Below, piece by piece: positions 1 through 64,000 of a stretch of 64,000 nt of DNA. Under the pieces are notes generated by a model. It had not been told where the DNA came from and ran no database searches. It worked only from the letters and a program-made list of their open reading frames with translations. Origin of the DNA: an uncultured Chloroflexia bacterium. GTDB taxonomy: Bacteria > Chloroflexota > Limnocylindria > Limnocylindrales > CSP1-4. Each line of letters begins with the position of its first letter. Positions within the stretch are counted from its first letter, which is position 1. Both the position numbers and the translations under genes were made by a program. The stretch lies in NCBI GenBank assembly GCA_963800795.1, contig CAWDCJ010000001.1, positions 280,855-344,854 of the forward strand. The letters are read 5' to 3'.

Positions 1-784
1 GGGCGCGTTCGTCCTCGGCCGCGATGTCGATGCCGGTCACGAGCCGGTCCAGGAGGGCCGCGAAGCGATCGCCGAGCGCCGCAGCCAGGAACGCCCCCCA
101 GTGGGTCCGGATCCAGCGAAGCTGGCCGCCGAGGCTGGCCGGCTCCGCCAGCGCCGGCGCCCGCAGCATCGTGACCAGGTCCTGGCTGTCCGGCCCGAAC
201 GGCGTCCGGCCGGCGAAGAAGCGGCCGAGCTCCTCGATCACGGCCCGGTAGCGCGTGGCGGCCGCCAGATCGGCGTCGTCGAACAGCTCCTGGAAGGGAT
301 CGGCGGCCGGGTTCGTGTTGGCGAGCCAGCAGTTGACCATCTCCTCGAGCGCGATCTCGCGGTTGGGCGTCCCGTCGGTCTCGCCCGCGAGGTACGCGCC
401 CACGGTCAGCTCGCCGCGGTGGACGGCGAGCGGCGGGAAGCGCTCGGTGAACCGGGCGAGGGTCGCGTCAGTCGCGTCCGTGCCGATGAGCTCGTCGAGA
501 TGGTCGAGGGCGTCGTCGATCGCCTCCGGGTCCTCCTGCTCGCGATAGATCCCGACCACCGCGTGCAGGACCTCGTCGACCAGGCCGAGGGCGTTGAGCT
601 CTCCCGGGCTGACCACCGCATCGACCACCCCATCGGCACGTCGCCGGGCGGTCATCTCCGCGGCCAGGCTGCGGACGGCGCGCAGGTTCGCCAGGACCAC
701 GTTTCCGGACAGCTCGAAGAGCGTCTCGTTCAGGCGATATCGAGCCCGTGCATCCGCCGAGACGTGGAACTCGCGCCGGCTCAT
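1..784 (-). CDS. conserved hypothetical protein, N-terminal 261 codons (gene continues past the window start)
   Basis: Absent from the ORF track because it runs off the edge. Hand translation of the minus strand: ATG at 784-782 overlaps the TGA of the upstream gene (ATGA), and the frame has no stop down to base 2. Product begins MSRREFHVSADARARYRLNETLFELSGNVV. Third codon positions are G/C-rich. Confidence 0.6.
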   Translation of the reverse strand, partial: MSRREFHVSADARARYRLNETLFELSGNVVLANLRAVRSLAAEMTARRRADGVVDAVVSPGELNALGLVDEVLHAVVGIYREQEDPEAIDDALDHLDELIGTDATDATLARFTERFPPLAVHRGELTVGAYLAGETDGTPNREIALEEMVNCWLANTNPAADPFQELFDDADLAAATRYRAVIEELGRFFAGRTPFGPDSQDLVTMLRAPALAEPASLGGQLRWIRTHWGAFLAAALGDRFAALLDRLVTGIDIAAEDERA

Positions 785-2205
785 GGCGTCACCGGGATCC
801 CGAACAGGCGGATCTCGCTGATCGGGGCCTGGGTGGTGGGGCTGCCGGTCGCGGCGGTCTTCTTGGCGGGATACCAGTCGACGATGGCGATTCGCAGCCT
901 GGTCACGCCCACGACGCCAAGCTGAGGCGGGATGTCGACCCGCTGGAATCCTTCGACGTCCAGCAGCTTGAGCGGGATGGCGATCTCGTTGTCGAACCGG
1001 ATCGTCACGTTGCGGGGTCGATCGTTGCCCAAGTAGATGTCCTGGGTGCGCTGCCAGCCGTTCCAGAGCTGGATCTGGGTGACCGCGGCCGGGGCGAAGG
1101 TGACCTCGAGCCACTGGTCCGACGGGCTCTTCGTGCCCGTCTTCCAGGACGTGGTCGGGTCACCGTCGATGGCGGCCGACGGCGGATGGTTCGCGAGCGA
1201 CGACGAGGCGGATGCCCCGGTCAACGTGAGGGCGATCGCGGGGCCGGGCGGGAGCGTCGCCGCCGCGGCCGACGGCCCGGGACTCGCGGCGGCAGCGGAG
1301 GGCGTGGCCGCGGATGCGCTCGGGAGGACGGCGCCGGCGCTCGCCGACGTAGGTGCGGACGGGCTCGCGCCCGGCGGCGCCGGCGTGGCCTTGCTCGCTC
1401 CACCGCCGAGCAGGATCGCGGCACCGCCCCCCGCGAGCACGAGGAACAGGATGCCCACGCCGACGACCAGCGAGAGCGGGTTGCGGCCCCGACGCGAAGC
1501 GGGAGCGGTCGCCTCCGGCTTGGCCGACGGGGCTGTCACCGGACGGGTGGGACCGGACGGGAACTCCCAGGTTGGCCCGGTCGCCGGCGGCGATGCGACC
1601 GGTCCCACTGCGGGCGGCGGGACGGCACCCGACGAGGTGGCAGGGCGGGCCGTCGGCGTGGCCGCTACGGGGGCCGGGGCCGTGGTCGCTGGGCCGGGCG
1701 CTGCGGTGGGCGCGGGCGCAGCGGTGGGCGGGCGCGCCGCGGAGGGCACGGGCGCGGCCGTGCGCGCCGACGCGGCGCCAGCGCGTCCCGGGACCGGCAG
1801 GCGCTCGCCGCACGAGATGCAGAACGTGCGCCCGGCCGGGTTGGCGCGGCCGCAGATCGGGCAGAGCGGGCCGGTGGTGGCCAGCGACGGCATCTCGGAC
1901 CCCACGGGTGGCGGCGCGGCCGCCGATGACGGTGCCGCGGCCGGGGCCGGGAGCTGCGAGGGTGGGACGCTGCCCGGCGAAGGGGCTGCTCCCGTGACCG
2001 GGGTCGCGACGACCGGATCGGTCGGTGCCTGCTCCGGCACCGCGGCCACCTCGGGGGCGCCGGCCTCCTCCGTGGCGAACTCCAGGAACGCGCCGCATCC
2101 GCCGCAGAACGCGTCTCCGGCCGCGTTCTGGGTGCCGCACTTCGGGCAGATCATCCGCTCGCGTTTCGCCTCCCTGCGGTCGTGGTGCCCTGAAGCGTAG
2201 CCCAC
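781..2205 (-). CDS. double zinc-ribbon / Pro-rich / single-TM protein with C-terminal discoidin (F5/8 type C)-like domain
   Basis: 474-aa ORF. CPKCG..FCGGCG and CPICG..FCISCG ribbons, a TM helix LSLVVGVGILFLVLAGGGAAILLGG, and a C-terminal AIDGDPTTSW..ISEIRLFG pattern typical of discoidin/NPCBM-like carbohydrate-binding domains. Confidence 0.8.
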   Translation of the reverse strand: MGYASGHHDRREAKRERMICPKCGTQNAAGDAFCGGCGAFLEFATEEAGAPEVAAVPEQAPTDPVVATPVTGAAPSPGSVPPSQLPAPAAAPSSAAAPPPVGSEMPSLATTGPLCPICGRANPAGRTFCISCGERLPVPGRAGAASARTAAPVPSAARPPTAAPAPTAAPGPATTAPAPVAATPTARPATSSGAVPPPAVGPVASPPATGPTWEFPSGPTRPVTAPSAKPEATAPASRRGRNPLSLVVGVGILFLVLAGGGAAILLGGGASKATPAPPGASPSAPTSASAGAVLPSASAATPSAAAASPGPSAAAATLPPGPAIALTLTGASASSSLANHPPSAAIDGDPTTSWKTGTKSPSDQWLEVTFAPAAVTQIQLWNGWQRTQDIYLGNDRPRNVTIRFDNEIAIPLKLLDVEGFQRVDIPPQLGVVGVTRLRIAIVDWYPAKKTAATGSPTTQAPISEIRLFGIPVTP

Positions 2206-2239
2206 GCCGCGGGTCGGGGCGAGCCCCTCCCGGGCGCGT

Positions 2240-4393
2240 CTACCGGCGCAGGATGATCGGCTGGCCCAGCGAGTCGCGGAAGACCTGGATCAGGCCGCTC
2301 ACCGGCGGTGCAGCCGTGCCGGCGACGACGAGGAACGGGGCCGTTGCCGGAGCGGCCGGGACGCCCGAGAGCGTGACCACCGCGCGGAGCTTACGGGGCC
2401 CCTCGATGTCGCCCGGCAGGACGAGCACCTGGGCCGTGAACGATCCCGTCGAATCCGTGAAGACCGGCGCCAGGGCGGTCGGGGTGATCCCGACCGACCA
2501 GGTCAGGGTCACGGGTGCGTTGGCGGGGAAGCCTTCCCCCGTTGCGACCGTGACGAAGCCGGGCGGACCGACCGGCGGCTCGAGGCGGAGGAGCCCGACG
2601 CCGACCGCCGCGATGAGCTGGACGACCTCCGGCGGGCCGGCATCGGACGTGACGGAGAGCTGCGCGGTGCGCGTGCCGGTCGCCGTCCCGATGAAGAGCA
2701 GACCGAGCGGGCAGGACGCACCCGGCGCGAGCGTCGTCCCGGTACAGGGGTTGGCGCTGAGGAGGAAGTCGCCTGCGTTCGGGCCGCTGATCGCGATGGC
2801 CCCGACCTGCACTGGGCCCGTGCCGACGCTCAGGATGGTCGCACTCCGCGTCACTCCCAGGGTGCCGATCGGCACGCTGCCGAAGTCAACCGGGTTCGGC
2901 GAGACGATGATCGCAGGCTTGACGACCGGCTTTGGGGTCGGTGTCGGTGTCGGCGTCGGCGTCGGCGTCGGGCTGGGCGGCGGCTGGGGCGGGCGACGAT
3001 CCCGCACGAAGATGTCGGAGTTGCCGTTCGTGTCCCCCGGGACGAGGTTCGTGGCGCTCGACTCGAACACCACGAGCTGCGCGTTGAGCGCGAACGATGG
3101 TCGCAGGCTGTCGCCATCGGCCTGTGCCGGACCCAGGCCCACGCTCACGCGGGCGAGCCGGTCGATCTCGGGACCCGCCACGAAGAGGTCGGACACCTCG
3201 TTCGAGTCGCCGGGGACCAGGTTCGTGGCGGTCGAGGCGAAGACGATGGACCGCCCGTCGGCCGAGACAGCAGGCCAGGCGCTTGGGCCGTCCGCCTCGG
3301 TCCCATCCGGCGCCACCGAGACCCGCCGGAGGGCCGACCCGGCGGTCCAGGCAAAGATGTCCGCGACCCCGTTGCCGTCACCGGGAACCAGGTTCGAGGC
3401 CGCCGACTCGAACGCGATGACGCTCCCGTCCGGCGAGATCGCGGGGTGGTCGCTCAGGGCCGTGGCCGGCTGGCCTGCGGCCGCGGAGACGAGCGTCGTG
3501 GTTAGCGATCCTCGATCGCGCCGCCAGACTTGCATCGCCGGCAGCACGCCCCGGATGTACGTCAGGCCGGCCACGCCCGATCCCAGCAGGTTCTGGCTCG
3601 AGGCGAACGCAACCACCGATCCGTCGGCGGAGATCGCGAGCGACCCGTACTGCCGCCCGGGCGGCCCGGGGATGGACGAGCCGGTCGCTGCGCTCACGGC
3701 CTCGACGTACCCGGTCGCCAGGACCAGCACGTAGAAGCCGGCCGCCAACGGCGTGTCCGAATCGGCGTACCCGTCCGACTGGAACGCCAGGACGGTTCCG
3801 TCCGCCGACAGGCGTGGGTGATGAAGTGCCGAGTACGGCAGGTTGGAGAGGCCGGGCACGTTCCCGGTGAGCGTCCCGCTGGCCGGCAGGCTCAGCCCTG
3901 CGCCCCTGGTCCAGAGCACGATCGTGGGCTGCTGGTTGGCGTTCGTCAGGCCGAATGCGACCAGGGAGCCATCCGCCGAGACGCTCGGCTCCTCGACGGC
4001 GCCCGACGGCAACGGTTTCTCGAACAGGCCCGCGCTCGGCTGCTGCGTGGCAGGGAAGATCCGGGTCGTGGTCCCTGCCGCGCGGTCGGCGAGCATGATC
4101 CCGGTGGAGGCCGTGGCGGTGCCGACGAGCGAGACGCGATAGGCGACCCACCGGCCGTCGGGACTGACCGCCGCCTCGTCGGACGCGGTGCGAAGCAGCT
4201 GGGACCCGTCCGTGTTGAGCGAGACGCGCGCTGTATCGCCCGGTTCCAGCGAGATGGCCAGCGGCGCGGCGGGACCGCCGACCCGGTTCGCCGGGCCGCC
4301 CGAGCTCGTCACCGCCGCGATGGCGGGCGCCACGGTGAGGGCGCCCACGAGCCAGGCCGCGACCGCCAGGCCGACGCGCTGGCGCGGGTTCAT
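2240..4393 (-). CDS. secreted beta-propeller protein (TolB/PD40-like repeats) with PT linker and C-terminal choice-of-anchor-D-like Ig domains
   Basis: ORF 2240..4459; I prefer the internal ATG at 4393 (MNPRQRVGLAVAAWLVGALTVAPAIAA signal peptide), which removes the overlap with the upstream gene. Repeated S.DG..vaF.S.A.NLVPGD.N...D.F motifs. C-terminal NPVDFGSVPIGT...GPNAGDFLLS segment. Confidence 0.7.
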   Translation of the reverse strand: MNPRQRVGLAVAAWLVGALTVAPAIAAVTSSGGPANRVGGPAAPLAISLEPGDTARVSLNTDGSQLLRTASDEAAVSPDGRWVAYRVSLVGTATASTGIMLADRAAGTTTRIFPATQQPSAGLFEKPLPSGAVEEPSVSADGSLVAFGLTNANQQPTIVLWTRGAGLSLPASGTLTGNVPGLSNLPYSALHHPRLSADGTVLAFQSDGYADSDTPLAAGFYVLVLATGYVEAVSAATGSSIPGPPGRQYGSLAISADGSVVAFASSQNLLGSGVAGLTYIRGVLPAMQVWRRDRGSLTTTLVSAAAGQPATALSDHPAISPDGSVIAFESAASNLVPGDGNGVADIFAWTAGSALRRVSVAPDGTEADGPSAWPAVSADGRSIVFASTATNLVPGDSNEVSDLFVAGPEIDRLARVSVGLGPAQADGDSLRPSFALNAQLVVFESSATNLVPGDTNGNSDIFVRDRRPPQPPPSPTPTPTPTPTPTPKPVVKPAIIVSPNPVDFGSVPIGTLGVTRSATILSVGTGPVQVGAIAISGPNAGDFLLSANPCTGTTLAPGASCPLGLLFIGTATGTRTAQLSVTSDAGPPEVVQLIAAVGVGLLRLEPPVGPPGFVTVATGEGFPANAPVTLTWSVGITPTALAPVFTDSTGSFTAQVLVLPGDIEGPRKLRAVVTLSGVPAAPATAPFLVVAGTAAPPVSGLIQVFRDSLGQPIILRR
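2937..2972. repeat. hexanucleotide tandem repeat (GTCGGY)x6 encoding the (PT)n linker of the propeller protein
   Basis: Read directly: gtcggt gtcggt gtcggc gtcggc gtcggc gtcggg. The minus strand translates to PTPTPTPTPTPT. Confidence 0.9.
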
Positions 4394-4418
4394 GCGGCGC
4401 ACCGGGACTCCGGCCGCC

Positions 4419-5666
4419 TCAGGGGCGGACGAACCCGTCGAAGTAGACGGACGGGTCACACGCGCCGGACGACGTGCAGGTGGCCGCGAAGACGAGCTTC
4501 TGGCCCTTCTGGATCACGATCGGCGTCACGTAGTGGAAATCGAGGTCGCGGAAGTTCTCCAGGCGGAGCGTGATCAGCACGAACCCGTCGCGCAGGAGCT
4601 GGAGCGTTCCGGACCGGCCGTTCGGATTGGCGAAGACCAGGTCGGTCATGTAGAACGTCGAGCTGAACGTCGCGGTCGACGGGTTGGACCCGTCCGCGGC
4701 CAGCCGCCCGTCCTGCGGCACGCCGTTGCCGACCGGTGCCGGTGTCGGCGTCGGCGGGCCGGCCGAAGCGGCCGGGCTTGGCGATGCGCCGGCTCCGGCC
4801 GAGGCTGCCGGCGAGGGCGACGGCGACGCGCCACCGGGCGCCGGGCTGGGTCCTCCAGCGCCGGCGGCAGCGCTCGGTCGCGGCGTGAAACCCGCGTCGG
4901 ACAGCGCCTGGGTTGCCGCGCTCTGGATGGCCGGCTGCAGGAAGAGAGCCCAGACGAGCGCAGCGAGGACGAGCAGGCCCAGCAGGGCGAGGAGCGCCGG
5001 CACGAGCCAGCGCGGCAGCATCGCCTCCTGGACCATCGTGCCGTCGAGGACGATGGGACGCCCGTCCTCGCCCGCGACGGCGACCTTGAACGGGCGCGTC
5101 TTGGGCTGGCCACGCCAGAATCGCGTCACCGGCCTGACCCGGACCTTCGCGAACCCGGCGGTGCCGGGCTCCACGACCAGGCCGGGCGGCTGCACGTCGA
5201 AGCCGAGCAGCTGGTCCGGGTCCGCCGCCGTGATCGAGGCGTTGAGGCGGGCGTTGCCGCGGTTGTCGACCGCCAGCTCGTGGGTGGCGGTGCGGCTGCC
5301 CCGGGAGGAGCGCGGGACCAGCTCGGCGAACGTGTCGCTGAAGGAGGCGACGCTGAGCACGCCCTCCTCGACGGCGGACCCGGCCGGGTCCTCCTGGGAG
5401 CGGGCGCGGATCCCGAAGGGCAGATCCCCAGACGGCGTCGTGGAAGCGCGCGGCGGGGCGAAGGAGACGACGGCGCTGCCTTCAGCTCCCGGGAACAGAG
5501 AGAGCGTCGGTGGCTCGGCGGATGCGAATGCACCCGGGTCGCCCAGGACGTCGATCGTGAACTGGTCCACGACCGTGCCGGTGTTCTTGACGGTCACCGT
5601 GCACGACACGACCGAGCCGGGCACGACCTCGAGCGCCTTCGAGGCGAGGCTGACGAGTGCTCCCAT
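4419..5666 (-). CDS. bitopic membrane protein: N-terminal tandem Ig-like (CARDB-like) modules, TM helix, Pro/Ala linker, small C-terminal beta-rich domain
   Basis: 415-aa ORF. N-terminus LEVVPGSVVSCTVTVKNTGTVVDQFTIDVLG, TM WLVPALLALLGLLVLAALVWALF, then a PSPAP-rich spacer. No family name recognised with certainty. Confidence 0.65.
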   Translation of the reverse strand: MGALVSLASKALEVVPGSVVSCTVTVKNTGTVVDQFTIDVLGDPGAFASAEPPTLSLFPGAEGSAVVSFAPPRASTTPSGDLPFGIRARSQEDPAGSAVEEGVLSVASFSDTFAELVPRSSRGSRTATHELAVDNRGNARLNASITAADPDQLLGFDVQPPGLVVEPGTAGFAKVRVRPVTRFWRGQPKTRPFKVAVAGEDGRPIVLDGTMVQEAMLPRWLVPALLALLGLLVLAALVWALFLQPAIQSAATQALSDAGFTPRPSAAAGAGGPSPAPGGASPSPSPAASAGAGASPSPAASAGPPTPTPAPVGNGVPQDGRLAADGSNPSTATFSSTFYMTDLVFANPNGRSGTLQLLRDGFVLITLRLENFRDLDFHYVTPIVIQKGQKLVFAATCTSSGACDPSVYFDGFVRP

Positions 5667-5885
5667 GGTGGCGGAGTGTAGGGGTCGCGCGAGGGCAACG
5701 CCAGCGACCGCCGGGCCATTCAGGAGGCATCGGTCGGGCAGGTCTGGCTGCCCGATCAGGCGGCCGTTATGTCTGCGTTAAGTGCCCGGAAGCGCTGGGA
5801 GTGCACGCTTCGCCGTAGCCGTCGCGGGGGCGACATTCGCCGCAACGGGCCCGTCGGGACCGCGCACGGGGAAGGGGGCATATCG
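5667..5885. promoter_or_regulatory. divergent intergenic region between the membrane-protein gene and the LuxR-type regulator (promoters not resolved)
   Basis: 219-bp non-coding gap between divergently oriented starts. GGGGAAGGGGG Shine-Dalgarno-like run just upstream of ATG 5886. Confidence 0.3.
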
Positions 5886-6563
5886 ATGTTGAGCGCCGTG
5901 CCAGTCTCCATCCGTCCCGCCGCCGCCCTGCCCGCCCGGGTCGAGCGCATCCCGGTGGCGATCGCGAGCACCGATCCGCTGTCCCGTGCCGGCCTCGCGG
6001 CACACCTGCGTGACCAGGCCGGCATCGACGTCGTCCCTGACTCTGCTGCCGGATCGGCGGCCGTGGTGGTGGTCGTCGCCGACGAGGTCGACGAGGAGAC
6101 GACCCGCGAGCTGCGGGGACTCCGGGCCGCGGGCCACGAGCGGCTCGTGCTCCTGGTGGCCAAGGTCGACGACGTCGGCCTGCTGGCGGCGGTCGAGGCC
6201 GGTGTGAGCGGCGTCGTCCGGCGGGGCCATGTGACCGGCGGCCACCTGGCGGTCGCGATCCGGGCGGCGGCGGCCGGGGAGGGGACCCTCCCACCGGACC
6301 TCCTGGGCAGGCTTCTGTCCCAAGTCGGGCGGCTCCAGCGCCAGGTGCTGCATCCGCGCGGGCTGACCTTCGCCGGCCTCACCGAGCGCGAGATCGCGGT
6401 CCTCCGCTTGCTCGCGGAGGGGCACGACACCGCGGAGGTGGGGCGCCGCCTCTTCTTCTCAGAGCGAACGGTCAAGAACGTCATCCACGACGTGACGTCG
6501 CGGCTCGACCTGCGCAACCGGACGCACGCAGTCGCCTATGCGATCCGCCAGGGGCTGATCTGA
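5886..6563 (+). CDS. LuxR/NarL-family transcriptional regulator with atypical receiver-like N-terminal domain
   Basis: ORF 5769..6563; start moved to ATG 5886, which is preceded by a purine-rich RBS. C-terminal LTEREIAVLRLLAEGHDTAEVGRRLFFSERTVKNVIHDV is a LuxR-type HTH. Confidence 0.8.
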   Translation: MLSAVPVSIRPAAALPARVERIPVAIASTDPLSRAGLAAHLRDQAGIDVVPDSAAGSAAVVVVVADEVDEETTRELRGLRAAGHERLVLLVAKVDDVGLLAAVEAGVSGVVRRGHVTGGHLAVAIRAAAAGEGTLPPDLLGRLLSQVGRLQRQVLHPRGLTFAGLTEREIAVLRLLAEGHDTAEVGRRLFFSERTVKNVIHDVTSRLDLRNRTHAVAYAIRQGLI

Positions 6564-6585
6564 CCCCCGGGTGCCGTCCGGCACG

Positions 6586-7347
6586 CTAGAGGAGCAGGTG
6601 CTCCTCGTCGTCGATGTCGGCGTCCTCGCGCTGGATCGCCAGCTTCTGGACGTCCTCTTCCTCGTCCTCGCGGGCGTCCTCACGCTGGACCGAGGCCGCC
6701 GCCGCGGTGCCCGTGTCGCCGGCCCGCCCGGTCGTCATAACCCGGTCGGCCGTCGCCTCGGCGGCTCGCTCGAACCGGTCGCTGGGGCTGCTGATCGAGA
6801 TTCCGCCGGCTGCCGGGGTGCCCTCGACGGCACCGGACCGCTGCTGGACGACGTGGGTCAGCTCGTGGGCAAGGGTTCGCGCGCCCTCCGGGGACCCCTG
6901 ATCGTGTCCGTCGCCCAGGACGATCTCGTTGCCCACCGTGTAGGCATGCGCGTCGACCGCCCGGGCGGACGCTGCGGCTCCGCCGCCCGAGTGAACCCGG
7001 ACATCCGCGAAGTCGGTTCCGAAGCTCGACTCCATTCGCCCGCGCAGCTCGGGCTCCAGCGGGGCGCCACCCCCTTTGCCCACCACGCCCTTGACCGGCG
7101 ACTGCGGCTCCGGGTCGTCCTCGAGCAGCTGCGCAATGCCGGCGTTGCCGGCCATCCGCTGGAGTCGCAGGATGGACGCGGGACCCAACGCGTCGGTCCG
7201 GCCGGCGGCGGCCGCCCGGGCGGCGAGCGCTCCCGTGGCATCTTCGTGGTCGGTCCGGCGCATGGGCTGGCGAAGCGGCGTCTCCACCTCGTGCTCGTGG
7301 CGATGCATGCTCGCGTCCTCCCGCCTGACCGTGCCGTCATCCGTCAT
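6586..7347 (-). CDS. DUF4157 (eCIS-associated zincin-like, HExxH) domain protein with acidic C-terminal tail
   Basis: ORF 6586..7455; start moved to ATG 7347 (MTDDGTV), which lies clear of the ATPase stop at 7404. LEPELRGRMESSFGTDFADVRVH ... AHELTHVVQQ is the DUF4157 signature. The tail is EDAREDEEEDVQKLAIQREDADIDDEEHLLL. Confidence 0.85.
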   Translation of the reverse strand: MTDDGTVRREDASMHRHEHEVETPLRQPMRRTDHEDATGALAARAAAAGRTDALGPASILRLQRMAGNAGIAQLLEDDPEPQSPVKGVVGKGGGAPLEPELRGRMESSFGTDFADVRVHSGGGAAASARAVDAHAYTVGNEIVLGDGHDQGSPEGARTLAHELTHVVQQRSGAVEGTPAAGGISISSPSDRFERAAEATADRVMTTGRAGDTGTAAAASVQREDAREDEEEDVQKLAIQREDADIDDEEHLLL

Positions 7348-7403
7348 CGTCGTGCCCCCGTCAATCCCCGGGTCGCCGGCCGCGCCGCCTGACGCCGGAC
7401 ACC

Positions 7404-9489
7404 TCAGCTTGTGGCGATCACGCCGAACCAGGTGCCGAACTCGGCTTCGACACACAGGCGGCCCAGCTTTCGGTATTCGCGAGCGGTCTCGCGCACGAGG
7501 TCCGCCATCGCCAGCGGCCGCTCTCCTGCCGCCGCTCGGAATGCTGCGCCGACGGCCACGTTCCTGATGTTTCCTCCCGACAGCGTGAAGCGCCGGGCCA
7601 GGAAGTCGACGTCGATATCGTCCGCCTTGGGCACACCCGCGGACAGGTTGCGCTTCCAGAGGCGGCGACGATCCTCGACATCGGGTACGGGGAAGTCGAC
7701 GATCGCGTCGAGCCGCCGGAGGAACGCCTCGTCCACGTTGGCACGGAGGTTCGTGGTGAGGACGGCCATGCCGTCGAAGACCTCCATCCGCTGGAGCAGG
7801 TAGGCCACCTCCACGTTCGCATAGCGATCCCGGGCATCCTTGACCTCGGAGCGCTTGCCGAAGATCGCGTCGGCCTCGTCGAAGAGGAGGACGCCGTTCA
7901 CCCGGTCCGCTTCGTTGAAGACCCGGTCGAGGTTCTTCTCCGTCTCGCCGATGTACTTGTCCACGATCGTCGAGAGGTCGATCACGTAGAGGTCCAGGCC
8001 GAGCGACCCCGCGATCACCTCCGCCGACATGGTCTTCCCGGTCCCGGAATCGCCGGCGAAGAGGGCGGTCACGCCGCGGCCCTTGAGCGACGTCCGGCCC
8101 AGGCCCCAGTCGTCGAGGACGCGGTCCCGGTGGCGCGCGCGCGCCGTCAGCTCGCCGAGCTGCTCGATGACCGGCGCGGGCAGGACGAGGTCCGACCAGC
8201 CGACGCGCGGCTCGATCCGGCGCGCGAGCCGGTCCAGGCCGGCCGCGTTCTGCGAGCGCGCGCCCGCCGCGACGTCGCCCACCGCGAGGGCCCGGCCGGC
8301 TGCGGCCGCCGTGAGCCGGCCCGCCTCGGCGGCCCGCTCCACCTGCTCCGGTGCCAGCCGGTAGGGGAGCGCGGCGATCGCGTTCGCCATCTCGCCGGAG
8401 GCGGATCCGTCAAGGGCCGCGTGCCACGCGTCGCGGCGTTCGGCGGGCGTCGGGAGCTCCGCCTCGACGAGGAAGGCCACGGTTCGCGACCACGCCGGGT
8501 CCCAGCCGCGCGCGCCGTGGAGGACCGTCACGCAGGCTGCCTCCGCGAACGCCCGCACGGCGGCCGGCCCGCGCTCCGCGAGCACGTCGACCGGTCCCGC
8601 GACCAGCCCGCATCCGCGGAGGCGGGCCTCGCGGATTGCCGCGGTCGCGGCATCTGCCTCCTCGCGGGGACCCAGGCGGCCCAGGTCGACCACCACCGGC
8701 GGCGGCCCCAGGCGTGCCGAGCGCTCGGGCGGCCACCGTGAGCGGCGCCGTGCCGATGCGCTCCCGCACGTAGGCCAGCCGCGCCCCGGCGCGAAGGCCG
8801 CGCTCCAGGGTCGCCGAGCCGGCGAGGTCGCGATCGGATGGCGTGACCTCGAGGGCGGCAACCAGCGGGTCGGTCGTGTCGTCGCCCACGAGATGGCCGG
8901 CAACGCGGTCGGGAACCCGGATCGCCCGGGTCAGGTACGGCCGTTCGGTGTCCTCCACGACCAGCAGGCCGCCCGCCATGAGCGGGCCCGCGACCCCGAG
9001 TCGAGCGCGCCCGGCGCCGGACGCGCCACCCGCTCCGACGAGCTCGAGGGCCAGCCCGATGCTGGCACGGCGGCGGGAGACGTCGTCGTGGAGGTATCCA
9101 TACAGGCGCTCGAAACGCGGGTCGAGGTCCGGCGCGAGCGCCACCAGGAGGAGCTCGACGTCGAGCGGCTGGAGGTCGAACGCGCGGACCAGCCGCCGCA
9201 GGCGCACATCCACCCCGGCCGCCTCGGCTGCCTCGGCCTCCGCCTCGACGACCCGGAGTCGCTCGATGGACGCGGGATCCGGCGCGGCGGGCAGGAGCGG
9301 AGCCGTCCCGCCCGCCAGCATCTCGTCCACCTGGACATCCGAAACGTACAGGCCGCGAAACCGGTCGTCGGGATCCGGGTCCGTTGCCCTCCGCCGGGCG
9401 ACCGCCGCGCGGATCCGGGCCTCGATCAGCTCGAGTCGCGCCGCGAGGTGGCCGACGGAGGCGTCGGCGACCGGGGAGACGAGTGCCAT
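7404..9489 (-). pseudogene. eCIS AAA+ ATPase (Afp15/Pvc15-like), frame-disrupted in this assembly
   Basis: The N-terminal half lies in ORF 8410..9489 (MALVSPVADASVGHLAARLELIEARI...). The C-terminal half lies in ORF 7404..8903, with Walker A GDSGTGKT, LLFDEADAIFGKRSEV and VLTTNLRANVDEAFLRRL. The frames switch around 8697-8720 next to a GGGG run. Confidence 0.85.
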
Positions 9490-9495
9490 CGGCGC

Positions 9496-10230
9496 TCAGG
9501 GCCGCGGGTAGCCGCGGATCCGGTACGTCCGGCCGGGCCTCGCGGCCGTGCCGCCGGACACCGTCTCGTCCTGGGCGGCCGAGGCCGTATCGGGCTCCAG
9601 CGGGCCGCGGCTCGGGCGTCTCGCCCTCGCGGCCGGCCGCTCCGGCTTCCCGCCGTCACCCGGCTGCGCGATCGACAGGCGCGCCAGCTCCCGGACCGGG
9701 GCTCCCGCGACGACGCTTCGGCCCACGACGAACGGACTGTTGAAGACGAGGTCGAGCGAAGGCTTGAGCTCGCCGCCCATCGCCGACCAGACGTCCGCGA
9801 TGGACCGGTCCGGCCCGAGCGGCATGGCGACGCTGATCATCGCCGGCAGCGGCTGCTCCGCCAGCGCTCCGGTCATCTCCGCCGGGCCGAGGGTCTCGTG
9901 GCGGAGGAGCGCGCCGAGACAGGCCGAGAGAAGCCGGTGCTCGTCCTCGGGCCGCTGTGTCCAGGCAGTCACCATGTACTGCAGCTTGTAGTGGCGGGGC
10001 GGCTGCTGATGGCCGCTCACGTATCCCTCGGCCGAGTAGATCGGGGCCCACGCGGCGTCCCGGCGGGAGAGGTCCTCGCGGATGTCGTAGAGATAGAGGT
10101 TGATGGTCGGCGCGTTCCGGCGGGCCGCCCAGTCCTTGGTCGGGGCTTCGAACAAGATTTCGACCTGGCTGCCGCTCAGCACCTCGGTCCGGATCAGGCC
10201 CCGGAGCGTCTCGTCGACTTCCTCGATCAT
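9496..10230 (-). CDS. DUF4255 / Pvc16_N-type tail terminator (cap) protein (Afp16-like)
   Basis: ORF 9496..10305; start at ATG 10230 (MIEEVDETLRGLIRTEV...). NLYLYDIRED and HYKLQYMVTAW motifs are typical of the family. It lies directly upstream of the ATPase. Confidence 0.8.
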   Translation of the reverse strand: MIEEVDETLRGLIRTEVLSGSQVEILFEAPTKDWAARRNAPTINLYLYDIREDLSRRDAAWAPIYSAEGYVSGHQQPPRHYKLQYMVTAWTQRPEDEHRLLSACLGALLRHETLGPAEMTGALAEQPLPAMISVAMPLGPDRSIADVWSAMGGELKPSLDLVFNSPFVVGRSVVAGAPVRELARLSIAQPGDGGKPERPAARARRPSRGPLEPDTASAAQDETVSGGTAARPGRTYRIRGYPRP

Positions 10231-10518
10231 CCGGTGCACCCCAGGCTGCAGGTCGCGGATCCGCCGGTCGCGGCCGGCCCGGAACCGACGCCCGGACAGG
10301 CGCACGCACGGTGACGGGCACGACCGCCCGCCGGGTCACCTTGGCAAGACGGGCGCCCGACGGCAAGCCGCCTCGGGGCAGCCGATCGGGTCACCGCCCG
10401 TGCCCGATGGGGCACCACGACCGGCCCGTTCGGCTGTCCGGACGCCCGTTGTCCTGGCCGGATGCCCGGTGCACGCTCGAGCGGTCCCTACCTCCGCAGC
10501 CCGGGAGGGCCGATCCGC
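10231..10518. promoter_or_regulatory. divergent control region between the cap/ATPase arm and the sheath operon (elements unresolved)
   Basis: 288-bp gap between divergent starts. Contains GGTGAC...GTCACC inverted half-sites (about 10301-10340), a second GGTCACC (about 10388) and a GGGAGGG RBS at 10503-10509. Confidence 0.3.
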
Positions 10519-12036
10519 ATGCCGAACTACCTTTCGCCTGGCGTCTACGTCGAGGAGGTCCAGGCCGCCTCGCGCCCCATCGAGGGGGTCGGGACGGCCG
10601 TTGCGGCCTTCGTCGGCCTGGCCCAGAGCGGGCCCGCCAACACACCGCTGATGGTGACGAACTGGACCCAGTTCGTGACCACGTTCGGTGACTTCATGGA
10701 GGGGTCGTACCTCGCCCACGCGGTCTACGGCTTCTTCCTCAACGGCGGGACGACCGCCTACGTCGTCCGGATCGGCGCCGACGGCGCCGGCGCGCCGACC
10801 GCCCGCCTGGAGCTGCCGAGCTCCACGGACAAGGGCCAGGCCGCGTTTCGCGTTGTTGCCCTGGAGGCCGGGTCCGCGGGCAACAATGTCTCGGTCGAAG
10901 TCAGCGACCCGTCCGAGCCGGGCGAAGGTGTCTTCAAGCTGGTCGTGACGCGCGGCAGCGAGACCGAGGTCTACGACAACGTCAGCCTCAAGAAGGGCCG
11001 CAACAACGTCTTCACCGCCACGAAGACCTCCAAGCTGGTCCGCCTGGAGGAGACGGCCAAGGGCGACGTGGCCCCCGCCACCGGCACGAAGGCCGTGCTC
11101 ACGGGCGGGACCGCCACGACCCCGACCCGCGTGACGCCGGACGAGTACGTCGGCAACTCGGCCGACCGCACCGGCTTCGGCGGCCTCGAGGCGATCGAAG
11201 AAGTGACGATGGTGGCCGCGCCGGACCTGATGGCGCTCTACCAGCGCGGGGTCATCGACCTCGAAGGCGTCAAGGCCGTCCAGCTTGCGATCATCGCCCA
11301 CTGCGAGCTGATGGGCGACCGCGTGGCGATCCTCGACGCTCCACCCGACTACAACGCCCAGCAGGTCAAGGAGTGGCGCCAGGACAAGGCGGGCTACGAT
11401 TCCAAGTACGCGACGCTCTACTGGCCCTGGATCAAGGTCTTCGACCCGATCGCCGGACAGGCGGCATTCGTACCGCCGTCCGGCCACATGGCCGGGATCT
11501 GGGCCCGCAGCGACGGGGAGCGGGGCGTCCACAAGGCGCCGGCGAACGAGATCGTGCGCGGCGCCATCTCGCTCGAGCTGAACCTCACCCGGGCGGAGCA
11601 CGACCAGCTGAACCCGATCGGGGTCAACTGCATCCGCACCTTCCCCGGCCGCGGGATCCGCGTCTGGGGTGCCCGGACGCTCTCCTCCGATCCCGCGTGG
11701 CGCTACCTCAACGTCCGCCGGCTCTTCAACTACATCGAGGAGTCGATCCTGCTCGGGACGCAGTGGGTGGTCTTCGAGCCGAACGACATGGACCTCTGGG
11801 AGCGCGTGAAGCGCACGATCGGGGCCTTCCTCGTCCGCACCTGGCGTGACGGCGCGCTGTTCGGCGCATCGCCGGCCGAGGCCTTCTACGTGAAATGCGA
11901 CGGCGAGAACAACACGGCCGAGTCGATCGACGCCGGCCAGCTGATCGTGGACATCGGAATCGCACCGGTGAAGCCGGCCGAGTTCGTGATCTTCCGCCTT
12001 GCCCAGTTCTCCGGCGGCACGTCCCTGACGGAGTGA
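10519..12036 (+). CDS. contractile tail sheath protein (Afp2-4/Cis2-like)
   Basis: ORF 10462..12036; start at ATG 10519 after a GGGAGGG RBS. The N-terminus MPNYLSPGVYVEEV and the C-terminal WRYLNVRRLFNYIEESI...YVKCD region are classic sheath motifs. Confidence 0.95.
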   Translation: MPNYLSPGVYVEEVQAASRPIEGVGTAVAAFVGLAQSGPANTPLMVTNWTQFVTTFGDFMEGSYLAHAVYGFFLNGGTTAYVVRIGADGAGAPTARLELPSSTDKGQAAFRVVALEAGSAGNNVSVEVSDPSEPGEGVFKLVVTRGSETEVYDNVSLKKGRNNVFTATKTSKLVRLEETAKGDVAPATGTKAVLTGGTATTPTRVTPDEYVGNSADRTGFGGLEAIEEVTMVAAPDLMALYQRGVIDLEGVKAVQLAIIAHCELMGDRVAILDAPPDYNAQQVKEWRQDKAGYDSKYATLYWPWIKVFDPIAGQAAFVPPSGHMAGIWARSDGERGVHKAPANEIVRGAISLELNLTRAEHDQLNPIGVNCIRTFPGRGIRVWGARTLSSDPAWRYLNVRRLFNYIEESILLGTQWVVFEPNDMDLWERVKRTIGAFLVRTWRDGALFGASPAEAFYVKCDGENNTAESIDAGQLIVDIGIAPVKPAEFVIFRLAQFSGGTSLTE

Positions 12037-12077
12037 CCGGCCCGACCACGAACCGACTGACAGGAGGACACTGACAC

Positions 12078-12536
12078 ATGCCAGCTGGAGTTCCCTCGCT
12101 GCCGCAGGATGCCCTGGTCGCGCAGCGCTTCAAGATCGAGGTCAAGGGGACGACGATCGCCACGTTCCAGGAGGTCAGTGGCATCGTCTCCGAGATCGAG
12201 GTCGTCACGCTCAAGTCCAACGACATCCTGGGCAAGCCGATCGTGAAGCAGATGATCGGCGCCCAGAAGCCGCCGACCATCACCCTCAAGCGTGCCGCCG
12301 ACGCGAGCATGGACCTGTGGAACTGGCACAAGGCCGCCCGTGATGGGGACCTCGTGGGCGCCCGCCGGGAAGGTTCCATCGTCCAGCTCGACTTCACCCA
12401 CGCCGAGGTCGCCCGCTACAACTTCTTCGATGCCTGGATCTCCAAGCTCGAGGCGACGGGCATGAAGGCCGGCGACAACACCCCGGCCGTGGAGAGCGTG
12501 ACGATCGTGTGCGAGCGGCTCGAGCGGGTGAAGTGA
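12078..12536 (+). CDS. tail tube protein (T4 gp19-like; Afp1/Cis1-like)
   Basis: 152-aa ORF with an AGGAGGA RBS upstream. FKIEVKG...FQEVSGI...ITLKR pattern of eCIS tube proteins. Confidence 0.9.
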   Translation: MPAGVPSLPQDALVAQRFKIEVKGTTIATFQEVSGIVSEIEVVTLKSNDILGKPIVKQMIGAQKPPTITLKRAADASMDLWNWHKAARDGDLVGARREGSIVQLDFTHAEVARYNFFDAWISKLEATGMKAGDNTPAVESVTIVCERLERVK

Positions 12537-12537
12537 G

Positions 12538-12969
12538 GTGGTGCTCGACCTGATCGCAGGGCCGGCCGCCATGCGCGCGCCCGGCCCTGCGCCGGCGGGC
12601 CTGCGGACCGAGTTCCCGTTCGTGCTTCCCCGCGGCTACCTGGACGACGCGGGCGTCCTTCACCGCGAGGGCTCCATGCGCCTCGCGACGGCCCGGGACG
12701 AGATCGCCCCGCTCCGCGACCCTCGCGTCCGCGACAACGAGGCCTACCTGACGGTGCTCCTGCTCAGCGAGGTCGTGACAAGGCTGGGCACCGTCCCGCA
12801 GGTGACGCCACGCGTCATCGAGGGGATGTTCGCGTCGGACCTGGCGTTCCTGCAGGACCTGTACCGACGGGTCAACCAGGAGGGGACGTCGCAGGCCGCC
12901 GTGACCTGTCCGTCCTGCCAGCACGAGTTCAGCGTGGAGATCGGGGGCGCCTCGCCGGGGGGGTCGTGA
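12538..12969 (+). CDS. tail-assembly-chaperone-like protein (eCIS conserved ORF between tube and tape measure)
   Basis: 143-aa ORF with a GTG start 2 nt after the tube stop. FPFVLPRGY..HREGSMRLATARDEI...DLAFLQDLY resembles phage tail assembly chaperones. The position (tube, then this ORF, then tape measure) fits. Confidence 0.6.
   Translation: MVLDLIAGPAAMRAPGPAPAGLRTEFPFVLPRGYLDDAGVLHREGSMRLATARDEIAPLRDPRVRDNEAYLTVLLLSEVVTRLGTVPQVTPRVIEGMFASDLAFLQDLYRRVNQEGTSQAAVTCPSCQHEFSVEIGGASPGGS
12957..12963 (+). other. G7 homopolymer phased as G_GGG_GGG at the end of the chaperone-like ORF: candidate -1 frameshift or slippage site
   Basis: Codons ccg ggg ggg tcg tga. A -1 slip enters the frame of the small ORF 12966..13124 (..PGG|VVTYAADRLFEE..). 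Confidence 0.4.
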
Positions 12970-13124
12970 CGTACGCGGCCGACCGCCTCTTCGAGGAGGT
13001 CGCGTACGTCGCCTACCACTTTCATTGGCCGATGAACGAGATCCTCGACCTGGAGCACCCGGACCGGGCTCGCTTCGTCGCGGAGATCGCGGGAATCAAC
13101 CGGCGCCTGACCGAAGAGGAGTGA
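12966..13124 (+). CDS. small conserved eCIS-linked ORF (52 aa) in the -1 frame relative to the chaperone-like ORF
   Basis: Not in the ORF track (under 60 aa). Hand translation gives VTYAADRLFEEVAYVAYHFHWPMNEILDLEHPDRARFVAEIAGINRRLTEEE. GTG overlaps the upstream stop (GTGA). Third codon positions are G/C-rich. Confidence 0.55.
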   Translation: MTYAADRLFEEVAYVAYHFHWPMNEILDLEHPDRARFVAEIAGINRRLTEEE

Positions 13125-14479
13125 GCCCGTCGTGCGCTGGCCGTTCACCAACTTGTTTCGCGGGGCAGCGGCCCGCGAGGATGCCTCGTCCGCTGGGATC
13201 GAGACGGCGTCTCCAGGGGCCGACGAGCCTGCCGATCCCGGGCCCGCCGGTGAGTCGCGCCCGGCAGCCTGGCGGGACCTGCCCCCGGTGCAGCGCGCCG
13301 TCGGGGCGGCGCCCGTCACCGCGCCCAGCACGGCATTCGCGCGTGGCCTGGCCGGTCGGCGGGTGCCCGACCCGATGCTGGCGCCGCTCGCGCACGACAT
13401 GATGGCCGACGGGCCCGCGGGGCTGGTGAGTGGCCTCGCCGTGCCGCTGGTCCCGCGTGCCCCGTCCGTTTCCGATCCACGGTCCGCCGCCGACCTGCCG
13501 GCGCCCGCCGCCGATCGCATGCGTCCCCGGCCACGCGGCACGGTGTCGACGGCGGCGGCCAGTCCCCGCCTGGCCGGTCGGGAGGACGCGGCGGCCGACA
13601 CGAACGACCAGGGCGCGGCAGCCGTGCCCGGTGACATGGCGACGGCCGGTGGGCCGGAGTCAGGTCTCCCGACGATTGCGCAACGCGTCCTGCCGGTGGC
13701 CCGGATGGCCGCGAGCGGTCCGGCCGCGAGCGGGCCTGCCGCGCCCGCGCTGGCCATCGCGGCGACCCGGGTCGGCGAGGCCACCGCCCCCGCCCCGATC
13801 GTCGCGCGCGCGGTCCCGCTCGTGCCCGCCACAGCCGGATCCGCCATCGCCCCGGGGGCCTCGGAGCTGCCGGCGTCGACCACGGCCCCGGATGGCACCG
13901 GGCTGGCGAGTGGCCCCGTCGGGGAGCGGGCCGCCGACACCGGCCCAGGTGCCCGCGGATGGGGTCGATCGCGGGCCCGTGATCATCGGCAGGCGAACCC
14001 TGGGCGAGTCCCGCCGCCTTGGCCTGGGGGCGCCGCTGGCGGGGATCCCGCCGACGGCTGCACGGACGAAGGGACGTGCGGACCTGCCCGTGGCGCGGCT
14101 CGCCTCCCCGGCGTCGGCGCCGCCCGATCCGGCGTCCGTGGCGCGGGCGGTCCCGCCCCCCGTGGCCGCCGCCGCGGCGACGCAGGCGCCGCTTCCGCGG
14201 CTCGTGGTCGCGCGCCGGCCGCCGTTGGTTACGGGCTCTGGGTCGGGGACGGGTCCTGCGGACTCCGGACGTGAGGCCGAACGTCCCCTCGCGTCGCCCG
14301 CCGCGGTTGCCGCCGATACGGGTTCCGCCGGTTCGGTGGACGACACGACCGAGGCGACGCGCCTGGACCCGGCGCAGGGCGGGCGCACCGACGGCGGCGG
14401 CTCCGGCCCGGCTCGGCCGCTGGTCGGGGAGCAGCCGATCGCGGTGTCGGACCTGGCCCCCGGGGAGGCGCACGCGAAC

Positions 14480-14506
14480 GCCGACGCCGACGCCGATGCC
14501 GACGCC
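14480..14506 (+). repeat. (GCCGAY)n hexamer repeat encoding ADADADADA
   Basis: Read directly: gcc gac gcc gac gcc gat gcc gac gcc. Confidence 0.85.
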
Positions 14507-14599
14507 CGCGCCTTCGGGACCCTGCCGCTGCAACGCGCCACGCTGCCTCGTCCGCCGAGCGACGTCTCGGCCGCCGGTCGCGGCAGCGACGGTGACGGT

Positions 14600-14631
14600 G
14601 TGCCCGCTGACGGTCGTGCCCGCTGACGGCC
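14600..14631 (+). repeat. 16-bp direct tandem duplication (gtgcccgctgacgg + 2 nt, two copies)
   Basis: Copy 1 is at 14600-14613 and copy 2 at 14616-29. Each encodes VPADG, but in different frames. Confidence 0.85.
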
Positions 14632-15423
14632 CGCCCTTGCAGCGCAGCCGGGCGTCGGACGCGGCGGCTTCGCCGTCGCCGCCGGCCGGAGCTCAGCCGG
14701 CGCTCCGCGGCGCGCCCGCGACGGCCCCGTTGGTCGCCGGTCGCTCGGCGCGCCCGGGCGTGTCGCTGCCGGTCGCCACCCTGGCGCGCGCCACTTCGGC
14801 CGATCCGGCTGCGGTCACCAGCCGTCTCGCGACCCCGGTCTCGCCCGCCTTCGGAGGAGGGCAGGAGCGGGTTCCTGCAGCGGCCCGGGACGTGGCTCGT
14901 CCCGCGCCGTCCGCCGCGCCGGCCGCGGCCCTCCAGCGCGAGGAGCGCACGACCGCGGCGCGGGCAACGACGCTCGCCGATCGAGGATCGGGGTCCGCGG
15001 CGGCGACCGCGCTGCCGCTCATGCGCTCGTCGGCGACCGCGGCCGCGCCCGCCGCATTCCCGGCCGCCTTCGCGGCTGCCGGCCCGGACGATGCCGTCGG
15101 ATGGTCGCCCGCGACCGGGTTCACGAGCTTCGCCGCGCAGCCCGGTCCGTTCGTCCAGCGCGCCGTCCAGATCGATGAGCTGGCGGTCACGCCGGCGGGG
15201 GACGGCGCTGGCGGTGCGGCTCCCGAAACTGCGGGATCGGCTGCGGGTCCGTCAGGCGCGACCGCTGCGGGCGGCGAGGGCACCGACTACGAGGAGCTCG
15301 CGGAGCAGGTCTACGACAAGATCCGCGCGCGGCTGATGACGGAGCTGCTCCTGGACCGGGAGCGGGCCGGAATGCTGGTGGACTGGTGAGCGCCGCCGCA
15401 CGCCGGGTTACCGGGAGGTCGCG

Positions 15424-15849
15424 ATGAGCGATCCGGAGTACGGCCTCGTCCTTCGCTTCAAGGTCACCCTGGACGGCCACACGGAGCTCGGCGCCTGGAC
15501 CAAGTGCGAGGGCCTGTCCGTCGAGTACGACGTCCAGGAGATCAAGGAAGGCGGCCAGAACGACTACATCCACCGGCTCGCGGGCCGCGCGAAGTACCAG
15601 AACATCAAGCTGACCCGGCCGATCGACAAGGACACCGGCAAGGTCGCGACATGGCTGGCCTCCGTCGCCAGCGAACCGAAGCGCTCGACCGCGGAGATCC
15701 AGCTCCTCGACGCGGGCGGCACCAAGGTCACCTCGTGGAAGCTCGCGGGCGTCTACCCGGCGAAGTGGTCGGGGCCGACCCTTGACACGGGCACGAACCA
15801 GGTTGCGCTCGAGGTCCTCGAGCTCGTCCATAACGGGTTCACGCGATGA
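15424..15849 (+). CDS. second tail tube paralogue (Afp5-like)
   Basis: 141-aa ORF. FKVTLDG...WTKCEGLSVEYDV..IKEGG and LTRP patterns are shared with T4 gp19-like tube proteins. Confidence 0.85.
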   Translation: MSDPEYGLVLRFKVTLDGHTELGAWTKCEGLSVEYDVQEIKEGGQNDYIHRLAGRAKYQNIKLTRPIDKDTGKVATWLASVASEPKRSTAEIQLLDAGGTKVTSWKLAGVYPAKWSGPTLDTGTNQVALEVLELVHNGFTR

Positions 15850-16568
15850 TGCTCAGCGGCGGCCAACTCAAGCATGCGGTCCTGCGGGTCGAAGGCGGTG
15901 CCCAGGCGCCAGCCGATGGCGGGGAAGCCGTCGGCGAGCTTCAGTTCATGTACAACCCGGCCGAGATCACGACGAGCAAGGCCGCGAACTGGAACCGCCC
16001 GCCGGCTCGCGGCGCCCGCTCCGCGAGCAAGCCCGAGTACCACGGCGCGGGGCCGCAGTCGTTCCAGATGGAGGTCTGGTTCGACGCCTGGGACGACGCC
16101 GACGCGGACGTCACCCGGAGCGTGAAGGCGCTCCTCAACTGGACGAAGCCAACCAAGGCGTCGATGGACAAGGTGCCCCAGCCCCCGATCCTGACCGTCG
16201 AGTGGGGCGCGAGCCAGGTCTTCCAGGACTACCGCTGCTTCCTGAAGTCGGTCTCGGCGAAGTACGTCCTCTTCAAGCCCGACGGCACGCCGATCCGGGC
16301 CAGCTGCACGATCAGCCTCGAGGAGATCCCGGAGGAGCCGCAGGGCACGAACCCGACCTCCGGGTCCCGCGAGAGCCGGCGGAGCCTCGTCCTCGACGAG
16401 GGCGACAGCCTCGCCGGCGTCGCCTATCGCGAGTACGGCGACCCAAGCCTGTGGCGGGGGATCGCCGCCTTCAACGCGATCGACGATCCGATGCGGCTCA
16501 GTCCGGGAACGCGCGTGCTGGTGCCGTCCCTGGTCGAGGCCAGGCAGCTCTCCGGCCGGGAGTCCTGA
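15846..16568 (+). CDS. tube-initiator / LysM-domain baseplate hub protein (Afp7-like)
   Basis: 240-aa ORF with an ATGA overlap to the upstream gene. N-terminal tube-like fold motif FMYNPAEI and a C-terminal LysM (GDSLAGVAYREYGDPSLWRGIAAFNAIDDPMRLSPGTRVLVP). Confidence 0.85.
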   Translation: MMLSGGQLKHAVLRVEGGAQAPADGGEAVGELQFMYNPAEITTSKAANWNRPPARGARSASKPEYHGAGPQSFQMEVWFDAWDDADADVTRSVKALLNWTKPTKASMDKVPQPPILTVEWGASQVFQDYRCFLKSVSAKYVLFKPDGTPIRASCTISLEEIPEEPQGTNPTSGSRESRRSLVLDEGDSLAGVAYREYGDPSLWRGIAAFNAIDDPMRLSPGTRVLVPSLVEARQLSGRES

Positions 16569-16571
16569 GCG

Positions 16572-18351
16572 ATGCCCGACGCCCCGGTCGCCACGTTCTT
16601 CCGGATCGAGATCGACGGCCAGCCGCTCGACCCCGCCGTGGTTTCGAGCGTTCTCCACCTCACCGTGGACGACCATCTCGTGCTCCCCGACACGTTCGAG
16701 ATCGTGCTCCAGGAGACGCCGGACAGGGACGTGGCCAACAAGGCGCACGCGAGGATCGGGTCGAGGGTCACCATCTCCGGGCGGGCGCTCAGCGACCATG
16801 CGCCGATGCCGCTCTTCACCGGCGAGGTGACGGCGCTCGAGGGCGAGTACCGCGAGGCCAAGGCGCCGACGTTGGTCATCCGTGGCTACGACCAGGGCCA
16901 CCGGCTCATGCACGGGCGGCGCTCGGCCGTGTTCCGGCAGCAGAAGTACTCGGATATCGCGCAGCAGATGGCAACGCAGCTGGGGCTCGATGTCGGGACC
17001 ATCGCTGACTCGCGGACCGTGTTCGAGTACGTCCACCAGGCAGGCCAGACCGCCTGGGAGTTCCTGACCGACAAGGCAGACGAGGTCGGCTTCCAGGTCG
17101 GCGTGAACGATGGCAAGTTCAACTTCGCCCCGCCGCCGGCCGCGTCGAGCGGCCCCGATGCCGGCGACCTCAACAGCACCAACCCGCTCCAGCTGGTCTT
17201 CGGTCAGGAGCTGAAGGAGTTCCACCCACGGATGACGGCCGGGAGCCAGGTGGCCAAGCGTCAGCGTTCTCGGCTGGGACCCGTCCAGCAAGAGCAGCGC
17301 TGATCGCGCGAGGAACCGACCACGGCGAGCGGCGTTCAGCTGTCGGACACGCCGCCATCCGTGGTTACCGCGTTCGGCTCGCCCGGGTACGTGAGCGGGG
17401 ACAGGCCACGCACCACGCAGGCCGTCGTGGAGGCCGCCGCCAAGTCCCACGCCGAGCAGCACGGCAGCGCCTTCGCGGGGGCGACCGGGATCGCTGACGG
17501 CAACCCCAGGCTCAAGGCCGGCGCATCGGTCAACGTCTCCCTGGTCGCCGCGCCCTTTGCCGGGCGCTACACGCTGACGCACACCCGCCACGTCTTCGAC
17601 AAGAAGGGCTACCGCGTGCACCTCGACATGAGCGGTCTCCAGGAGCGGACGCTCCTGTCACTGGCCTCGGGTGGCGGCGGTGGCGCCGGTTCGGGGAGCG
17701 GCGGTGGCGGCGGTTCCGGGGGCTCCGTGCGAGGCGTGCAGATCGGCCTGGTGACGGACAACCAGGACCCGGACAACCAGGGGCGCGTCCGGGTGCAGCT
17801 GCCCTACTTCGGACCTGACTTCGTGACCAACTGGGCCCGGGTCGTCGCTCCCGGAAACGGCCAGAACCGGGGCTTCGTGTGGATTCCCGAGGTCCACGAC
17901 GAGGTCCTCGTCGCGTTCGACCACGGGGACATCAGCGAGCCGTACGTGCTGGGCGGCCTCTGGAATGGCAAGGACCCACCCCCGCCGATCGAGCTCGACG
18001 GGGACCACCTCGAAGGCCCGCAAGATCGTCAGCCGGACCGGCCAGAAGCTCGTCTTCTCGGACGAGTCGGGCAAGGAGGGGATCCTGATCTCCTCCGCCG
18101 ACGGCACGATCTCGGTCCTGGTGGACTCGGCCAACAAGAAGGTCGTGATCACGTCCGACGGGAGCGGAACCGTGGAGATGAAGAGCGGGGGCGACTTCAC
18201 GATCGACTCCCAGGGCTCCGTGAAGATCAGCGGCACAGCCGGTGTCGAGATCAGCTCGTCGGCGAGCACGAAGGTGAGCGGAGATGGCCAGCTCTCGCTG
18301 GAGTCCTCGGGCATCACGTCCGTCAAGGGCTCCCAGGTCTCGCTGGGCTGA
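16572..18351 (+). pseudogene. VgrG-like spike (gpD + gp5 OB + beta-helix; Afp8-like), three frame changes in this assembly
   Basis: The gpD-like N-terminus is in ORF 16572..17303. A short excursion to another frame at 17257-17299 reads SVSVLGWDPSSKSSA. The sequence returns to the frame of ORF 17361..18764 (Gly-rich linker, then VTDNQDPDNQGRVRVQLPYF ... GGLWNGKDPPP). It switches near 18012-18020 to ORF 17965..18351 (RKIVSRTGQKLVFSDESG ... beta-helix). Confidence 0.9.
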
Positions 18352-18362
18352 GGAGGGCCGCC

Positions 18363-18764
18363 ATGCTCAATGACGAGTTCATCGGCGCCGGCTGGGCATT
18401 CCCCCTGCGGACCGACGCGGCCGGCGGGATCGCCCTGGTCACCCGGGAACGCGAGATCGAGGAAAGCATCCGGCTGATCCTGGGAACGGCCCACGGGGAG
18501 CGCCCCATGCGCCCCGAGTTCGGCTGCGGCATCCACGACGAGATCTTCGCCCTGGCCGACGCGGCCACGTTCGCCCGGATTGCCGCCGACGTGCGCCGCT
18601 CGCTGCGCCGCTGGGAGCCGCGCATCGACGTTCGCGACGTGGAGGTGACGGCGGACCCGGACGACCAATCCACGCTCTACATCGACATTCGCTACTCGAT
18701 CGGGTCGGCCAACAACCCGCGCAACCTCGTCTTCCCGTTCTACCTGATTCCCGCGGAGGAGTGA
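18363..18764 (+). CDS. baseplate wedge protein, GPW/gp25 family (Afp9-like)
   Basis: ATG 18363 within ORF 17361..18764. MLNDEFIGAGWAFPLR...ESIRLILGTAHGERPMRPEFGCGIHD is the gp25 signature. Confidence 0.9.
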   Translation: MLNDEFIGAGWAFPLRTDAAGGIALVTREREIEESIRLILGTAHGERPMRPEFGCGIHDEIFALADAATFARIAADVRRSLRRWEPRIDVRDVEVTADPDDQSTLYIDIRYSIGSANNPRNLVFPFYLIPAEE

Positions 18765-18767
18765 GCG

Positions 18768-20717
18768 ATGGCGCTGCCGGTCCCCAACCTGGACGATCGC
18801 CGCTTCCAGGATCTCGTCGACGACGCGAAGCGCCTCGTCCAGCAGCGCTGCCCGGAATGGACGGACCACAACGTCTCCGACCCCGGCGTGACCCTCATCG
18901 AGCTGTTCGCCTGGATGACCGACCAGCTCCTCTACCGCGTCAACCGCATCCCGGACCGGAACTACGTGAAGTTCCTGGAGCTGATCGGGATCCGGCTGTT
19001 CCCGCCGTCGGCGGCACGCGGCCAGGTCACGTTCTGGCTCTCCGGGCCGCAACCGGATGCGATTCGCATCGCCGGGGGGACCCAGGCAGCCACGATCCGC
19101 ACGGAGACCGACGACGCAATCGTCTTCACCACGCTCGACGACCTGCCGATCGTGCCTGTCTCGGTCACGGCTGCCTTCACCTCGACCGACGGCAAGAAGC
19201 ACGTCGACCGGACCACCGAGGCGCTCAATGCGCGTGACTTTCTTGCCTTCGAGACCCAGCCCAAGCCCGGCGACCTCCTGCTGGTGGGCCTGAGCGAGCC
19301 CGCCCCATCGAACGCGCTCCGCCTCCGGTTCGCCTGCACCATCGAGGGCGTCGGGGTGGATCCGACCTGGCCACCGCTCGCCTGGGAGGCCTGGACGGGC
19401 GCGGGCTGGGAGGCCTGCGACCTCGATCGCGACACCACCGGCGGCCTGAACCGCGACGGCGACGTGGTGATCCACCTGCCGGCGGGCCATGTCGCGTCGG
19501 TCATCGAGAAGATGCGCGCCGGCTGGGTTCGGGCGCGCGTCACCGAGCCCGAGGAAGGACAGCCCTTCTACTCGTCCTCGCCAAACGTCCGCGGCGTCGC
19601 CGCTGCCACGATCGGGGGCACCGCCGAGGCGGTTCACGCGGACGTCATCGTGGACGAGATCCTGGGCGTCGCCGAGGGTGTTGCCGGCGGCCGCTTCCTC
19701 GTCAAGCATCTCCCGGTCGTGCCCGGTGATCGGCCCATGACCGTCAGCGTCTCGGATGAGGAGGAGGGCTGGCAGGAGTGGACCCAGGTCCCCGATTTCG
19801 CCGGGTCCGGCCCGGCGGACCGCCACTTCGTCCTGGACGCGGTGGCCGGCGAGATCTCGTTCGGCCCGGGTGTCCGTGAGGCGGACGGGACGGTTCGCCA
19901 GTACGGCGCGGTCCCGCCGAAGGGCGCCCGGGTCCGGCTGGACGCATACCTGACTGGCGGCGGCCGGGCCGGCAACCTGGCCACGCGTGCGATCAGCGTC
20001 CTGAAGACCTCGATCCCGTACGTCTCGCGGGTGGAGAACCGGCGGTCGATGGCGGGCGGCGTGGACGGCGAGGACATCGAGAACGCGAAGCTGCGCGGCC
20101 CCATCTCGCTCCGCACGCGAGGTCGAGCGGTGACCACGGAGGACTTCGAGCACATCGCCCTGGAGGCTGCCCCGGAGCTGGCCAGGGTTCGGGCCGTTGC
20201 CGCCGGCGACGGCGCCGACGCGGGCTCGGTCCGCGTGCTCGTGGTTCCATCGGCGCAGGCCGAGGGGGGCCGGCTTCGCTTCGACCAGCTGCTCCCCTCG
20301 GACGAGACCCTGGCGCGCGTCGCCGCGCGGCTCGACGAGTGTCGCGTCGTCGGCACGCGCATCCTCGTGGAGCCGCCGGCCTATCGCGGGATCACGATCG
20401 TTGCGCGCCTCCGGGCGCGACCGCGCTTCAACCCCACACGCCTGCAGGACGAGGCGGTGCGCGCGATCTACGACTACTTCAACCCGATCTCGGGCGGGCC
20501 GGAGGGCACGGGGTGGCCGTTCGGCCGCCCGATCCAGGTGGGCGAGGTCTACGCGGTGCTGCAGGGGCTGCGCGGGACTGAGCTGGTGGAGGATGTCCGT
20601 CTCTTCGGGGCCGACCCGGTCACCGGCCAGCGGGGACAGGCGACCCAGCGTCTGGACCTCGAACCGCATGCCCTGGTGTTCAGCTACGAGCACCAGCTGC
20701 TGGTCGAAGGGGCGTAG
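18768..20717 (+). CDS. baseplate J-like protein (Afp11-like)
   Basis: 649-aa intact ORF. The N-terminus LDDRRFQDLVDDAKRLVQQRCPEWTDHNVSDPGVTLIELFAWM is typical of the family. Confidence 0.9.
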   Translation: MALPVPNLDDRRFQDLVDDAKRLVQQRCPEWTDHNVSDPGVTLIELFAWMTDQLLYRVNRIPDRNYVKFLELIGIRLFPPSAARGQVTFWLSGPQPDAIRIAGGTQAATIRTETDDAIVFTTLDDLPIVPVSVTAAFTSTDGKKHVDRTTEALNARDFLAFETQPKPGDLLLVGLSEPAPSNALRLRFACTIEGVGVDPTWPPLAWEAWTGAGWEACDLDRDTTGGLNRDGDVVIHLPAGHVASVIEKMRAGWVRARVTEPEEGQPFYSSSPNVRGVAAATIGGTAEAVHADVIVDEILGVAEGVAGGRFLVKHLPVVPGDRPMTVSVSDEEEGWQEWTQVPDFAGSGPADRHFVLDAVAGEISFGPGVREADGTVRQYGAVPPKGARVRLDAYLTGGGRAGNLATRAISVLKTSIPYVSRVENRRSMAGGVDGEDIENAKLRGPISLRTRGRAVTTEDFEHIALEAAPELARVRAVAAGDGADAGSVRVLVVPSAQAEGGRLRFDQLLPSDETLARVAARLDECRVVGTRILVEPPAYRGITIVARLRARPRFNPTRLQDEAVRAIYDYFNPISGGPEGTGWPFGRPIQVGEVYAVLQGLRGTELVEDVRLFGADPVTGQRGQATQRLDLEPHALVFSYEHQLLVEGA

Positions 20718-20721
20718 GGCC

Positions 20722-21262
20722 ATGCGCGGGCACATTCCGGGCCTTCCCTCGCCGCGCCCGCTGGGCGAGCAGCTCCCCGGCGTCTACCGCGACGACGACA
20801 TGACGCAGCGCCTCACGTCGGCCTTCGACGAGGTGCTGGCGGGGGTCGTGCAGGTGCTGGACTGCTTCCCGGCATACCTGGATCCGGCCCTGGCGCCGGA
20901 GGATTTCCTCGAATGGCTGGGGCGCTGGACGGGCGCGGCACTCGACGAGACGTGGCCCATCGAGCGTCGCCGCGCGTTCGTCGCCTCGGCGGTCGACCTC
21001 TTCCGGATCCGCGGGACCGTTGGTGGCCTCGCGGCGCACGTTGCCGTGTTCACCGGCGGCGAGGTCGAGATCGCCGAGCCGGGCGCCACCGCGTGGTCGC
21101 ATGATCCGGGCGCTTCGCTCCCGGCCGGCGGCTCGTCGGACCTGTTGGTCAGGGTGCGCGTCAAGGATCCCGCCAACGTCTCGTCGAGCCGGCCTGGACG
21201 CGCTCGTGGCGACCGCCAAGCCGGCCCACGTGCCCCATCGGATCGAGATCGTCGCCGCGTGA
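20722..21262 (+). pseudogene. P2 gpI-like baseplate/tail protein (Afp12-like), one frame change
   Basis: ATG 20722 in the frame of ORF 20197..21564 (LPGVYRDDDMTQRLTSAFDEVL...FRIRGTVGGL). The C-terminus LDALVATAKPAHVPHRIEIVAA lies in ORF 21020..21262. The switch is near 21187-21195 (agccggcctggac). Confidence 0.8.
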
Positions 21263-21394
21263 CCGGGGCGCGCCCGCTCTGCCGCTCGCTTGCTACGATG
21301 CGCGCACGTTTCGCCGGTCCGCGCGCATGCGGCCGGTCGGCCCGGCGGAGCGCACCTGCTGGATGCGGGCAGCAGGCTGTCAGGGGAGCGCCAC

Positions 21395-23595
21395 GTGATC
21401 GTCTGCTCCAAGTGCGGGTTTCAGAACACGAGCAGCGACAGCTTCTGCGGTTCCTGCGGAAGCTTCCTGGAGTGGACCGGGGCCAAGGGTCGAGGAGCCG
21501 GCCGTCGAGGCGGTCGCGCCGGAGCCCGAGCCGCAGCCGGCGGAGCCGGAGCACCAGTCCCTGATCGGGCGTGTCCGCGAGGTCGTGGGGCTCGGGGGCG
21601 CGACGGCACCGGGCTGCCGACGTCGGCGCCGAATCACCGGGAGCGGCCGGAGCGCCGGTCTCGGCTGGCGTCGTGGAGCCTGCCGGCGGGGCCCTCCAAC
21701 CAGCAGAGGACGCGGGTGAGGCCGCGGTCGGATCAGCGCCCGTCGTGATCTCGGGGGCCCGAATCTACCGGGTGACCGAGGCGAGCCCGGCGCCTGAACC
21801 GCGCACCCATGCCCGAGCCGGTCGCCGCGCCGGTGGCTCCGCCTGAGCCGATCCCGGAACCCGCGGCCGAATCTGTGCCGCAGCCCGAGCCCGAGCCTGA
21901 GCTACCAGCACGGTCGGCGTCCCAGCCCGATGCCCGCACCAGAACCGGCAGCCGTTCCCGAGGCCCAGCGGTTCCCGCACCAGAGCCGGCAGCGGTTCCC
22001 GAGGCCCAGCCGGCCGCGCTTCCCGAGCCCGCACCTGCACCCGAGCCCGCGGCCCAGCTGAGCCGGCATGCCGAGCCGGCAGCGGTTCCCGCAGCCGAGC
22101 CGGCACCGGCGCCCGAACCGGCACCCATGCGGCCGAGCCGGCACCCGAATGCGCCCGAGCCCGCACCCGCACCCGAGCCCGGCATCCCGCTGCCCGAGCC
22201 TGCGCCTGCCGCGCCGCACGCGGCCCAGCCCGCGCCCGAGACGGAGCCGATCGCCGCACCCACGGCCCCGGCGGAGTCCCAGCCTGCCGCCGTGCAAGCG
22301 CCCGCGCCCGAGGGGGCACCAGCACCGGTGCCTGAGCCCGAGCTCGGAGCCGGCATCGGGCGCCGCTGCCAGCCCCTGCCCCCACGCCCGCCCCTCCGGC
22401 CGCGCCCCGGATTCGTCCCGCTCTGGCGAGCCCATCCGCGGCGCTGCCCAGGCCGCGGCCCCTGGTGGAAGTTGCCCGCCCAGCACCACCTCCGGCATCG
22501 GTGCCGCCTGTCGTCGACGTGCCTCCGCATGCCTCGCCGGCGCAGCCGGCTGCCATCTCCCCGGCGGCCGTGCCGCCCGTTCAACCACCGCCGGCTCGCC
22601 CGACCCGTGCACCTACGCCGCCGATCGCACGTCCGCCCGCAAGTGCGGCCAGCGCCGCGGCCTCCCAGCCGGCCCAACCCGCCGCGGTGGTGCCCGCGCC
22701 GTCACCGCCCGAGCAACCCGCATCGCGGCAACCGGTCGCGCTTCGGCCGGGACCTGAGCGCGCCCGACAGGTCGCCCGCCAGCAGGTCGAGACGCCTCCG
22801 GCAAACCCGGGCGACCTCGTCTGCGGGAACTGCAGGATCGGCAACGACCCGACCCGGAAGTTCTGCCGTCGGTGCGGGCAGTCGCTGGCAGAGGCGGTCG
22901 TCGCGCCGGCCCGAAAGCTGCCCTGGTACCGGCGCCTGTTCCGCCGGAAGGAGACGGTCGTCGCGGCAGGCGAGCGGCCCCGGACCATGCGCACCGACGG
23001 CCAGGGAGCGCGGACCGGCTTGTCGCTCGGTCGGCTGCTCCGGATGGTCGTCCAGGTCATCGTCATCGCCGCCATCGTCGGCGCAGTGGTCGGCTACGCC
23101 GTCGTTCCTGGCTGGCGGGACGGCGTGAACTCCGCGATCTCGTCAGTCAGGCAGATCGTGGCGCCGAACCTGGTGACGGTGCGGACATCCGGCCAGGCGA
23201 GCGGCCCCGCGTCCAAGGGACACCCGGCGCAGGCCGCGTTCGACGGGTTCAGCAACACCTACTGGGCAGCGTCTGCCACGGGAGGCGCGACGCCGACGAT
23301 CAACGCCAGCTTCAACCCGCCGACCGACGTGGCGAAGATCCTCGTGACATCGGGTGCCGTGCCGGACTACCAGGGGAACCTGCGACCGCACGACATCACG
23401 GTCCAGTTCCTCGACGCCGCGGGCGCGATCGTCGCAGCCAAGGACCTCGAGCTCAAGGACACCCATGATCCGCAGTCGTTCGATGTGTCGGCGAAGGCGG
23501 CCACCGCCTTCCGCCTGATCGTGCGCTCGGTCTACGCGTCCAGCGGCGGCGCCGACGTCGCCATCACCGAGGTCGAGTTCCTGGCCGCGAAATGA
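21395..23595 (+). pseudogene. double zinc-ribbon / very long Pro-rich repeat / TM / discoidin-like membrane protein (paralogue of 781..2205), several frame changes
   Basis: GTG 21395 after GGGGAG (VIVCSKCGFQNTSSDSFCGSCGSFLEW). The Pro-rich PEPAPA region reads sensibly only by hopping frames near 21487, about 21600, about 21800, 21940-21985 and about 22400-22470. The final ORF 22465..23595 carries a second ribbon (CGNCRIGNDPTRKFCRRCG), the TM VVQVIVIAAIVGAVVGYAVV and a discoidin-like AAFDGFSNTYW...ITEVEFL. Confidence 0.7.
21937..22018 (+). repeat. 41-bp imperfect tandem repeat (2 copies) within the Pro-rich spacer
   Basis: caccagaaccggcagccgttcccgaggcccagc at 21937 and caccagagccggcagcggttcccgaggcccagc at 21978. 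31 of the first 33 nt are identical. Confidence 0.8.
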
Positions 23596-26500
23596 TCGGC
23601 GTGCCCTCGGGACGGGCACCCGCGTCAGACGTGTCGCCGCCAGGGCCCTCCGGCACGCCGAGGTCGGCGAGCATCCGAGCGTAGCTCGCGCGGGCGCTCG
23701 CGGCCGCAGCCCAATCGCCGGCTCGTTCGCGCGCGTCGACGAGCAACCGCCAGAGCGGGTCATGGTAGGCGTCGATACCGAGCGCGGCCGTGCACACGGC
23801 GGCGGCTTCCGCGGGCTGCTCGGCGACCACGAGCTCCGCGAGGCCGAGCGCAGCTTCCACGTAGTCGGCCCGCGCCCGATCCCGCCGCGCAACGATCCAG
23901 TCCGCTGGGCCGTCTTCCGGCAGCAGGTCCCCCGTGTACGCGGCGATCGCGGCCCGGTATGCAGGGACGGCGACCGCGTCGTCGCGGCCACGGGCCGCCC
24001 GGGCGCGGCGCAGGGCCTCGTCGAACGCGAGCACGTCGACCCGGGAGCCTTCCGGGATCGCCAGCCGGTACGCGTCGCCATCACGAACCAGGATCTCCTG
24101 GCCACCGCTGCCGGGTGGCGGCTCCAGCTCGCGGCGAAGCGCCGAGAGCGCGACATGGAGGCTCCGCGCTCCGGCCTCGGGTTCCGCGTCGCGCCAGAGT
24201 GCCTCCTGGATCACCTCCCGGTGAACCGGGCGTCCGGCGTTCACCGCCAACAGGCGCAGCACGGCGCGCGGACGCGGCTTGAGCGCCGCGAGGTCGACCG
24301 GGCGTCCCGCGACCGCCATGGCGAAGGCACCGAAGCAATGGATCTCGAGCGCCGGTACGTCGTCCGGCCGTTCGGGCAACCCGGAGGTGCCGGGGCTCTC
24401 CGGGCTCGAAATGCCGGTCGGCTTGAGCGCGTCGGGCTCCGCGAGTCCCGTCTCCTCGAACAGCGCCGTCGCCAGGGCGCGGAGCTCGTCGGCGTGCTCA
24501 AGGTCGGCGAGCGCAAGGGCGGCATACGCGAGCGCGTGCGGTCCCGGTGTGCCCACGGATCGGGCGAACGCCTCCGCGGCCAGGGCCGTCTCCCTGGCGT
24601 TGGGAGCATCGGCACGAGCCAGGCAGCCGGCGAGGAGCGAGCGCGCCCACGCCTCGAGCGATCCTGCCCCAAGGGCGCGGAACCGGGCGATGGCGACCTC
24701 GAGCGGCGGGCCGGATTCGTCGAGCTCCATGAGCGCGGCCCATCCCTCCGCGAGCGCAGCGAGCCCCTCCGCCCAGGCATCGTGCTCGCGGCCCGCGGCG
24801 ATGCGCACTGCGTTGGCATCCGCCCAACCGAACCCGCCGCCTGCCGGCGGCCGCGCGAGCGCGAGCGCGGCACGCCCGACCTGGGCCAGCCATGGGACGC
24901 CGATCCGTTCCGCGGCCGCGATCGCCGATTCCGCCTCGGCGGTCCCGGCGGGGTCGCCGGCCAACAGGCCAGCGACGGCGGCGCCGAGCGCCGCGACTGT
25001 GCCAAGCGTCGGCGAGTCCGTCGCCGTCGCCGCCGCCTCGCCGAGCGCCGATCGCGCGTCCCGCACGCGACCGGCGACCAACGCGGCGAGCCCGGACGCG
25101 AGCGTCTCGCCAACGCCCGGGCCGGCCAGCGCCATGGCAGAACCCCCGGCAGGGCCAGGTCTGGCGGCGGGTTGACCACGCCGGGCGAGCGGGTCCCGCG
25201 CGACGGCGGCGCGCAGCGTGCCGGTCCAGTCCGCGCCCGGCGCGGGGTGCGGGTCCAGCCATGCGGCGAGGGCCACCCGTTCGCGCCGGCAGGCAGTCCC
25301 CGAGTCGCCGGCCCCGAAGAGCGCCTCGGCGCTCGTGTAGGCCGCAAGCGCCTGCGCCCAGCGGCCCTCGGCGCGGTGGCGCCGGGCCGTTGCCAGCGTC
25401 AGCCAGGGATCCTGCACGAGAAGCGCCGGCGGGAGGGCGTCGATCCAGGCTCCGTGACCGTCGACGAGTCGCGCGCCATGACGCTCGAGCAGGCGATCGA
25501 CCGCCGCCCAGTCCTCGGCCCGGCTGAACGCCGCCAGGGCCTCGGCCACTGCCCCGTCGGCCTCGAGCAGCTCGCCGGCCCGATGTGCCTGGGCCCGCGC
25601 GCCCACCTCGCCCGCCGCCGCGACCAGCATCGCCTCGAGGTGACTTCGCAGTACCTCGTGGTAGCGAAACGTGCCCTCGTCATCGAGCGCGACGGTAAAG
25701 ACGCTGCGACGCTCGAGCTCCTCGAGCAGCTCCCGGCTGCCCGACCGCCCCAGAAGCGCATCGCAGAGCGGACCGTTGAGGCGGCGCAGCACGCTCGTCC
25801 GGACCAGGAAGTCGCGCAGCTCGTCGGGCAGCTCCGCGACCACGTTGCGGGCGAGGTAGTCGCGCACGAACCGGGAGCTCGAACCCAGGCCGGCCAGGAT
25901 CCGCAGCCGTTCATCGCGCGGTTTGCCGCGCGTGGCGAGATGGAAGAGCTGGAGGCCGGCCGCCCAACCCTCCGTCCTCCGCGCCAGCCGCGCGAGCTCG
26001 TCCGGGCGAAGCTCGTCGCCGTAGAAGTCACGGAAGAGCCGCTCCACCTCCCACGATCGGAACCGCAGGTCGTCGACGTCGAGCTCCAGGAGCTCGCCGG
26101 AGACGCGCCGCCGCGAGAGGTTGAAGGCGGGGAAGGTCCGCGAGCCGGCGAGCACCACGAGCGTCGGCGGTGCGTAGTCGACGAAGCGCTCGAAGGCCGC
26201 CTCGGCCGGCGAGCCGGTGAGGGTGTGGAAGTCGTCGACGATCAGGATGATGTTCGTCGCCGGGAGCGACTCGATGGCGGCTGCCGCGTCCTCGACGCAC
26301 TTCCACCCGCGGGGGAGGCCGGTCGTGGCCGCAGCGAATGCGGCCTCGAGATATCCCACGAGGGCAGCTTCGCTGCCGTCAGTGCTCTCGGCGCGATACC
26401 AGGCGACCGGGTTGTCGGCGATGGCGGCCCAGCTTGCCAGGAGCGTGGTCTTGCCCGACCCGGCCGGCGCCACGACCAGCCCGAGGCGATACAGCCACAG

Positions 26501-26635
26501 CTGCGGGAGGAGCTTGTCGAGGCGCTCACGTGGCAGCCAGCGGACCCTGGGCACCCGGACTTTCGCAGGGACAACGCCGCCTCCGAGCGACCCCTGACCC
26601 GCGCCGCCCCGTCCCGCCCGCGGCTCCCTGTCCAT
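23564..26635 (-). CDS. large transcriptional regulator: N-terminal MalT/LuxR-type STAND ATPase, TPR-like middle, C-terminal OmpR-type wHTH + BTAD
   Basis: 1023-aa intact ORF. Walker A APAGSGKTTLL and MalT-like RTSVLRRLNGPLCDALL. The C-terminal LEIHCFGAF..VAGRPVDL...LLAVNAGRPVHREVIQEALW...YRL followed by YTGDLLPED...DPLWRLL is SARP/BTAD-like. Confidence 0.8.
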   Translation of the reverse strand: MDREPRAGRGGAGQGSLGGGVVPAKVRVPRVRWLPRERLDKLLPQLWLYRLGLVVAPAGSGKTTLLASWAAIADNPVAWYRAESTDGSEAALVGYLEAAFAAATTGLPRGWKCVEDAAAAIESLPATNIILIVDDFHTLTGSPAEAAFERFVDYAPPTLVVLAGSRTFPAFNLSRRRVSGELLELDVDDLRFRSWEVERLFRDFYGDELRPDELARLARRTEGWAAGLQLFHLATRGKPRDERLRILAGLGSSSRFVRDYLARNVVAELPDELRDFLVRTSVLRRLNGPLCDALLGRSGSRELLEELERRSVFTVALDDEGTFRYHEVLRSHLEAMLVAAAGEVGARAQAHRAGELLEADGAVAEALAAFSRAEDWAAVDRLLERHGARLVDGHGAWIDALPPALLVQDPWLTLATARRHRAEGRWAQALAAYTSAEALFGAGDSGTACRRERVALAAWLDPHPAPGADWTGTLRAAVARDPLARRGQPAARPGPAGGSAMALAGPGVGETLASGLAALVAGRVRDARSALGEAAATATDSPTLGTVAALGAAVAGLLAGDPAGTAEAESAIAAAERIGVPWLAQVGRAALALARPPAGGGFGWADANAVRIAAGREHDAWAEGLAALAEGWAALMELDESGPPLEVAIARFRALGAGSLEAWARSLLAGCLARADAPNARETALAAEAFARSVGTPGPHALAYAALALADLEHADELRALATALFEETGLAEPDALKPTGISSPESPGTSGLPERPDDVPALEIHCFGAFAMAVAGRPVDLAALKPRPRAVLRLLAVNAGRPVHREVIQEALWRDAEPEAGARSLHVALSALRRELEPPPGSGGQEILVRDGDAYRLAIPEGSRVDVLAFDEALRRARAARGRDDAVAVPAYRAAIAAYTGDLLPEDGPADWIVARRDRARADYVEAALGLAELVVAEQPAEAAAVCTAALGIDAYHDPLWRLLVDARERAGDWAAAASARASYARMLADLGVPEGPGGDTSDAGARPEGTPIISRPGTRPR

Positions 26636-26815
26636 GTCAGGCGATGTCCGCCCTCAGCCCCCCACCGGTCGAATGCCGGCGCGAGACGCCATTGTGGCCG
26701 GGCGCGGGCCGTCGGTCTAGCCCCTGATCCCGGACCGGGACCTTTTGCTACCTGCCGGGGGGACCCTGCCGGTAGGCGCCCGCGCCGCGCCGCAACCCCG
26801 GTCGGACGGGCGTCG

Positions 26816-27301
26816 TCAGCCCGGGTCGGAGCCGAGCGCGTGCAGCCGGTCGCGCAACGCCTGGTCGACGCCGTCGAGGTGGGCGTCCTCGATGAACCGA
26901 TCGGGCTCGTGACCGATCCGGACGAGCTCCCGTTCGAGCGCCGTTCGGTCGTCCGCGAGACCGGCGATGACGACGGGCGCGCGATCCCCGACGGCATGCA
27001 GGATCCGGACCAGATAGGGCTCAGCGGACCGTGCCCGCGAGCAGCGGGGAACCGCAACGATCTGCGGGCGACCCGCCGTGCCGTGCCGCGCAACGCGCGC
27101 GCCGGTCCGCCCGAGGTGGACAACGGCGCCGCTCGACGGGCCGGGCGGGACGGTGGCGGCCCTCCCGCCGGTGGCGCTCGGGCGTGTGGTTTGTTCGATG
27201 GGGGCCGGCTCTCTCGAATCGACCCGCGGTCGCGGGACCTCCGTCGGAGACGCGGGCGCTTCGAGGAGAGGCGGCGTGGGGTGGGCTGATCGTCCGTGCA
27301 T
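26816..27301 (-). CDS. hypothetical protein
   Basis: ORF 26816..27352; ATG 27301 chosen. The C-terminal part (LVRILHAVGDRAPVVIAGLADDRTALERELVRIGHEPDRFIEDAHLDGV) looks protein-like, with G/C-rich third positions. No family recognised. Confidence 0.35.
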   Translation of the reverse strand: MHGRSAHPTPPLLEAPASPTEVPRPRVDSREPAPIEQTTRPSATGGRAATVPPGPSSGAVVHLGRTGARVARHGTAGRPQIVAVPRCSRARSAEPYLVRILHAVGDRAPVVIAGLADDRTALERELVRIGHEPDRFIEDAHLDGVDQALRDRLHALGSDPG

Positions 27302-27438
27302 CTGCGTACCTCCGCATGCCCGACGGTACGCTGCTGTGCCCGCACGCGGCATGGCCGTTCGGATTGGAACGCGCCGCCGAACGGCACGCCGCGGCCAGGC
27401 AGCCGCCTGACCCGGTTCCTGCTACCGTGCCGGGCGTA

Positions 27439-27798
27439 GTGCTCACCTCGTCCTGTCCCGCGCCCTCGCTGCCGTGTCGCGTCGGCGCCCTCGCGTTGGT
27501 GCTCGCGGTTGGACTCGCCGTCGCGGCCTGCGGGCCCCAGGATCGGACGGCGGCCGGGGTCGTGATCGCGGTCGACGCGCCGGCCGGGCAGGTCAACGGC
27601 TTCACCCTTCGGACCACGAACGGCCAGGTCATGGCGTTCGTGATCGGGACGCTGGAGACCGACGCCGGTGCCTTCCCGGCCTTTCACCTGGCCGTGCATG
27701 CCGCAACCCTCCAGCCCATCGCGGTCGCCTACCGGGTGGAGGGCGGCAGGAACGTCGTGTACCGGATGGCCGACGCGCCGTGGGCGCAGCCGAGCTGA
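27439..27798 (+). CDS. small putative lipoprotein
   Basis: 3' part of ORF 27031..27798. GTG 27439, signal peptide with lipobox LAVAAC, then a mature domain of about 95 aa. The start is uncertain. Confidence 0.5.
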   Translation: MLTSSCPAPSLPCRVGALALVLAVGLAVAACGPQDRTAAGVVIAVDAPAGQVNGFTLRTTNGQVMAFVIGTLETDAGAFPAFHLAVHAATLQPIAVAYRVEGGRNVVYRMADAPWAQPS

Positions 27799-27965
27799 GG
27801 CAGGCGCAGCAGACCGGTCGCCACCCGCGGGATCGGCCGCGCGTCGAGTCGAGCGACGGGGCGAGGTGCGATCGGGCTCGACCCAACCCGGTGCCGACTC
27901 ACCTGGCTGCGAGCCCGCCCGGCGCGAGCGTGCCCGACCCTCACCCGGCGGCCTACACTCCGCGC

Positions 27966-28910
27966 ATGCCCCTGATCGCCACCGAGAACCTGACCAAGCG
28001 ATATCCGGGGCCGGGCGGCGGCGTCCTGGCGCTCGATGCGCTGAGCGTGGAGATCGAGCCGGGGATCGTGGGCCTGGTGGGGGCCAACGGGGCCGGCAAG
28101 AGCACGCTCCTGCGGATCCTCCTCGGGCTGCTGGCGCCGACGAGCGGGCGCGCCTCGGTCCTGGACCTCGACACCGCCGTGCACGGAGGCCGCATCCGGG
28201 AACGGGTGGGATACATGCCCGAGCACGATGTCCTCCCGCCCGACCTCACGGCAACCGACCTCGTCGCCCATCTCGCGGAGATGAGCGGCCTTCCGCGAAT
28301 CGCGGCGCGCGAGCGGACCGCGGACGTCCTGCGCCACGTCGGCCTCTTCGAGGAGCGCTACCGACCGATCGGCGGGTACTCCACCGGAATGCGACAGCGG
28401 GTGAAGCTCGCCCAGGCGCTCGTGCACGACCCGCGCCTTCTCCTGCTCGACGAACCGACGAATGGGCTCGATCCCGCCGGGCGCGACGAGATGCTGGACC
28501 TCGTTCGCCGCACCGGAACCGAATTCGGGATCGCGGTCCTGGTCTGCTCGCACCTGCTCGGCGAGATCGAGCGCGTCTGCGACCACGTGGTGGCGATCGA
28601 CGGCGGCCGCCTCCTTCGGTCCGCCTCGCTGGCCAGCTTCACCGGACGGACCGGGACGCTGATCGTCGAGGTCGACGAAGGGTCGGCCGATCTCGCGGCC
28701 GATCTCGTGGCGGCCGGGTTCCCGGCTCGCGTGGACGGGCCGCGCCGAGTGCTGGTCGGAGCCCAGGGGGAGCTGCCCTACGACACGATCCGGGACGTGG
28801 CCGCCACCCGCGGCCTCGCGCTGATCCGCGTCGAACCGGCCCGGCACCGGGTCGAGGACCTCTTCCGTGATGATCCCGACGAGGAGGGCGCCAATGGCAC
28901 AGCCGCCTGA
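27966..28910 (+). CDS. ABC transporter ATP-binding protein (ABC-2/DrrA-like)
   Basis: ATG 27966 in ORF 27474..28910. Walker A GANGAGKST, signature YSTGMRQR, Walker B LLLLDEP. Confidence 0.9.
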   Translation: MPLIATENLTKRYPGPGGGVLALDALSVEIEPGIVGLVGANGAGKSTLLRILLGLLAPTSGRASVLDLDTAVHGGRIRERVGYMPEHDVLPPDLTATDLVAHLAEMSGLPRIAARERTADVLRHVGLFEERYRPIGGYSTGMRQRVKLAQALVHDPRLLLLDEPTNGLDPAGRDEMLDLVRRTGTEFGIAVLVCSHLLGEIERVCDHVVAIDGGRLLRSASLASFTGRTGTLIVEVDEGSADLAADLVAAGFPARVDGPRRVLVGAQGELPYDTIRDVAATRGLALIRVEPARHRVEDLFRDDPDEEGANGTAA

Positions 28911-29808
28911 CCTCATCGCGGGAAGCGCGACGGGCTCGATCTTCGACCTGGGATACCACGGCTACGATGGGCCCCGGCTGGGCCGCCGGCACGCGATCTC
29001 GACGCTCTTCGTCCACTCCCTCAAGTGGACGTTCGGGATCGGCCGGGGTGGCCGAGCGAAGATCGCGCCGTTCGTGCTGGCGGGTCTCACGCTGCTGCCC
29101 GCGGTGATCGCCGTCGGCATCCGGGCGCTGGCGGGCCCGGCGGCCGAGCGGGTCAGCCCGATCACGCCGCAGAACTATCTGACCTACGTGCAGACGTTCA
29201 TCGCGTTCTTCGTGACGGCGCAGGCTCCCGAGCTGCTCGGTCGGGACCAGCGAAGCCACATCCTGACGCTCTACTTCAGTCGCGCGCTCGAGCGCACCGA
29301 CTACGCGCTCGCGAAGTACGGGGCGCTCATGTGCGCCCTGGCCCTTGTCCTCCTGGTGCCGCAGGCGATTCTCCTGCTCGGGATCATCTTCGCGTCGGTC
29401 GACCTGGGCGCTGGCCTCGGCGACGCGCTGCCGCTGCTCGTCCCGATCCTGGTGAGCACCACCGTCGCGGCCGCCTTCTTCTCCGGCATCGCCCTCGCGA
29501 TCGCGGCCTTCATTCCGCGCAGGGCGTTCTCGGCGGGGGCGATCGTGGCGACGTTCCTCGTGCTGAGCGGGGTCGTGCAGGTCCTCGTGGTCGAGGGCAA
29601 GCTGCGCGACCCGCTCCGCTACGTCGCCCTGCTGGATCCGTTCGCGCTCCTCGACGGCCTCGCTTCGACGCTGTTCGGTGTCGCGGGCCGCAACGCGAGC
29701 GTGACGGACTCCGGGATCGACGCCGGGGTCTTCGCCATGGGCGCCTGCCTTGTCGCCGTCGCCACGCTCCTCGTGCTCGTCGTTCGGTACCGACGGATCG
29801 AGGCATGA
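28894..29808 (+). CDS. ABC-2 type transporter permease
   Basis: ORF 28867..29808; ATG 28894 after GAGGAGGG. Multiple hydrophobic helices. Coupled to the flanking ATPase genes by overlaps. Confidence 0.75.
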   Translation: MAQPPDLIAGSATGSIFDLGYHGYDGPRLGRRHAISTLFVHSLKWTFGIGRGGRAKIAPFVLAGLTLLPAVIAVGIRALAGPAAERVSPITPQNYLTYVQTFIAFFVTAQAPELLGRDQRSHILTLYFSRALERTDYALAKYGALMCALALVLLVPQAILLLGIIFASVDLGAGLGDALPLLVPILVSTTVAAAFFSGIALAIAAFIPRRAFSAGAIVATFLVLSGVVQVLVVEGKLRDPLRYVALLDPFALLDGLASTLFGVAGRNASVTDSGIDAGVFAMGACLVAVATLLVLVVRYRRIEA

Positions 29809-30734
29809 CGACTGCCGCGCCGACCCCCAGCGTGTCCGTGAACGCCGTCGCCAAGTGGTACGGGAATGTCGTGGCGGTCAACGACATCACCTTCGGGCTT
29901 GCGCCGGGGGTCACCGGTCTCCTGGGCCCGAACGGGGCCGGTAAGAGCACGTTGCTTCATCTGATCGCGGGGCTGTTGCGGCCATCCGCGGGAGGCGTGA
30001 CCGTGGACGGGCGCCCGACCTTCGGCGACCCGGCGATCTACCGGCGCGTGGGGCTGGTCCCCGAGCGCGAGGCGGTCTTCCCGTATCTCACGGCCCGGGA
30101 GTTCGTCCGCCTGAGTGCCCAGCTCCAGGGCCTGCCCCTCGGAGGCGGCGCCGTCGACCGGGCCCTGGAACGGGTCGAGCTCTCGATGGCCGCGGACCGC
30201 GAGCTGGCCACGTACTCGAAGGGCATGCGCCAGCGCGCCAAGGTCGCCGCCGCGCTCGTCCACGATCCGGCCGTGCTCATCCTTGACGAGCCGTTCAACG
30301 GGATGGATCCGCGCCAGCGCCTCCACATGATGGCGCTCCTCCGGGAGTTCGCCGATGCCGGCCGGGTGATCCTGTTCTCGTCGCACATCCTGGAGGAAGT
30401 GGAGCGCGTCGCCGAACGAGTCCTGGTGATGGTTGCCGGCCGCCTCGCCGCGTCGGGTGACTTTCGCGAGATCCGCCGCTTGATGACCGACCGGCCGCAC
30501 TCGTTCACGCTCCGGACGTCGGACGACCGGGCGCTGGCAGTCCAGCTCGCCGGCCGGCCGATGGTCTCGGGGCTGGCGCTCGAGGACGGTCGCCTCGATG
30601 TCCGAACGGCCGACTTCGCGGCCTTCACGCGCGAGCTGCCCGGGCTGGCTCGAGCTGCCGGCGTCTCGATCTTCGAGCTCGCTCCGGCGGACGAATCGCT
30701 CGAATCGGTCTTCGACTACCTGGTGCGACGGTGA
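29805..30734 (+). CDS. ABC transporter ATP-binding protein
   Basis: ATG 29805 (ATGA overlap) in ORF 29025..30734. GPNGAGKSTLL, YSKGMRQR, ILILDEP. Confidence 0.9.
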   Translation: MTTAAPTPSVSVNAVAKWYGNVVAVNDITFGLAPGVTGLLGPNGAGKSTLLHLIAGLLRPSAGGVTVDGRPTFGDPAIYRRVGLVPEREAVFPYLTAREFVRLSAQLQGLPLGGGAVDRALERVELSMAADRELATYSKGMRQRAKVAAALVHDPAVLILDEPFNGMDPRQRLHMMALLREFADAGRVILFSSHILEEVERVAERVLVMVAGRLAASGDFREIRRLMTDRPHSFTLRTSDDRALAVQLAGRPMVSGLALEDGRLDVRTADFAAFTRELPGLARAAGVSIFELAPADESLESVFDYLVRR

Positions 30735-31575
30735 GCGGCGGGGCGACGCCGCCCGGCCGTTCTCCCGTGCCGGGCTGGCCAGCAGCGGCGCCCGCGCCTC
30801 CGCCTCTGCCGCGCCACCCATCCGGTCCGGTGCTCGGTGCATCGGTCCTCGGCCCGCTGGTTGACGTCACGATCGCGCGGCCTGCTTGGGCGCCGCCGGA
30901 TCCTCCTGGTCGGCCTCCTCGCGATGGCGCCGGTCGGCGTCGCGCTCATCCTCGCCCTCGGTGGATCGGGAGCCGACTGCCGAGGACCTCCGGCAGCTCT
31001 ACGAGTCGCTCGTGATGACCACGGTCGTGCCGCTCGTCGCCCTGATCCTGGGCACGACCGCGATCGGCGCGGAGATCGACGACGGGACGGTGATCCACCT
31101 CCTGGCCCGGCCGGTCGGCCGGAGCTGGATCGTGCTCGCCAAGATGCTCGTGGCCGCGACCAGCGGCGTGATGCTGTGCGGAACCTCGGCGCTGCTGACG
31201 GGGCTCCTGCTCGTCGGGCTGGATGTTCCGCGCCTCGTGCTGGGCATGCTCGGGGGCACGGCGGTCGCGGTGATCGCCTACACGGCGGTCTTCGTGACCC
31301 TCTCCGTGTGGTCGGGGCGGGCGCTCATTGTCGGGCTGGGCTACGTCCTGCTCTGGGAAGGGTTCATCGCATCGTTCTTCTCGGGAACCCGGCTCCTGTC
31401 GATTCGCGAGTACGGGCTGGCGGTCGCAGCCGGGATCGCGGGCTCCGATGCAGGGTCGCTCGCCCAGGACGTGGCTCCGGTGACCGGCCTGGTCCTGGCG
31501 GCGCTCGTGACGATCCTGGCGTTCGTCCTCGGTGCGCGGCGCCTGGCCCGGTTCGAGATCTCGGACGCGGGGTAG
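30731..31575 (+). pseudogene. ABC-2 type transporter permease, two frame changes in the first 240 nt
   Basis: GTG 30731 (GTGA overlap). The N-terminus reads through three frames, switching near 30868-30875 and 30960-30970. The remainder is ORF 30886..31575 (hydrophobic, ends RLARFEISDAG). Confidence 0.7.
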
Positions 31576-31703
31576 AAGGAAGCTGCCCGCCGCGCGGTGC
31601 GCGAGCAACGAGCATTCGCGGCGACCGATCGCCGCGGGCCAGCTCGGTGGCGGGGACGCCCTCGATCCGCACCTATCGCGCGCGGCCCGTACAATCCGGC
31701 CCG

Positions 31704-32772
31704 ATGGCGAAGCCCCACCCGCCCCGTCGCAGGCGCACCCGCCCCGGAGGCCGGGCCGGCGTCGGCCCCGCCAACGCGCCCTCTGAGTCACTCGGAGCCG
31801 ACGCCGCCGAGGCTGCCGAGGCGGCGGCGGAGGCCGAGGCCGCCGCGTGGGTCGAGGAATCGTGGAATCGGCCTCCGGGCGAGGAGCCCGGCTGGTTCCG
31901 CGACCACGCACTCGACGAGGTAACCGACGCCGGGGTCGCGGCAAGCCCGGCCGCGGCCGCGTCCACTCCGGCTCAGGTCGATGAGACCCCTGGCGAATCG
32001 GCCGCGATCACGCCCGCGGTGATCCCGGCAACCACGCCCACAACAGCCACGGGCGAGGCCACGGAGACCCAGCCGGCTGCGACCGCCGCGACCGGCGACG
32101 CCACGGCCCCGGCCGAGGCCGACGCTCCCGACCAACCGGCAACAGGCGGCCCGGGATCTGCCGGCGAGATAGACGGCCAGCAGCGCGGGATCCATGCCCG
32201 AGGCGGACGAAGCCGATGCGGCCTCATCGCCGGGGACGATCTACCGGACCGTTCCGCCTCTCCCGGAGGATGGCGCGGTGCGTCCTCGGCGCCGATCACC
32301 GGTCACGTCGATCCTCGCCGGCCTCCTGATCCTGGTCGTCGTGGGCGCTGGTGGCTTCGGCATCGGCATGCTCCTCCCACTCCTCATCCCGCTGCCGGCG
32401 GGAAGCATCTCGGCCGGCTCGCCTGCCCCGACCGCGGGATCGGCGGCGGCCCCGACGGCCGGACCGTCCGAGACCCCCGGGGCCGCATCGGGCGGCGCGT
32501 CGCCGAGCGCGGGCGCGTCTGCCACACCGCCGCCCAGCGTCGTTCCAACGCCGGCCGCAACGCCGCTGGTCTACGTGGTGGAACGCGGCGATCAGCTTGG
32601 CCGGATCGCCCAGTTGTTCGGCGTCACGCTTCAGGCGATCCAGGACGCCAACGGCATCACCAACCCGAACCTGATCGTCCCCGGCCAGAGGCTCGTGATC
32701 CCGTCGCCGAGCGCCTCACCCGTCCCGTCGGCGAGCGCCTCGCCCATCCCGTCGGTGAGCAGCGCTCCCTGA
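31704..32772 (+). pseudogene. LysM peptidoglycan-binding membrane protein with acidic disordered N-terminal region (possible frame change near 32190)
   Basis: Well supported part: ORF 32194..32772 (TM ILAGLLILVVVGAGGFGIGMLL; LysM YVVERGDQLGRIAQLFGVTLQAIQDANGITNPNLIVPGQRLVIP). The upstream ATG 31704 frame (MAKPHPPRRRR...acidic Ala/Thr-rich) plausibly joins it. Confidence 0.55.
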
Positions 32773-32902
32773 GCCTCGACCCGGCGCGGTCAGAGCGCGG
32801 GCCGCGTCGGGCCGTCTGTGCGTCCGAGGAGCCGTCGGAGGGTCGCGCCCACCGCCGAGGCGATCGTGCGCGCGAGCCCGACCAGGCCGTCGATGCCCAT
32901 CG

Positions 32903-33853
32903 TCAGCTCGGCCTGCCGGGCTCGGGCGCAATGACGGACGGATCGATGTCCCCCGCCACGGACGTCCACGGTGCCGCGGCAGCCAGCGGGTCGGCCCGGT
33001 CGTCGCCGGGTCCAGCGTGACCGTCGACGTGCGGCTCGTCCACGGCGTGCGGGTGCGAATGCCGGATCCCGCCGTGCTCGTGGAGGTGTTCGTGGATCAG
33101 GTTGGCGGCGATGAGCAGGTCGCGGTCCCCCAGGATCTCGGCGGGCGCGCCGTCGGCATGGACGCGCCGGTCCTCGCCCAGGACCACGACGCGGTCGGCG
33201 ATGACCGGGACGATGTCCAGCTCGTGGGTCGCCGTGATGACGGTGCGGCCTGCCTCGCCGAGCCGCCGGATCAGGTTCACGAGCACCCATTTCGTGCGCG
33301 GATCGAGGGCGGCGGTCGGCTCGTCGAGGAGGACGACGTGGGGCCGCAGGGACAGCACCGACGCGATGGCCGCCCGTTTCTTCTCGCCCCCGGAGAGCTC
33401 GAACGGCGCCCGGTTGGCGAGGTGGCGGATCTCCATCAGCCCCAGCGCTTCGTCGCAGCGGGCCGCGACCTCGTCGCGCGCGAGCCCCAGCTGGAGCGGT
33501 CCGAAGGCCACGTCATCCATCACGGTGGCGCTGAAGAGCTGGATGTCGGGGTCCTGGAAGACGAGGCCCACCTCGCGGTGGAAGCGGAACGCGTCGAATC
33601 CGTCGACCACCGCGGCGATGTCCAGGCCGAGCGCCCGGAGCCGGCCACCGGTCGGCGCGATGATCCCGTCGAGGATCTTGAGGAGCGTGGACTTCCCCGA
33701 CCCGTTCGCCCCGAGCAGCACGACCTGCTCGCCCGGCCGGACCACGAGGTCGATGCCGTCGAGCGCGACCTGCCGGTTGTTGTAGGTGTACTGGACGCCG
33801 GACAGCTCGAAGATCGGCTCGGCTGCGGCCCCGGGCGGGGCGGTCTCGGTCAC
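32903..33853 (-). CDS. cbiO: ECF/Cbi-type transporter ATPase (CbiO/NikO) with His-rich C-terminal tail
   Basis: 3' part of ORF 32903..34879; GTG 33853 (GTGA overlap with cbiQ). GANGSGKST, LSGGEKKR, VLLDEPT. The tail is HEHLHEHGGIRHSHPHAVDEPHVDGH. Confidence 0.9.
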   Translation of the reverse strand: MTETAPPGAAAEPIFELSGVQYTYNNRQVALDGIDLVVRPGEQVVLLGANGSGKSTLLKILDGIIAPTGGRLRALGLDIAAVVDGFDAFRFHREVGLVFQDPDIQLFSATVMDDVAFGPLQLGLARDEVAARCDEALGLMEIRHLANRAPFELSGGEKKRAAIASVLSLRPHVVLLDEPTAALDPRTKWVLVNLIRRLGEAGRTVITATHELDIVPVIADRVVVLGEDRRVHADGAPAEILGDRDLLIAANLIHEHLHEHGGIRHSHPHAVDEPHVDGHAGPGDDRADPLAAAAPWTSVAGDIDPSVIAPEPGRPS

Positions 33854-34761
33854 GGCAGGAGGTGCCCGACGAGCACGGCCGCGGCAGCGAGGGCCATAGC
33901 GCCGCCCAGGGCCGCCCAGTCCGCGGGAGCCATCCGGTAGAACGTGAGCGCCCGCATCTCGCCCGAGAAGCCTCGCGCCAGCATGGCGGCGTAGACATCG
34001 TTGCTCATCTTGAAAGCACGGCCCATGAGGTTGCCGATGGTGCCGCTGATCCAGCGCCGCTGCTCCCCGCCCGACGTGCGGGCCACCACGCGGCTCTTGC
34101 GGGCCAGGAGGATCCCGTTGGTCGTGTGGAGGAAGAGGAAGATGTAGCGATAGGTCATCGACAGGATCAGCACGAAGACCTGCGGCACGCGCACGGAGCG
34201 CAGGCTCTTGAGGATGTCCGCCCACGGGGTGGTCATCACCAGGAGCACGGCCAGCGAGACGGAGACCCCGACTCGCGCCACGAACAGCACCGCGCCGGCC
34301 ACGCCGTTCTCCGACGGCGCGAGGTGAAGCGGCCCGATCGCGAGGTCGAACAGGCGGGGTCCGGGGACCATGAAGATCGCGGGGATCACGACGATGCCCG
34401 CGAAGAACGGGATGCCGAGCCAGACGCGCTTCACGAAGAACGAGAACGGAACGCGGCTGGCCCGGGCGGCGAGCAGGATCGTCCCGTAGATCGCGGCCAG
34501 GACCCCCACCGACGCGGTGAGGCTGGCCGCCAGCACGAGCGCGAGGAACATCCCGAGCTTGGCGCGCGGATCGCGCCGCTGCAGCCAGCCGTCCATGCGG
34601 GCGTGCTGCTCGGTGAAGATGGCGTGCTCGATGGACTCGGTGATCCCGCCCAGCGTCTGTTCCAGCCACCCGACCCGGCCCTCGGGGCGCGTGCCGCCAC
34701 GACCGAGCCGGCCGTTCGCGGCGCCCGGCTGCTCGGGTGCGACCGGAGCGACGGCCGTCAT
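33850..34761 (-). CDS. cbiQ: ECF transporter transmembrane component CbiQ/NikQ
   Basis: 303-aa intact ORF, polytopic, lying between the cbiM-like and cbiO genes with 4-nt overlaps. Confidence 0.85.
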   Translation of the reverse strand: MTAVAPVAPEQPGAANGRLGRGGTRPEGRVGWLEQTLGGITESIEHAIFTEQHARMDGWLQRRDPRAKLGMFLALVLAASLTASVGVLAAIYGTILLAARASRVPFSFFVKRVWLGIPFFAGIVVIPAIFMVPGPRLFDLAIGPLHLAPSENGVAGAVLFVARVGVSVSLAVLLVMTTPWADILKSLRSVRVPQVFVLILSMTYRYIFLFLHTTNGILLARKSRVVARTSGGEQRRWISGTIGNLMGRAFKMSNDVYAAMLARGFSGEMRALTFYRMAPADWAALGGAMALAAAAVLVGHLLP

Positions 34762-36087
34762 GCCCTGACGCCTCCGGCAGCCTCTCCCGGCGCGACGTGG
34801 CCGGGCCCCGTCTCATCCGGCAGGTCCTCCGCGGCTGCCCGGCCGCGAAGGAGGCGGGCGAGGAGCAGGACGCCGCCACCCACGAGCAGGATCCCGACGA
34901 TCCCCGCCAGCTGGTAGCCGACGGCCGCGTGCCAGAGCGCCCCGTTCGCGCCGCTGAAGAACGGCAGCGGGATGTCGTAGCCCGGCGAGAGGAGCGCTGA
35001 ACATGCCGGACAGGTCCTGGAGCCCCTTCGGGATGTAGCCGAACGCCGCCTGGACGTCCTCCGTGCTGCCTTCTCCGTAGGCGAACCCGGGCGCGATGAG
35101 GCCGAGCGGGGCGATCACCGCGATCAGCGTGAACGACGACCCGATCCGCTTCAGCCGGCGCGGCAGCACGAGATAGGCCAGCGGCACGACCACGAGCGCG
35201 ATGACGGCCGTCAGGAGGAGCATCGTCCCGACGTCCGCCCAGTTGACGATCGACCAGTCCGCACCGAAGAGCCGCCCGGGGTCCCCACCGCCGATGACGA
35301 GCCCGACGGCGGCGAGCACGACGAGCGTCAGGGCAGCGGACCCGAGCAGCACCTGCCAGTACGGCCGCGCCGGGGCCTCACCGTCCTCGGTGACGCCCGG
35401 CGCGTACACGCTGCGCAGCGACGTGAGGTACGACGGATGGCGCTTCTGGAGATAGGCGACCCCGAGGAACGTGATGATGCCCTCCACGATCGAGGCGCCG
35501 AAGGCGTGGGCAAGGACCATGGCGGGGATCGCCGCGTTGAGGTCGTACGGGGAATACAGCGGCTTCCCGGCGGCGTCGTGGAAGAAGATCGGCTGGATGC
35601 CCAGCTCGATGCCCACCGCGACGGCAGCGACGGTGATGCCGATGTAGGCGGCGATGCCGGCCGCCACGGCCCGCCTCGTGGAGAGGAGCGGGGCGCGGCC
35701 CGCGAGCAGGCGGTATGCGGCGTACCCGACAAACGGCAGGATGATCGCCATGTTCAGGGAGTTCGCGAAGATCGCCAGGATCCCGCCATCCCCGAAGAAG
35801 AGCGCCTGGATGATCAGCGCCACGCTCACCGCGATCACGGCTGCCCACGGTCCCAGCACGATCGCGATGAGCGTGCCCCCGACCCCATGCGCGGTCGTCC
35901 CGCCAGGCACGGGGACGTTGAACATCATGATCGTGAAGCTCAGCGCCGCGAAGATGGCGAGGAGCGGGATGGTCCGGTGATTGAGGATCGCCTTGACCTT
36001 CTGGGTGGCGACCCCCCAGGCGGGCAGCGTCGCAACGCCGAGCCCGACGGAGACGACCGGGCTCAGGTAGCCGTCGGGGATGTGCAT
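34758..36087 (-). pseudogene. cbiM: fused CbiM-CbiN (NikMN) substrate-capture component, one frame change near the 3' end
   Basis: ORF 34813..36177; ATG 36087 (MHIPDGYLSP, the CbiM N-terminal motif) after a GGAGGAA RBS. Past about 34985 the sensible sequence (PGYDIPLPFFSGANGALWHAAVGYQLAGIVGILLVGGG...) is in another frame that ends in an ATGA overlap with cbiQ. Confidence 0.85.
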
Positions 36088-36172
36088 GGATTCCTCCGGT
36101 GGGGGCCGGTAGCGCTGGTCGTGATGGTTTCCCGTCGGGGGTACGCGGAGTGTAGTTGGCAATCGACGTTGC

Positions 36173-36186
36173 TGCAATCAGTTGCA
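36173..36186. promoter_or_regulatory. inverted repeat TGCAA-N4-TTGCA, candidate Fur/Nur-family operator
   Basis: Read directly between the divergent cbiM (36087) and fur-family (36226) starts. Related TTGGCAAT and TTGCAAT copies lie at 36157-36190. Resembles the TTGCAA-type Nur box known from Streptomyces. Confidence 0.45.
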
Positions 36187-36225
36187 ATAGCTGCGATCGC
36201 GGCCGTCCGCCGTACACTTCGCGCC

Positions 36226-36693
36226 ATGCAGCCAGTTGGATCTCCCGACGTGCCCGGGTCCCGCGCCGATGACATCGACGGGTGGGAGGCGGTGCGCGAA
36301 CGTCTGCACGCGCACGGCCTGCGCTGGACGCCCCAGCGGCGGGCACTCCTGGCGGTGCTCTCGCAGACGCACGGCCACGTGACGGGCGCCGACCTCGTCG
36401 AGCGCTGCCGCGAGCAGGATCCATCCACGATCCCCTCGACCGTCTATCGAACGCTGGAGGTCCTCGAGGAGCTGGGCATCGTGCGCCATGGCCACGGGCC
36501 GGACGGGCGCCAGCAGTACCACGTCCTCCCGGACGCGGAGCACGGGCACCTCCACTGCCGGGCCTGCGGGGGCGCCTGGGAGATCAGCGCCGAAGAGGCC
36601 GCCTCGATCGTGGAGGCCCTCGAGTCGGCCCGGGGCTTCGCGGTCGACCTATCGCACGTCACGGTCGTGGGTCGCTGCCGCGACTGCCGCTGA
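36226..36693 (+). CDS. Fur-family metal-responsive transcriptional repressor
   Basis: ATG 36226 in ORF 35437..36693. LRWTPQRRALLAVL...HVTGADLV...STVYRTLEVLEELGIV..H and C-terminal HCRACG ... CRDC metal sites. Confidence 0.85.
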   Translation: MQPVGSPDVPGSRADDIDGWEAVRERLHAHGLRWTPQRRALLAVLSQTHGHVTGADLVERCREQDPSTIPSTVYRTLEVLEELGIVRHGHGPDGRQQYHVLPDAEHGHLHCRACGGAWEISAEEAASIVEALESARGFAVDLSHVTVVGRCRDCR

Positions 36694-36716
36694 GGCCCCC
36701 GGGGAACTGCGGCGAC

Positions 36717-37505
36717 CTAGCCGGCAGCGTCGGCGTTCGGGACCCCGACGATGTTGAACCCGCCGTCGACGTGGATCGTCTCACCGGTGACCTGTCGCGA
36801 AAGGTCGGACGCCAGCCAGACGGCCGCGCCTGCCACGTCGCCGGGGGTGATGTTCGCGCGCAGCGGCGCGACGTCGCGGAACCCGCCGTACATCTCCTTG
36901 AACCCCGCGATCCCGTGGGCTGCGAGCGTGCGGACGGGCCCGGCCGAGATCGCGTTCACCCGGATGCCCGCGGGCCCAAGGTCCGCCGCGAGGTACCGCA
37001 CGCACGCCTCCAGGGTTGCCTTCGCCACGCCCATCACGTTGTAGTGCGCGACGACCTTCTCGGCGCCGTAGTAGCTCAGGGTGAGGATGCTCGACCCCGG
37101 CGCGAGGTGCGGTCGCGCCTCGCGCGCGAGCGCGACCAGCGAGTAGGCGCTGACGTCGAGCGCGAGCGCGAACCCGTCCCGCGAGGTGTCGACGAAGTGG
37201 CCGTCGAGGTCGGCGCGGTTGGCGAAGGCCAGGGCATGGACCAGGATGTCGAGCCGGCCGACCTCCGCGCCCCAGCGATCGAAGACGGCCCGGACCTGCG
37301 CGTCGTCGCGCACGTCGCACGGCTCGACGAACGTCGAGCCGATCCGCGCGGCCAGCGGGCGAACGCGCTTGTCGAGCAGGCTCTCCATGGAGCTGAAGCC
37401 CACCGATGCGCCGTGCTCGTGGAGTGCCTGCGCGATGCCCCAGGCGATCGAGTGGTCGTTCGCGACCCCGAAGATGAGCGCGGTCTTGCCATCGAGCAGG
37501 CCCAT
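36717..37505 (-). CDS. fabI: enoyl-[acyl-carrier-protein] reductase (NADH), FabI
   Basis: ORF 36717..37556; ATG 37505 after AAGGGAGGA. MGLLDGKTALIFGVANDHSIAWGIA...YYGAEKVVAHYNVMGVAKA..IRVNAISAGP. Confidence 0.9.
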   Translation of the reverse strand: MGLLDGKTALIFGVANDHSIAWGIAQALHEHGASVGFSSMESLLDKRVRPLAARIGSTFVEPCDVRDDAQVRAVFDRWGAEVGRLDILVHALAFANRADLDGHFVDTSRDGFALALDVSAYSLVALAREARPHLAPGSSILTLSYYGAEKVVAHYNVMGVAKATLEACVRYLAADLGPAGIRVNAISAGPVRTLAAHGIAGFKEMYGGFRDVAPLRANITPGDVAGAAVWLASDLSRQVTGETIHVDGGFNIVGVPNADAAG

Positions 37506-37708
37506 CGGTTGCCGTCCTCCCTTGCAGCCGGGCACGCCCGCCCCAGCGGCATGCATGTTCGCGCCATCCTACCCGGGGAGCCGCGGACGACTCGCCGGAG
37601 CGTCAGCGCCCGCAACGGCACGGAGTTGGGGCGGCGGCACGGGGTGCCCCGGGGTGGGCAGCGATCCGTTCGTGGCGGGCCGGCCCGGGCCTTGGTACTG
37701 TCGCGCTG

Positions 37709-38620
37709 ATGCACGCGAAGCCGCCCGACGCCGAGAGCCGCGTCGCGCCCCCCGCGCTTCGGCGCGCCCTCGCCGGCGTCGCGGCCTTCGTGCTCGACGC
37801 CGATGGCGTCCTGGTGATGCAGGGCGCGGACCTGCCTGGCGCACGCGCCGCGCTCGAGACGCTCCGCGCGCGTGGCATCCCGTTCCGGATCGCGACGAAC
37901 TACTCGTCGGCCCATCGCAGCACGCTCGCCGCGCGATTCCAGGCCGCCGGTCTGCCGATCACCGAAGACCTGATCGTCACCGCCGCGAGCGCGACCGCGG
38001 CTCGCACGGCTGCCAGGTATGCGGGCCGGCCGCTGTTCGTGATCACGAAGCCGGATGGCCGCCGCGAGTTCGCGGGCCAGCAGCTGATGGCATTCGGCGA
38101 TGCTGACGCGCCAGGCGCGCGGGCAGCCGCCGTCGTCATCGGCGATGGAGAGGAGGACCTGAGCTACGCGAACCTAGACCGCGCGTTCCGGCTGATCCGG
38201 GCTGGTGCGGCCCTGCTGGCGATGCATCGGAACCCATGGTGGTTCACGGCTCGCGGCCCGACCCTCGACAGCGGCGCGTTCGTGGCCGCGCTCGAGTACG
38301 CCACCGGAGTCCGGGCGGTGATCTGTGGCAAGCCCGGCCCGATCATGTTCCGGACCGCGCTGGCCGGGCTGGCGGCGGAGCTCGGCCGCCGCGTCCCGGC
38401 GCGCGACGTTGCCATGGTCGGGGACGATCCAGTCCAGGACATCGCGGGGGCGCACCGGGCAGGCTTGCGCGGCATCCTCGTCCTGACTGGCAAGACCGAC
38501 ACGGCAGCCGCCGCAGCGCTCGAGCGCGGGGCGGCGCGGGGAGTCGGAACGCGTCGCTCGCGGGCGATCCCGGACGCGGTGGCTCCCTCACTGGCGGATG
38601 TCGTCTCCGCGCTAGACTGA
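37709..38620 (+). CDS. HAD-superfamily hydrolase, subfamily IIA-like
   Basis: 303-aa ORF. FVLDADGVL (DxDG motif), RIATNYSS, GKPGP, MVGDDPVQDIAGA. Confidence 0.75.
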   Translation: MHAKPPDAESRVAPPALRRALAGVAAFVLDADGVLVMQGADLPGARAALETLRARGIPFRIATNYSSAHRSTLAARFQAAGLPITEDLIVTAASATAARTAARYAGRPLFVITKPDGRREFAGQQLMAFGDADAPGARAAAVVIGDGEEDLSYANLDRAFRLIRAGAALLAMHRNPWWFTARGPTLDSGAFVAALEYATGVRAVICGKPGPIMFRTALAGLAAELGRRVPARDVAMVGDDPVQDIAGAHRAGLRGILVLTGKTDTAAAAALERGAARGVGTRRSRAIPDAVAPSLADVVSALD

Positions 38621-38739
38621 CCGCCACCGGACCGCAGCTCGCGGCATCCGGGCGCCGTCCCGATCGTGCCCGCGGATCCATCCGCCACGAGGCGCCGCGG
38701 CGTCCGCCCTGCCGCTCCTGGGCACGAGGGGGATCGCCG

Positions 38740-40305
38740 ATGACCGAGCGGATCAAGATCACATACGCCACGCTCCGCAACGACAACGAGGAGCTTCACG
38801 CGCTCTACGAGGCGGGCGTCGTGCGGGCCCGTGCGCGCCTTGGCGCGTACCACCGGAACCTCATCAACGGCGTCGGCCGCGACGGCACGGGCACATTCGA
38901 GCTTCGCTCGCCGATCGACGACCGGGTGCTCGTGGGCACGTTCGCCAAGGGGACCGCCGGCGACGCCCGCGACGCGATCGCGGCGGCGCGGGCCGCCCAG
39001 CCCGCCTGGCGCGCGATGCCGTGGCGGGAGCGCCTGGCCATCCTGCGTCGCGCCGCGGAGCTGATCTCCGAGCGGCAGATGGAGTACGCGGCCTGCATGG
39101 CGATCGAGGTTGGCAAGAACCGCCTCGAGGCACTCGGCGAGGTGGAGGAGGCGGCCGATCTCCTGCGCTACTACGCGGATGTCTTCGAGCGCAACAACGG
39201 CTACGACCACCCGATGGACAACCTGGGCGATCCGGCGGTCCACACCCGCTCGATCCTTCGCCCGTTCGGGGTCTTCGCCGTCATCAGCCCGTTCAACTTC
39301 CCGATGGCGCTCGCCGCGGGCCCGACGGCGGGCGCCCTCGCCGGCGGCAACACCGTCGTCTTCAAGCCTGCCTCGGCCGGCGCGATGACCGGCTCCCTGC
39401 TGGCCGAGGCGCTCTCGGACGCGGGCATCCCCGCGGGCGTCTTCAACCTGGTCATGGGACCGGGCGCGACGGTGGGCGAGGAGCTCCAGGTCAACCCGGG
39501 CGTCGACGGGATCGTCTTCACGGGCTCGTTCGAGGTCGGCTTCGCGCTCTACCGGCGTTTCTCCACCCGGTTCCCGCGGCCCTGCATCGTGGAGATGGGT
39601 GGCAAGAACCCGGCCATCGTCACGGCGCGAGCCGACCTCGAGGAGGCCGCCGAGGGGATCATGCGCTCGGCCTTCGGCTACGGTGGCCAGAAATGCTCCG
39701 CCAACAGCCGGGTGTACGTGGAGCGGCCGGTCCGTGACGAGCTCGTCCGCCTGCTGGTCCAGAAGACGGAGAAGGTCACGATCGGGGACCCGCTGGAGCG
39801 GGAGAACTGGCTTGGCCCGCTCATCGACGCGAGCGCCGTGCAGCGCCATCAGCGGGCCGTGGCGGAGGCACGCCGGGACGGTCGAGTCCACGTGGGAGGA
39901 GAGACCCTGACCGAGGGAGATCTCGGCCACGGCTTCTACGTCGAGCCGACTGTCGTGGAGGTCCCGACCGCGCACCGGCTCTTCCAGGACGAGCTGTTCG
40001 TCCCGCTGACCGCCGTCGCCGCGGTCGATTCGCTCGACCAGGCCATCGGGCTCGCGAACGAGAGCTCGTTCGGCCTGACCGCTGGCGTCTACAGCGAGGA
40101 CCCGGCCGAGGTCGAGCAGTTCCTCGACCGGATCGAGGCGGGCGCCGTGTACGTGAACCGGCGCGCCGGCGCCACGACCGGCGCCTGGCCGGGCGTGCAG
40201 CCGTTTGGCGGCTGGAAGGCATCCGGCAGCACGGGCAAGGCCGGTCTCTCGATGTACTACCCAGCCCAGTTCCTGCGCGAACAGAGCCACACCGTCGTCG
40301 ACTGA
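38740..40305 (+). CDS. aldehyde dehydrogenase family protein, 1-pyrroline-5-carboxylate dehydrogenase-like (PruA/RocA type)
   Basis: ATG 38740 in ORF 38236..40305. EVGKNRLEALGEVEEAADLLRYYA, VISPFNFP, FTGS, VEMGGKNP, GQKCSA. Confidence 0.85.
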   Translation: MTERIKITYATLRNDNEELHALYEAGVVRARARLGAYHRNLINGVGRDGTGTFELRSPIDDRVLVGTFAKGTAGDARDAIAAARAAQPAWRAMPWRERLAILRRAAELISERQMEYAACMAIEVGKNRLEALGEVEEAADLLRYYADVFERNNGYDHPMDNLGDPAVHTRSILRPFGVFAVISPFNFPMALAAGPTAGALAGGNTVVFKPASAGAMTGSLLAEALSDAGIPAGVFNLVMGPGATVGEELQVNPGVDGIVFTGSFEVGFALYRRFSTRFPRPCIVEMGGKNPAIVTARADLEEAAEGIMRSAFGYGGQKCSANSRVYVERPVRDELVRLLVQKTEKVTIGDPLERENWLGPLIDASAVQRHQRAVAEARRDGRVHVGGETLTEGDLGHGFYVEPTVVEVPTAHRLFQDELFVPLTAVAAVDSLDQAIGLANESSFGLTAGVYSEDPAEVEQFLDRIEAGAVYVNRRAGATTGAWPGVQPFGGWKASGSTGKAGLSMYYPAQFLREQSHTVVD

Positions 40306-40433
40306 CCGCGACCGGGACCGCGGACCGGGACCGCGCAGCCCGGCTATACTCGCCGTATCCAGTCTGCATACTTTCTATGCGTTCAGGCTCCGGTGCCCGT
40401 CCGCGGCCGAATGCCCGTCGTCGCCGGAGGTGC

Positions 40434-41763
40434 ATGATGAGCCACGTGGCGGTCCGGGGTGTCGATCCAGTCGGCTTGACCGCAGTCCCGGACGCCGGGT
40501 TCGATGCGCCCCACCTCGTGACGGAGCTTCCAGGCCCGAAGGCCCGCGCTCATATCGCGTTCGACGAGCGCTACACCTCTCCGTCGCTGCCGCGCGCCTA
40601 CCCGATCGTGCCCGTTCTCGGTCGCGGATCGGTCATCGAGGACATCGACGGGAACCGGTTCCTGGACTTCTGCGCCGGGATCGCGGTGAACGTGACCGGG
40701 CACTGTCACCCCCGGGTCGTGGCGGCGATCCAGGAGCAGGCGACGCAGCTCCTCCACTACAGCGCCTCGGACTTCTACCTGCCGATCTACGCGCAGCTCG
40801 CGGCCGAGCTGGAGCGGATCGCGCCCATTCACGGCCCCAGCCGCGTGTTCCTGGGCAACTCGGGAACCGAGGTCGTGGAGGCGGCGATCAAGCTGGCCCG
40901 CTATTCGACCGGGCGCCCCTACGTGGTCAGCTTCCTGGGCGGCTTCCACGGGCGCACGTACGGGAGCGTCAGCCTCTCGGCTTCCAAGGCGAAGTACCAC
41001 GCCCATTTCGGCCCCCTGCTGCCGGGTGTCCACCACGTGCCATTCGGGTCGGCGGGCCTCGACGAGCTCGAGCAGCGCGTCTTCCAGCGACTCGTGCCGG
41101 CCAGCGAGGTCGCGGCGATCATCGTCGAGCCGATCCAGGGCGAGGGCGGCATCCAGGTCCCGGACGACGAGTTCCTGCCGAGATTGCGCCGGATATGCGA
41201 TCAGCACGGGATCCTGCTCGTGGCAGACGAAGTGCAGAGCGGCATGGGCCGGACCGGGAGGATGTGGGCCATCCAGCACTGGGGCGTCGAGCCGGACGTC
41301 ATCCTGACCGCCAAGGGCCTTGCCTCCGGGATGCCGATCGGCGCGCTGATCGCCAAGGAGCACCTGATGACCTGGTCGGCCGGAGCCCACGGCTCGACCT
41401 TCGGCGGCAACCCGGTGAGCTGTGCGGCGGCGCTGGCCACGATCACCCTCCTTGAAGACGGGCCTGATCGACAACGCGGCGGCCCGGGGCGCGCAGATCC
41501 TCGCCGCGCTGCGCCCACTCGTGATTGCGTACCCGGATCGCGTCCGGGAGGTTCGTGGAAAGGGTCTGCTGGTCGGGGTCCAGTTCGACTCCGGCGCGAC
41601 GGCGGCCGCCGTGGAGCACGCGGCGTTCCAGCGCGGGCTGATGGTGCTGACGGCCGGCGATGACGTGGTCCGCATGTCGCCGCCGCTCGTGATCACCGAG
41701 CCGGAGACGGCCTCGGGCTGCCGGGTCTTCGCGGAGGCCGTCGCCGCCGTCGTCGACCGCTGA
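40434..41763 (+). pseudogene. class-III aminotransferase (GabT/ArgD-like), one frame change
   Basis: ORF 40377..41663 from ATG 40434 (GNSGTEVVEAAIKLAR, DEVQSGMGRTG, STFGGNP). After about 41456-41462 (a ggg run) the sequence continues in ORF 41422..41763 (GLIDNAAARG...VRGKGLLVGVQF...VVRMSPPLVIT). Confidence 0.85.
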
Positions 41764-41773
41764 GGTCGCTCGG

Positions 41774-42694
41774 ATGTCCGCCTCCAAGGTCGCCACGATG
41801 CGCGACGCGATCGCCGCGCTCGTCCATGACGGCGATACGGTCGCGATCGAGGGCTTCACCCACCTGATCAGCTTCGCCGCGGGTCACGAGATCATCCGGC
41901 AGGGCCGCCGCGACCTCGTGTTGGCCCGGATGACGCCCGACCTGATCTACGACCAGATGGTGGCGGCAGGGGTCGCCCGCAAGCTGATCTTCAGCTGGCT
42001 CGGCAATCCCGGGGTCGGCGGCCTGAACGCGATCCGGCGCGTCACCGAGGGTGAGAACACCTCCCTGGAATTGGAGGAGTACAGCCACTTCGGGATGGTG
42101 GCCCGCTACACCGCAGGCGCCGCGAACCTCCCCTTCATGCCGATCCGGTCCTACTTCGAGACCGACCTGCCGAGCGTGAACCCGCTCATACGGCCGATCG
42201 CGAGCCCCTATGGCGACGGCACGGTCTATGCGGTGCCGCCGCTCAAGCCGGATGTCACGGTGATCCATGCGCAGCGCGCGGATGCAGCCGGCAATACGCA
42301 GGCCTGGGGCCTCCTCGGCTGCCAGAAGGAGGCAGCGTTCGCGGCGCGCCGGGTGGTCGTGGTCGTGGAGGAGCTGGTCGACGAGGCCGTGATCCGGGCC
42401 GATCCCAACCGCACCATCGTGCCCGGCATCATCGTCGACGCCGTGGTGGTGGAGCCGTGGGGAGCCCATCCCTCCTATGTCCAGGGACGCTACGACCGGG
42501 ACAACCGCTTCTACCGGGACTGGGACCCGATCAGCCGGGACCCGGCCGCCACGGACGCGTGGCTCCGCGAGTGGGTCCACGACCTCGATGGCCGCGCAGC
42601 GTACGCGGAGAAGCTCGGCCAGGAGCGCCTTCGCGCGCTCCAGCCCAGCGGTTCCGCGCCCTCGGGCGTGGTCGACTACGGGGAGTACCGCTGA
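41774..42694 (+). CDS. CoA-transferase subunit A (glutaconate/3-oxoacid CoA-transferase family)
   Basis: 306-aa ORF. VHDGDTVAIEGF...G motif, with subunit B following at a 1-nt overlap. Confidence 0.85.
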   Translation: MSASKVATMRDAIAALVHDGDTVAIEGFTHLISFAAGHEIIRQGRRDLVLARMTPDLIYDQMVAAGVARKLIFSWLGNPGVGGLNAIRRVTEGENTSLELEEYSHFGMVARYTAGAANLPFMPIRSYFETDLPSVNPLIRPIASPYGDGTVYAVPPLKPDVTVIHAQRADAAGNTQAWGLLGCQKEAAFAARRVVVVVEELVDEAVIRADPNRTIVPGIIVDAVVVEPWGAHPSYVQGRYDRDNRFYRDWDPISRDPAATDAWLREWVHDLDGRAAYAEKLGQERLRALQPSGSAPSGVVDYGEYR

Positions 42695-43500
42695 TGGATG
42701 CGGACCGCCGGGCGGGGTCGGCGGCAGGGGCCGGCTTCTCGAAGTCCGAGATGATGATCGTCGCCGCCGCCCGTGAGCTTGCCGGCCAGCGCGTGTGCTT
42801 CGTCGGCGTCGGCCTCCCGAACATCGCGGTGAATCTCGCCAAGCGGACCGTCGCCCCCGAGATGGAGCTGGTCTACGAGGCCGGCGTCTTCGGGGCCCGT
42901 CCGGCGCGTCTCCCCCTCTCCATAGGCGACCCGACCATCGTCACCGGTGCGACCGCCGTGACGAGCATGTGGGAGCTGTTCGCCTTCTACCTGCAGGGCG
43001 GCCTGATCGACGTGGGCTTCCTGGGTGCCGCCCAGATCGACCGGTTTGGGAACATCAACACCACCGTGATCGGGGACTATGCCCGACCGAGGACCCGGCT
43101 GCCTGGCTCGGGTGGCGCCTGCGAGATCGCCATCAACGCGCGCCAGATCTTCGTGATCATGCGCCAGTCCGCGCGCTCGTTCGTCGACCGGATCGATTTC
43201 CGAACCTCGCCGGGGAACCTGGGTGGCGCGGAGAAGTCGGAGCGGATCCGGCGCGAGCAGGGCTGGCTGGGCCGCGGCCCGTCCGTCGTGGTCACGGACC
43301 TCGGGATCTGGCACTTCGACGAGACCGGCGAGATGCGCCTCGACTTCCTGCACCCGGGCGCCACCCTCGACGAGGTCCGGGCGACGCTCGGCTGGGCGCC
43401 GCACGTGTCGCCGTCGCTGGCTCCGACGCCCGCGCCGACGGCGGAGGAGCTTCGACTCATCCGCGACGAGCTGGACCCGGAGGGGATGTATACGAAGTAG
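42694..43500 (+). CDS. CoA-transferase subunit B
   Basis: ATG 42694 in ORF 42457..43500. MIVAAARELAGQRVCFVGVGLPN...LPGSGGACEIA (active-site region). Confidence 0.85.
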   Translation: MDADRRAGSAAGAGFSKSEMMIVAAARELAGQRVCFVGVGLPNIAVNLAKRTVAPEMELVYEAGVFGARPARLPLSIGDPTIVTGATAVTSMWELFAFYLQGGLIDVGFLGAAQIDRFGNINTTVIGDYARPRTRLPGSGGACEIAINARQIFVIMRQSARSFVDRIDFRTSPGNLGGAEKSERIRREQGWLGRGPSVVVTDLGIWHFDETGEMRLDFLHPGATLDEVRATLGWAPHVSPSLAPTPAPTAEELRLIRDELDPEGMYTK

Positions 43501-43531
43501 GGGATCGCCGGCCGGCGCGACGAGCTCGCCG

Positions 43532-43948
43532 CTAGCTCGCCGAGCCGGAGAGAACGTGCGTCGGCCGCACCACCATCACCGGGCACCCGGCATGGCGGAC
43601 CACGTGGTCGGAGACGCTGCCCAGGAAGAGCCGCCCGACCGTGCCGCGCTCGTGGGTTCCAACCACGATCAGGTCCGCGTGCTCCGCGGCGGCGGCCTCG
43701 ACGACCGATTCGCCGGCGTCACCATCCCAGGTCATGCCGGCGGCGTTGGCGCCGGCGGCCCGCGCGCGCTGGACGACGCGCTCCACGGCGAGGACCCGGC
43801 CGGATTTGACCTCGGGCGACCCGGAGCAGGCGGAGACGACGAGGAGCCGGCTTCCCAGCCGGGCCGCGAGCTCGATGGCCTGTTCCTCGGCGGCGTGGGA
43901 CGCGCGCGAGGCGTCGGTCGCGAGAAGGATCGTCTCTATTCGGGACAT
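43532..43948 (-). CDS. universal stress protein (UspA family)
   Basis: ATG 43948 within ORF 43532..44209. ILLATDAS...ADLIVVGTHERGTVGRLFLGSVSDHVVRHAGCPVMVV. Confidence 0.85.
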   Translation of the reverse strand: MSRIETILLATDASRASHAAEEQAIELAARLGSRLLVVSACSGSPEVKSGRVLAVERVVQRARAAGANAAGMTWDGDAGESVVEAAAAEHADLIVVGTHERGTVGRLFLGSVSDHVVRHAGCPVMVVRPTHVLSGSAS

Positions 43949-44123
43949 CGGTCTCCGCGGCCTCCTGCGGATCGCCGGGACGACGCTGGCTGCGCGCCTG
44001 GGCCCCTCGATGTGACCGCACGCGCGATGCGCCGGGCTGTCGAGGTGAATGGCCCGGATACCTTGCGGCTCCCCATGCCATTCATGGGGCGGCATGCTAC
44101 CCGCCCCGGGCTCGACCCCCGAT

Positions 44124-44173
44124 GGGGCATTTGTCACAATCCGACGTGCCCGAGGGGCAAAACATATGCGCAT
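44124..44173. promoter_or_regulatory. locally AT-richer segment with phased GGGGCA repeats and palindromes in the usp / kinase divergent region
   Basis: GGGGCA at 44124 and 44154, TGCCC-N3-GGGCA at 44147-44159, ATGCGCAT at 44166-44173. Function unknown; it could be coding if the kinase starts at 44122. Confidence 0.25.
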
Positions 44174-44307
44174 GCGTGCACGGCGATGCTGGAGCCGGGT
44201 GGCGGGCATCCAGTCGCGCCCGGGACGTGACCAGCCCTTCGGGCCGACTGCGGTCCGCGCCGACCAGTGGTCAACGCCGGGCTCGTCCGCCTGCTACGCT
44301 CGCGGCT

Positions 44308-45598
44308 GTGACCGACGCCGCCGCGCCTCGCGCCGCCGATCCTGACGGGCCTTCTCCGGGCCAGGGCGTCCGGCGGGCCCGTGGGACATCCCCGGGCGCA
44401 ACCGCGCCCGAGGTCGAGCCCGCCACGGCAACCGCCGGCTTCTCGGACCAGCGGCTGGCCGCCTTCGATGCCTCGATCCGCGCTATGGCCGCCGTCCTGT
44501 CCGTCGACCGCGTCCTCCAGGTCATCGTGGATCGCGTCCGCGAGCTCGTGGGCGCTGGCTACGCCGCGCTCGGGATCGTCGACGCGGAGGGCGTCATCGA
44601 GGAGTTCATCACGAGCGGGATGTCGCGACTCGAGCGATCCCGGATCGGGGCGCCCCCGCGCGGTCACGGGATCCTGGGGCTGATCATTCGCGAGAACCGG
44701 TCGTACCGGGTCGCGGACCTGATGCAGGACCCCCGGCGGTACGGCTTCCCGCCCAATCACCCGGAAATGCACGCCTTCCTCGGCGTGCCCGTGAGCATCC
44801 ACGGCCGGACGATCGGCAACCTCTACCTCACCGAGAAGGCTGGCGGGTTCAGCGAGGCGGATGAGCAGCTGGTGGAGCTCTTCGCCGGCCACGCCGCGAT
44901 CGCGATGGAGAATGCCCGGCTCCACGACCAGGTGCAGCGGCTCGCCGTGGTGGAGGAGCGCGAGCGGATCGGGCGTGACCTCCACGACGGCGTGATCCAG
45001 TCGATCTACGCCGTCGGCCTCTCCCTCGAGGATGTCCCGGACCTGATGGTGGAGGAACCCGCCGAGGCGAGCCGGCGTGTCGAGCGGGCCATCGAGAGCC
45101 TCGACCAGACAATTCGCGACATCCGCAACTTCATCTTCGGGCTCCGCCCCCAGCTGCTCGACGGCGTGGAGCTTGTCGAGGGGCTGGCTGCCCTCGCCGA
45201 CGAGTTCCGGGTCAACACCATGGTCGACGTGGAGCTGCGCGCCGGCGCGGAGGTGGACGCCAACCGGTTGGGCCCGGAGCGCACCCTGGAGGTCCTCTCG
45301 GTGGTGCGCGAAGCCCTGAGCAACATCGCGCGGCATGCGCGGGCAACCCGCGCGGAGGTGCTCGTCGCGAGCGACAGCAGCGGGATCACCGTCACCGTCA
45401 GCGACAACGGCGTGGGTTTCGATCCGAACGGCGCCGCGCGGCCTTGGTCACCTGGGCCTCGCCAACATGGACGCCCGGATGGCCGGCATCAGCGGGAGTC
45501 TCGGCGTGGAAAGCTCACGCGATCGCGGGACGCGTATCATCGCCCATGTTCCCCGTGACCCCTCGGTCGGCGAGACAGAGGACGATCCTGGGGCGTGA
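44308..45598 (+). pseudogene. GAF-domain sensor histidine kinase (HisKA_3/NarL-partner type, DevS/DosS-like architecture), one frame change
   Basis: GTG 44308 (start uncertain) in ORF 44122..45558. GAF region, H-box ERERIGRDLHDGVIQ, N-box REALSNIARHA. After about 45438-45445 the G-box/C-terminus (GHLGLANMDARMAGISGSLGVES..GTRI) is in ORF 45335..45598. Confidence 0.8.
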
Positions 45599-45623
45599 AT
45601 CGGAACGGAGGCACCCCTCGACC

Positions 45624-46298
45624 ATGACGGAGCAGCCCGAACAGCGTCCCCTTCGTCTGCTCGTCGTCGACGACCACGAGGTCGTGCGCCAGGGCCTCGT
45701 GGCGCTCATCGACCGCCGTGAGAAGTTCCAGGTCGTCGCGGAGGCGGGCACGGTCGAGGAGGCCCTCGACGCGGCGCGCCGCTTCCAGCCGGACCTCGTG
45801 ATCATGGACGTCCGCCTCCCGGATGGCTCCGGCATCGAGGCATGCCGCGAGATCAGGGCGGAGCTGCCCGCGACGCGCGTGGTGATGCTGACGAGTTACC
45901 CGGACGAGGAGGCGGTTCTCTCGGCGATCATCGCCGGCGCCTCCGGGTACCTCCTCAAGCAGATCCGCGCGCGCGATCTCGTGAACGCCCTGGAGGCCGT
46001 GGGCCGCGGCGAGTCACTCCTCGACCCGGCGGTGACCGAGAAGGTCCTGGAGCGCGTCCGGCGGATCGCGTCCGGGACGTACACGGACGAGCTGGCCCAG
46101 CTGACCGCCCAGGAGCAGAAGATCCTCCAGCTCGTGGCCGAGGGGAAGACGAACAAGGAGATCGCCTCCGAGGTCTTCCTCTCCGACAAGACGGTCAAGA
46201 ACTACGTCAGCTCGATCCTCTCGAAGCTCAACCTGCAGCGGCGTGCCCAGGCGGCTGCCTTTGTCGCCAAGCACCGTCTGCCCGGCTCGGGCACGTAG
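45624..46298 (+). CDS. NarL/FixJ-family response regulator (DevR/DosR-like architecture)
   Basis: ATG 45624 in ORF 45444..46298. LLVVDDHEVV, DLVIMDVRLPDGSG, LTSY, LuxR HTH LTAQEQKILQLVAEGKTNKEIA..LSDKTVKNYVSSI. Confidence 0.9.
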   Translation: MTEQPEQRPLRLLVVDDHEVVRQGLVALIDRREKFQVVAEAGTVEEALDAARRFQPDLVIMDVRLPDGSGIEACREIRAELPATRVVMLTSYPDEEAVLSAIIAGASGYLLKQIRARDLVNALEAVGRGESLLDPAVTEKVLERVRRIASGTYTDELAQLTAQEQKILQLVAEGKTNKEIASEVFLSDKTVKNYVSSILSKLNLQRRAQAAAFVAKHRLPGSGT

Positions 46299-46346
46299 CG
46301 CGCGAACGCCCCCTCAGTGCGGCGCGCACATCCGTAGACTCCGGCC

Positions 46347-47618
46347 ATGAAGATCGTCAGCGCCGCCGAGGCCGCCGAGGCGATTCGCTCGGGCGACCGG
46401 GTCTACGTCCAGTGTGCCGCCGCGGCACCGTCCGTCCTGCTCGACGCGCTGGTCCAGCGCGCCCCGGAGCTGCGCGACGTGGAGATCGTCCATCTCCACA
46501 TCGAGGGGCCAGGACCGCATCTGGCCCCGGAGATGGCCGGCCACTTCCGCCACACGGCGCTCTTCATCGGCCCGAACGCCCGCGCCGCGGTCAACGAGGG
46601 CCGAGCCGACTTCGTGCCCGTCTTCCTGTCGGACGTGCCGCACCTCTTCGATGCGGGGCTGCTCCCGCTCGACGCCGTGCTCTGCAACGTCTCGATGCCG
46701 GACGCGCATGGGTACTGCTCGCTCGGGACGGCCGTCGAGGCGATGCAGGCCGCGATCCGATCCGCGAAGACCGTCATCGTCCAGCTCAACGCCGCGATGC
46801 CGCGGACGCTGGGCGAGAGCTTCATCCATGTCTCGCAGATCGACTACGGGGTCGAGGTCGAGGTGCCGCCCTACCTCGTGCCGGCCGGCGAGATCGACCC
46901 GGTAGAGCGCCGGATCGGCGAGTTCGTCGCGGAGATGGTCCCGGACGGTGCAACGCTCCAGATGGGGATCGGGGCCATCCCGAATGCGGTCGCGCTGTTC
47001 CTGCGCGACAAGCACGACCTCGGCATCCACACGGAGCTGATGACCGACCCGGTCGTGGACCTCGTGGAGGCGGGGGCCGTGACGGGGCTGGCCAAGGAGC
47101 GCAACCGCGGCAAGATCGTGGCCACGTTCATGATGGGGACCGAGAAGCTCTACCGCTTCGCCCACGACAACCCCATGGTCGAGATGCGCGCCTGTGACTT
47201 CACGAACAACACCCACGTGATCCGCAGCTTCCGCAGGATGACCGCGATCAACTCGGCGATCGCGATCGACCTGACCGGCCAGGTCTGCGCCGACTCGATC
47301 GGCTGGCGACTCTACAGCGGGGTTGGCGGCCAGATGGACTTCATCCGCGGCGCGGCCCTGGCCGCGGAGGGCCGCGCGATCATCGCGCTTCCCTCGACCG
47401 CGGGCGGCGGAACGGTCTCGCGGATCACCCCATTCCTCGCCGAGGGGGCGGGCGTGGTGACGACGCGGGCGCACGTCCGAACGGTCGTGACCGAGTGGGG
47501 CATCGCGGAGCTATACGGGAAGTCCATCCGCGAGCGGGCGGCGGCCCTCATCGCGATTGCGCACCCCGACTTCCGCGACGAGCTGACCGTGCAGGCGCGA
47601 CGCACCCACTACCTGTAG
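46347..47618 (+). CDS. acetyl-CoA hydrolase/transferase family protein (4-hydroxybutyrate CoA-transferase-like)
   Basis: 423-aa intact ORF. AEAIRSGDRVYV, GIGAIPNAV, GGQMDF, AHPDFRDEL. Confidence 0.85.
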   Translation: MKIVSAAEAAEAIRSGDRVYVQCAAAAPSVLLDALVQRAPELRDVEIVHLHIEGPGPHLAPEMAGHFRHTALFIGPNARAAVNEGRADFVPVFLSDVPHLFDAGLLPLDAVLCNVSMPDAHGYCSLGTAVEAMQAAIRSAKTVIVQLNAAMPRTLGESFIHVSQIDYGVEVEVPPYLVPAGEIDPVERRIGEFVAEMVPDGATLQMGIGAIPNAVALFLRDKHDLGIHTELMTDPVVDLVEAGAVTGLAKERNRGKIVATFMMGTEKLYRFAHDNPMVEMRACDFTNNTHVIRSFRRMTAINSAIAIDLTGQVCADSIGWRLYSGVGGQMDFIRGAALAAEGRAIIALPSTAGGGTVSRITPFLAEGAGVVTTRAHVRTVVTEWGIAELYGKSIRERAAALIAIAHPDFRDELTVQARRTHYL

Positions 47619-47714
47619 GCGGGCTCGGGCTGGTGGCCGATGGGGTAGGGCCCGCCGCCCGGTCGCCGGGCTGAGGCCGCTGCGCAAGCTCCGCGCCGGG
47701 GGCCAACGCAGGTA

Positions 47715-47751
47715 GTGGTGGACGCCGCGCGTCCCCTGCGGCGTCCACCAC
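47715..47751 (+). terminator. perfect 14-bp stem / 9-nt loop hairpin downstream of the CoA-transferase gene
   Basis: GTGGTGGACGCCGC gcgtcccct GCGGCGTCCACCAC, read directly. No U-tract follows, so its role as an intrinsic terminator is tentative. Confidence 0.4.
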
Positions 47752-47860
47752 GCTCGGCAGTGTGGTCCGCAGATCGCGACGGTTGGCAGGGCCGAATGGC
47801 CCCCTTCTTGGGGCCGGTGCGGGGGTGCCCGGTCTGAATGCCCGGGACGACGCTACGAGC

Positions 47861-51956
<4,096 letters not shown>

Positions 51957-51960
<4 letters not shown>

Positions 51961-52983
51961 CCGTCGATCTGCGCACCCGCTACCTCGGCCTCGACCTGCG
52001 CTCGCCGATCGTCGCCTCGCCGTCGCCGCTCACGGGCGAGCTCGCCTCCGCCCGCCTGCTCGAGCAGGCGGGCGCAGCGGCGATCGTCCTTCCGTCGCTC
52101 TTCGAGGAGGAGATCGTCTTCGAAGAGCTGGAGATCAACCGGTCGCTGGAGGCCGGCACGGATAGCTTCGCCGAGGCGCTGGACTACTTCCCGGCCATCC
52201 AGTCGTTCGCCGGTGTGGGGGACCGCTACCTGGCCCGGCTTCGGCAGATCAAGGCGCAGGTCCGGCATCCCGGTGATCGCCAGCCTCAACGCCACGACCC
52301 AGGGTGGCTGGGTCCGCTACGCGAAGCTGATGCAGGATGCCGGCGCCGATGCGCTCGAGCTCAACCTGTACCACGTGGCCGCGGATCCAGGCCGGACCGC
52401 CGCCGACGTCGAGGCCGTCGACCTCGCGCTGATCGGGGCGGTCCGCTCGTCCGTCACCATCCCGGTGGCGGTCAAGCTCAGTCCCTACTACTCGTCGATG
52501 GCGAACGTCGCGCGCCACGCCGTGGATGCAGGGGCCGACGGGCTCGTCCTGTTCAACCGCTTCTATCAACCCGACCTGGACCTCGACACCCTCGATGTGG
52601 TGGCCCGGCTCGAGCTGAGCCAGGCCTGGGAGCTTCGTCTCCCGCTCCGCTGGATCGCGATCCTGCGACCCGAGCTCGGCCCGGACGTGTCGCTCGCCGC
52701 CACCTCAGGCATCGGCTCCGCGACCGACGTGGTCAAGGCCCTGATGGTTGGGGCCGATGTGGCGATGATGACCTCGGCGATCCTCCGGAATGGCCCCGAC
52801 AAGATCCGCACGGTCGAGGCGAGCCTGCGCGCCTGGATGGTCGAGCACGAGTACGAGTCGGTCAGCCAGCTCCGCGGCAGCGCGAGCTCGGCCTCGGTGG
52901 AGGACCCCTCCGCCTACGAGCGCGCCAACTACATGCGGACGCTCCGCTCGTGGTCCGCCTCGCGCGACCTGACCACCGCCTGA
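51957..52983 (+). pseudogene. dihydroorotate dehydrogenase-like (class 1 DHOD fold) protein downstream of PFOR, one frame change
   Basis: GTG 51957 (GTGA overlap): VTVDLRTRYLGLDLRSPIVASPSPLTG... in the frame of ORF 49098..53093. A switch near 52258-52264 leads into ORF 52213..52983 (IPVIASLNATT..LELNLY..PVAVKLSPY..LVLFNR..LAATSGI). Confidence 0.8.
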
Positions 52984-53140
52984 GAGCCGGCGGCGGGGCA
53001 AGGTTCCCGTCGCCGGGCGAAGACACGTCGAGTGGCCGCCGGGCTTGCGCCCAGCGGCCACTCGTTCGCTGTTCGCGGCGCCGGACTGCCTGAGCGGGAC
53101 CCCTCGGGCGCCGGTCAGCCGGCCCCGGTCGGTCGCCGGC

Positions 53141-53704
53141 TCAGCGCGTTCCTCGGTCGTGTTCGCGGCCCGGCCGAACGCGAGACCGCCCTCGAAGACC
53201 GCGAGATCCGCCTGCCAGTGCGTCCGCGTGCTTGCGCCCCAGGATCTCCCGGAGCGCGGCGGTCACGGCATCGGGGCCGACCAGGCCGGTCCGCCCGATC
53301 AGGGCGCCGAGCGCGGCGACGCTGACCAGCCGATCGTCGCCGGCCTCGCGGGCCAGGCGGGTGCACGGGACGCGCAGCTCGTCGATGTCCACGCGGCCGG
53401 ACTCGGCCTCCACGAGCGTGGCGTTCACGACGAGCGTGCCGCCCGGGGCGACCAGCGGTCCGAACTTGGCAAGCGAGGGCGGGTTCAGCACGACCGCAGC
53501 CCAGGCGGCATCCACGACCGGGGAGCCGATGGGCTCGTCGCCGACGATGACCGTGCAGGCTGCCGTGCCGCCTCGCATCTCCGGTCCGTAGGTGGGGATC
53601 CAGAGGACCTCGCGGTCCTCGTTCATGGCCGCCCGCGCCAGGACCTGGCCTGCGAAGAGCAGCCCCTGACCGCCGAAGCCGGCGAAGATCACCGAGCGTT
53701 CCAT
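53141..53704 (-). CDS. 2-oxoacid:ferredoxin oxidoreductase gamma subunit (C-terminus possibly frame-shifted near 53210)
   Basis: 187-aa ORF. FAGFGGQGLLFAGQVLA...PTYGPEMRGG. The last ~30 aa are Arg/Gly-rich, whereas an alternative frame reads HWQADLAVFEGGLAFGRAA, which looks more native. Confidence 0.8.
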   Translation of the reverse strand: MERSVIFAGFGGQGLLFAGQVLARAAMNEDREVLWIPTYGPEMRGGTAACTVIVGDEPIGSPVVDAAWAAVVLNPPSLAKFGPLVAPGGTLVVNATLVEAESGRVDIDELRVPCTRLAREAGDDRLVSVAALGALIGRTGLVGPDAVTAALREILGRKHADALAGGSRGLRGRSRVRPGREHDRGTR

Positions 53705-53707
53705 CGG

Positions 53708-54478
53708 TCAGCCCTCCTGCGTGCGGTCGACGATGACGCCGGGGCGATACTGCTTCGCCACCACGTCACGGAGCCGCTCGATCGACTCGGTGGGCGTCAT
53801 GCCCCAGCCGACCGGACAGTTGCTGATGACCTCGACGATCGCGAACCCCCGGCCCTCGAGCTGGACCTCGCAGGCACGGCGCAGGTACTGCTTCGTCCGT
53901 CCGATCGCCGGCGCATCGGCGACCGAGCCGCGCGCCGCATAGGCGACCCCCGGCATGATTGCCAGCATCTCGGTCATCGGGATCGGGTAGCCGTGGAACG
54001 AGGCCTCGCGCCCACCGGGCGACGATGTCGAGCGCTGCCCAAGGAGCGTGGTGGGGGCCATCTGCCCCCCGGTCATCCCGTAGATCCCGTTGTTGACGAA
54101 GACCGCGGTCAGCAGCTCGCCACGGCCCGCCGCATGGATGATCTCGGCGGTGCCGATCGCGGCCAGGTCGCCGTCGCCCTGGTAGGTGAGCACGAAGGCC
54201 TCCGGGCGGACGCGCCGGATGCCGGTCGCGACCGCGGGCGCGCGGCCGTGCGGAGCCTCGACGAAGTCGACGCCGATGTAGTCGTAGGCGAAGACGGCGC
54301 ACCCGACCGGGGCCACGGCAATCGTCCTGGAGCCCAGCCCGAGCTCGCCCAGCACCTCCGCGATCAGCCGGTGGACGACCCCGTGACCACAGCCGGGGCA
54401 ATAGTGCGTGCTCCGATCGGTCAGCAGCTCCGGCCGATCGAAGATGACGCGAGCGCCCGCCGGGGCATCGGTCGTCAT
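53708..54478 (-). CDS. korB: 2-oxoacid:ferredoxin oxidoreductase beta subunit (TPP-binding)
   Basis: ATG 54478 within ORF 53708..55801. CPGCGHG, GDGDLAAIG, FVNNGIYGMTGGQ. Confidence 0.9.
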   Translation of the reverse strand: MTTDAPAGARVIFDRPELLTDRSTHYCPGCGHGVVHRLIAEVLGELGLGSRTIAVAPVGCAVFAYDYIGVDFVEAPHGRAPAVATGIRRVRPEAFVLTYQGDGDLAAIGTAEIIHAAGRGELLTAVFVNNGIYGMTGGQMAPTTLLGQRSTSSPGGREASFHGYPIPMTEMLAIMPGVAYAARGSVADAPAIGRTKQYLRRACEVQLEGRGFAIVEVISNCPVGWGMTPTESIERLRDVVAKQYRPGVIVDRTQEG

Positions 54479-55606
54479 GGCCGGACCTCCTTGGTCGTCC
54501 CGGCCGGCGTGGCGGTCGTCGCGTCGTCGAGGCGCCGCAGCGCCTCGACGACCTCTCCGGGTGTCGGGATCATGCCGCCGGTGCGCCCCTCGAACGCCAC
54601 CGGCGTTCGTCCCTCGACGGCGAGGCGGACGTCCTCCACCATCTGGCCGGCCGAGAGCTCGACGGTCAGGATGCCACGGGCGCGCGCGGCAACCTCCGCA
54701 AGCGCCGCGGACGGGAACGGCCAGAGCGTGATCGGGCGGAAGAGACCCGACCCGCAGCCCTTCGGCGCGTGCGCGGGCGATCGCCGTTCGCGCGACGCGC
54801 GCGGCCGTCCCGTAGGCCACGATCACGAGATCCGCGCCCTCGAGGTTCTCGCCGGCCCAGCGGATCTCGCGCGCGGCGATCTCCGCGAACTTGGCCTGGA
54901 GATGCCGGTTGTGCTGCTCGAGGTCTTCCGGTTCGAGGTGCATCGACTTGACGACCCGGGGCCGGCGGCCGTCTGCACCACGCACGGCCCAGCCGTCCGC
55001 GGCCCGCGCCGGCTCGCGGAAATGGAGCTCCACCGGTTCCATCGCCTGGCCCAGCGTGCCGTCGGCGAGGATGAAGACGGGCGTGCGATAGCGCTCTGCG
55101 AGCTCGAAGGCGTCCGCCATGAGGGCCATGGCCTCGCCGATCGAGGACGGCGCGAGAACCGGAACGCGGTAATCGCCGTGGCCATGCCCCTTGGTGGCCT
55201 GGAAGTAGTCCGCCTGGCTTGGCCCGATGCCGCCCAGGCCCGGCCCACCGCGCATGACGTTGACGAGGACCATCGGGATCTCTGCGCCGGCCATGTAGCT
55301 CATCGCCTCGGCCATCAGGCTGATCCCGGGAGACGAGGACGAGACGAGCACGCGGGCACCGGTCGCGGCCGCCCCGAGCGCCATGTTGATCGCGCCGAGC
55401 TCGGACTCGGCCTGGACGAACGGTCGGCCCTCCTCGGGCATCCGGCGGGCCATCCACTCCAGGAGCTCGGCCTGGGGGGTGATCGGGTAGCCGAAGTACG
55501 CGTCGCAGCCGGCCCGGATGGCCGCCTCGGCCATCGCCTCGTTGCCCTTCATGAGCACGCGGTGGCCGTGGTGGAGCGTTCCCGGCGGGAACGTGGCAGT
55601 CGTCAT
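54475..55606 (-). pseudogene. korA: 2-oxoacid:ferredoxin oxidoreductase alpha subunit, one frame change
   Basis: ATG 55606 (MTTATFPPG..LMKGNEAMAEAAIRAGCDAYFGYPITPQAE). After about 54745 the native-looking sequence (LFRPITLWPFPSAAL...GGMIPTPGEVVEAL) is in another frame that ends in an ATGA overlap with korB. Confidence 0.9.
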
Positions 55607-55917
55607 CGCGGGGTCTCCCGGAGCGGCTTCGGTGCCGCGAAGACGGTGAAGACACAATCCGGGCAGACCCGCGCGCAGAGTGCGCAGCTCGTGCAGGCGG
55701 CCGGGTCGACGAGCCGGATGGGGTGGTAGCCGAGGACGTTCACGCGCGTCTCGTCGAGGGCCAGCGCGCCCTTCGCGCACGCCGCGATGCAGAGGCTGCA
55801 CCCCTTGCAGCGATCAGTTGCGATGTGAAGTGGGCTCCAGGTCCCGGGCGCGGGGCCGGCGGGGGCCGGCAACTCCGCGCCCGGTAACGCGAGGGAGTCC
55901 TGTGCCACGGCGATCAT
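55603..55917 (-). CDS. 4Fe-4S ferredoxin-type delta subunit of the 2-oxoacid:ferredoxin oxidoreductase
   Basis: ATG 55917 after AGGAGG within ORF 55603..56058. CKGCSLCIAAC and CTSCALCARVCP cluster motifs. ATGA overlap with korA. Confidence 0.85.
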   Translation of the reverse strand: MIAVAQDSLALPGAELPAPAGPAPGTWSPLHIATDRCKGCSLCIAACAKGALALDETRVNVLGYHPIRLVDPAACTSCALCARVCPDCVFTVFAAPKPLRETPR

Positions 55918-55996
55918 CCCGGTGGAACCTCCTGCCTGAGTCTGTGACCTCGAGCCTCCGCCAGTACCCGATCGGCGGGCTAGGGCCGAAGGGTTG

Positions 55997-56009
55997 CGAT
56001 ACGGTATCG
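55997..56009. promoter_or_regulatory. palindrome CGATAC-G-GTATCG upstream of the kor operon
   Basis: Read directly, about 80-90 nt upstream of the delta-subunit start, in a locally less GC-rich stretch. No known operator assigned. Confidence 0.25.
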
Positions 56010-56054
56010 AAACGGCCCCATCGCCGCCTATCGGGACGGGGGCCAGAAGACCCG

Positions 56055-56546
56055 TCAACCGGTCTCGCCTGCCGCGGTCCCGCGGCGCTCCGGGGCGGTG
56101 CCCGCGGCAGCGCGCAGCCGCGCCTGGAGCTGCCGCTCGGTCAGCCGGCCCGCCGGGCGCGACTCGATGGAACGCGTGCGACGGGCCCGCAGGTCCGTGG
56201 CCCGGATCTCGCCGGCGAGCCGCTCCCGCACGGGACCCGGGCCAATGAGGATCACCCGGTCGTCCGGAGGGATCCTGGCTGCCACCGCGCGGACGAACGC
56301 ATCCAGGAGATGCTCCCGGCGCCGGTCCAGGCGGTCATCCGGGATGCCACCCCCGCCGGGCCGCCGCGGATCGTGGCTCACCTGGCTGGTGGCGCGATGG
56401 CGCGACGGGACGTCGGAGCGTAGCCGCTCCGGGACCGGGTCGACGGGAGGATCGCCGCTCCCGGGCCAGCGGAAGAGGATGGCCTCCTCCGCGTCGAGCC
56501 AGGCGAGGGTGACCGGGCGTGCAGCGTGCTCGCCATGGAGGGGCAT
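56055..56546 (-). CDS. hypothetical protein, possibly host-attachment / bacterial eRF1-like (baeRF) family
   Basis: Only the 3' 492 nt of the 952-aa ORF 56055..58913 look genuine. ATG 56546 is preceded by GAGGAGG. Contains LAWLDAEEAILFRW ... DRRREHLLDAFVRAVAARIPPDDRVILIGPGPVRERLAGEI. The family call is tentative. Confidence 0.5.
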   Translation of the reverse strand: MPLHGEHAARPVTLAWLDAEEAILFRWPGSGDPPVDPVPERLRSDVPSRHRATSQVSHDPRRPGGGGIPDDRLDRRREHLLDAFVRAVAARIPPDDRVILIGPGPVRERLAGEIRATDLRARRTRSIESRPAGRLTERQLQARLRAAAGTAPERRGTAAGETG

Positions 56547-56810
56547 CGGGTCGCCTCCTCGAGAGCCGCGAGGCCACATCGACGCGGGGTCCCGCGTGCG
56601 GCCCCAGCATGCTTCCCGGCCGCCCATGGGACCAGAGCCGGCCGTCACGAACACGCGCCCGCCATCGCGCCACCCGATGGCTGCCGTTCCGGGGACCTTC
56701 GGCACGTCCGCCGGTCGCGCGAACCGGGCCATCCTATGCGCATGGACGCACCCGTCAGGGATCGACGCGAAGGCGCCCGCGCGCCATCCGGCGACCGGGC
56801 GGGACGGCGC

Positions 56811-59198
56811 GTGGCCCGGAGTCTCATCGTCGAGGGCGTCGTCCAGGGCGTCGGGTTTCGGCCGTTTGTGTGGCGCCTGGCGACCGAGCTCGGCCTGGCG
56901 GGCCGCGTTCGCAATGCCGCAGGCCAGGTGGAGATCGATGTCACCGGGACGAGCGCGGCCCTTGGCGCCTTCGCCCGGCGCCTCCGGGCGGACGCCCCAC
57001 CCCGGGCCCGCGTCGAGCGCGTGACGGTGCGGGTGCTGGACCCCCGCGCCGCGGCGGACCGTTCGGCCACGTTCGTGATCGAGGCGAGCCACAGTGCCGC
57101 AGCCTCGGACCGGCTCTTCCCGCCGGATATCGCGACGTGCGACGACTGCCTCGCGGAGGTCGCTGACCCGGCCGACCGGCGCTACCGCTACCCGTTCACG
57201 AACTGCACGAACTGCGGGCCCCGGGCGACGATCATCGACGAGCTGCCGTACGACCGCGCCCAGACCACGATGCGCGCGTTCCCGCTCTGCGAGGCCTGCG
57301 CCACCGAGTACGCGGACCCGGGCAACCGCCGCTTCCACGCCGAGCCGGTGGCCTGCCCACGCTGCGGGCCACGGCTCGCCTATCGCAGGACCGAGGCGCC
57401 GGCACCGGAGGCGCACGAGGAGGCGGCCCTGGCGGCCGCCTCGGCGGACCTCCGGGCAGGGAGAATCGTCGCGGTCAAGGGCCTCGGCGGCTACCACCTC
57501 GCCTGCGATGCGACGGACCCGGTCGCCGTCGCACGCCTGCGTGACCGGAAGCGCCGCTGGGCAAAGCCGCTCGCCGTCATGGTCCGTGACCTGGCCGCAG
57601 CTCGCGCCCTGTGCCACGTGACGGCCACCGAGGCCGCGCTGTTGGCGGGCTCGGCCCGCCCCATCGTGCTGCTCGTAGCGCGCCGCCGCGGCACGCCGGC
57701 CCTGGCGCCATCCGTGGCGGCCGGGAATCGACGGCTCGGGCTCTTCCTGCCCTACACCCCGCTCCATCATCTCCTCCTCGAGGCCGTCGGCCGGCCGCTC
57801 GTGCTCACCTCGGGCAACCTGTCCGACGAGCCGCTGGCCACGGATGACGCCGATGCGGCGGCGCGCCTGGCTGGCCTCGCGGACTCGTTTTTGACGCACG
57901 ATCGCGAGATCCGGGCTCGCTACGACGACTCGGTGACCCGGGTCGTTGCGGGCCGCGAGTCGCTGGTCCGGCGCGCGCGCGGCTACGCCCCGGAAGCGCT
58001 GCTGCTGCCCGTCGCTGCGCCGCGTTCCATCCTGGCCGTGGGAGCGGAGCTGAAGCACACGTTCACGCTCGCCCGGGGCGCTCGGGCGCATGTGGCGCCC
58101 CACAACGGGGACCTCGAAGACCTCGCCACCCACCGCGCCTTCACCGACGGGCTCGCCCACCTGTCGCGTCTGCTGGCGCTGGAGCCGGAGGTCGTGGCGC
58201 ACGATCGCCACCCGGAGTACCTCTCCACGAAGTACGCCCTGGCCCGGTTCTCCGCGGAGCGCCGGATCGCCGTCCAGCACCACCACGCCCACGTCGCCTC
58301 GTGCGCCGCCGAGCACGGCATCACCACGCCGTTCATCGGGGTCGCCTATGACGGGCTGGGGATGGGCGATGACGGGACGCTGTGGGGCGGCGAGCTCCTC
58401 GTCGCCGACCTGGTCGGGTATCGCCGGGTCGCCCGCTTCGGGCGGGCCCCGCTGCCCGGCGGGGCGCTGGCCGTCAAGCGGCCCTACCGGATGGCGCTCG
58501 GCTACCTCCTTGGCGCCGAGGCGCTGAGCGACGGGGCTGGCGCGGGCGTCGCCGGGGCGCGGGGCCGCGACGGCGACCTCTCCGCCGAGCTGCTCGCACG
58601 ACTCGATCCGCGGGAGGTGGCCGTCGTCCGGACCCAGGTGGCGCGCGGCCTCAACGCTCCCCTGGCCTCGTCCGCCGGCAGGCTCTTCGACGCGGCCGCC
58701 AGCCTGCTCGGCCTGCGGGACGTGGCGGAATACGAGGCGCAGGCGGCGATCGACCTGGAGCTCGCGGCGGGTGACCGGTCGGCCGCGCCGCTCCCGTATG
58801 CGCTGGAGCGCGTCGGAGGCCTGCTCGTCTACGACCCGCGCCCGACGCTCGCGGCGCTTCTCGAAGGCCGCGCCGCGGGACGACCCGTCGGGGCCCTCGC
58901 AGCGGCCTTTCACGAGACCATCGCGGAGATGACCCGTGAGCTCTGCGCAGACGCCGCTGCCTCCGCGGGGATCCGCACGATCTGCCTCTCCGGAGGCGTC
59001 TTCCAGAACCGCCGGCTCGCGGCTGCGCTGCTCCGGCGGCTGGCTGCGGACGGCTTCGACGTCTTCATCAACCGCCGCGTCCCGGTGAACGACGGCGGAA
59101 TCAGCTACGGTCAGGCGGCGATCGCCGCGGCCACGATGGCGGCCGCGTCGGCCGTGGGTTCCGGCGTCCCAGCCGGCCGTGCACCAGGAGGAAAGTAG
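56811..59198 (+). CDS. hypF: [NiFe]-hydrogenase maturation carbamoyltransferase HypF
   Basis: ORF 56526..59198. I favour GTG 56811 ([24 protein letters not shown], acylphosphatase domain); the alternatives are ATG 56736/56742. Zn-finger [12 protein letters not shown] / CEAC..CPRCGP, YrdC-like and Kae1-like regions. Confidence 0.9.
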
Positions 59199-59203
59199 CA
59201 GCC

Positions 59204-59550
59204 ATGTGCCTCGGGATTCCCGGTCGGGTCGTCGAGATCCGCGACGACGGTGGCCTGCTCATGGGCAAGGTCGACTTCGGTGGCGTCCGCAAGGACGCCT
59301 GCCTTGCCTACATCCCGGAGATCCAGCTCGGCGACTACGTGATCATCCACGTCGGGTTCGCGATCTCCCGGGTGGACGAGGACGAGGCGCTCAAGACGCT
59401 CGAGATCCTGGCCGCGATGGGCGACCTCATGCAGACCGAGCTCGCCACCATGGGCCCCGGGATGGACGAGCCCGCGGTCGTCTCCGACGATGGCGCGCCC
59501 GCCGCCGGCGTCTTCGCCGCCCCGGTGACAGGAGCACCCGGGGGGCCCGC

Positions 59551-59554
<4 letters not shown>
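59204..59554 (+). CDS. hypC: hydrogenase maturation chaperone HypC/HupF family
   Basis: The N-terminus [12 protein letters not shown] is diagnostic. 116-aa ORF. Confidence 0.9.
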
Positions 59555-60729
<1,175 letters not shown>

Positions 60730-60733
<4 letters not shown>

Positions 60734-61857
60734 GCGGCGGCGCCGATCCTCGGCCGAACGTGGTGGCGCCGGCGGAGAACCGCAGCTCCGCCGCGGGCGG
60801 CGTCACCATCGACGCGAACGGGGTTGCCTGCCCCGCGCCGATCCCCGAGGACACGCGGGTCATCCTGGGCCACGGGTCCGGCGGCCAGCTTTCGGCCGTG
60901 CTCATGCGCGACGTCATCGGCCCGGCGCTGGCGGCCGCCGCGCCCGGGGGGCCGCTCAACGACGCCGCCGTCATCGAGATCGCCGGCGCCCGTCTCGCCT
61001 TCACGACCGACTCGTTCGTCGTCAGCCCGCTCGTGTTCCCGGGCGGCGACATCGGAGAGCTCGCGGTCAACGGCACCCTGAACGACCTGGCGATGATGGG
61101 CGCCCAGCCCGTCGCGATCTCGCTTGCCTACGTCATCGAGGAGGGCCTGCCGTTCGAGGAGCTGCGGGCGATCACCGCGTCGGCGGCGCGCGCGGCGGCG
61201 CGGGCAGGGACGCGCATCGTGACCGGCGACACCAAGGTGGTGGGCCGTGGAGCCGCGGACCGGCTGTTCGTGAACACGGCCGGGATCGGGCTGATCGGCG
61301 ACGGCGTGGCGCCCGCGGCGGACCGCGCGACCGCCGGCGACGCGATCATCCTGTCCGGTCCCATCGGCCTCCACGGCGTGGCGATCATGAGCGTCCGCGA
61401 GGGCCTCGAGTTCGAGGTCGAGATCGCGTCCGACACGCAGGCGCTCAACGGCCTGGTCGCCGCCATGCTGCAGGTCGAACCCGACCTCCACGTCCTCCGG
61501 GATCCCACGCGGGGAGGCCTGGCCTCCGCGCTCAACGAGATCGCGATGACCTCCGGCGTCGGCATGGTGCTCGACGAGCCGGCGATCCCGGTCCCCGGCC
61601 CCGTGCGGGCGGCCTGCGAGATGCTGGGCCTGGACCCGTACCACGTTGCCAACGAGGGCAAGCTCGTGGCGATCGTGCCGGCTGCTTCTGCGGCGGCGCT
61701 GGTGACGGCGATGCGGGCGCTCCCCGAGGGCGCCGGCGCAGCGGTCATCGGCACGGTCGTCGCCGATCACCCTGGGATGGTCACGCTTCGCACGATCGTC
61801 GGGAGCGAGCGGATCGTGGACATGCTGGTGGGGGAGCAGCTGCCCCGTATCTGCTGA
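60730..61857 (+). CDS. hypE: hydrogenase maturation protein HypE
   Basis: ATG 60730 (ATGA overlap) in ORF 60553..61857. LGHGSGG, GDTKV, C-terminal PRIC motif. Confidence 0.9.
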
Positions 61858-61886
61858 CCGGGCGCAGCGGAGGCCGTCGCGTCCAG

Positions 61887-61908
61887 CCCCCTGCCGACCG
61901 GCAGGGGG
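61887..61908 (+). terminator. GC-rich hairpin CCCCCTGCCG-ac-CGGCAGGGGG 30 nt after the hypE stop
   Basis: Read directly; no U-tract follows. Confidence 0.35.
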
Positions 61909-61983
61909 GAGGCCTGCCGGTCGGTCCTCCGAACGGGCCATCGGCACCTTATGCGCAGATGCGCATGGCTGGATGATCCGCGC

Positions 61984-62343
61984 ATGGACGCGATCTGGAG
62001 CCTCCAATCGGAAGTCATGAAGATCCTTGCGAGCCCCAGGCGCCTGGAGATCCTCCACCTGCTCGCGGACGAGCCGAAGGAGGTCGGCCGGCTGGCCGAG
62101 GAGATGGGGATCAGCCAGCCGAACGTCTCCCAGCACCTTGCGGTGATGCGCGCGGCCGGGATCGTGGAGGCGGAACGTGACGGACGGGAGGTCCGGTATC
62201 GACTGACCGACCCGGACGTGATTGCCGCCTGCAGCCTCATGCGGGGCGTCCTGATGCGCCGGCTGGCTCGCCTCGGGGAGCTGTCGGAAGCGTCGCAGCC
62301 GGCCGGCGAGCGAGCGCTTGCCGCCGCCTCGCGCGCCAGTTGA
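61984..62343 (+). CDS. ArsR/SmtB-family transcriptional regulator
   Basis: ATG 61984 within ORF 61951..62343. ILASPRRLEILHLLADEPKEVGRLAEEMGISQPNVSQHLAVMRAAGIV. Confidence 0.8.
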   Translation: MDAIWSLQSEVMKILASPRRLEILHLLADEPKEVGRLAEEMGISQPNVSQHLAVMRAAGIVEAERDGREVRYRLTDPDVIAACSLMRGVLMRRLARLGELSEASQPAGERALAAASRAS

Positions 62344-62344
62344 G

Positions 62345-62767
62345 GTGAGCTCGGTGGACGAACCGATCAACCTGGTGCTCTTCTCCGGCACGGAGGACAA
62401 GCTTCAGGCGGCGGCCGTGATGACGGCCGGGGCTGCCGCCCTCGGCCGGCGGGTCAACATCTTTCTCCAGTACTGGGCGCTCGACGCGTTCAGGAAGGAT
62501 CGGATCCAGGTCGGACGTGGGCTCAGCGCAGAAGCCGGCGAGAGCGGCGCCGCGCTGGTCGCGGCCGCCGCGCAGGCCGGCCAGGCGCCCTGGCACGAGA
62601 CCCTCCGCCAGGCGAAGGATCTCGGCGAGGTTGACATCCAGGCGTGCTCGCTCTCCATGGATGTCCTCAAGATCGAGGAGCGCGACCTCGACCCGCTCGT
62701 CGATGGGGTCGAGGGCGTGACGGCCTTCTACCTCAACGCGGGCGACGGCCACATCGTCTTCATCTAG
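62345..62767 (+). CDS. DsrE/DsrF/DrsH-like sulfur-relay family protein
   Basis: GTG 62345 within ORF 62318..62767. INLVLFSGTEDKL..A...A..A...G..V.IF..., with CSLSMDV near the C-terminus. Confidence 0.7.
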   Translation: MSSVDEPINLVLFSGTEDKLQAAAVMTAGAAALGRRVNIFLQYWALDAFRKDRIQVGRGLSAEAGESGAALVAAAAQAGQAPWHETLRQAKDLGEVDIQACSLSMDVLKIEERDLDPLVDGVEGVTAFYLNAGDGHIVFI

Positions 62768-62826
62768 GCGGAACACCGGCGCGGCCGCGTCGCGGCCAGG
62801 TCGCCGAGGAGCAGGAAGGGTTCGGA

Positions 62827-63060
62827 ATGCCACTCGATATCGCACAGCGGGTCGATGCCAAGGGCCTCGCGTGCCCGATGCCGATCGTCAAGACGGCCCA
62901 GGCCGTCAAGTCCATGGCCAGCGGGCAGCTCCTGGAGGTGCTCGCCACGGACGCGGGTTCGACCAAGGACTTCGCCGCCTGGTGCAAGACGACCGGCAAC
63001 GAGCTCGTCGAAAGCAGCGTCGAGGGCGGCGTCTACCGCTTCGTCCTCCGCCGGAAGTGA
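62827..63060 (+). CDS. TusA/SirA-like sulfurtransferase
   Basis: ATG 62827 within ORF 62644..63060. VDAKGLACPMPIVK motif. Confidence 0.85.
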   Translation: MPLDIAQRVDAKGLACPMPIVKTAQAVKSMASGQLLEVLATDAGSTKDFAAWCKTTGNELVESSVEGGVYRFVLRRK

Positions 63061-63071
63061 GGGACGTTCGG

Positions 63072-63635
63072 ATGACTGCAATCGCAGAACCGCCCATGCT
63101 CGTGACCGACGAGCCGAGCACGGCTCCTGAGCCGGCCCCCGTGGACGACGGCGCCACCAAGGCGAAGGACGTCCTGATCATCCTCTACAGCGGCGACCTC
63201 GAGAAGACATGGGCGGCCATGATCCTCGCCTCGACCAGCGCTGCCATGGGCGTCAAGACGCGCGTCTTCGTGACGTTCTGGGGCCTCCAGACGTTCGTCA
63301 AGGACTCCCGGCGGATCACGGGCCAGAACTGGATGCAGAAGATGCTGTCCTTCATGAAGCGACCCGGGATCAGCCATCGGAAGATGTCCACGATGAACTT
63401 CCTGGGCATGGGGCCCTGGATGATGTTCAGTCTGGCCAAGAAGTACAAGGCGGCCGGTCCAAAGGAACTGCTCGAGGCCGCCCAGGCGATGGGTGTCGAG
63501 TTCATCCCCTGCCAGATGACCCTGGACCTGTTCGGGATCACTCGAGACGACCTCATCGAGGGCATGGGCGAGCCGGTTGGTGCGGCCACGGTGATCGGCC
63601 TGATGACGGAAGGAAGCTCGCCGCTCTTCATCTGA
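63072..63635 (+). CDS. DsrE/DsrF/DrsH-like family protein
   Basis: ATG 63072 within ORF 62871..63635. VLIILYSGDLEKTWAAMILA...FIPCQMTLDLFG. Confidence 0.7.
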   Translation: MTAIAEPPMLVTDEPSTAPEPAPVDDGATKAKDVLIILYSGDLEKTWAAMILASTSAAMGVKTRVFVTFWGLQTFVKDSRRITGQNWMQKMLSFMKRPGISHRKMSTMNFLGMGPWMMFSLAKKYKAAGPKELLEAAQAMGVEFIPCQMTLDLFGITRDDLIEGMGEPVGAATVIGLMTEGSSPLFI

Positions 63636-63723
63636 TCCCGCCGGCGCGCGGGCACGACCCATGGCTGATCACGAGCCGGCCCGCGCGCCCGCACTCATTG
63701 CATCGGAACGAACGGAGTCCCGC

Positions 63724-63960
63724 ATGGCTGCGACCATCTCCCGAACCGTCGACGCCCGTGGCAGCTTCTGCCCCGGGCCGTTGATGGAGCTCATCCGCGC
63801 GATCAAGGAGTCCGACGTGGGCGACACGATCGCGGTCTGGTCGGCCGACAAGGGCAGCAAGGTCGACATCCCGAAGTGGATCGAGAAGGCCGGTCACACG
63901 CTGGTCGGCGTCGAGTCGAAGGACGGCTACGACGAGATCATCGTCACGAAGGCCCGGTAG
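63724..63960 (+). CDS. TusA-like sulfur carrier protein
   Basis: ATG 63724 within ORF 63661..63960. VDARGSFCPGPLMELIRAIK motif. Confidence 0.8.
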   Translation: MAATISRTVDARGSFCPGPLMELIRAIKESDVGDTIAVWSADKGSKVDIPKWIEKAGHTLVGVESKDGYDEIIVTKAR

Positions 63961-63966
63961 CACCCC

Positions 63967-64000
63967 GTGAAGCACGTCGTCGTGCTGGGCGGCGGGGTCG
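63967..64000 (+). CDS. start of an FAD/NAD(P)-binding oxidoreductase (truncated by the window end)
   Basis: GTG 63967: VKHVVVLGGGV, a Rossmann GxGxxG beginning. Only 11 codons are visible. Confidence 0.35.
   Translation, partial: MKHVVVLGGGV

Follow-up and report, generated by a model that had tools for sequence, protein, structure and literature searches.

Subtype IId systems and the Chloroflexota locus

The contractile injection system (CIS) of Streptomyces coelicolor, CIS-Sc (sco4242-4260, subtype IId), has been described by its cytoplasmic localization, by stress-induced cell death and by a dependence on CisA (PMC10066040, PMC10020575, PMC12237407). Particles of subtype IId have been imaged inside cells of Chloroflexota (Roseiflexus) and Deinococcota. 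They lay unattached in the cells, and the authors suggested a cytoplasmic mode like that of Streptomyces (Gaisin et al. 2026, PMC12998442).

The DNA analysed here, hereafter the window, is a 64-kb stretch from an uncultured Chloroflexota bacterium of soil, a relative of Limnocylindrales. A preliminary description had called the host uncharacterised and GC-rich; it is uncultured, but can now be placed. The window contains a genuine phage-tail-like contractile injection system, which is chromosomal. On pairwise identities and best matches, the system was assigned to the already known subtype IId, the Streptomyces-type "cytoplasmic" CIS, and so shares both subtype and phylum with that of Roseiflexus. 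The kind of system is not new, and the literature published on the family in 2023-2026 includes Chloroflexota members. The locus had been delimited at 6586-21262. The core does lie within these limits, but the full cluster runs from about 781 to 23595, wider on both flanks, and accessory genes had been missed. Its features are as follows.

781-2205, minus strand: CisA-like paralogue 2, 474 aa (Pfam Zn_Ribbon_1, DZR, DUF7577, F5_F8_type_C, NADase_transloc)
2240-4402, minus strand: secreted or anchored PD40 beta-propeller and Ig-like (choice-of-anchor D) protein, 720 aa (Pfam PD40, NCBIfam choice_anch_D)
4419-5666, minus strand: putative effector of the Sco4256-58 family, 415 aa (Pfam Cep192_D3; BLASTP)
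5886-6563, plus strand: LuxR/GerE-family transcription regulator, 225 aa (Pfam GerE)
6586-7347, minus strand: DUF4157/eCIS_core protein with a HELTH motif, 253 aa (Pfam eCIS_core, E 1.6e-28)
7404-9489, minus strand: Cis15/Afp15-like AAA+ ATPase with an N-terminal winged-helix variant (Pfam AAA and WHD)
9496-10305, minus strand: Cis16 cap, DUF4255/Pvc16_N (Pfam Pvc16_N, E 5.7e-39)
10360-10518, plus strand: conserved promoter/operator region preceding the sheath gene (alignments of relatives)
10519-12036, plus strand: Cis2 sheath, 505 aa (Pfam Phage_sheath_1 and Phage_sheath_1C)
12078-12536, plus strand: Cis1a inner tube, 152 aa (Pfam Phage_T4_gp19)
12538-12969, plus strand: conserved 143-aa protein with a C-terminal CxxC, Sco4251-like by its position after the tube gene
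12966-13124, plus strand: DUF6760 small protein, 52 aa (Pfam DUF6760)
13132-15389, plus strand: Ala/Pro/Gly-rich gene in the tape-measure position (ORFs in relatives; tblastn)
15424-15849, plus strand: Cis1b second tube protein, 141 aa (Pfam Phage_T4_gp19, E 4.6e-30)
15846-16568, plus strand: Cis7 tube initiator/baseplate hub, 240 aa (Pfam CIS_tube only)
16572-18351, plus strand: Cis8 VgrG-like spike (Pfam Phage_GPD and Phage_base_V)
18363-18764, plus strand: Cis9 gp25-like baseplate wedge protein, 133 aa (Pfam GPW_gp25)
18768-20717, plus strand: Cis11 baseplate J-like protein, 649 aa (Pfam Baseplate_J)
20722-21262, plus strand: Cis12 (P2 gpI-like), 179 aa when intact (Pfam Tail_P2_I)
21395-23595, plus strand: CisA-like membrane protein in the CisA position, directly after cis12 (Pfam and NCBIfam NADase_discoid)

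The profile searches gave significant Pfam matches to the CIS families. All families first described at 6586-21262 were recovered in the same order and orientation: the plus-strand run from sheath to gpI (10519-21262) and the minus arm of DUF4255 cap, AAA+ ATPase and DUF4157 protein (6586-10230). All structural genes of CIS-Sc are present in Streptomyces order and in two arms. The minus arm carries the Cis16 cap and the Cis15 ATPase; the plus arm carries Cis2, Cis1a, two small conserved proteins, the Ala/Pro-rich protein, Cis1b, Cis7, Cis8, Cis9, Cis11 and Cis12. Two tube paralogues and the baseplate set Cis7/8/9/11/12, both expected of subtype IId, are present (Pfam, PDB 9gtp/9gtr). The gene order matches that of the subtype IId cluster on a plasmid of Streptomyces sp. 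NBC_01426, to which the structural genes are 35-61% identical and the DUF4157 protein 29% (13 genes compared). In a PDB search the closest solved structures for the core proteins were CIS-Sc chains, which gave the top matches for the sheath, Cis8, Cis11, Cis12 and Cis16.

The likeness to CIS-Sc extends to the two small proteins, one of them DUF6760, to a long low-complexity ORF before Cis1b, to a CisA-type gene standing last, and to the lack of a tail fibre, PAAR protein and recognisable tape measure. The accessory set known from Streptomyces, i.e., a CisA homologue, an effector of Sco4256-58 type, a DUF4157 protein and a LuxR regulator, is also found. There are differences as well. The host phylum is Chloroflexota rather than Actinomycetota; two CisA-like paralogues flank the cluster; the effector ends in a short C-terminal domain instead of RICIN; Cis7 has no detectable LysM; and the effector, the PD40 protein and the regulator lie on the cap/ATPase side. 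Protein identity is only 35-61%.

Core genes and their reading frames

The single sheath is homologous end to end with that of CIS-Sc (PDB 8bky/8bl4, E 8.5e-205 by phmmer; residues 1-501 in the match to 8bky_A). It is 61% identical to the sheath of the NBC_01426 plasmid cluster, and its identity to Streptomycetaceae sheaths (58-63%) exceeds that to the Deinococcus plasmid copies (48-50%). The Afp of Serratia entomophila and the PVC of Photorhabdus share with the locus a sheath-tube-baseplate organization, an Afp15-type ATPase, an Afp16/DUF4255 cap, gp25, baseplate J and a gpI-like wedge. However, only the C-terminal sheath domain aligns with them (E about 1e-45 to 1e-52), they have three sheath genes instead of one, and their Afp13 fibre, Afp14 tape measure and toxin cassette are absent here. 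The region upstream of the sheath gene holds a set of GGGCA/TGCCC palindromes, a -35-like TTG, a -10-like GAnnnT and a Shine-Dalgarno sequence. Of 81 loci, 67 have the palindrome at -140 to -90, where 0.028 would be expected.

An identical Cis1a protein is encoded on six public metagenome contigs. The 143-aa protein that follows has no Pfam or NCBIfam match; with the product of the same-position gene of the Streptomyces cluster it shares 59% identity (E 2e-57), and identity to the Streptomyces counterparts is 61% for the DUF6760 protein, 44% for Cis1b, 39% for Cis7 and 50% for the ATPase. The tube initiator had been described as a LysM protein. This was not borne out: Pfam found no LysM in the product of 15846-16568 even at E<=1, while the Streptomyces orthologue does give a LysM match. 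Cis9 starts with the ATG at 18363 and aligns end to end with the 133-aa protein of a related locus, L013. Cis11 matches PDB 9gtp_1K over its full length (E 2.3e-238). The alignment of Cis16 with PDB 9gts_0A (E 6.8e-57) begins at query residue 26, and the ATG at 10230 is the probable true start of the cap gene. The DUF4157 gene is intact relative to its orthologue in another related locus, L008.

Not every gene is an intact ORF, which the preliminary description had overlooked. The families had been named correctly, but in the window the reading frame is disrupted in the genes for the ATPase, the Ala/Pro-rich protein, VgrG (Cis8) and Cis12, and probably also in the cisA-like gene. The ATPase domains fall in overlapping ORFs, AAA in 7404-8903 and the WHD variant in 8410-9489. 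One extra base (C) at about 8717 splits the gene over two frames; tblastn with L008 and L013 switches frame at about 8700-8717. The extra base is not found in L001, L007, L008, L013 or L015, and the intact protein has 694-695 aa in relatives. The Ala/Pro/Gly-rich gene is one ORF of 747-749 aa in L013 and L008, but here it spans three reading frames (tblastn; a GC3 model sees no single frame). It had been called tape-measure-like, which holds for its position only, since the product is rich in Ala, Pro and Gly and has no family match (Pfam/NCBIfam). Its N terminus and C-terminal helix are conserved, and it shares a C-terminal motif with Solihabitans fulvus and Streptomyces.

Cis8, 584-587 aa when intact, has three extra bases in a garbled stretch at 17259-17308, which put a TGA in frame at 17301-17303, and lacks two bases at about 18010, a -2 frameshift (tblastn; base-level comparison with five relatives). 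In Cis12, one extra base (C) at 21189, absent from relatives, moves the tblastn match from frame 1 to frame 2, and the stop at 21262 is met only in the corrected frame. Because the window copies of Cis8 and Cis12 are disrupted, their L013 orthologues were used for comparison with PDB. The intact Cis8 orthologue matched 9gtr_q (E 1.6e-82) and NCBIfam VgrG_rel (534 bits), and the Cis12 orthologue matched 9gtp_E (E 8e-41).

Altogether, at least eight window-specific indels occur across five CIS genes. They are absent from all relatives examined, including five independent ones, three of which are Illumina assemblies; L008, L012, L013 and L015 carry intact orthologues. Taken at face value, such indels would make the cluster of this strain a decaying, non-functional remnant, in which the frameshifts and the in-frame stop are real mutations. 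Real decay in the strain keeps some weight since apparent disruptions number about 0.4-0.6 per kb in the CIS region and about 0.2 per kb in the remaining window, roughly a two- to threefold difference. We nevertheless consider it unlikely. HypD, an aminotransferase, PFOR and a POR subunit, all outside the cluster, are broken in like manner, and the disruption of housekeeping genes as well indicates long-read assembly noise. Two near-identical contigs (L001 and L087) have different indels of their own, 1.5-3 per kb, as is usual for consensus noise in long reads. The frame is regained where three single-base insertions cluster within 50 nt, which is not what random decay would look like. Protein identity to relatives also far exceeds DNA identity; for the disrupted half of the ATPase, compared with L008, the values are 98% and 88%. 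Most likely, the frame breaks in the five genes are consensus errors of long-read metagenome assembly and not biology.

CisA-like proteins and other accessory genes

The region directly after cis12 encodes, in this order, a zinc ribbon (about 21395-21480), a repetitive linker rich in Pro, Ala and Glu, a second zinc ribbon, a basic PWYRRLFRRK motif, a TM helix and an NADase-type discoidin domain. A clean ORF within it covers 22687-23595; the region is probably frame-broken here and is either one long frameshifted gene or two genes. Published HHpred analysis of Sco4242 gave the same three domains (zinc ribbon, TM helix, NADase-type discoidin). The protein matches the product of the post-cis12 gene of the NBC_01426 cluster (BLASTP E 4e-22; hhalign 99.8%), a plasmid-borne comparator that is not SCO4242 itself. 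As predicted from the sequence, the features by which CisA is recognized, a bitopic protein encoded after cis12 with a zinc-binding region ahead of the TM segment and a C-terminal domain of about 150 aa, are all present.

Paralogue 2, at the opposite end of the cluster, has two zinc ribbons, a Pro/Ala-rich linker, a TM helix (aa 246-264) and a C-terminal F5/8-type-C/NADase-type discoidin domain. It aligns with the CisA-like family and is conserved in close relatives. The published description of the Roseiflexus system reports no close cisA homologue (PMC12998442), and in this it is set apart from the present locus with its clear CisA-type genes.

The putative effector consists of an N-terminal Ig/PapD-like region, a TM helix (aa 225-243), a Pro/Ala/Ser linker and a short C-terminal domain. 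This agrees with the published architecture of Sco4256-58, in which the N-terminal domain is conserved and the C-terminal domain varies, with a single TM helix. Its first 259 residues, covering the N-terminal region and the TM helix, are 36% identical to the RICIN-domain protein of the plasmid IId cluster in Streptomyces (BLASTP E 1e-52). The DUF4157 protein is a candidate cargo or loading protein; in S. davawensis, DUF4157 proteins are CIS-associated effectors. The LuxR regulator is 45% identical to that of the Streptomyces cluster and is found in most related loci. The PD40 protein has an N-terminal hydrophobic segment and is syntenic in relatives.

The actinomycete Solihabitans fulvus (Pseudonocardiaceae; locus L088) likewise encodes a PD40/Ig protein next to its IId cluster, together with a GerE regulator and a TM protein of Cep192_D3 type. 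That cluster shares the core order and has a zinc-ribbon/NADase-discoidin gene directly after cis12, whose product is 33% identical to the CisA-like protein; the cluster is uncharacterised. Its accessory genes are all downstream, whereas here they are mostly upstream.

Mode of action

The preliminary description held that target, payload and mode of action could not be read from the sequence. That proved too cautious, as the CisA homologues, the effector of Sco4256-58 type and the DUF4157 protein make the mode and candidate payloads partly readable. One reading is that of a classical extracellular CIS, in which lysis of a subpopulation frees the particles, cargo is injected into bacteria, protists or invertebrates in soil, and the discoidin-domain proteins or the PD40 protein are used for target recognition. 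The hallmark eCIS pair, AAA+ ATPase and DUF4255 cap, is present; Sco4242 was initially suggested to be a fibre, and the C-terminal domain of that protein is similar to carbohydrate-binding modules; and the literature leaves the role of Chloroflexota IId systems open (PMC12998442). However, the window has neither an Afp13-like tail-fibre gene nor a lysis cassette, and no ORF gave a family match to an Afp13-like tail fibre, a PAAR protein or a canonical tape measure (Afp14). The discoidin proteins have a TM helix after a strongly basic segment, which fits anchoring in the producer membrane, and in the nearest characterised relatives the particles are found inside cells and contract upon lysis. 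We therefore find an extracellular system doubtful. Its Afp/PVC form was rejected, since the gene after cis12 codes for a TM-anchored CisA-type protein and no fibre or tape measure was matched.

That the locus is an R-type tailocin or the tail module of a defective prophage is scarcely credible: the structural genes are all of contractile phage-tail ancestry, but Pfam searches of all called genes in the 64 kb matched no capsid, portal, terminase, integrase or lysis (holin/endolysin) gene, the window has no tRNA gene, Rfam match or tRNA attachment site, GC content is uniform across it, and the Afp15-type ATPase, DUF4255 cap, DUF4157 protein and CisA are lacking in phages and tailocins. The same CIS core occurs in about 80 species-level MAGs with locus and flanks conserved, and the flanking genes of relatives are chromosomal and conserved. 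The surroundings are chromosomal housekeeping; the non-CIS genes of the 64 kb include ABC transporters, CbiMQ, Fur, PFOR, HypFCDE and TusA/DsrE (Pfam). A type VI secretion system was rejected, as no called gene of the window matched T6SS membrane genes, TssJLM, TssA or ClpV in Pfam. The hallmark families, including the ATPase/DUF4255 pair, and this context uphold the earlier assignment of the CIS to the eCIS lineage, as against a prophage tail, a tailocin or a T6SS, and the earlier account of the gene classes missing from the 64 kb.

The explanation we favour, and hold to be probable, is a chromosomal IId CIS that, by homology, would work intracellularly and fire at its own membrane in a CisA-dependent manner, with the frame breaks being assembly errors. 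The particle would assemble free in the cytoplasm on the Cis7/8/9/11/12 baseplate and without tail fibres; it would be capped by Cis16, and assembly would require the Cis15 ATPase. Under stress, the bitopic CisA-like protein, with its zinc ribbons predicted to be cytoplasmic and its discoidin domain extracytoplasmic, would link the baseplate to the membrane of the cell and license sheath contraction. Contraction would then release or insert the TM effector and the DUF4157 protein, and the producer cell would be killed.

We infer localization, firing and cell death from homologues only. The role of the system in Streptomyces is tied to a multicellular life cycle and may not apply to the Chloroflexota host. 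As to the name eCIS, the lineage it denotes stands; since the IId type acts, by homology, inside the producer cell, the "e" for extracellular is probably wrong here.

Gene content and reading frames of the cluster

The window is ~72% G+C along its whole length and, because of this, raw ORF lists were dominated by spurious overlaps. Genes were called with a third-position GC model, and the called genes were then scanned against Pfam. This analysis revealed all of the contractile injection system (CIS) gene families that the preliminary description had claimed for 6586-21262, on the strands it had given.

Core genes of the cluster (Pfam assignments, apart from the 143-aa protein and the low-complexity gene)
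6586-7347, minus strand: eCIS_core/DUF4157 protein
7404-9489, minus strand: ATPase (AAA and winged-helix variant)
9496-10305 (ATG probably at 10230), minus strand: Pvc16_N/DUF4255 protein (Cis16)
10519-12036, plus strand: sheath
12078-12536, plus strand: gp19-type tube
between the tube and DUF6760 genes, plus strand: 143-aa protein
12966-13124, plus strand: DUF6760 protein
13132-15389, plus strand: long low-complexity (Ala/Pro-rich) gene
15424-15849, plus strand: second tube
15846-16568, plus strand: CIS_tube protein
16572-18351, plus strand: VgrG (Cis8)
18363-18764, plus strand: gp25
18768-20717, plus strand: Baseplate_J protein (Cis11)
20722-21262, plus strand: Tail_P2_I protein (Cis12)

The outer limits set in that description did not hold, as the cluster is bigger, with accessory genes on either side. 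Its statement that phage and T6SS membrane-complex genes are missing was borne out: no capsid, terminase, integrase, lysis or T6SS membrane-complex genes were found by Pfam among the called genes of the 64 kb. Tail fibres are likewise absent from the parts list of the window. The remaining genes encode ABC transporters, CbiMQ, Fur, dehydrogenases, CoA transferases, a two-component system, PFOR, HypFCDE and TusA/DsrE. A tRNA scan and an Rfam scan of the 64 kb gave no matches.

Reading frames were compared with those of the Illumina assemblies L008, L012, L013 and L015, since metagenome contig L001 (ERZ25039477 contig_93539) was rejected as a clean reference for its own indels. L001 and L087 (contig_93537), which have Flye-style names and come from one ENA sample, are the nearest public contigs and contain many frame errors, each having its own, different indels at 1.5-3 per kb. 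The L001 ATPase ORF (5337-7412, minus strand; 691 aa) contains five additional bases within the AAA region, has lost the AAA signature and gave no PDB matches; HypF in L087 (7889-9995) is in three pieces. Neither contig is suitable as a clean reference.

In the relatives the genes for the ATPase (694-695 aa), the Ala/Pro-rich protein (747-749 aa), VgrG (584-587 aa) and Cis12 (179 aa) are intact. In the window, the ATPase gene has an extra C at 8717, the Ala/Pro-rich gene spans three frames, the VgrG gene has three extra bases in 17259-17308, leading to an in-frame TGA at 17301-17303, and lacks two bases at ~18010, and cis12 has an additional C at 21189. Further downstream, the cisA-like region likewise shifts frame. 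The indels in CIS genes are peculiar to the window and are shared by none of five independent relatives. An ORF at 17361-18764, with Phage_base_V and gp25 domains and one TGA away from the VgrG N-terminus, prompted consideration of a VgrG-gp25 fusion or programmed read-through; this was rejected, since the arginine-rich stretches result from translation in the wrong frame, and VgrG and gp25 are encoded by distinct 584-587-aa and 133-aa genes in relatives.

Real decay of the cluster in this strain would agree with a somewhat higher density of disruptions in the CIS region, but housekeeping genes are broken too, at ~41450, ~49070, 51812-51955, 54480-54772 and ~60318. Pfam places the C-terminal parts of HypD and a class-III aminotransferase in other frames, PFOR is split at ~49070 into ORFs 48340-49140 and 49098-53093, and a POR subunit has an out-of-frame stretch (54480-54772). 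Given these housekeeping breaks and the private indels of L001 and L087, we consider it quite probable that the disruptions are mainly long-read consensus errors. L087 shares the HypD break, which could be genuine or reflect a systematic sequencing error.

Relationship to Streptomyces CIS and the likely host

A PDB search revealed that the best solved relatives of the core proteins are cryo-EM chains of CIS-Sc, the cytoplasmic CIS of Streptomyces coelicolor: 8bky/8bl4 for the sheath (E 8.5e-205), 9gtp_1K for Cis11 (E 2.3e-238), 9gtr_q for Cis8 (E 1.6e-82), 9gtp_E for Cis12 (E 8e-41) and 9gts_0A for Cis16 (E 6.8e-57). The gene set and order are identical to those on the megaplasmid of Streptomyces sp. 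NBC_01426, with pairwise identities from 35% (tube, VgrG) up to 61% (sheath, gp25, DUF6760) and 59% for the 143-aa protein. The sheath is 58-63% identical to those of Streptomycetaceae, 48-50% to those of Deinococcus and 39% to that of a cyanobacterium, whereas only the C-terminal domain aligns with the Afp sheath. By these sequence comparisons the locus is assigned to CIS subtype IId, which was characterised in Streptomyces in 2023-2025 (PMC10066040, PMC10020575, PMC12237407); in 2026, cryo-ET showed IId particles within cells of Roseiflexus and Deinococcota (PMC12998442).

Apart from metagenomic sequences, nearly all sheath homologues with 72-94% identity belong to MAGs labelled Chloroflexota or Candidatus Limnocylindrales. 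When one genome per species was scanned, 80 related loci emerged, nearly all in Chloroflexota MAGs, with a few in Dormibacterota and one in Eisenbacteria. The closest species representative, L007, is 93% identical to the window at the DNA level, and L001 is 97.9% identical. The host had earlier been called GC-rich and uncharacterised; the high G+C content stands, and the origin of the sheath homologues and related loci identifies the host further as an uncultured soil Chloroflexota. No paper linking Limnocylindria with contractile injection systems was found in the literature searched.

CisA-like and accessory genes

CisA (Sco4242), for which 75 homologues have been reported, is the Streptomyces membrane protein whose gene follows cis12. 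The genes flanking the core in the window include two CisA-like regions.

Genes flanking the core
781-2205, minus strand: second CisA-like paralogue
2240-4402, minus strand: PD40 propeller/Ig-like secreted protein
4419-5666: 415-aa protein assigned to the Sco4256-58 effector family
5886-6563: LuxR/GerE regulator
21395-23595, plus strand: CisA-like gene or gene pair, directly after cis12

The 21395-23595 product has two zinc ribbons separated by a repetitive linker rich in Pro, Ala and Glu; after these come a basic PWYRRLFRRK segment, a single TM helix and an NADase-type F5/8-type-C (discoidin) domain. As stand-ins for SCO4242 we used the published HHpred table and the orthologue by position on the Streptomyces plasmid. 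The table gives the same domain plan for Sco4242 (zinc ribbon at 1-31, zinc ribbon at 219-246 before the TM helix, NADase_NGA/discoidin at 319-464). The zinc-ribbon protein encoded after cis12 on the plasmid matches the window protein (BLASTP E 4e-22; hhalign 99.8%) and has equal Pfam content. A CisA-like homologue also follows cis12 in the cultured actinomycete Solihabitans fulvus. No close cisA homologue was reported in the Chloroflexota IId study of Roseiflexus (PMC12998442). The clear CisA-type genes found here make it possible to test how such intracellular particles get to the membrane in bacteria other than Actinomycetota.

Over half of the indels that separate the window from L001 fall in the linker between the two zinc ribbons of the cisA-like region (21800-22700), a PEPAPAPEP-like tandem repeat that is hypervariable or else badly assembled.

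Of the 80 related loci, many have the accessory set, which adjoins the core in S. fulvus too. In the 415-aa protein a TM helix lies between an Ig/PapD-like N-terminal region and a short C-terminal domain; the placement of this protein in the Sco4256-58 effector family follows from 36% identity (E 1e-52) to a Streptomyces RICIN protein over the N-terminal region and TM helix. This family was already noted in Chloroflexi IId loci by Vladimirov et al. (PMC10020575). The PD40 beta-propeller/Ig-like protein also lies beside the IId cluster of S. fulvus (L088 11646-14357), and no mention of it was found in the CIS papers searched.

The Ala/Pro-rich protein occupies the tape-measure position (23% Ala, 13% Pro, 12% Gly) and is conserved at its ends only, with a C-terminal motif ...YDxIxxRLxxELxxDRERxG... 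and a conserved C-terminal helix common to actinomycete versions. Since tblastn gave many spurious matches in GC-rich DNA, only three collinear pieces were kept. Counterparts lie at L008 11535-13784 and, on the NBC_01426 plasmid, at L090 16793-20500, where the equivalent 1235-codon ORF is mostly unannotated in the record. The DUF4157 protein bears a HELTH motif. Speculatively, the payload would comprise the TM effector and the DUF4157 protein, and perhaps also the Ala/Pro-rich protein.

Convergent with the cisA-like gene, 23564-26635 (minus strand) encodes a ~1000-aa protein that has a P-loop (AAA_22) at its N-terminus as well as a Trans_reg_C DNA-binding domain and could be a second regulator tied to the CIS. 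A distant relative, L089, has a similar 1238-aa gene in the equivalent position.

Upstream region and proposed mode of action

The 160 nt before the sheath ATG (10360-10518) are conserved far above coding DNA in loci L007-L086 and the Streptomyces plasmid. A TGCCC-N4-GGGCA palindrome with flanking GGGCA/GCCC half-sites was found at -140 to -90 in 67 of 81 loci, compared to 0.028 expected; on the plasmid a similar one sits at -123. Downstream of the palindrome come a TTG (-35-like) block, then a GAnnnT (-10-like) block whose A and T are invariant, and finally a Shine-Dalgarno sequence. A consensus scan returned no promoters, and terminators at chance level. A structured RNA leader was considered and rejected: the single-sequence fold is ordinary (z -1.27), predicted pairs are nearly all invariant with one covarying pair, the covariance model matches both strands because the conserved core is palindromic, and the conserved blocks sit upstream of the -35/-10-like elements. 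These features argue for a DNA operator. The region is probably a promoter preceded by an operator that serves a conserved regulator, possibly the LuxR regulator of the cluster. The palindrome, the LuxR regulator, the PD40 propeller and the Sco4256-type effector are concrete candidates for regulation and payload.

Judged by sequence, the parts list matches CIS-Sc one-to-one, with CisA-type and effector genes present. By analogy with characterised homologues, particles would form unattached in the cytoplasm. The CisA-like protein, being bitopic, would have its zinc ribbons and basic juxtamembrane segment inside the cell and its discoidin domain outside; under stress it would join the baseplate to the cytoplasmic membrane and allow contraction, upon which effectors would be released and the producer cell would die.

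Earlier publications already cover the IId family with its structure and CisA dependence, as well as its presence in Chloroflexota. Relative to the literature searched, the Limnocylindria lineage appears to be new for CIS, as do clear CisA-type genes outside Actinomycetota, unlike in Roseiflexus, and the conserved accessory set and putative operator. These are extensions of a known system, not a new mechanism: the Streptomyces-type CIS, including its membrane adaptor CisA, is extended to Limnocylindrales-type Chloroflexota and Dormibacterota, groups that abound in soil and lack cultured members bearing this CIS. A more far-reaching reading, less likely than not, is that soil Chloroflexota that are abundant, uncultured and possibly unicellular have vertically kept a complete cytoplasmic CIS, with CisA and a conserved promoter/operator of its own, throughout a whole class, and that Dormibacterota have it as well. 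If true, the shared GCCC-N4-GGGC operator would suggest that Streptomyces and Chloroflexota have a conserved regulator in common, and regulated cell death through CIS would be widespread among soil Terrabacteria and not a speciality of filamentous, developmentally complex bacteria.

What the first reader, a model, noticed from the sequence alone, without database searches (positions are those of the whole stretch)
12538..13124. Candidate programmed -1 frameshift (G_GGG_GGG) joining the chaperone-like ORF to a small -1 ORF, directly upstream of the tape-measure-like gene
The chaperone-like ORF ends ccg ggg ggg tcg tga. The G7 run (12957-12963) is phased as X_XXY_YYZ. A -1 slip there reads straight into the 52-codon ORF 12966-13124, giving ..ASPGG|VVTYAADRLFEE... 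The gene order (tube, chaperone, -1 extension, tape measure) is the same synteny as lambda G/GT and P2 E/E+E', where a conserved -1 frameshift makes two chaperone isoforms. I know of no description of this in eCIS loci. Caveats: Y=G is a non-canonical slippery site, and the small ORF also has its own GTG in a GTGA overlap. This assembly is indel-prone at G/C runs, so one extra G (G8) would simply fuse the two ORFs.
Basis: partly seen in the sequence, partly recalled or inferred. Interest (0 to 1): 0.75.

Follow-up and report, generated by a model that had tools for sequence, protein, structure and literature searches.

The report
Conserved frameshift in injection-system chaperone gene
The small gene after the tube gene of this phage-tail-like injection system is very probably read by ribosomes that slip back one base at a run of G's, giving a short and a long form of an assembly chaperone just as phages do; this has not been described for these bacterial systems.

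Summary
ORF-A (12538-12969) ends ccG GGG GGG tcg TGA. The G7 run (12957-12963) is phased X_XXY_YYZ, and the 52-codon ORF-B (12966-13124, Pfam DUF6760) lies in the -1 frame.

Comparative evidence strongly supports a programmed -1 ribosomal frameshift:
- DUF6760 is in the -1 frame in all 157 evaluable related loci (81 genomic including the window, 76 metagenomic; GC 35-77%, several phyla).
- 156 of 157 carry an in-phase slippery heptamer. GGGGGAA dominates and is the heptamer reported for about a thousand actinophage tail-chaperone frameshifts. Variants include GGGGGGG (the window), GGGGGGA, GGGGGAG, GGGAAAA and TTTTTTA.
- About a third have no start codon for ORF-B.
- A stem-loop a few bases after the heptamer is conserved, with compensatory changes.

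ORF-A matches a phage "tail assembly chaperone" family and links distantly to T4 gp26/gp51. Bacillus phage BCD7 has the same cassette, unannotated.

Close relatives end identically, so G7 is not an assembly error. No protein-level evidence exists. In the window itself, separate initiation at the GTG cannot be excluded. The "tape measure" identity of the downstream gene is unproven.

This is a new member of a known kind.

The parts
10462..12036 (+). Tail sheath gene (context)
   Evidence: Pfam Phage_sheath_1 2.7e-25 and Phage_sheath_1C 6.5e-20.
12078..12536 (+). Inner tube gene (gp19-like), immediately upstream of ORF-A
   Evidence: Pfam Phage_T4_gp19 5.2e-27; TIGR02241 1.2e-24.
12538..12969 (+). 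ORF-A, 143 aa: chaperone-like 0-frame product. It has a conserved core (MRLATARDEI, FASDLAFLQDLYRR), a single CPxC motif, and ends ...PGGS.
   Evidence: Translation. PHROG phrog_508 'tail assembly chaperone', E 2e-6, matched by 18 of 19 family members. More than 7600 homologues. Distant relatives fall in Pfam PF12322, the T4 gp26/gp51 family.
12957..12963 (+). Slippery heptamer G_GGG_GGG in 0-frame phase (P-site GGG 12958-12960, A-site GGG 12961-12963)
   Evidence: Read directly. The equivalent position in 81 loci reads GGGGGAA 67, GGGGGGA 7, GGGGGGG 6, GGGAAAA 1. In 76 metagenomic loci it reads GGGGGAA 47, GGGGGGG 11, GGGGGAG 7, GGGGGGA 5, five other single heptamers, and none in 1.
12964..12969 (+). 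Six bases between the heptamer and the first usually paired base (12970), containing the last sense codon TCG and the 0-frame stop TGA (12967-12969). In the window's own fold the helix extends back to 12966.
   Evidence: The same 6-base spacing is seen in the low-GC relatives L084 and L081.
12966..13012 (+). Stem-loop 3' of the heptamer. 12966-12980 pairs with 12998-13012 (15 bp in the window). The conserved core is about 12971-12980 with 12998-13007.
   Evidence: Window fold: -31.9 kcal/mol, z -2.2; -42 kcal/mol, z -2.9 in a longer context. On 80 loci, 89% of cells are paired versus 17-47% with slid partners. The covariation score is 0.132 versus 0.072+-0.005 (0/500 shuffles reach it). There are 29 double-sided changes versus 5.2 expected, and 7 pairs with compensatory change. 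The 50 nt starting 4 nt after the heptamer have mean z -2.9 in both locus samples, versus -0.3 to -0.4 for internal controls.
12963..13124 (+). -1 frame reading: GTC (12963) then ORF-B (GTG 12966 to stop 13122-13124). This is the DUF6760 domain. As a C-terminal extension it gives a 195-aa ORF-A/B fusion with junction ...ASPGG|VVTYAADR.
   Evidence: Pfam DUF6760 E 1e-13. The -1 frame peptide GG[IVT][VLA]TY is conserved immediately after the heptamer, including where the 0-frame tail differs (S* versus *) and where no start codon exists.
13132..15389 (+). Downstream long Pro/Ala/Gly-rich gene, in the position of a tape measure. In the window it is broken over three reading frames.
   Evidence: Relatives encode a conserved 550-780+ aa protein here, starting MRWPF.../MGLMSWLR... 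with a W-x-x-LPP-[IL]-QR motif. L001's 752-aa protein matches the window in frame 1 (13132-13464), frame 2 (13985-14050) and frame 3 (15099-15386). There is no Pfam or PHROG hit.
15424..15849 (+). Second gp19-type tube gene (Cis5-like), context
   Evidence: Pfam Phage_T4_gp19 4.6e-30.
7404..8903 (-). AAA+ ATPase, divergent from the sheath operon; marks the locus as a contractile injection system rather than a prophage tail
   Evidence: Pfam AAA 4.1e-23. Baseplate genes lie downstream: CIS_tube, GPD, Phage_base_V, gp25, Baseplate_J, Tail_P2_I.

Best explanation
ORF-A and ORF-B form a programmed -1 ribosomal frameshift cassette in the tail-assembly-chaperone gene of a contractile injection system.

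Proposed mechanism:
1. Most ribosomes translate ORF-A and terminate at TGA 12967-12969, giving a 143-aa chaperone-like protein.
2. A fraction pause on G_GGG_GGG (12957-12963) because of the stem-loop that begins a few bases downstream.
3. The two Gly-tRNAs re-pair one base back, and translation continues in the -1 frame through the DUF6760 domain. This gives a 195-aa ORF-A/DUF6760 fusion.

By analogy with lambda G/GT and P2 E/E+E', the common N-terminal part would hold the long protein encoded next. The frameshift-only C-terminal domain would recruit tube subunits, at a ratio fixed by the frameshift efficiency.

Shown here: the sequence anatomy, its conservation, the covarying stem-loop, the frequent absence of any start codon for DUF6760, and the homology to phage chaperone families.

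Inferred: that slippage actually occurs, its efficiency, and the roles of the two domains.
For: (1) Anatomy in the window.

(2) Frame conservation. DUF6760 is in the -1 frame in 81/81 loci, taken from GTDB species-representative genomes plus the window. The taxa include Chloroflexota, Limnocylindrales, Dormibacterota and many Actinomycetota. It is also -1 in 76/76 evaluable metagenomic loci of 35-71% GC. None is in frame or +1.

(3) Slippery site. In-phase heptamers are GGGGGAA 67+47, GGGGGGG 6+11, GGGGGGA 7+5, GGGGGAG 0+7, GGGAAAA 1, plus TTTGGGG, CCCGGGG, GGGGGGT, TTTTTTA and CCCTTTC; only 1 locus has none. More distant relatives have C_CCG_GGG, G_GGG_GGA and T_TTT_TTT. The sequence changes but slipperiness and phase persist.

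(4) GGGGGAA is the 'fivetwo' slippery motif seen in about a thousand SEA-PHAGES tail-assembly-chaperone frameshifts. There tRNA-Glu re-pairs on GGA through a G:U pair (PMC10885494). It was also proposed for corynephage phi16 (PMC5506516).

(5) Codon bias. GGG and GAA at the junction run against local codon usage, and the X base is G in 81/81 across 7 different codons.

(6) No independent start. 24/81 genomic loci have no ATG/GTG/TTG at the junction. In 14 of these the -1 frame is closed 16-43 nt upstream with no start in between. 30/76 metagenomic loci have no start in the open -1 frame. In the low-GC loci L081 and L084 the 0-frame stop lies 13 codons past the heptamer. The conserved N-terminus of DUF6760 is encoded before that stop, and gene callers did not call it.

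(7) Stem-loop with covariation. L084 has a 13-bp helix with a 6-base spacer, z -5.7.

(8) Chaperone homology. ORF-A matches phrog_508 'tail assembly chaperone' (the tandem form P0123 scores 6e-18). Distant members match PF12322, which holds T4 gp26 and the hub-assembly chaperone gp51.

(9) True myophages have the homologue between the tube gene and a gene of more than 1000 aa. Bacillus phage BCD7 ends ctG GGG GAG TAA, followed by an unannotated -1 ORF that matches DUF6760.

(10) G7 is real: five close relatives from other assemblies end ...SPGGS.
Against: - There is no protein, ribosome-profiling or reporter evidence. Everything is comparative.
- In the window ORF-B has a GTG (12966) preceded by the G run, which could act as a short-spaced Shine-Dalgarno sequence. 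Separate initiation is therefore possible here and in the roughly 70% of relatives with GTG or ATG at that spot.
- G_GGG_GGG has not, to my knowledge, been measured as a frameshift site.
- The chaperone assignment rests on weak profile matches: 28.5 bits to a PHROG, no Pfam hit for the window protein itself, and no PDB relative.
- The AlphaFold model of ORF-A was poor, mean pLDDT 56.7.
- The downstream gene has no recognisable tape-measure signature. In low-GC relatives the next gene is a tube paralogue instead.
- L006 has the canonical G_GGA_AAA but no clear stem-loop.
- L158 has no recognisable heptamer.
Confidence: 0.8

Rival explanations
1. ORF-A and ORF-B are two separate, translationally coupled genes. 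ORF-B starts at its own GTG in the GTGA overlap, or by termination-reinitiation. The G run is kept because it serves as the ribosome-binding site and/or encodes Gly-Gly. No fusion protein is made.
For: The window has GTG 12966 overlapping the TGA stop, with a purine-rich G run just upstream. 57 of 81 genomic relatives have GTG or ATG at or 3 nt before that position. Pfam treats DUF6760 as a stand-alone family, and most databases hold ORF-A as a separate ~140-aa protein.
Against: - 24/81 genomic loci have no start codon at the junction, and 30/76 metagenomic loci have none in the open -1 frame. CTG, GCG, ACG, ATT or AGC occupy the position instead.
- In L081, L084 and L089 the 0-frame stop lies 8-13 codons after the heptamer. 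Conserved DUF6760 residues are encoded upstream of it, which reinitiation cannot explain.
- The spacing from G run to GTG is only 2-4 nt.
- An RBS role does not explain the strict codon phase of the run. Nor does it explain its replacement by GGGAAAA, TTTTTTA or CCCTTTC, or the covarying stem-loop.
- The residue before the GTG in the -1 frame (I/V) is conserved.
Confidence: 0.1
2. The fusion is made by transcriptional slippage. RNA polymerase adds or drops a G in the homopolymer run, producing some mRNAs in which ORF-A and ORF-B are in frame.
For: The window has a G7 homopolymer, and some relatives have G7 or T7. Rare database proteins look like run-length variants: L176 has G9, and L083 has an extra base next to the run.
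Against: Most loci have only G5 followed by AA (114 of 157), too short for efficient polymerase slippage as generally understood (established knowledge: runs of about 7-9 or more A/T are usually needed). L006 has GGGAAAA. The constant X_XXY_YYZ codon phase and a downstream stem-loop at 4-7 nt are hallmarks of ribosomal slippage, not transcriptional slippage.
Confidence: 0.05
3. The junction is an assembly artefact or a pseudogene. The true sequence has G8 (or G5), so ORF-A and ORF-B are simply one gene.
For: The window does look indel-prone or decayed. The next gene is split over three frames relative to its 752-aa orthologue. The spike and gp25 genes are oddly split and fused. A few database proteins are in-frame fusions with the predicted junction PGG[IV][VL]TY.
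Against: Five near-identical proteins from independent assemblies end ...SPGGS at the same length. None of the 157 evaluable DNA loci has the two ORFs in frame. The fused database proteins are singletons. One comes from a contig whose sheath and tube genes are also fragmented (L175). Others switch frame upstream of the run.
Confidence: 0.03

Closest known systems
Lambda G/GT and P2 E/E+E' tail assembly chaperones made by a conserved -1 frameshift (Xu, Hendrix and Duda 2004; cited from my own knowledge)
   Same: Two overlapping ORFs lie just after the tube (major tail) gene and before a long gene. The second ORF is in the -1 frame. An in-phase slippery heptamer sits near the end of the first ORF. 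The arrangement is conserved while the sequences diverge. The predicted outcome is a short and a long isoform sharing an N-terminus.
   Different: There is no detectable sequence similarity to the G, T or E proteins. The locus is a bacterial contractile injection system with an AAA+ ATPase, not a virus. The extension is a 52-aa DUF6760 domain. The 0-frame stop follows the heptamer by one codon. No experimental evidence exists, and the tape-measure identity of the next gene is unproven.
Actinobacteriophage tail assembly chaperone frameshifts with the GGGGGAA ('fivetwo') motif (PRFect paper PMC10885494; corynephage phi16 PMC5506516)
   Same: The identical heptamer G_GGG_GAA occurs in 114 of 157 related loci, and high-GC hosts are shared. 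The re-pairing logic is the same: Gly-tRNA GGG to GGG, and Glu-tRNA GAA to GGA through a G:U pair. phi16 was likewise proposed to have a downstream RNA structure.
   Different: Those are siphophage and myophage genes annotated as such. Here the genes sit in chromosomal injection-system loci, are annotated as two hypothetical proteins, and belong to a different protein family. The window itself has the G7 variant.
T4 gp26 and gp51 (Pfam PF12322 T4_baseplate; gp51 is annotated as the baseplate hub assembly chaperone)
   Same: Distant ORF-A homologues score 7e-11 to 2e-17 against PF12322; these are L091, Bacillus phage BCD7 0090 and Streptomyces phage LuckySocke gp90. T4 gp26 and gp51 are both members. 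All are non-structural or poorly placed tail and hub assembly factors encoded near the tape measure.
   Different: The window's ORF-A does not itself reach PF12322 and is about half the length; tandem two-domain forms exist, such as P0121 and P0123. T4 genes 26 and 51 have no annotated frameshift extension. Gene 26 instead has an internal in-frame product, 26'.
Cis6/Afp6/Pvc6/Alg6 spike plug of contractile injection systems (PMC8894136, PMC12546770)
   Same: A small (~55 aa), largely helical protein encoded next to the tube genes, essential for particle assembly.
   Different: There is no sequence match between DUF6760 profiles and any solved chain. Cis6 is encoded between Cis5 and Cis7, whereas DUF6760 lies before the Cis5-like tube gene. 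Cis6 has its own start.

Membership tests
Phage-type tail assembly chaperone pair produced by -1 programmed frameshift (G/GT, E/E+E') | Two overlapping ORFs immediately downstream of the tube/major tail gene | tested here: met
   The tube gene ends at 12536, ORF-A starts at 12538, and ORF-B overlaps ORF-A by 4 nt. The same order is found in relatives and in phages BCD7 and LuckySocke.
Phage-type tail assembly chaperone pair produced by -1 programmed frameshift (G/GT, E/E+E') | Located immediately upstream of the tape measure gene | tested here: inconclusive
   A conserved 550-780+ aa Pro/Ala/Gly-rich gene follows in high-GC relatives, and a gene of more than 1000 aa follows in the phages. However, there is no family hit, and in low-GC relatives a tube paralogue comes next.
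Phage-type tail assembly chaperone pair produced by -1 programmed frameshift (G/GT, E/E+E') | Second ORF in the -1 frame of the first | tested here: met
   True of the window and of 157/157 evaluable loci.
Phage-type tail assembly chaperone pair produced by -1 programmed frameshift (G/GT, E/E+E') | Slippery heptamer in 0-frame phase inside the overlap | tested here: met
   G_GGG_GGG at 12957-12963. 156/157 relatives have a slippery heptamer in the same phase.
Phage-type tail assembly chaperone pair produced by -1 programmed frameshift (G/GT, E/E+E') | Second ORF lacks its own translation start (it is expressed only as an extension) | tested here: inconclusive
   The window has GTG 12966. Across the family, 24/81 loci have no ATG/GTG/TTG at the junction and 30/76 have none in the open -1 frame. 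The feature is therefore met for the family but open for this locus.
Phage-type tail assembly chaperone pair produced by -1 programmed frameshift (G/GT, E/E+E') | Both the short and the frameshifted long protein are made | not testable with these tools
   This needs proteomics, a reporter assay or ribosome profiling. Published particle proteomics mention only sco4251 (PMC10020575). I assign sco4251 to ORF-A by gene position only.
Phage-type tail assembly chaperone pair produced by -1 programmed frameshift (G/GT, E/E+E') | Sequence membership in a known tail assembly chaperone family | tested here: met
   phrog_508 'tail assembly chaperone', E 2e-6 for the window and matched by 18/19 family members; 6e-18 for P0123. 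The match is weak for the window protein. No Pfam or NCBIfam chaperone family is matched.
Pfam DUF6760 (PF20546) | Score above the curated gathering threshold | tested here: met
   ORF-B scores 51.6 bits against a cutoff of 27, E 1e-13, profile positions 5-52 of 89.
Pfam PF12322 T4_baseplate (T4 gp26/gp51) | Score above the curated gathering threshold | tested here: not met
   The window's ORF-A has no hit even at E<=1. There is only a transitive link through L091, BCD7 and LuckySocke. I therefore do not file ORF-A as a member.
Cis6/Afp6/Pvc6 spike plug | Sequence similarity to solved plug proteins, and a position between the Cis5 and Cis7 genes | tested here: not met
   A DUF6760 profile and a single low-GC sequence find no PDB chain. 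DUF6760 lies upstream of the Cis5-like gene at 15424-15849.
Contractile injection system locus (Afp/PVC-like, as opposed to a prophage tail) | Sheath, tube, spike, gp25, baseplate J/I genes plus an AAA+ ATPase; Pvc16_N-type terminator | tested here: inconclusive
   Sheath, two gp19 tubes, CIS_tube, GPD, Phage_base_V, gp25, Baseplate_J, Tail_P2_I and an AAA ATPase were all found. No Pvc16_N hit was found among the ORFs scanned, and not all ORFs were scanned. The related locus L084 does carry Pvc16_N.

The most novel reading that the evidence does not exclude
DUF6760 is never an independent protein. Across a whole class of contractile injection systems and a set of myophages it exists only as the frameshift-added tail of the chaperone. 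The long isoform would be more than a transient chaperone: it would be built into, or would prime, the particle. One possibility is that it fills the role of the Cis6-type plug, which has no gene at the Cis5/Cis7 junction of this locus. The sco4251 product, which I assign to ORF-A by gene position only, was detected in purified Streptomyces particles. The frameshift efficiency would then set how many particles a cell can initiate.
Probability: 0.15. Interest if true: 0.75.

Novelty: new member of a known kind. Interest (0 to 1): 0.62.

Why it matters
Contractile injection systems of Streptomyces and relatives are under active study for cell death, development and protein delivery. Their published gene lists treat these two ORFs as unknowns. 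They also state that a typical tape measure is absent, and neither paper mentions a frameshift or a tail-assembly chaperone (PMC10066040, PMC10020575).

If the frameshift is real:
- These systems keep the phage tail-length and assembly module: chaperone short form, long form, then a long protein.
- DUF6760 gains a role.
- Hundreds of genomes, and at least one phage record, need a recoding annotation.
- Heterologous expression or engineering of such systems would have to preserve the heptamer and the stem-loop to keep the isoform ratio.

It also adds a large, phylogenetically broad data set (GC 35-77%) for the non-canonical G_GGG_GAA / G_GGG_GGG class of bacterial slippery sites.

Tried and rejected
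- Pfam and NCBIfam on ORF-A gave nothing.
- PDB sequence searches found no relatives. Queries were the ORF-A and DUF6760 profiles, a low-GC DUF6760 and the tandem form P0123.
- tblastn of the fusion against 50,697 phage records gave no match. Only the more distant L091 protein reached phages.
- AlphaFold2 of ORF-A with a 19-sequence alignment gave mean pLDDT 56.7, too poor for a fold search, so none was run. Only close homologues could be submitted, and a 50-residue helical domain would give unspecific fold matches.
- Rfam found nothing relevant in 12800-13200.
- RNAalifold on the ungapped alignment gave only a weak consensus. The helix was therefore tested explicitly with pair counts.
- 'Natural in-frame fusions' first looked like strong support. 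On inspection they are singletons that switch frame upstream, come from a contig with other broken genes, or differ by one base in or beside the run. I give them little weight.
- Literature searches found no description of this frameshift. The terms were DUF6760, SCO4250/4251, 'contractile injection' with frameshift or chaperone, Afp6/Pvc6/Cis6 and PF12322.
- The idea that DUF6760 is the Cis6 plug was considered. It is not supported by sequence or gene position.
Full report
**1. The observation**

The window reads ...gcc tcg ccG GGG GGG tcg TGA cgt acg....
- ORF-A (12538-12969, 143 aa) stops at 12967-12969.
- The run of seven G's is 12957-12963. Its first G is the third base of a 0-frame codon, giving the phase G_GGG_GGG.
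- ORF-B (12966-13124, 52 aa) begins with a GTG in a GTGA overlap and is in the -1 frame.
- A -1 slip gives ...ASPGG|VVTYAADRLFEE..., 195 aa in all.
- ORF-B is Pfam DUF6760 (E 1e-13). The genes upstream are a sheath (10462-12036) and a gp19-type tube (12078-12536).

The locus is a contractile injection system rather than a prophage tail.
- A second gp19 tube, CIS_tube, GPD hub, Phage_base_V, gp25, Baseplate_J and Tail_P2_I genes follow.
- An AAA+ ATPase (7404-8903, minus strand) lies divergently upstream.

**2. Conservation of the frame relationship**

A search with the hypothetical fusion found more than 7600 homologues. Nearly all are ~140-aa ORF-A-only proteins.

I fetched DNA for 80 species-representative genomes. 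They include Chloroflexota, Limnocylindrales, Dormibacterota, Streptomyces, Micromonospora, Nocardia and Cellulomonas. Counting the window, DUF6760 is in the -1 frame of ORF-A in all 81.

A second, independent sample of 80 metagenomic loci was seeded with lower-GC members (GC 35-71%). It gave 76 evaluable loci, all with DUF6760 in the -1 frame. No locus in either sample has the two ORFs in frame or at +1.

**3. The slippery site**

At the position of the window's G7 the 81 loci read GGGGGAA (67), GGGGGGA (7), GGGGGGG (6) and GGGAAAA (1), always in the same codon phase.

The metagenomic loci read GGGGGAA (47), GGGGGGG (11), GGGGGAG (7) and GGGGGGA (5). GGGGGGT, TTTGGGG, CCCGGGG, TTTTTTA and CCCTTTC occur once each, and one locus has none. 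More distant relatives from IMG/VR have C_CCG_GGG, G_GGG_GGA and T_TTT_TTT.

Codon usage runs against expectation at the junction:
- GGG is 26% of Gly codons elsewhere in these genes but 80/81 at the junction.
- GAA is 16% of Glu codons elsewhere but accounts for every Glu codon at the junction.
- The preceding codon is CTG, CCG, TCG, CAG, GTG, GCG or AAG, which encode seven amino acids, yet it always ends in G.

GGGGGAA is not canonical by the eukaryotic-virus rule. The PRFect paper reports it as the invariant 'fivetwo' motif of about a thousand annotated actinophage tail-assembly-chaperone frameshifts. It explains it by G:U re-pairing of tRNA-Glu on GGA (PMC10885494). The same heptamer was proposed for corynephage phi16 (PMC5506516).

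**4. ORF-B often cannot start on its own**

- In 24 of 81 genomic loci the codon at the window's GTG position is CTG, GCG or ACG, and no ATG/GTG/TTG lies at the junction.
- In 14 of these the -1 frame is closed by a stop 16-43 nt upstream with no start in between.
- In 30 of 76 metagenomic loci there is no start codon anywhere in the open -1 frame before the domain.
- In two low-GC loci (L081, L084) the junction is ttG GGG GAA tca and tcG GGG GAA tcg. The 0-frame runs on for 13 more codons. The conserved start of DUF6760 (Y-x-L-D-x-[IL]-Y-x-E-V-A-F) is encoded upstream of that stop, there is no start codon, and the gene callers left the region empty.
- The -1 frame peptide GG-[IVT]-[VLA]-T-Y is conserved from the heptamer onward, even where the 0-frame tail differs (S-stop versus stop).

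**5. A stimulatory RNA structure**

In the window 12966-12980 pairs with 12998-13012 (15 bp; -31.9 kcal/mol in a 59-nt context).

On an ungapped alignment of 80 loci this helix behaves as follows:
- 89% of cells are paired, against 17-47% when the partner is slid by 1-3 columns.
- The covariation score is 0.132 against 0.072 +- 0.005, reached by 0 of 500 shuffles.
- There are 29 double-sided changes against 5.2 expected, and 7 pairs with compensatory change.

Some compensations cross amino-acid changes. T-Y-G with S-Y, and T-Y-P with G-Y, stand in place of T-Y-A with A-Y.

L084 has a 13-bp helix with a 6-base spacer (z -5.7), and L081 a near-perfect one. The 50 nt that start 4 nt after the heptamer have mean z -2.9 in both samples, against -0.3 to -0.4 for segments inside ORF-A.

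The one locus with the classical G_GGA_AAA heptamer (L006) lacks a convincing stem.

**6. What the proteins are**

- ORF-A matches PHROG phrog_508, 'tail assembly chaperone' (E 2e-6; 18 of 19 family members match; the tandem-domain relative P0123 scores 6e-18).
- It has no Pfam, NCBIfam or PDB relative.
- A distant homologue (L091) and its phage relatives score 7e-11 to 2e-17 against Pfam PF12322. I confirmed that this family contains both T4 gp26 and the hub-assembly chaperone gp51.

In Bacillus phage BCD7 and Streptomyces phage LuckySocke the homologue sits between the tube gene and a gene of more than 1000 aa.
- BCD7_0090 ends ctG GGG GAG TAA. The 186-nt 'intergenic' gap holds a -1 ORF that matches DUF6760 over the same profile range as the window's ORF-B (E 1e-4, below the gathering score).
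- The cassette is therefore phage-derived and predates the injection systems.

**7. Is G7 an artefact?**

The window does look indel-prone or decayed. The next gene matches L001's 752-aa protein in three different frames. But P0001 (97% identical), P0002, P0003, P0042 and P0049 come from other assemblies, and all end ...SPGGS. G7 also recurs in 16 other loci.

The in-frame 'fusions' in protein databases are singletons. They switch frame upstream of the run, come from a contig whose sheath and tube genes are also fragmented, or carry one extra base in or beside the run. I treat them as probable indels.

**8. Mechanism and rivals**

The best explanation is tandem -1 ribosomal slippage on the heptamer, stimulated by the stem-loop. 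It would give a short and a long chaperone isoform, as in lambda G/GT (confidence about 0.8 for the family, somewhat less for this particular G7 locus).

- Pure translational coupling fails for a third of the family, though it may coexist with frameshifting in loci that keep a GTG.
- Transcriptional slippage is unlikely, because most runs are only G5 and the codon phase is fixed.
- The functional split is inferred by analogy and untested. In it, the N-terminal part would bind the long downstream protein and DUF6760 would bind tube subunits.

**9. Novelty**

Searches of the held literature found no mention of a frameshift or a tail assembly chaperone in these loci.
- The two Streptomyces CIS papers list sco4251 as a protein of unknown function. 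I assign it to ORF-A by position in the sheath-tube operon only.
- One of those papers states that a typical tape measure is absent.
- Cis6/Afp6/Pvc6 is a different protein, the spike plug.

The mechanism is the known phage one. What is new is its presence, breadth and unannotated state in contractile injection systems, and a role for DUF6760.

Noticed in passing
window 13132-15389: The long Pro/Ala/Gly-rich gene after ORF-B is split over three reading frames: 13132-14274, about 13985-14050, and 14019-15389. The total span equals the 752 aa of the orthologue in L001. This means either assembly indels or a decaying gene. Relatives share an N-terminal MRWPF.../MGLMSWLR... and a W-x-x-LPP-[IL]-QR motif, but match no Pfam family.
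   Followed up: partly
window 16572-18764: The spike region looks rearranged or indel-affected. A 243-aa ORF carries only the GPD hub N-terminal part. The next ORF (17361-18764) carries both the Phage_base_V OB domain and a gp25 domain, which are normally separate genes (spike and sheath initiator).
   Followed up: no
L092 (Bacillus phage BCD7, JN712910.1) about 4190-4400: The GenBank record leaves a 186-nt gap after BCD7_0090. The gap contains a -1 frame DUF6760-like ORF preceded by ctG GGG GAG, which is probably an unannotated tail-chaperone frameshift in a real phage.
   Followed up: partly
L093 (Streptomyces phage LuckySocke, OR725497.1) about 4200-4440: After gp90 (PF12322 family) a weakly DUF6760-like ORF (my own reading; no significant Pfam hit) lies in the +1 frame, not -1. 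Annotated gene 91 starts at an internal ATG, which cuts off the first half of the ORF. This may be a +1/-2 recoding variant or a mis-annotated start.
   Followed up: no
L006 2881-2975 (Dormibacterota MAG): This is the only genomic locus with the textbook heptamer G_GGA_AAA. It is also the one tested locus without a convincing downstream stem-loop (z +0.6), as if a more slippery site needs less stimulation.
   Followed up: partly
P0121, P0123, P0129, P0133; loci L081, L084: Lower-GC relatives encode ORF-A as a tandem duplication, two chaperone domains in one 245-250 aa protein. That is about the size of T4 gp26/gp51, which suggests the single-domain form in the window is the half-size version. 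L085 and L086 members lack any DUF6760 extension, and L086 is not in an injection-system context.
   Followed up: partly
L174 (phage T4) 2803-4229: T4 gp26 ('baseplate hub') and gp51 ('hub assembly chaperone') both match PF12322 over their full length (8.8e-64 and 3.9e-52), so they are paralogues. Gene 26 also has an annotated internal product 26', a different way of making two isoforms.
   Followed up: no
L158 (metagenome, GC 37%): This is the only evaluable locus with no recognisable slippery heptamer (cag agg gaa tct TAA), although DUF6760 is still in the -1 frame.
   Followed up: no

Follow-up and report, generated by a model that had tools for sequence, protein, structure and literature searches.

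We consider it likely that the locus at positions 21395-23595 of the window (the whole 64,000-nucleotide stretch of DNA analysed here) specifies a membrane adaptor of the CisA family for a type IId-like CIS, in a high-GC genome of Limnocylindria-type Chloroflexota. The frame breaks that this copy carries are most likely assembly indels or very recent lesions. In the sections below we describe the protein and its genetic context, its relationship to CisA of Streptomyces coelicolor, the nature of the frame breaks and the role that the adaptor might play.

Domain organization

An N-terminal zinc ribbon, a Pro-rich spacer, a second ribbon, a basic stretch, a TM helix and a discoidin-type domain had been described in a sequence-only reading of this region, and all of them are present in the sequence where that reading had placed them (Table 1). 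Once the frames are corrected, the protein comprises 731 aa, and its start at 21395 agrees with the M/V-I-V-C N-terminus of the intact homologues.

Table 1. Features of the cisA-like gene and of its immediate neighbours in the window
Feature	Coordinates	Strand	Evidence and remarks
Baseplate J / Cis11-like wedge protein, 649 aa, intact	18768..20717	+	Pfam Baseplate_J E=2.8e-15
gpI / Tail_P2_I wedge protein	20722..21262	+	TIGR02242 E=3e-30, Pfam Tail_P2_I 2.8e-12
GTG start and upstream Shine-Dalgarno-like GGGGAG	21383..21397	+	GTG at 21395, GGGGAG six bases 5' of it; read from sequence
Zinc ribbon 1 CSKCGFQNTSSDSFCGSC	21404..21457	+	frame 2; Pfam DZR 2.9e-5, Zn_Ribbon_1 3.2e-5
Pro/Ala/Glu-rich spacer	21489..22821	+	438 residues once frames are corrected; bears six frame-breaking indels
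Short conserved motif SLIGRVREVVGLGG	21558..21599	+	frame 0; family form G-L-I-x-R-V-K-x-A-V-G-L
Zinc ribbon 2 CGNCRIGNDPTRKFCRRC	22822..22875	+	frame 1; Cys columns invariant in 85 homologues; AF2 pLDDT ~95
Basic juxtamembrane stretch RKLPWYRRLFRRK	22912..22950	+	PW(Y/W)RR nearly invariant, followed by a conserved AAGERP motif in the family
Single TM helix LLRMVVQVIVIAAIVGAVVGYAVV	23035..23106	+	top Kyte-Doolittle 19-residue window, 2.6
Discoidin/NADase-type beta-sandwich, putatively extracytoplasmic and glycan-binding	23170..23592	+	NF047619, AF2, Foldseek; stop codon 23593-23595
Convergent AAA/STAND and Trans_reg_C regulator	23564..26635	-	Pfam Trans_reg_C, AAA_22

Both ribbons follow the pattern CxxC-x10-CxxC (corrected residues 4-21 and 475-492), and all eight Cys residues of the protein reside within them. 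Alignment A3 shows no variation in the Cys, F17 and W27 columns of ribbon 1. The Pfam zinc-ribbon matches score under the curated cut-offs, yet they are consistent with ribbons. A match to NCBIfam PRK14559 (Ser/Thr phosphatase) reflects the zinc-ribbon motif alone (E ~0.01) and was discounted. The short motif SLIGRVREVVGLGG is kept in full-length homologues from several phyla, and it is a candidate helix for partner binding. The spacer that surrounds it is composed of 28% P, 25% A and 10% E and contains a 41-nt tandem duplication at 21933-22010.

The topology is predicted to be N-in/C-out, on the basis of one hydrophobic helix, of the charge bias around it (11 K+R in the 40 residues before the helix and 4 after it) and of the AF2 model, in which a helix at residues 114-139 of the model corresponds to the TM segment. 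The proposal that the protein is bitopic, with its ribbons inside and a lectin-like domain outside, is supported at the level of prediction, and it matches the published topology of CisA, which is homologous and collinear here.

As for the C-terminal domain, its assignment to the discoidin/F5-8-C type was borne out by both profile searches and structure prediction. It matches NCBIfam NF047619 (NADase_discoid) with E=3e-19 and 69.4 bits (cut-off 38), Pfam PF25302 with 2e-5, and F5_F8_type_C (PF00754) with 5.5e-4, the last under its gathering score. The AlphaFold2 model has a pLDDT of 96-98 across the domain. A Foldseek search with it retrieved F5/8 type C, CBM32, lectinolysin lectin and APC10 domains with probability 1.00 and E down to 7e-9, including the structures 3nng (F5/8 type C), 7blg and 2v72.

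Genetic context

The gene follows those of the J and gpI proteins, in the position immediately downstream of the wedge genes of the baseplate in a type IId-like CIS. The J protein shares 58% identity with its counterpart on a Kitasatospora plasmid and 55% with that of S. cattleya pSCAT. The rest of the CIS cluster comprises genes for Pvc16_N, an AAA ATPase, sheath, gp19 tube, CIS_tube, VgrG and gp25. Downstream, the 3' end of the convergent regulator gene overlaps that of the cisA-like gene by 32 nt. Orthologues of the regulator add WHD_MalT and BTAD domains (Pfam).

We collected relative loci by a contig scan with the ribbon-2 peptide pattern alone, keeping the best 80. The co-occurrence with CIS baseplate genes expected from the sequence-only reading was found among them: a gpI gene lies directly upstream in 61/64 loci, ending 19-263 nt before ribbon 1. 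The regulator gene recurs no more than 600 nt downstream in 53/70 loci.

Relationship to CisA

By sequence comparison, the window protein belongs to the CisA (SCO4242) family. The CisA sequence used was that of residues 1-310, taken from the AlphaFold model in an eLife supplement. BLASTP against it yielded E=2e-11 and 38% identity from ribbon 2 to AGxRPR. With hhalign, the region from ribbon 2 to the TM helix matched CisA 221-307 at 99.3-99.4% (E=4e-20 to 8e-22), and ribbon 1 matched CisA residues 5-31 at 94.7% (E=6e-8). Ribbon 2 aligns to CisA 223-240 and the TM helix to CisA 285-307, while the counterpart of the RKLPWYRRLFRRK region in CisA reads APWWRRLFGGRR...AGDRPR.

For the C-terminal domain, which lies beyond the CisA residues 1-310 used for alignment, the comparison is indirect and goes through a published HHpred table and Streptomycetaceae homologues. 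Sco4242 was described as having a Zn ribbon at 5-28, a second one at 219-246, a TM helix and a NADase_NGA/discoidin-type domain at 319-464, with HHpred matches of the latter to NADase_NGA (99.7%), APC10, F5/8-C and CBM32 (Vladimirov 2023, PMC10020575). The published matches of Sco4242 319-464 and those of the window C-terminal domain fall in the same set of folds. The protein in the same slot in Kitasatospora matches the C-terminal part of the window protein (E=3e-31, with 98% of the query covered), as does the corresponding protein of S. cattleya pSCAT, which is a listed carrier of a Sco4242 homologue (Vladimirov 2023, PMC10020575). Streptomyces is absent among the best 80 loci of the ribbon-2 pattern scan; the Streptomycetaceae link was found via a plasmid collection and the CisA sequence of the eLife supplementary model.

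In S. coelicolor, CisA was shown by experiment to localize to the membrane, with an N-in/C-out topology established using PhoA-LacZ fusions. It is needed for CIS contraction and firing in cells, and it is absent from the purified particle and from its cryo-EM structure (Casu 2025, PMC12237407). The same authors likened its C-terminal domain to solute-binding domains.

Frame breaks in the window copy

The sequence-only reading treated 21395-23595 as one protein. The part of this claim that stands is that its elements are present and collinear with those of an intact relative, L008. In the window as given, no single ORF spans the region, and the reading had tacitly joined several frames; the ORF list and frame mapping exclude a one-ORF interpretation. 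Numbered by start coordinate mod 3, the frame is 2 for ribbon 1, 0 for SLIGRVREVVGLGG, 1 for APVVISGARIYRVTE and 2 again for the PEPAPA stretch; from 22357 on, frame 1 is used throughout. Translation of frame 2 from 21395 reaches a stop codon at 21746-21748, and the window copy as it stands is not an intact translatable gene.

We placed the indels by reference to L008, the closest relative, whose gene is an intact ORF of 727 aa. Six frame-breaking indels were identified, at ~21483 (+1), 21614 (+1 or +7), 21802 (+1), 21931 (+1), 21969 (-1) and 22355 (+2). Each out-of-frame segment is collinear with, and nearly identical to, the L008 protein, and a corrected-frame comparison with L008 gave dN/dS values of 0.12 (C-terminal part) and 0.15 (spacer 3' of all breaks). 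Neighbouring genes are broken as well. The gpI gene shifts from frame 1 to frame 2 near 21187, where the window has one base that L005 and L008 lack, and tblastn of the L001 and L005 gpI proteins on the window gave a match divided between two frames. The VgrG gene has one indel near 18010. The breaks are clustered: seven of them fall within 1.2 kb (21187 to 22355), and the J gene (2 kb) and regulator gene (3 kb) are free of them. A short-read relative, L009, has an unbroken frame of 596 codons; its spacer, at 81% identity, was too divergent for it to serve as a reference for placing individual indels. A GC3 frame plot over the Pro/Ala-rich stretch was uninformative, since in that stretch GC is high at each of the three codon positions.

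A single intact ORF is present in all 26 short-read relatives and in 26/39 long-read MAG relatives. L001 (468 aa) and L008 are among the relatives with one ORF. Broken copies occur only among MFD long-read MAG contigs (13/39; Fisher p=0.0009). As all short-read relatives and two thirds of the long-read ones keep one ORF, the most likely origin of the six breaks is indels introduced in assembly; at most, they would be lesions of very recent date. They do not reflect a real multi-gene arrangement. Programmed frameshifting or phase variation was also envisaged and rejected: the break points are conserved in no relative, and the spacer repeats of the relatives are in-frame hexamers.

Alternative interpretations

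The frameshifts in cisA, gpI and VgrG might be real, the window copy being a genuine pseudogene in a CIS locus that is decaying in this strain. The crowding of the breaks next to clean J, regulator and ABC ATPase genes speaks for this interpretation, as does the position of many extra bases outside homopolymer runs. Nevertheless, we consider it unlikely, given that the out-of-frame blocks have kept near-identity in protein to intact L008, that dN/dS 3' of the breaks is 0.12-0.15 and that none of the 26 short-read assemblies has a broken copy. Furthermore, unrelated genes near 30971 and 32177 also have single extra bases compared with L008, a scatter that fits assembly noise. Another way to account for the lack of a continuous frame would be the presence of two or more genes, namely one for a small ribbon protein at 21395 and another for a 376-aa ribbon-TM-discoidin protein starting at GTG 22465, with the Pro-rich DNA non-coding or belonging to a different gene. 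Exactly such a split appears in the raw ORF list, public gene calls often give just a C-terminal product of 202 aa or roughly 300 aa, and PGAP divides the S. cadmiisoli locus likewise. We give this arrangement hardly any credence, as 65 relative loci classed by sequencing type contain ribbon 1 as well as the C-terminal domain, and in 52 of them, spread over three phyla, a single stop-free frame runs through the two. The short calls begin within a conserved region or at contig ends, the L005 gene is split solely by a 100-N scaffold gap, and CisA itself has both ribbons in one 468-aa protein.

The third alternative bears on function. The product could be a true tail fibre or receptor-binding protein on released particles, with the discoidin domain binding glycans of target cells, as in the 'putative fibre' reading first given to Sco4242. 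It is in keeping with the slot after gpI, with the lectin-type C-terminal domain and with the detection of Sco4242 peptides in purified particles (Vladimirov 2023, PMC10020575). However, between the ribbons and the lectin domain lies a TM helix that is strongly predicted and shows a positive-inside bias, and Pfam and NCBIfam scans of the window protein revealed no fibre family, fibre-like repeat, coiled coil or trimerisation domain. In addition, the membrane localization and N-in/C-out topology of CisA and its absence from the cryo-EM particle (Casu 2025, PMC12237407) argue against a fibre, which we regard as highly improbable. A membrane adaptor of the CisA family is the reading that we retain.

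Proposed mode of action

In the arrangement that we propose for this adaptor, ribbon 1 and the short conserved motif would be at the free cytoplasmic end, and the ~440-residue Pro/Ala/Glu spacer would serve as a tether. Ribbon 2 and the basic PWYRR stretch would lie against the inner face of the membrane, followed by the TM helix and, outside the membrane, by the discoidin/NADase-type, putatively glycan-binding domain. By homology with S. coelicolor CisA, the adaptor would bring CIS particles that float freely in the cytoplasm to the membrane and thereby allow firing. The suggestion, made from the sequence, of a protein that tethers or triggers a cytoplasmic CIS rather than a fibre is thus supported, here through homology, and is essentially the published CisA model (Casu 2025). 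We infer both this recruiting and firing role in the present organism and which end of the protein would bind the baseplate. The adaptor probably contacts the Cis11/J wedge; Cis11 is the predicted partner of CisA, a direct contact being unproven even in Streptomyces (Casu 2025, PMC12237407). The outer lectin-like domain, for its part, may act as a sensor or as an oligomerisation switch.

Distribution and significance

CisA is so far the sole known factor that couples free-floating cytoplasmic CIS to the membrane, and reports of it are confined to Streptomyces and other actinomycetes. In a 2026 study of Chloroflexota CIS, no close cisA homologue was found in Roseiflexus. The tether/trigger model itself was already published; what is new here is the host range, namely Limnocylindria-type Chloroflexota and Dormibacterota. 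The presence in these bacteria of a CisA relative that is collinear and tied to the baseplate genes extends the range over which cytoplasmic firing is likely to occur. Annotation-based surveys will under-count the cisA-like gene, as gene callers routinely cut it short or split it.

The spacer is highly variable, with whole proteins ranging from 400 to ~900 aa; it is Pro/Glu-rich here and Asp/Glu-rich in Kitasatospora. It is tempting to combine these observations, tentatively, into a joint reading that we see as a serious possibility. CisA-type adaptors might be a near-obligatory accessory in one CIS lineage that has spread over Limnocylindria-type Chloroflexota, Dormibacterota and Actinomycetota, almost always followed by a convergent STAND/Trans_reg_C regulator, with ribbon 1 and the GLIxRVKxAVGL motif forming the baseplate hook and the spacer setting its reach. 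Were this the case, CIS of the cytoplasmic, membrane-triggered kind (regulated cell death) would be widespread among uncultured soil phyla rather than a speciality of Streptomyces. Ribbon 1 with the motif, and the natural series of spacer lengths, are direct targets for testing the engagement of CisA with the baseplate.

Comparison with other systems

The gene for CisA of S. coelicolor likewise follows immediately on the J and I wedge genes of a type IId-like CIS, and the parts of the protein come in the same order: a Zn ribbon, a (disordered) spacer, a second Zn ribbon, PW(W/Y)RR, AG(D/E)RP, one TM helix and a NADase/discoidin-type domain of ~150 aa. In the CisA family, the part just ahead of the TM helix is a Cys-rich, putatively Zn-binding domain of ~50 residues. 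The differences are that the host is an uncultured member of Limnocylindria-type Chloroflexota rather than an actinomycete, that the Pro/Glu-rich spacer of 438 aa is about twice as long as that of CisA (roughly 190 aa), and that the window copy bears six frame breaks.

The resemblance to Afp13/PVC13-type fibres lies in the position after the baseplate wedge genes and in a C-terminal, here putative, binding domain. However, an Afp13-type fibre is an elongated trimer with a shaft of repeats or coils, a knob at its distal end and no membrane anchor, whereas the window protein has neither fibre repeats nor a trimeric shaft, its spacer is of low complexity (Pro/Ala/Glu), and it has a TM helix and predicted cytoplasmic zinc ribbons. 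With these last two features, it would therefore be anchored in the producer's own membrane and not on the particle. The C-terminal domain has the same fold and belongs to the same sequence family as the translocation domain of the Streptococcus pyogenes NADase SPN (NF047619 / PF25302) and CBM32 / F5/8 type C modules. Unlike those, it is predicted to be tethered by the TM helix at the outer face of the membrane and is not joined to a toxin or glycosidase.

Finally, the membrane complex of the T6SS (TssJLM) offers a functional analogy, as it also connects a contractile machine with the cytoplasmic membrane of the producing cell. There is no homology between the two, and the CisA type consists of a single bitopic protein with no trans-envelope channel. 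The contact made by CisA is transient rather than a stable anchor (Casu 2025, PMC12237407).

Domain organisation of the cisA-like protein

The window (GC content 70-75%) carries a complete contractile injection system (CIS) cluster, and its fibre slot is occupied by a cisA-like gene. Each of the elements that the sequence-only reading had proposed for this gene, namely two zinc ribbons, a spacer, a basic stretch, a transmembrane (TM) helix and a discoidin-like domain, was found in its sequence. The TM segment is the sole strongly hydrophobic part of the protein, with 11 Lys/Arg in the preceding 40 residues versus 4 after it. Searches with HMMs brought out the expected F5/8 type C relationship mostly through NCBIfam NADase_discoid (E=3e-19, 69 bits, cut-off 38), as the matches to Pfam NADase_transloc and F5_F8_type_C are weaker. 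An AlphaFold2 model of region 22687-23592, built on 85 homologues, reaches a mean pLDDT of 87 (ribbon 2, about 95; beta-sandwich, 96-98), and both a long TM helix and the discoidin-type fold are modelled. Foldseek matches of the beta-sandwich are APC10/DOC1, a Bacteroides F5/8 type C domain, the lectin domain of lectinolysin and many CBM32 modules (probability 1.00, E 7e-9 to 1e-6).

Features of the CIS cluster and of the cisA-like gene in the window
Feature	Position	Strand	Remarks
Pvc16_N cap protein, AAA ATPase		-	CIS cluster
Sheath, gp19-type tube, CIS_tube, VgrG, gp25		+	CIS cluster
Baseplate J	18768-20717	+	
gpI	20722-21262	+	
cisA-like gene	21395-23595	+	next plus-strand gene after gpI; GTG start at 21395 with GGGGAG ahead, then ribbon 1, CSKCGFQNTSSDSFCGSC
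G-L-I-x-R-V-K-x-A-V-G-L motif	21558-21599	+	SLIGRVREVVGLGG
Tandem duplication in spacer	21933-22010		41 nt, 1.9 copies, 94% match
Ribbon 2	22822-22875	+	CGNCRIGNDPTRKFCRRC
Basic stretch	22912-22950	+	RKLPWYRRLFRRK
TM segment	23035-23106	+	
AAA/STAND + Trans_reg_C regulator	23564-26635	-	1023 aa; converges on the cisA-like gene, overlapping its last 32 nt

Relatives and genomic context

Used as a protein query, the 269 C-terminal residues yielded 307 relatives. In one of them, P0050 (468 aa), a single ORF covers the whole layout, from both ribbons and the spacer to TM helix and discoidin domain; it lies in a syntenic CIS cluster with the order J, I, cisA-like gene and convergent regulator. We also scanned one genome per species, seeding on the ribbon-2 peptide pattern only; the best 80 loci come from MAGs of Limnocylindrales and other Chloroflexota, from Dormibacterota and from a few actinobacterial MAGs. 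Among the 64 loci with at least 3.5 kb of upstream sequence, gpI ends 19-263 nt (median 118) ahead of ribbon 1 in 61, which bears out the suspected co-occurrence with CIS loci. J and I lie about 6.5 kb upstream in two loci, and neither gene is found upstream in one. As no CIS feature was used to choose the loci, the linkage to gpI is real. These exceptions to the tight linkage are two actinobacterial (Acidimicrobiaceae) MAGs, L079 and L085, in which about 6.5 kb of other genes separate gpI from the cisA-like gene, and locus L055, where gpI was not seen upstream.

A regulator of the same type converges within 600 nt downstream of the gene in 53 of 70 relative loci, in both Chloroflexota and Dormibacterota, and is therefore likely dedicated to the CIS lineage that carries cisA-like genes. 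WHD_MalT and BTAD were seen in its orthologues. As for PAAR, the window has no such gene between VgrG and gp25 (18348-18363). The more distant relative L001 encodes a 128-aa PAAR protein at that position, and Cis10/PAAR is also missing from Streptomyces coelicolor.

An interrupted reading frame

That 21395-23595 encodes a single protein holds for its elements, which are all present, but not for the reading frame: no ORF spanning this interval appears in the mechanical ORF list of the window. By coordinate mod 3, frame 2 carries ribbon 1 and meets a stop at 21746; the conserved blocks that come next fall in frames 0 and 1, in that order, the PEPAPA stretch again in frame 2, and everything from 22357 on in frame 1. 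A GC3 plot did not settle the frame within the Pro/Ala-rich DNA. The question was settled by relatives that carry both ends of the protein in one ORF, P0050 and the closest relative, L008, which also makes it very unlikely that the Pro-rich region separates two unrelated genes. The intact L008 gene encodes 727 aa, with 96% protein identity to the window in the C-terminal part and 88% DNA identity over the locus. The window segments, each translated in its own frame, are collinear with the L008 protein and almost identical to it. Relative to L008, six indels break the frame, at about 21483 (+1), 21614 (+1 or +7), 21802 (+1), 21931 (+1), 21969 (-1) and 22355 (+2); the corrected protein has 731 aa. 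The tandem duplication encodes PAPEPAAVPEAQ twice, each copy in a different frame because a period of 41 nt is not divisible by three, and fits a 42-nt repeat that has lost one base. Compared with intact orthologues in L001, L005 and L008, gpI has one extra nucleotide at 21187 (frame 1 to 2), and VgrG (17980-18023) lacks two near 18010 (frame 0 to 1).

Four results point to, rather than prove, very recent damage or an error of assembly. Of the relatives that have both ends, all 26 from short-read assemblies run from ribbon 1 to the C-terminal domain in one frame free of stops, and broken relatives are confined to MFD long-read MAG contigs, with 13 of 39 affected (Fisher p=0.0009); in L005, the sole interruption is a 100-N scaffold gap. 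Measured against L008 in the corrected frame, dN/dS amounts to 0.12 in the C-terminal part and 0.15 in the second spacer half, regions that are both downstream of all breaks, with 0.05 for J. Unrelated genes later in the window likewise show isolated single extra bases relative to L008, and none of the break points recurs in a relative. It is unlikely, though worth retaining because the breaks are concentrated, that the window copy is a true pseudogene: seven breaks fall within 1.2 kb and none in J or the regulator. Programmed frameshifting is ruled out by the unshared break points.

Outside the CIS locus, where scattered 1-nt insertions seem to be present too, extra bases relative to L008 are found at 30875-30971, 32177 and 32779-32788, at the starts of genes for an ABC-2 membrane protein and a 309-aa protein, whose tblastn matches start only at residues 36 and 135. 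Gene calls for the family are often shortened, or else split, even where a long ORF is open. Public calls for P0009-P0017 and P0020 are shortened to 202 aa, starting at MRTDG just ahead of the TM helix, and PGAP split the gene of an S. cadmiisoli plasmid (L090, 5992-6792), leaving a 266-aa 'zinc ribbon domain-containing protein'. Annotation-based surveys thus miss ribbon 1 and the spacer.

Homology to CisA and proposed function

In the type IId cluster of S. coelicolor, Sco4242 occupies the fibre slot; it comprises a Cys-rich putative Zn-binding domain ahead of a strongly predicted TM helix, plus a C-terminal domain of about 150 residues that is conserved; HHpred assigned Zn ribbons to residues 5-28 and 219-246, and NADase_NGA (99.7%), APC10, muskelin, F5/8 type C and CBM32 to residues 319-464 (Vladimirov et al. 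2023, PMC10020575). Named CisA by Casu et al. (2025, PMC12237407), it is membrane-bound (N-in/C-out), missing from the cryo-EM particle, and needed for the CIS to contract, for death induced by stress and for timely development; an AlphaFold-Multimer prediction puts its cytoplasmic part in contact with Cis11. Residues 1-310 of CisA were read from the AlphaFold model in the eLife supplement, and BLASTP matched them to the window protein (E=2e-11, 38% identity over ribbon 2, PW(W/Y)RRLF and AG(D/E)RPR). By hhalign, family alignments matched CisA 221-307, including the TM helix (99.3-99.4%, E=4e-20 and 8e-22), and ribbon 1 matched CisA 5-31 (94.7%, E=6e-8).

The target is thus homologous to CisA, and the topology and tether-or-trigger role first proposed from sequence coincide with the published model, the best-supported reading of this protein. 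By sequence, structure prediction and homology, both ribbons and the long flexible spacer are predicted to be cytoplasmic, the basic stretch to lie at the membrane on its inner side and the lectin-type domain to be external. As in S. coelicolor, the protein would draw free CIS particles to the membrane, licensing them to fire. The N-terminal end, composed of ribbon 1 and the G-L-I-x-R-V-K-x-A-V-G-L motif, is conserved across phyla. Protein length, in contrast, spans 400 to about 900 aa, and the spacer changes in composition (Pro/Glu-rich to, in Kitasatospora, Asp/Glu-rich). It is on these grounds that we suggest that the free N-terminal end may hook the baseplate and the spacer serve as a tether of adjustable reach.

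Among plasmids, tblastn with the C-terminal part matched 21 records, from Streptomycetaceae only, including a Kitasatospora sp. NBC_00070 plasmid (E=3e-31, 98% of query) and S. cattleya pSCAT, whose genome is listed with a Sco4242 homologue (PMC10020575). In these two, which we inspected, the ORF that matches comes after gpI within a CIS cluster; its layout is ribbon, spacer and second ribbon, then PWWRR, the TM helix and the discoidin domain. Their J proteins are 55-58% identical to that of the window, a value that would fit a published proposal (PMC12998442) of horizontal transfer between Streptomyces and Chloroflexota.

As both architecture and proposed function were already published, our finding amounts to a rediscovery. 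The new points are modest: the family now extends to Limnocylindria-type Chloroflexota and Dormibacterota, a 2026 Roseiflexus study (PMC12998442) having reported no close cisA homologue; the gene is tightly paired with the STAND/Trans_reg_C regulator; and the spacer is variable. The presence of the spacer is conserved but its composition is not, since that of the 662-aa Kitasatospora protein (L088, 7780-9765) starts with poly-Gly/poly-Pro runs and is then extremely rich in Asp/Glu, whereas that of the window is Pro/Ala-rich.
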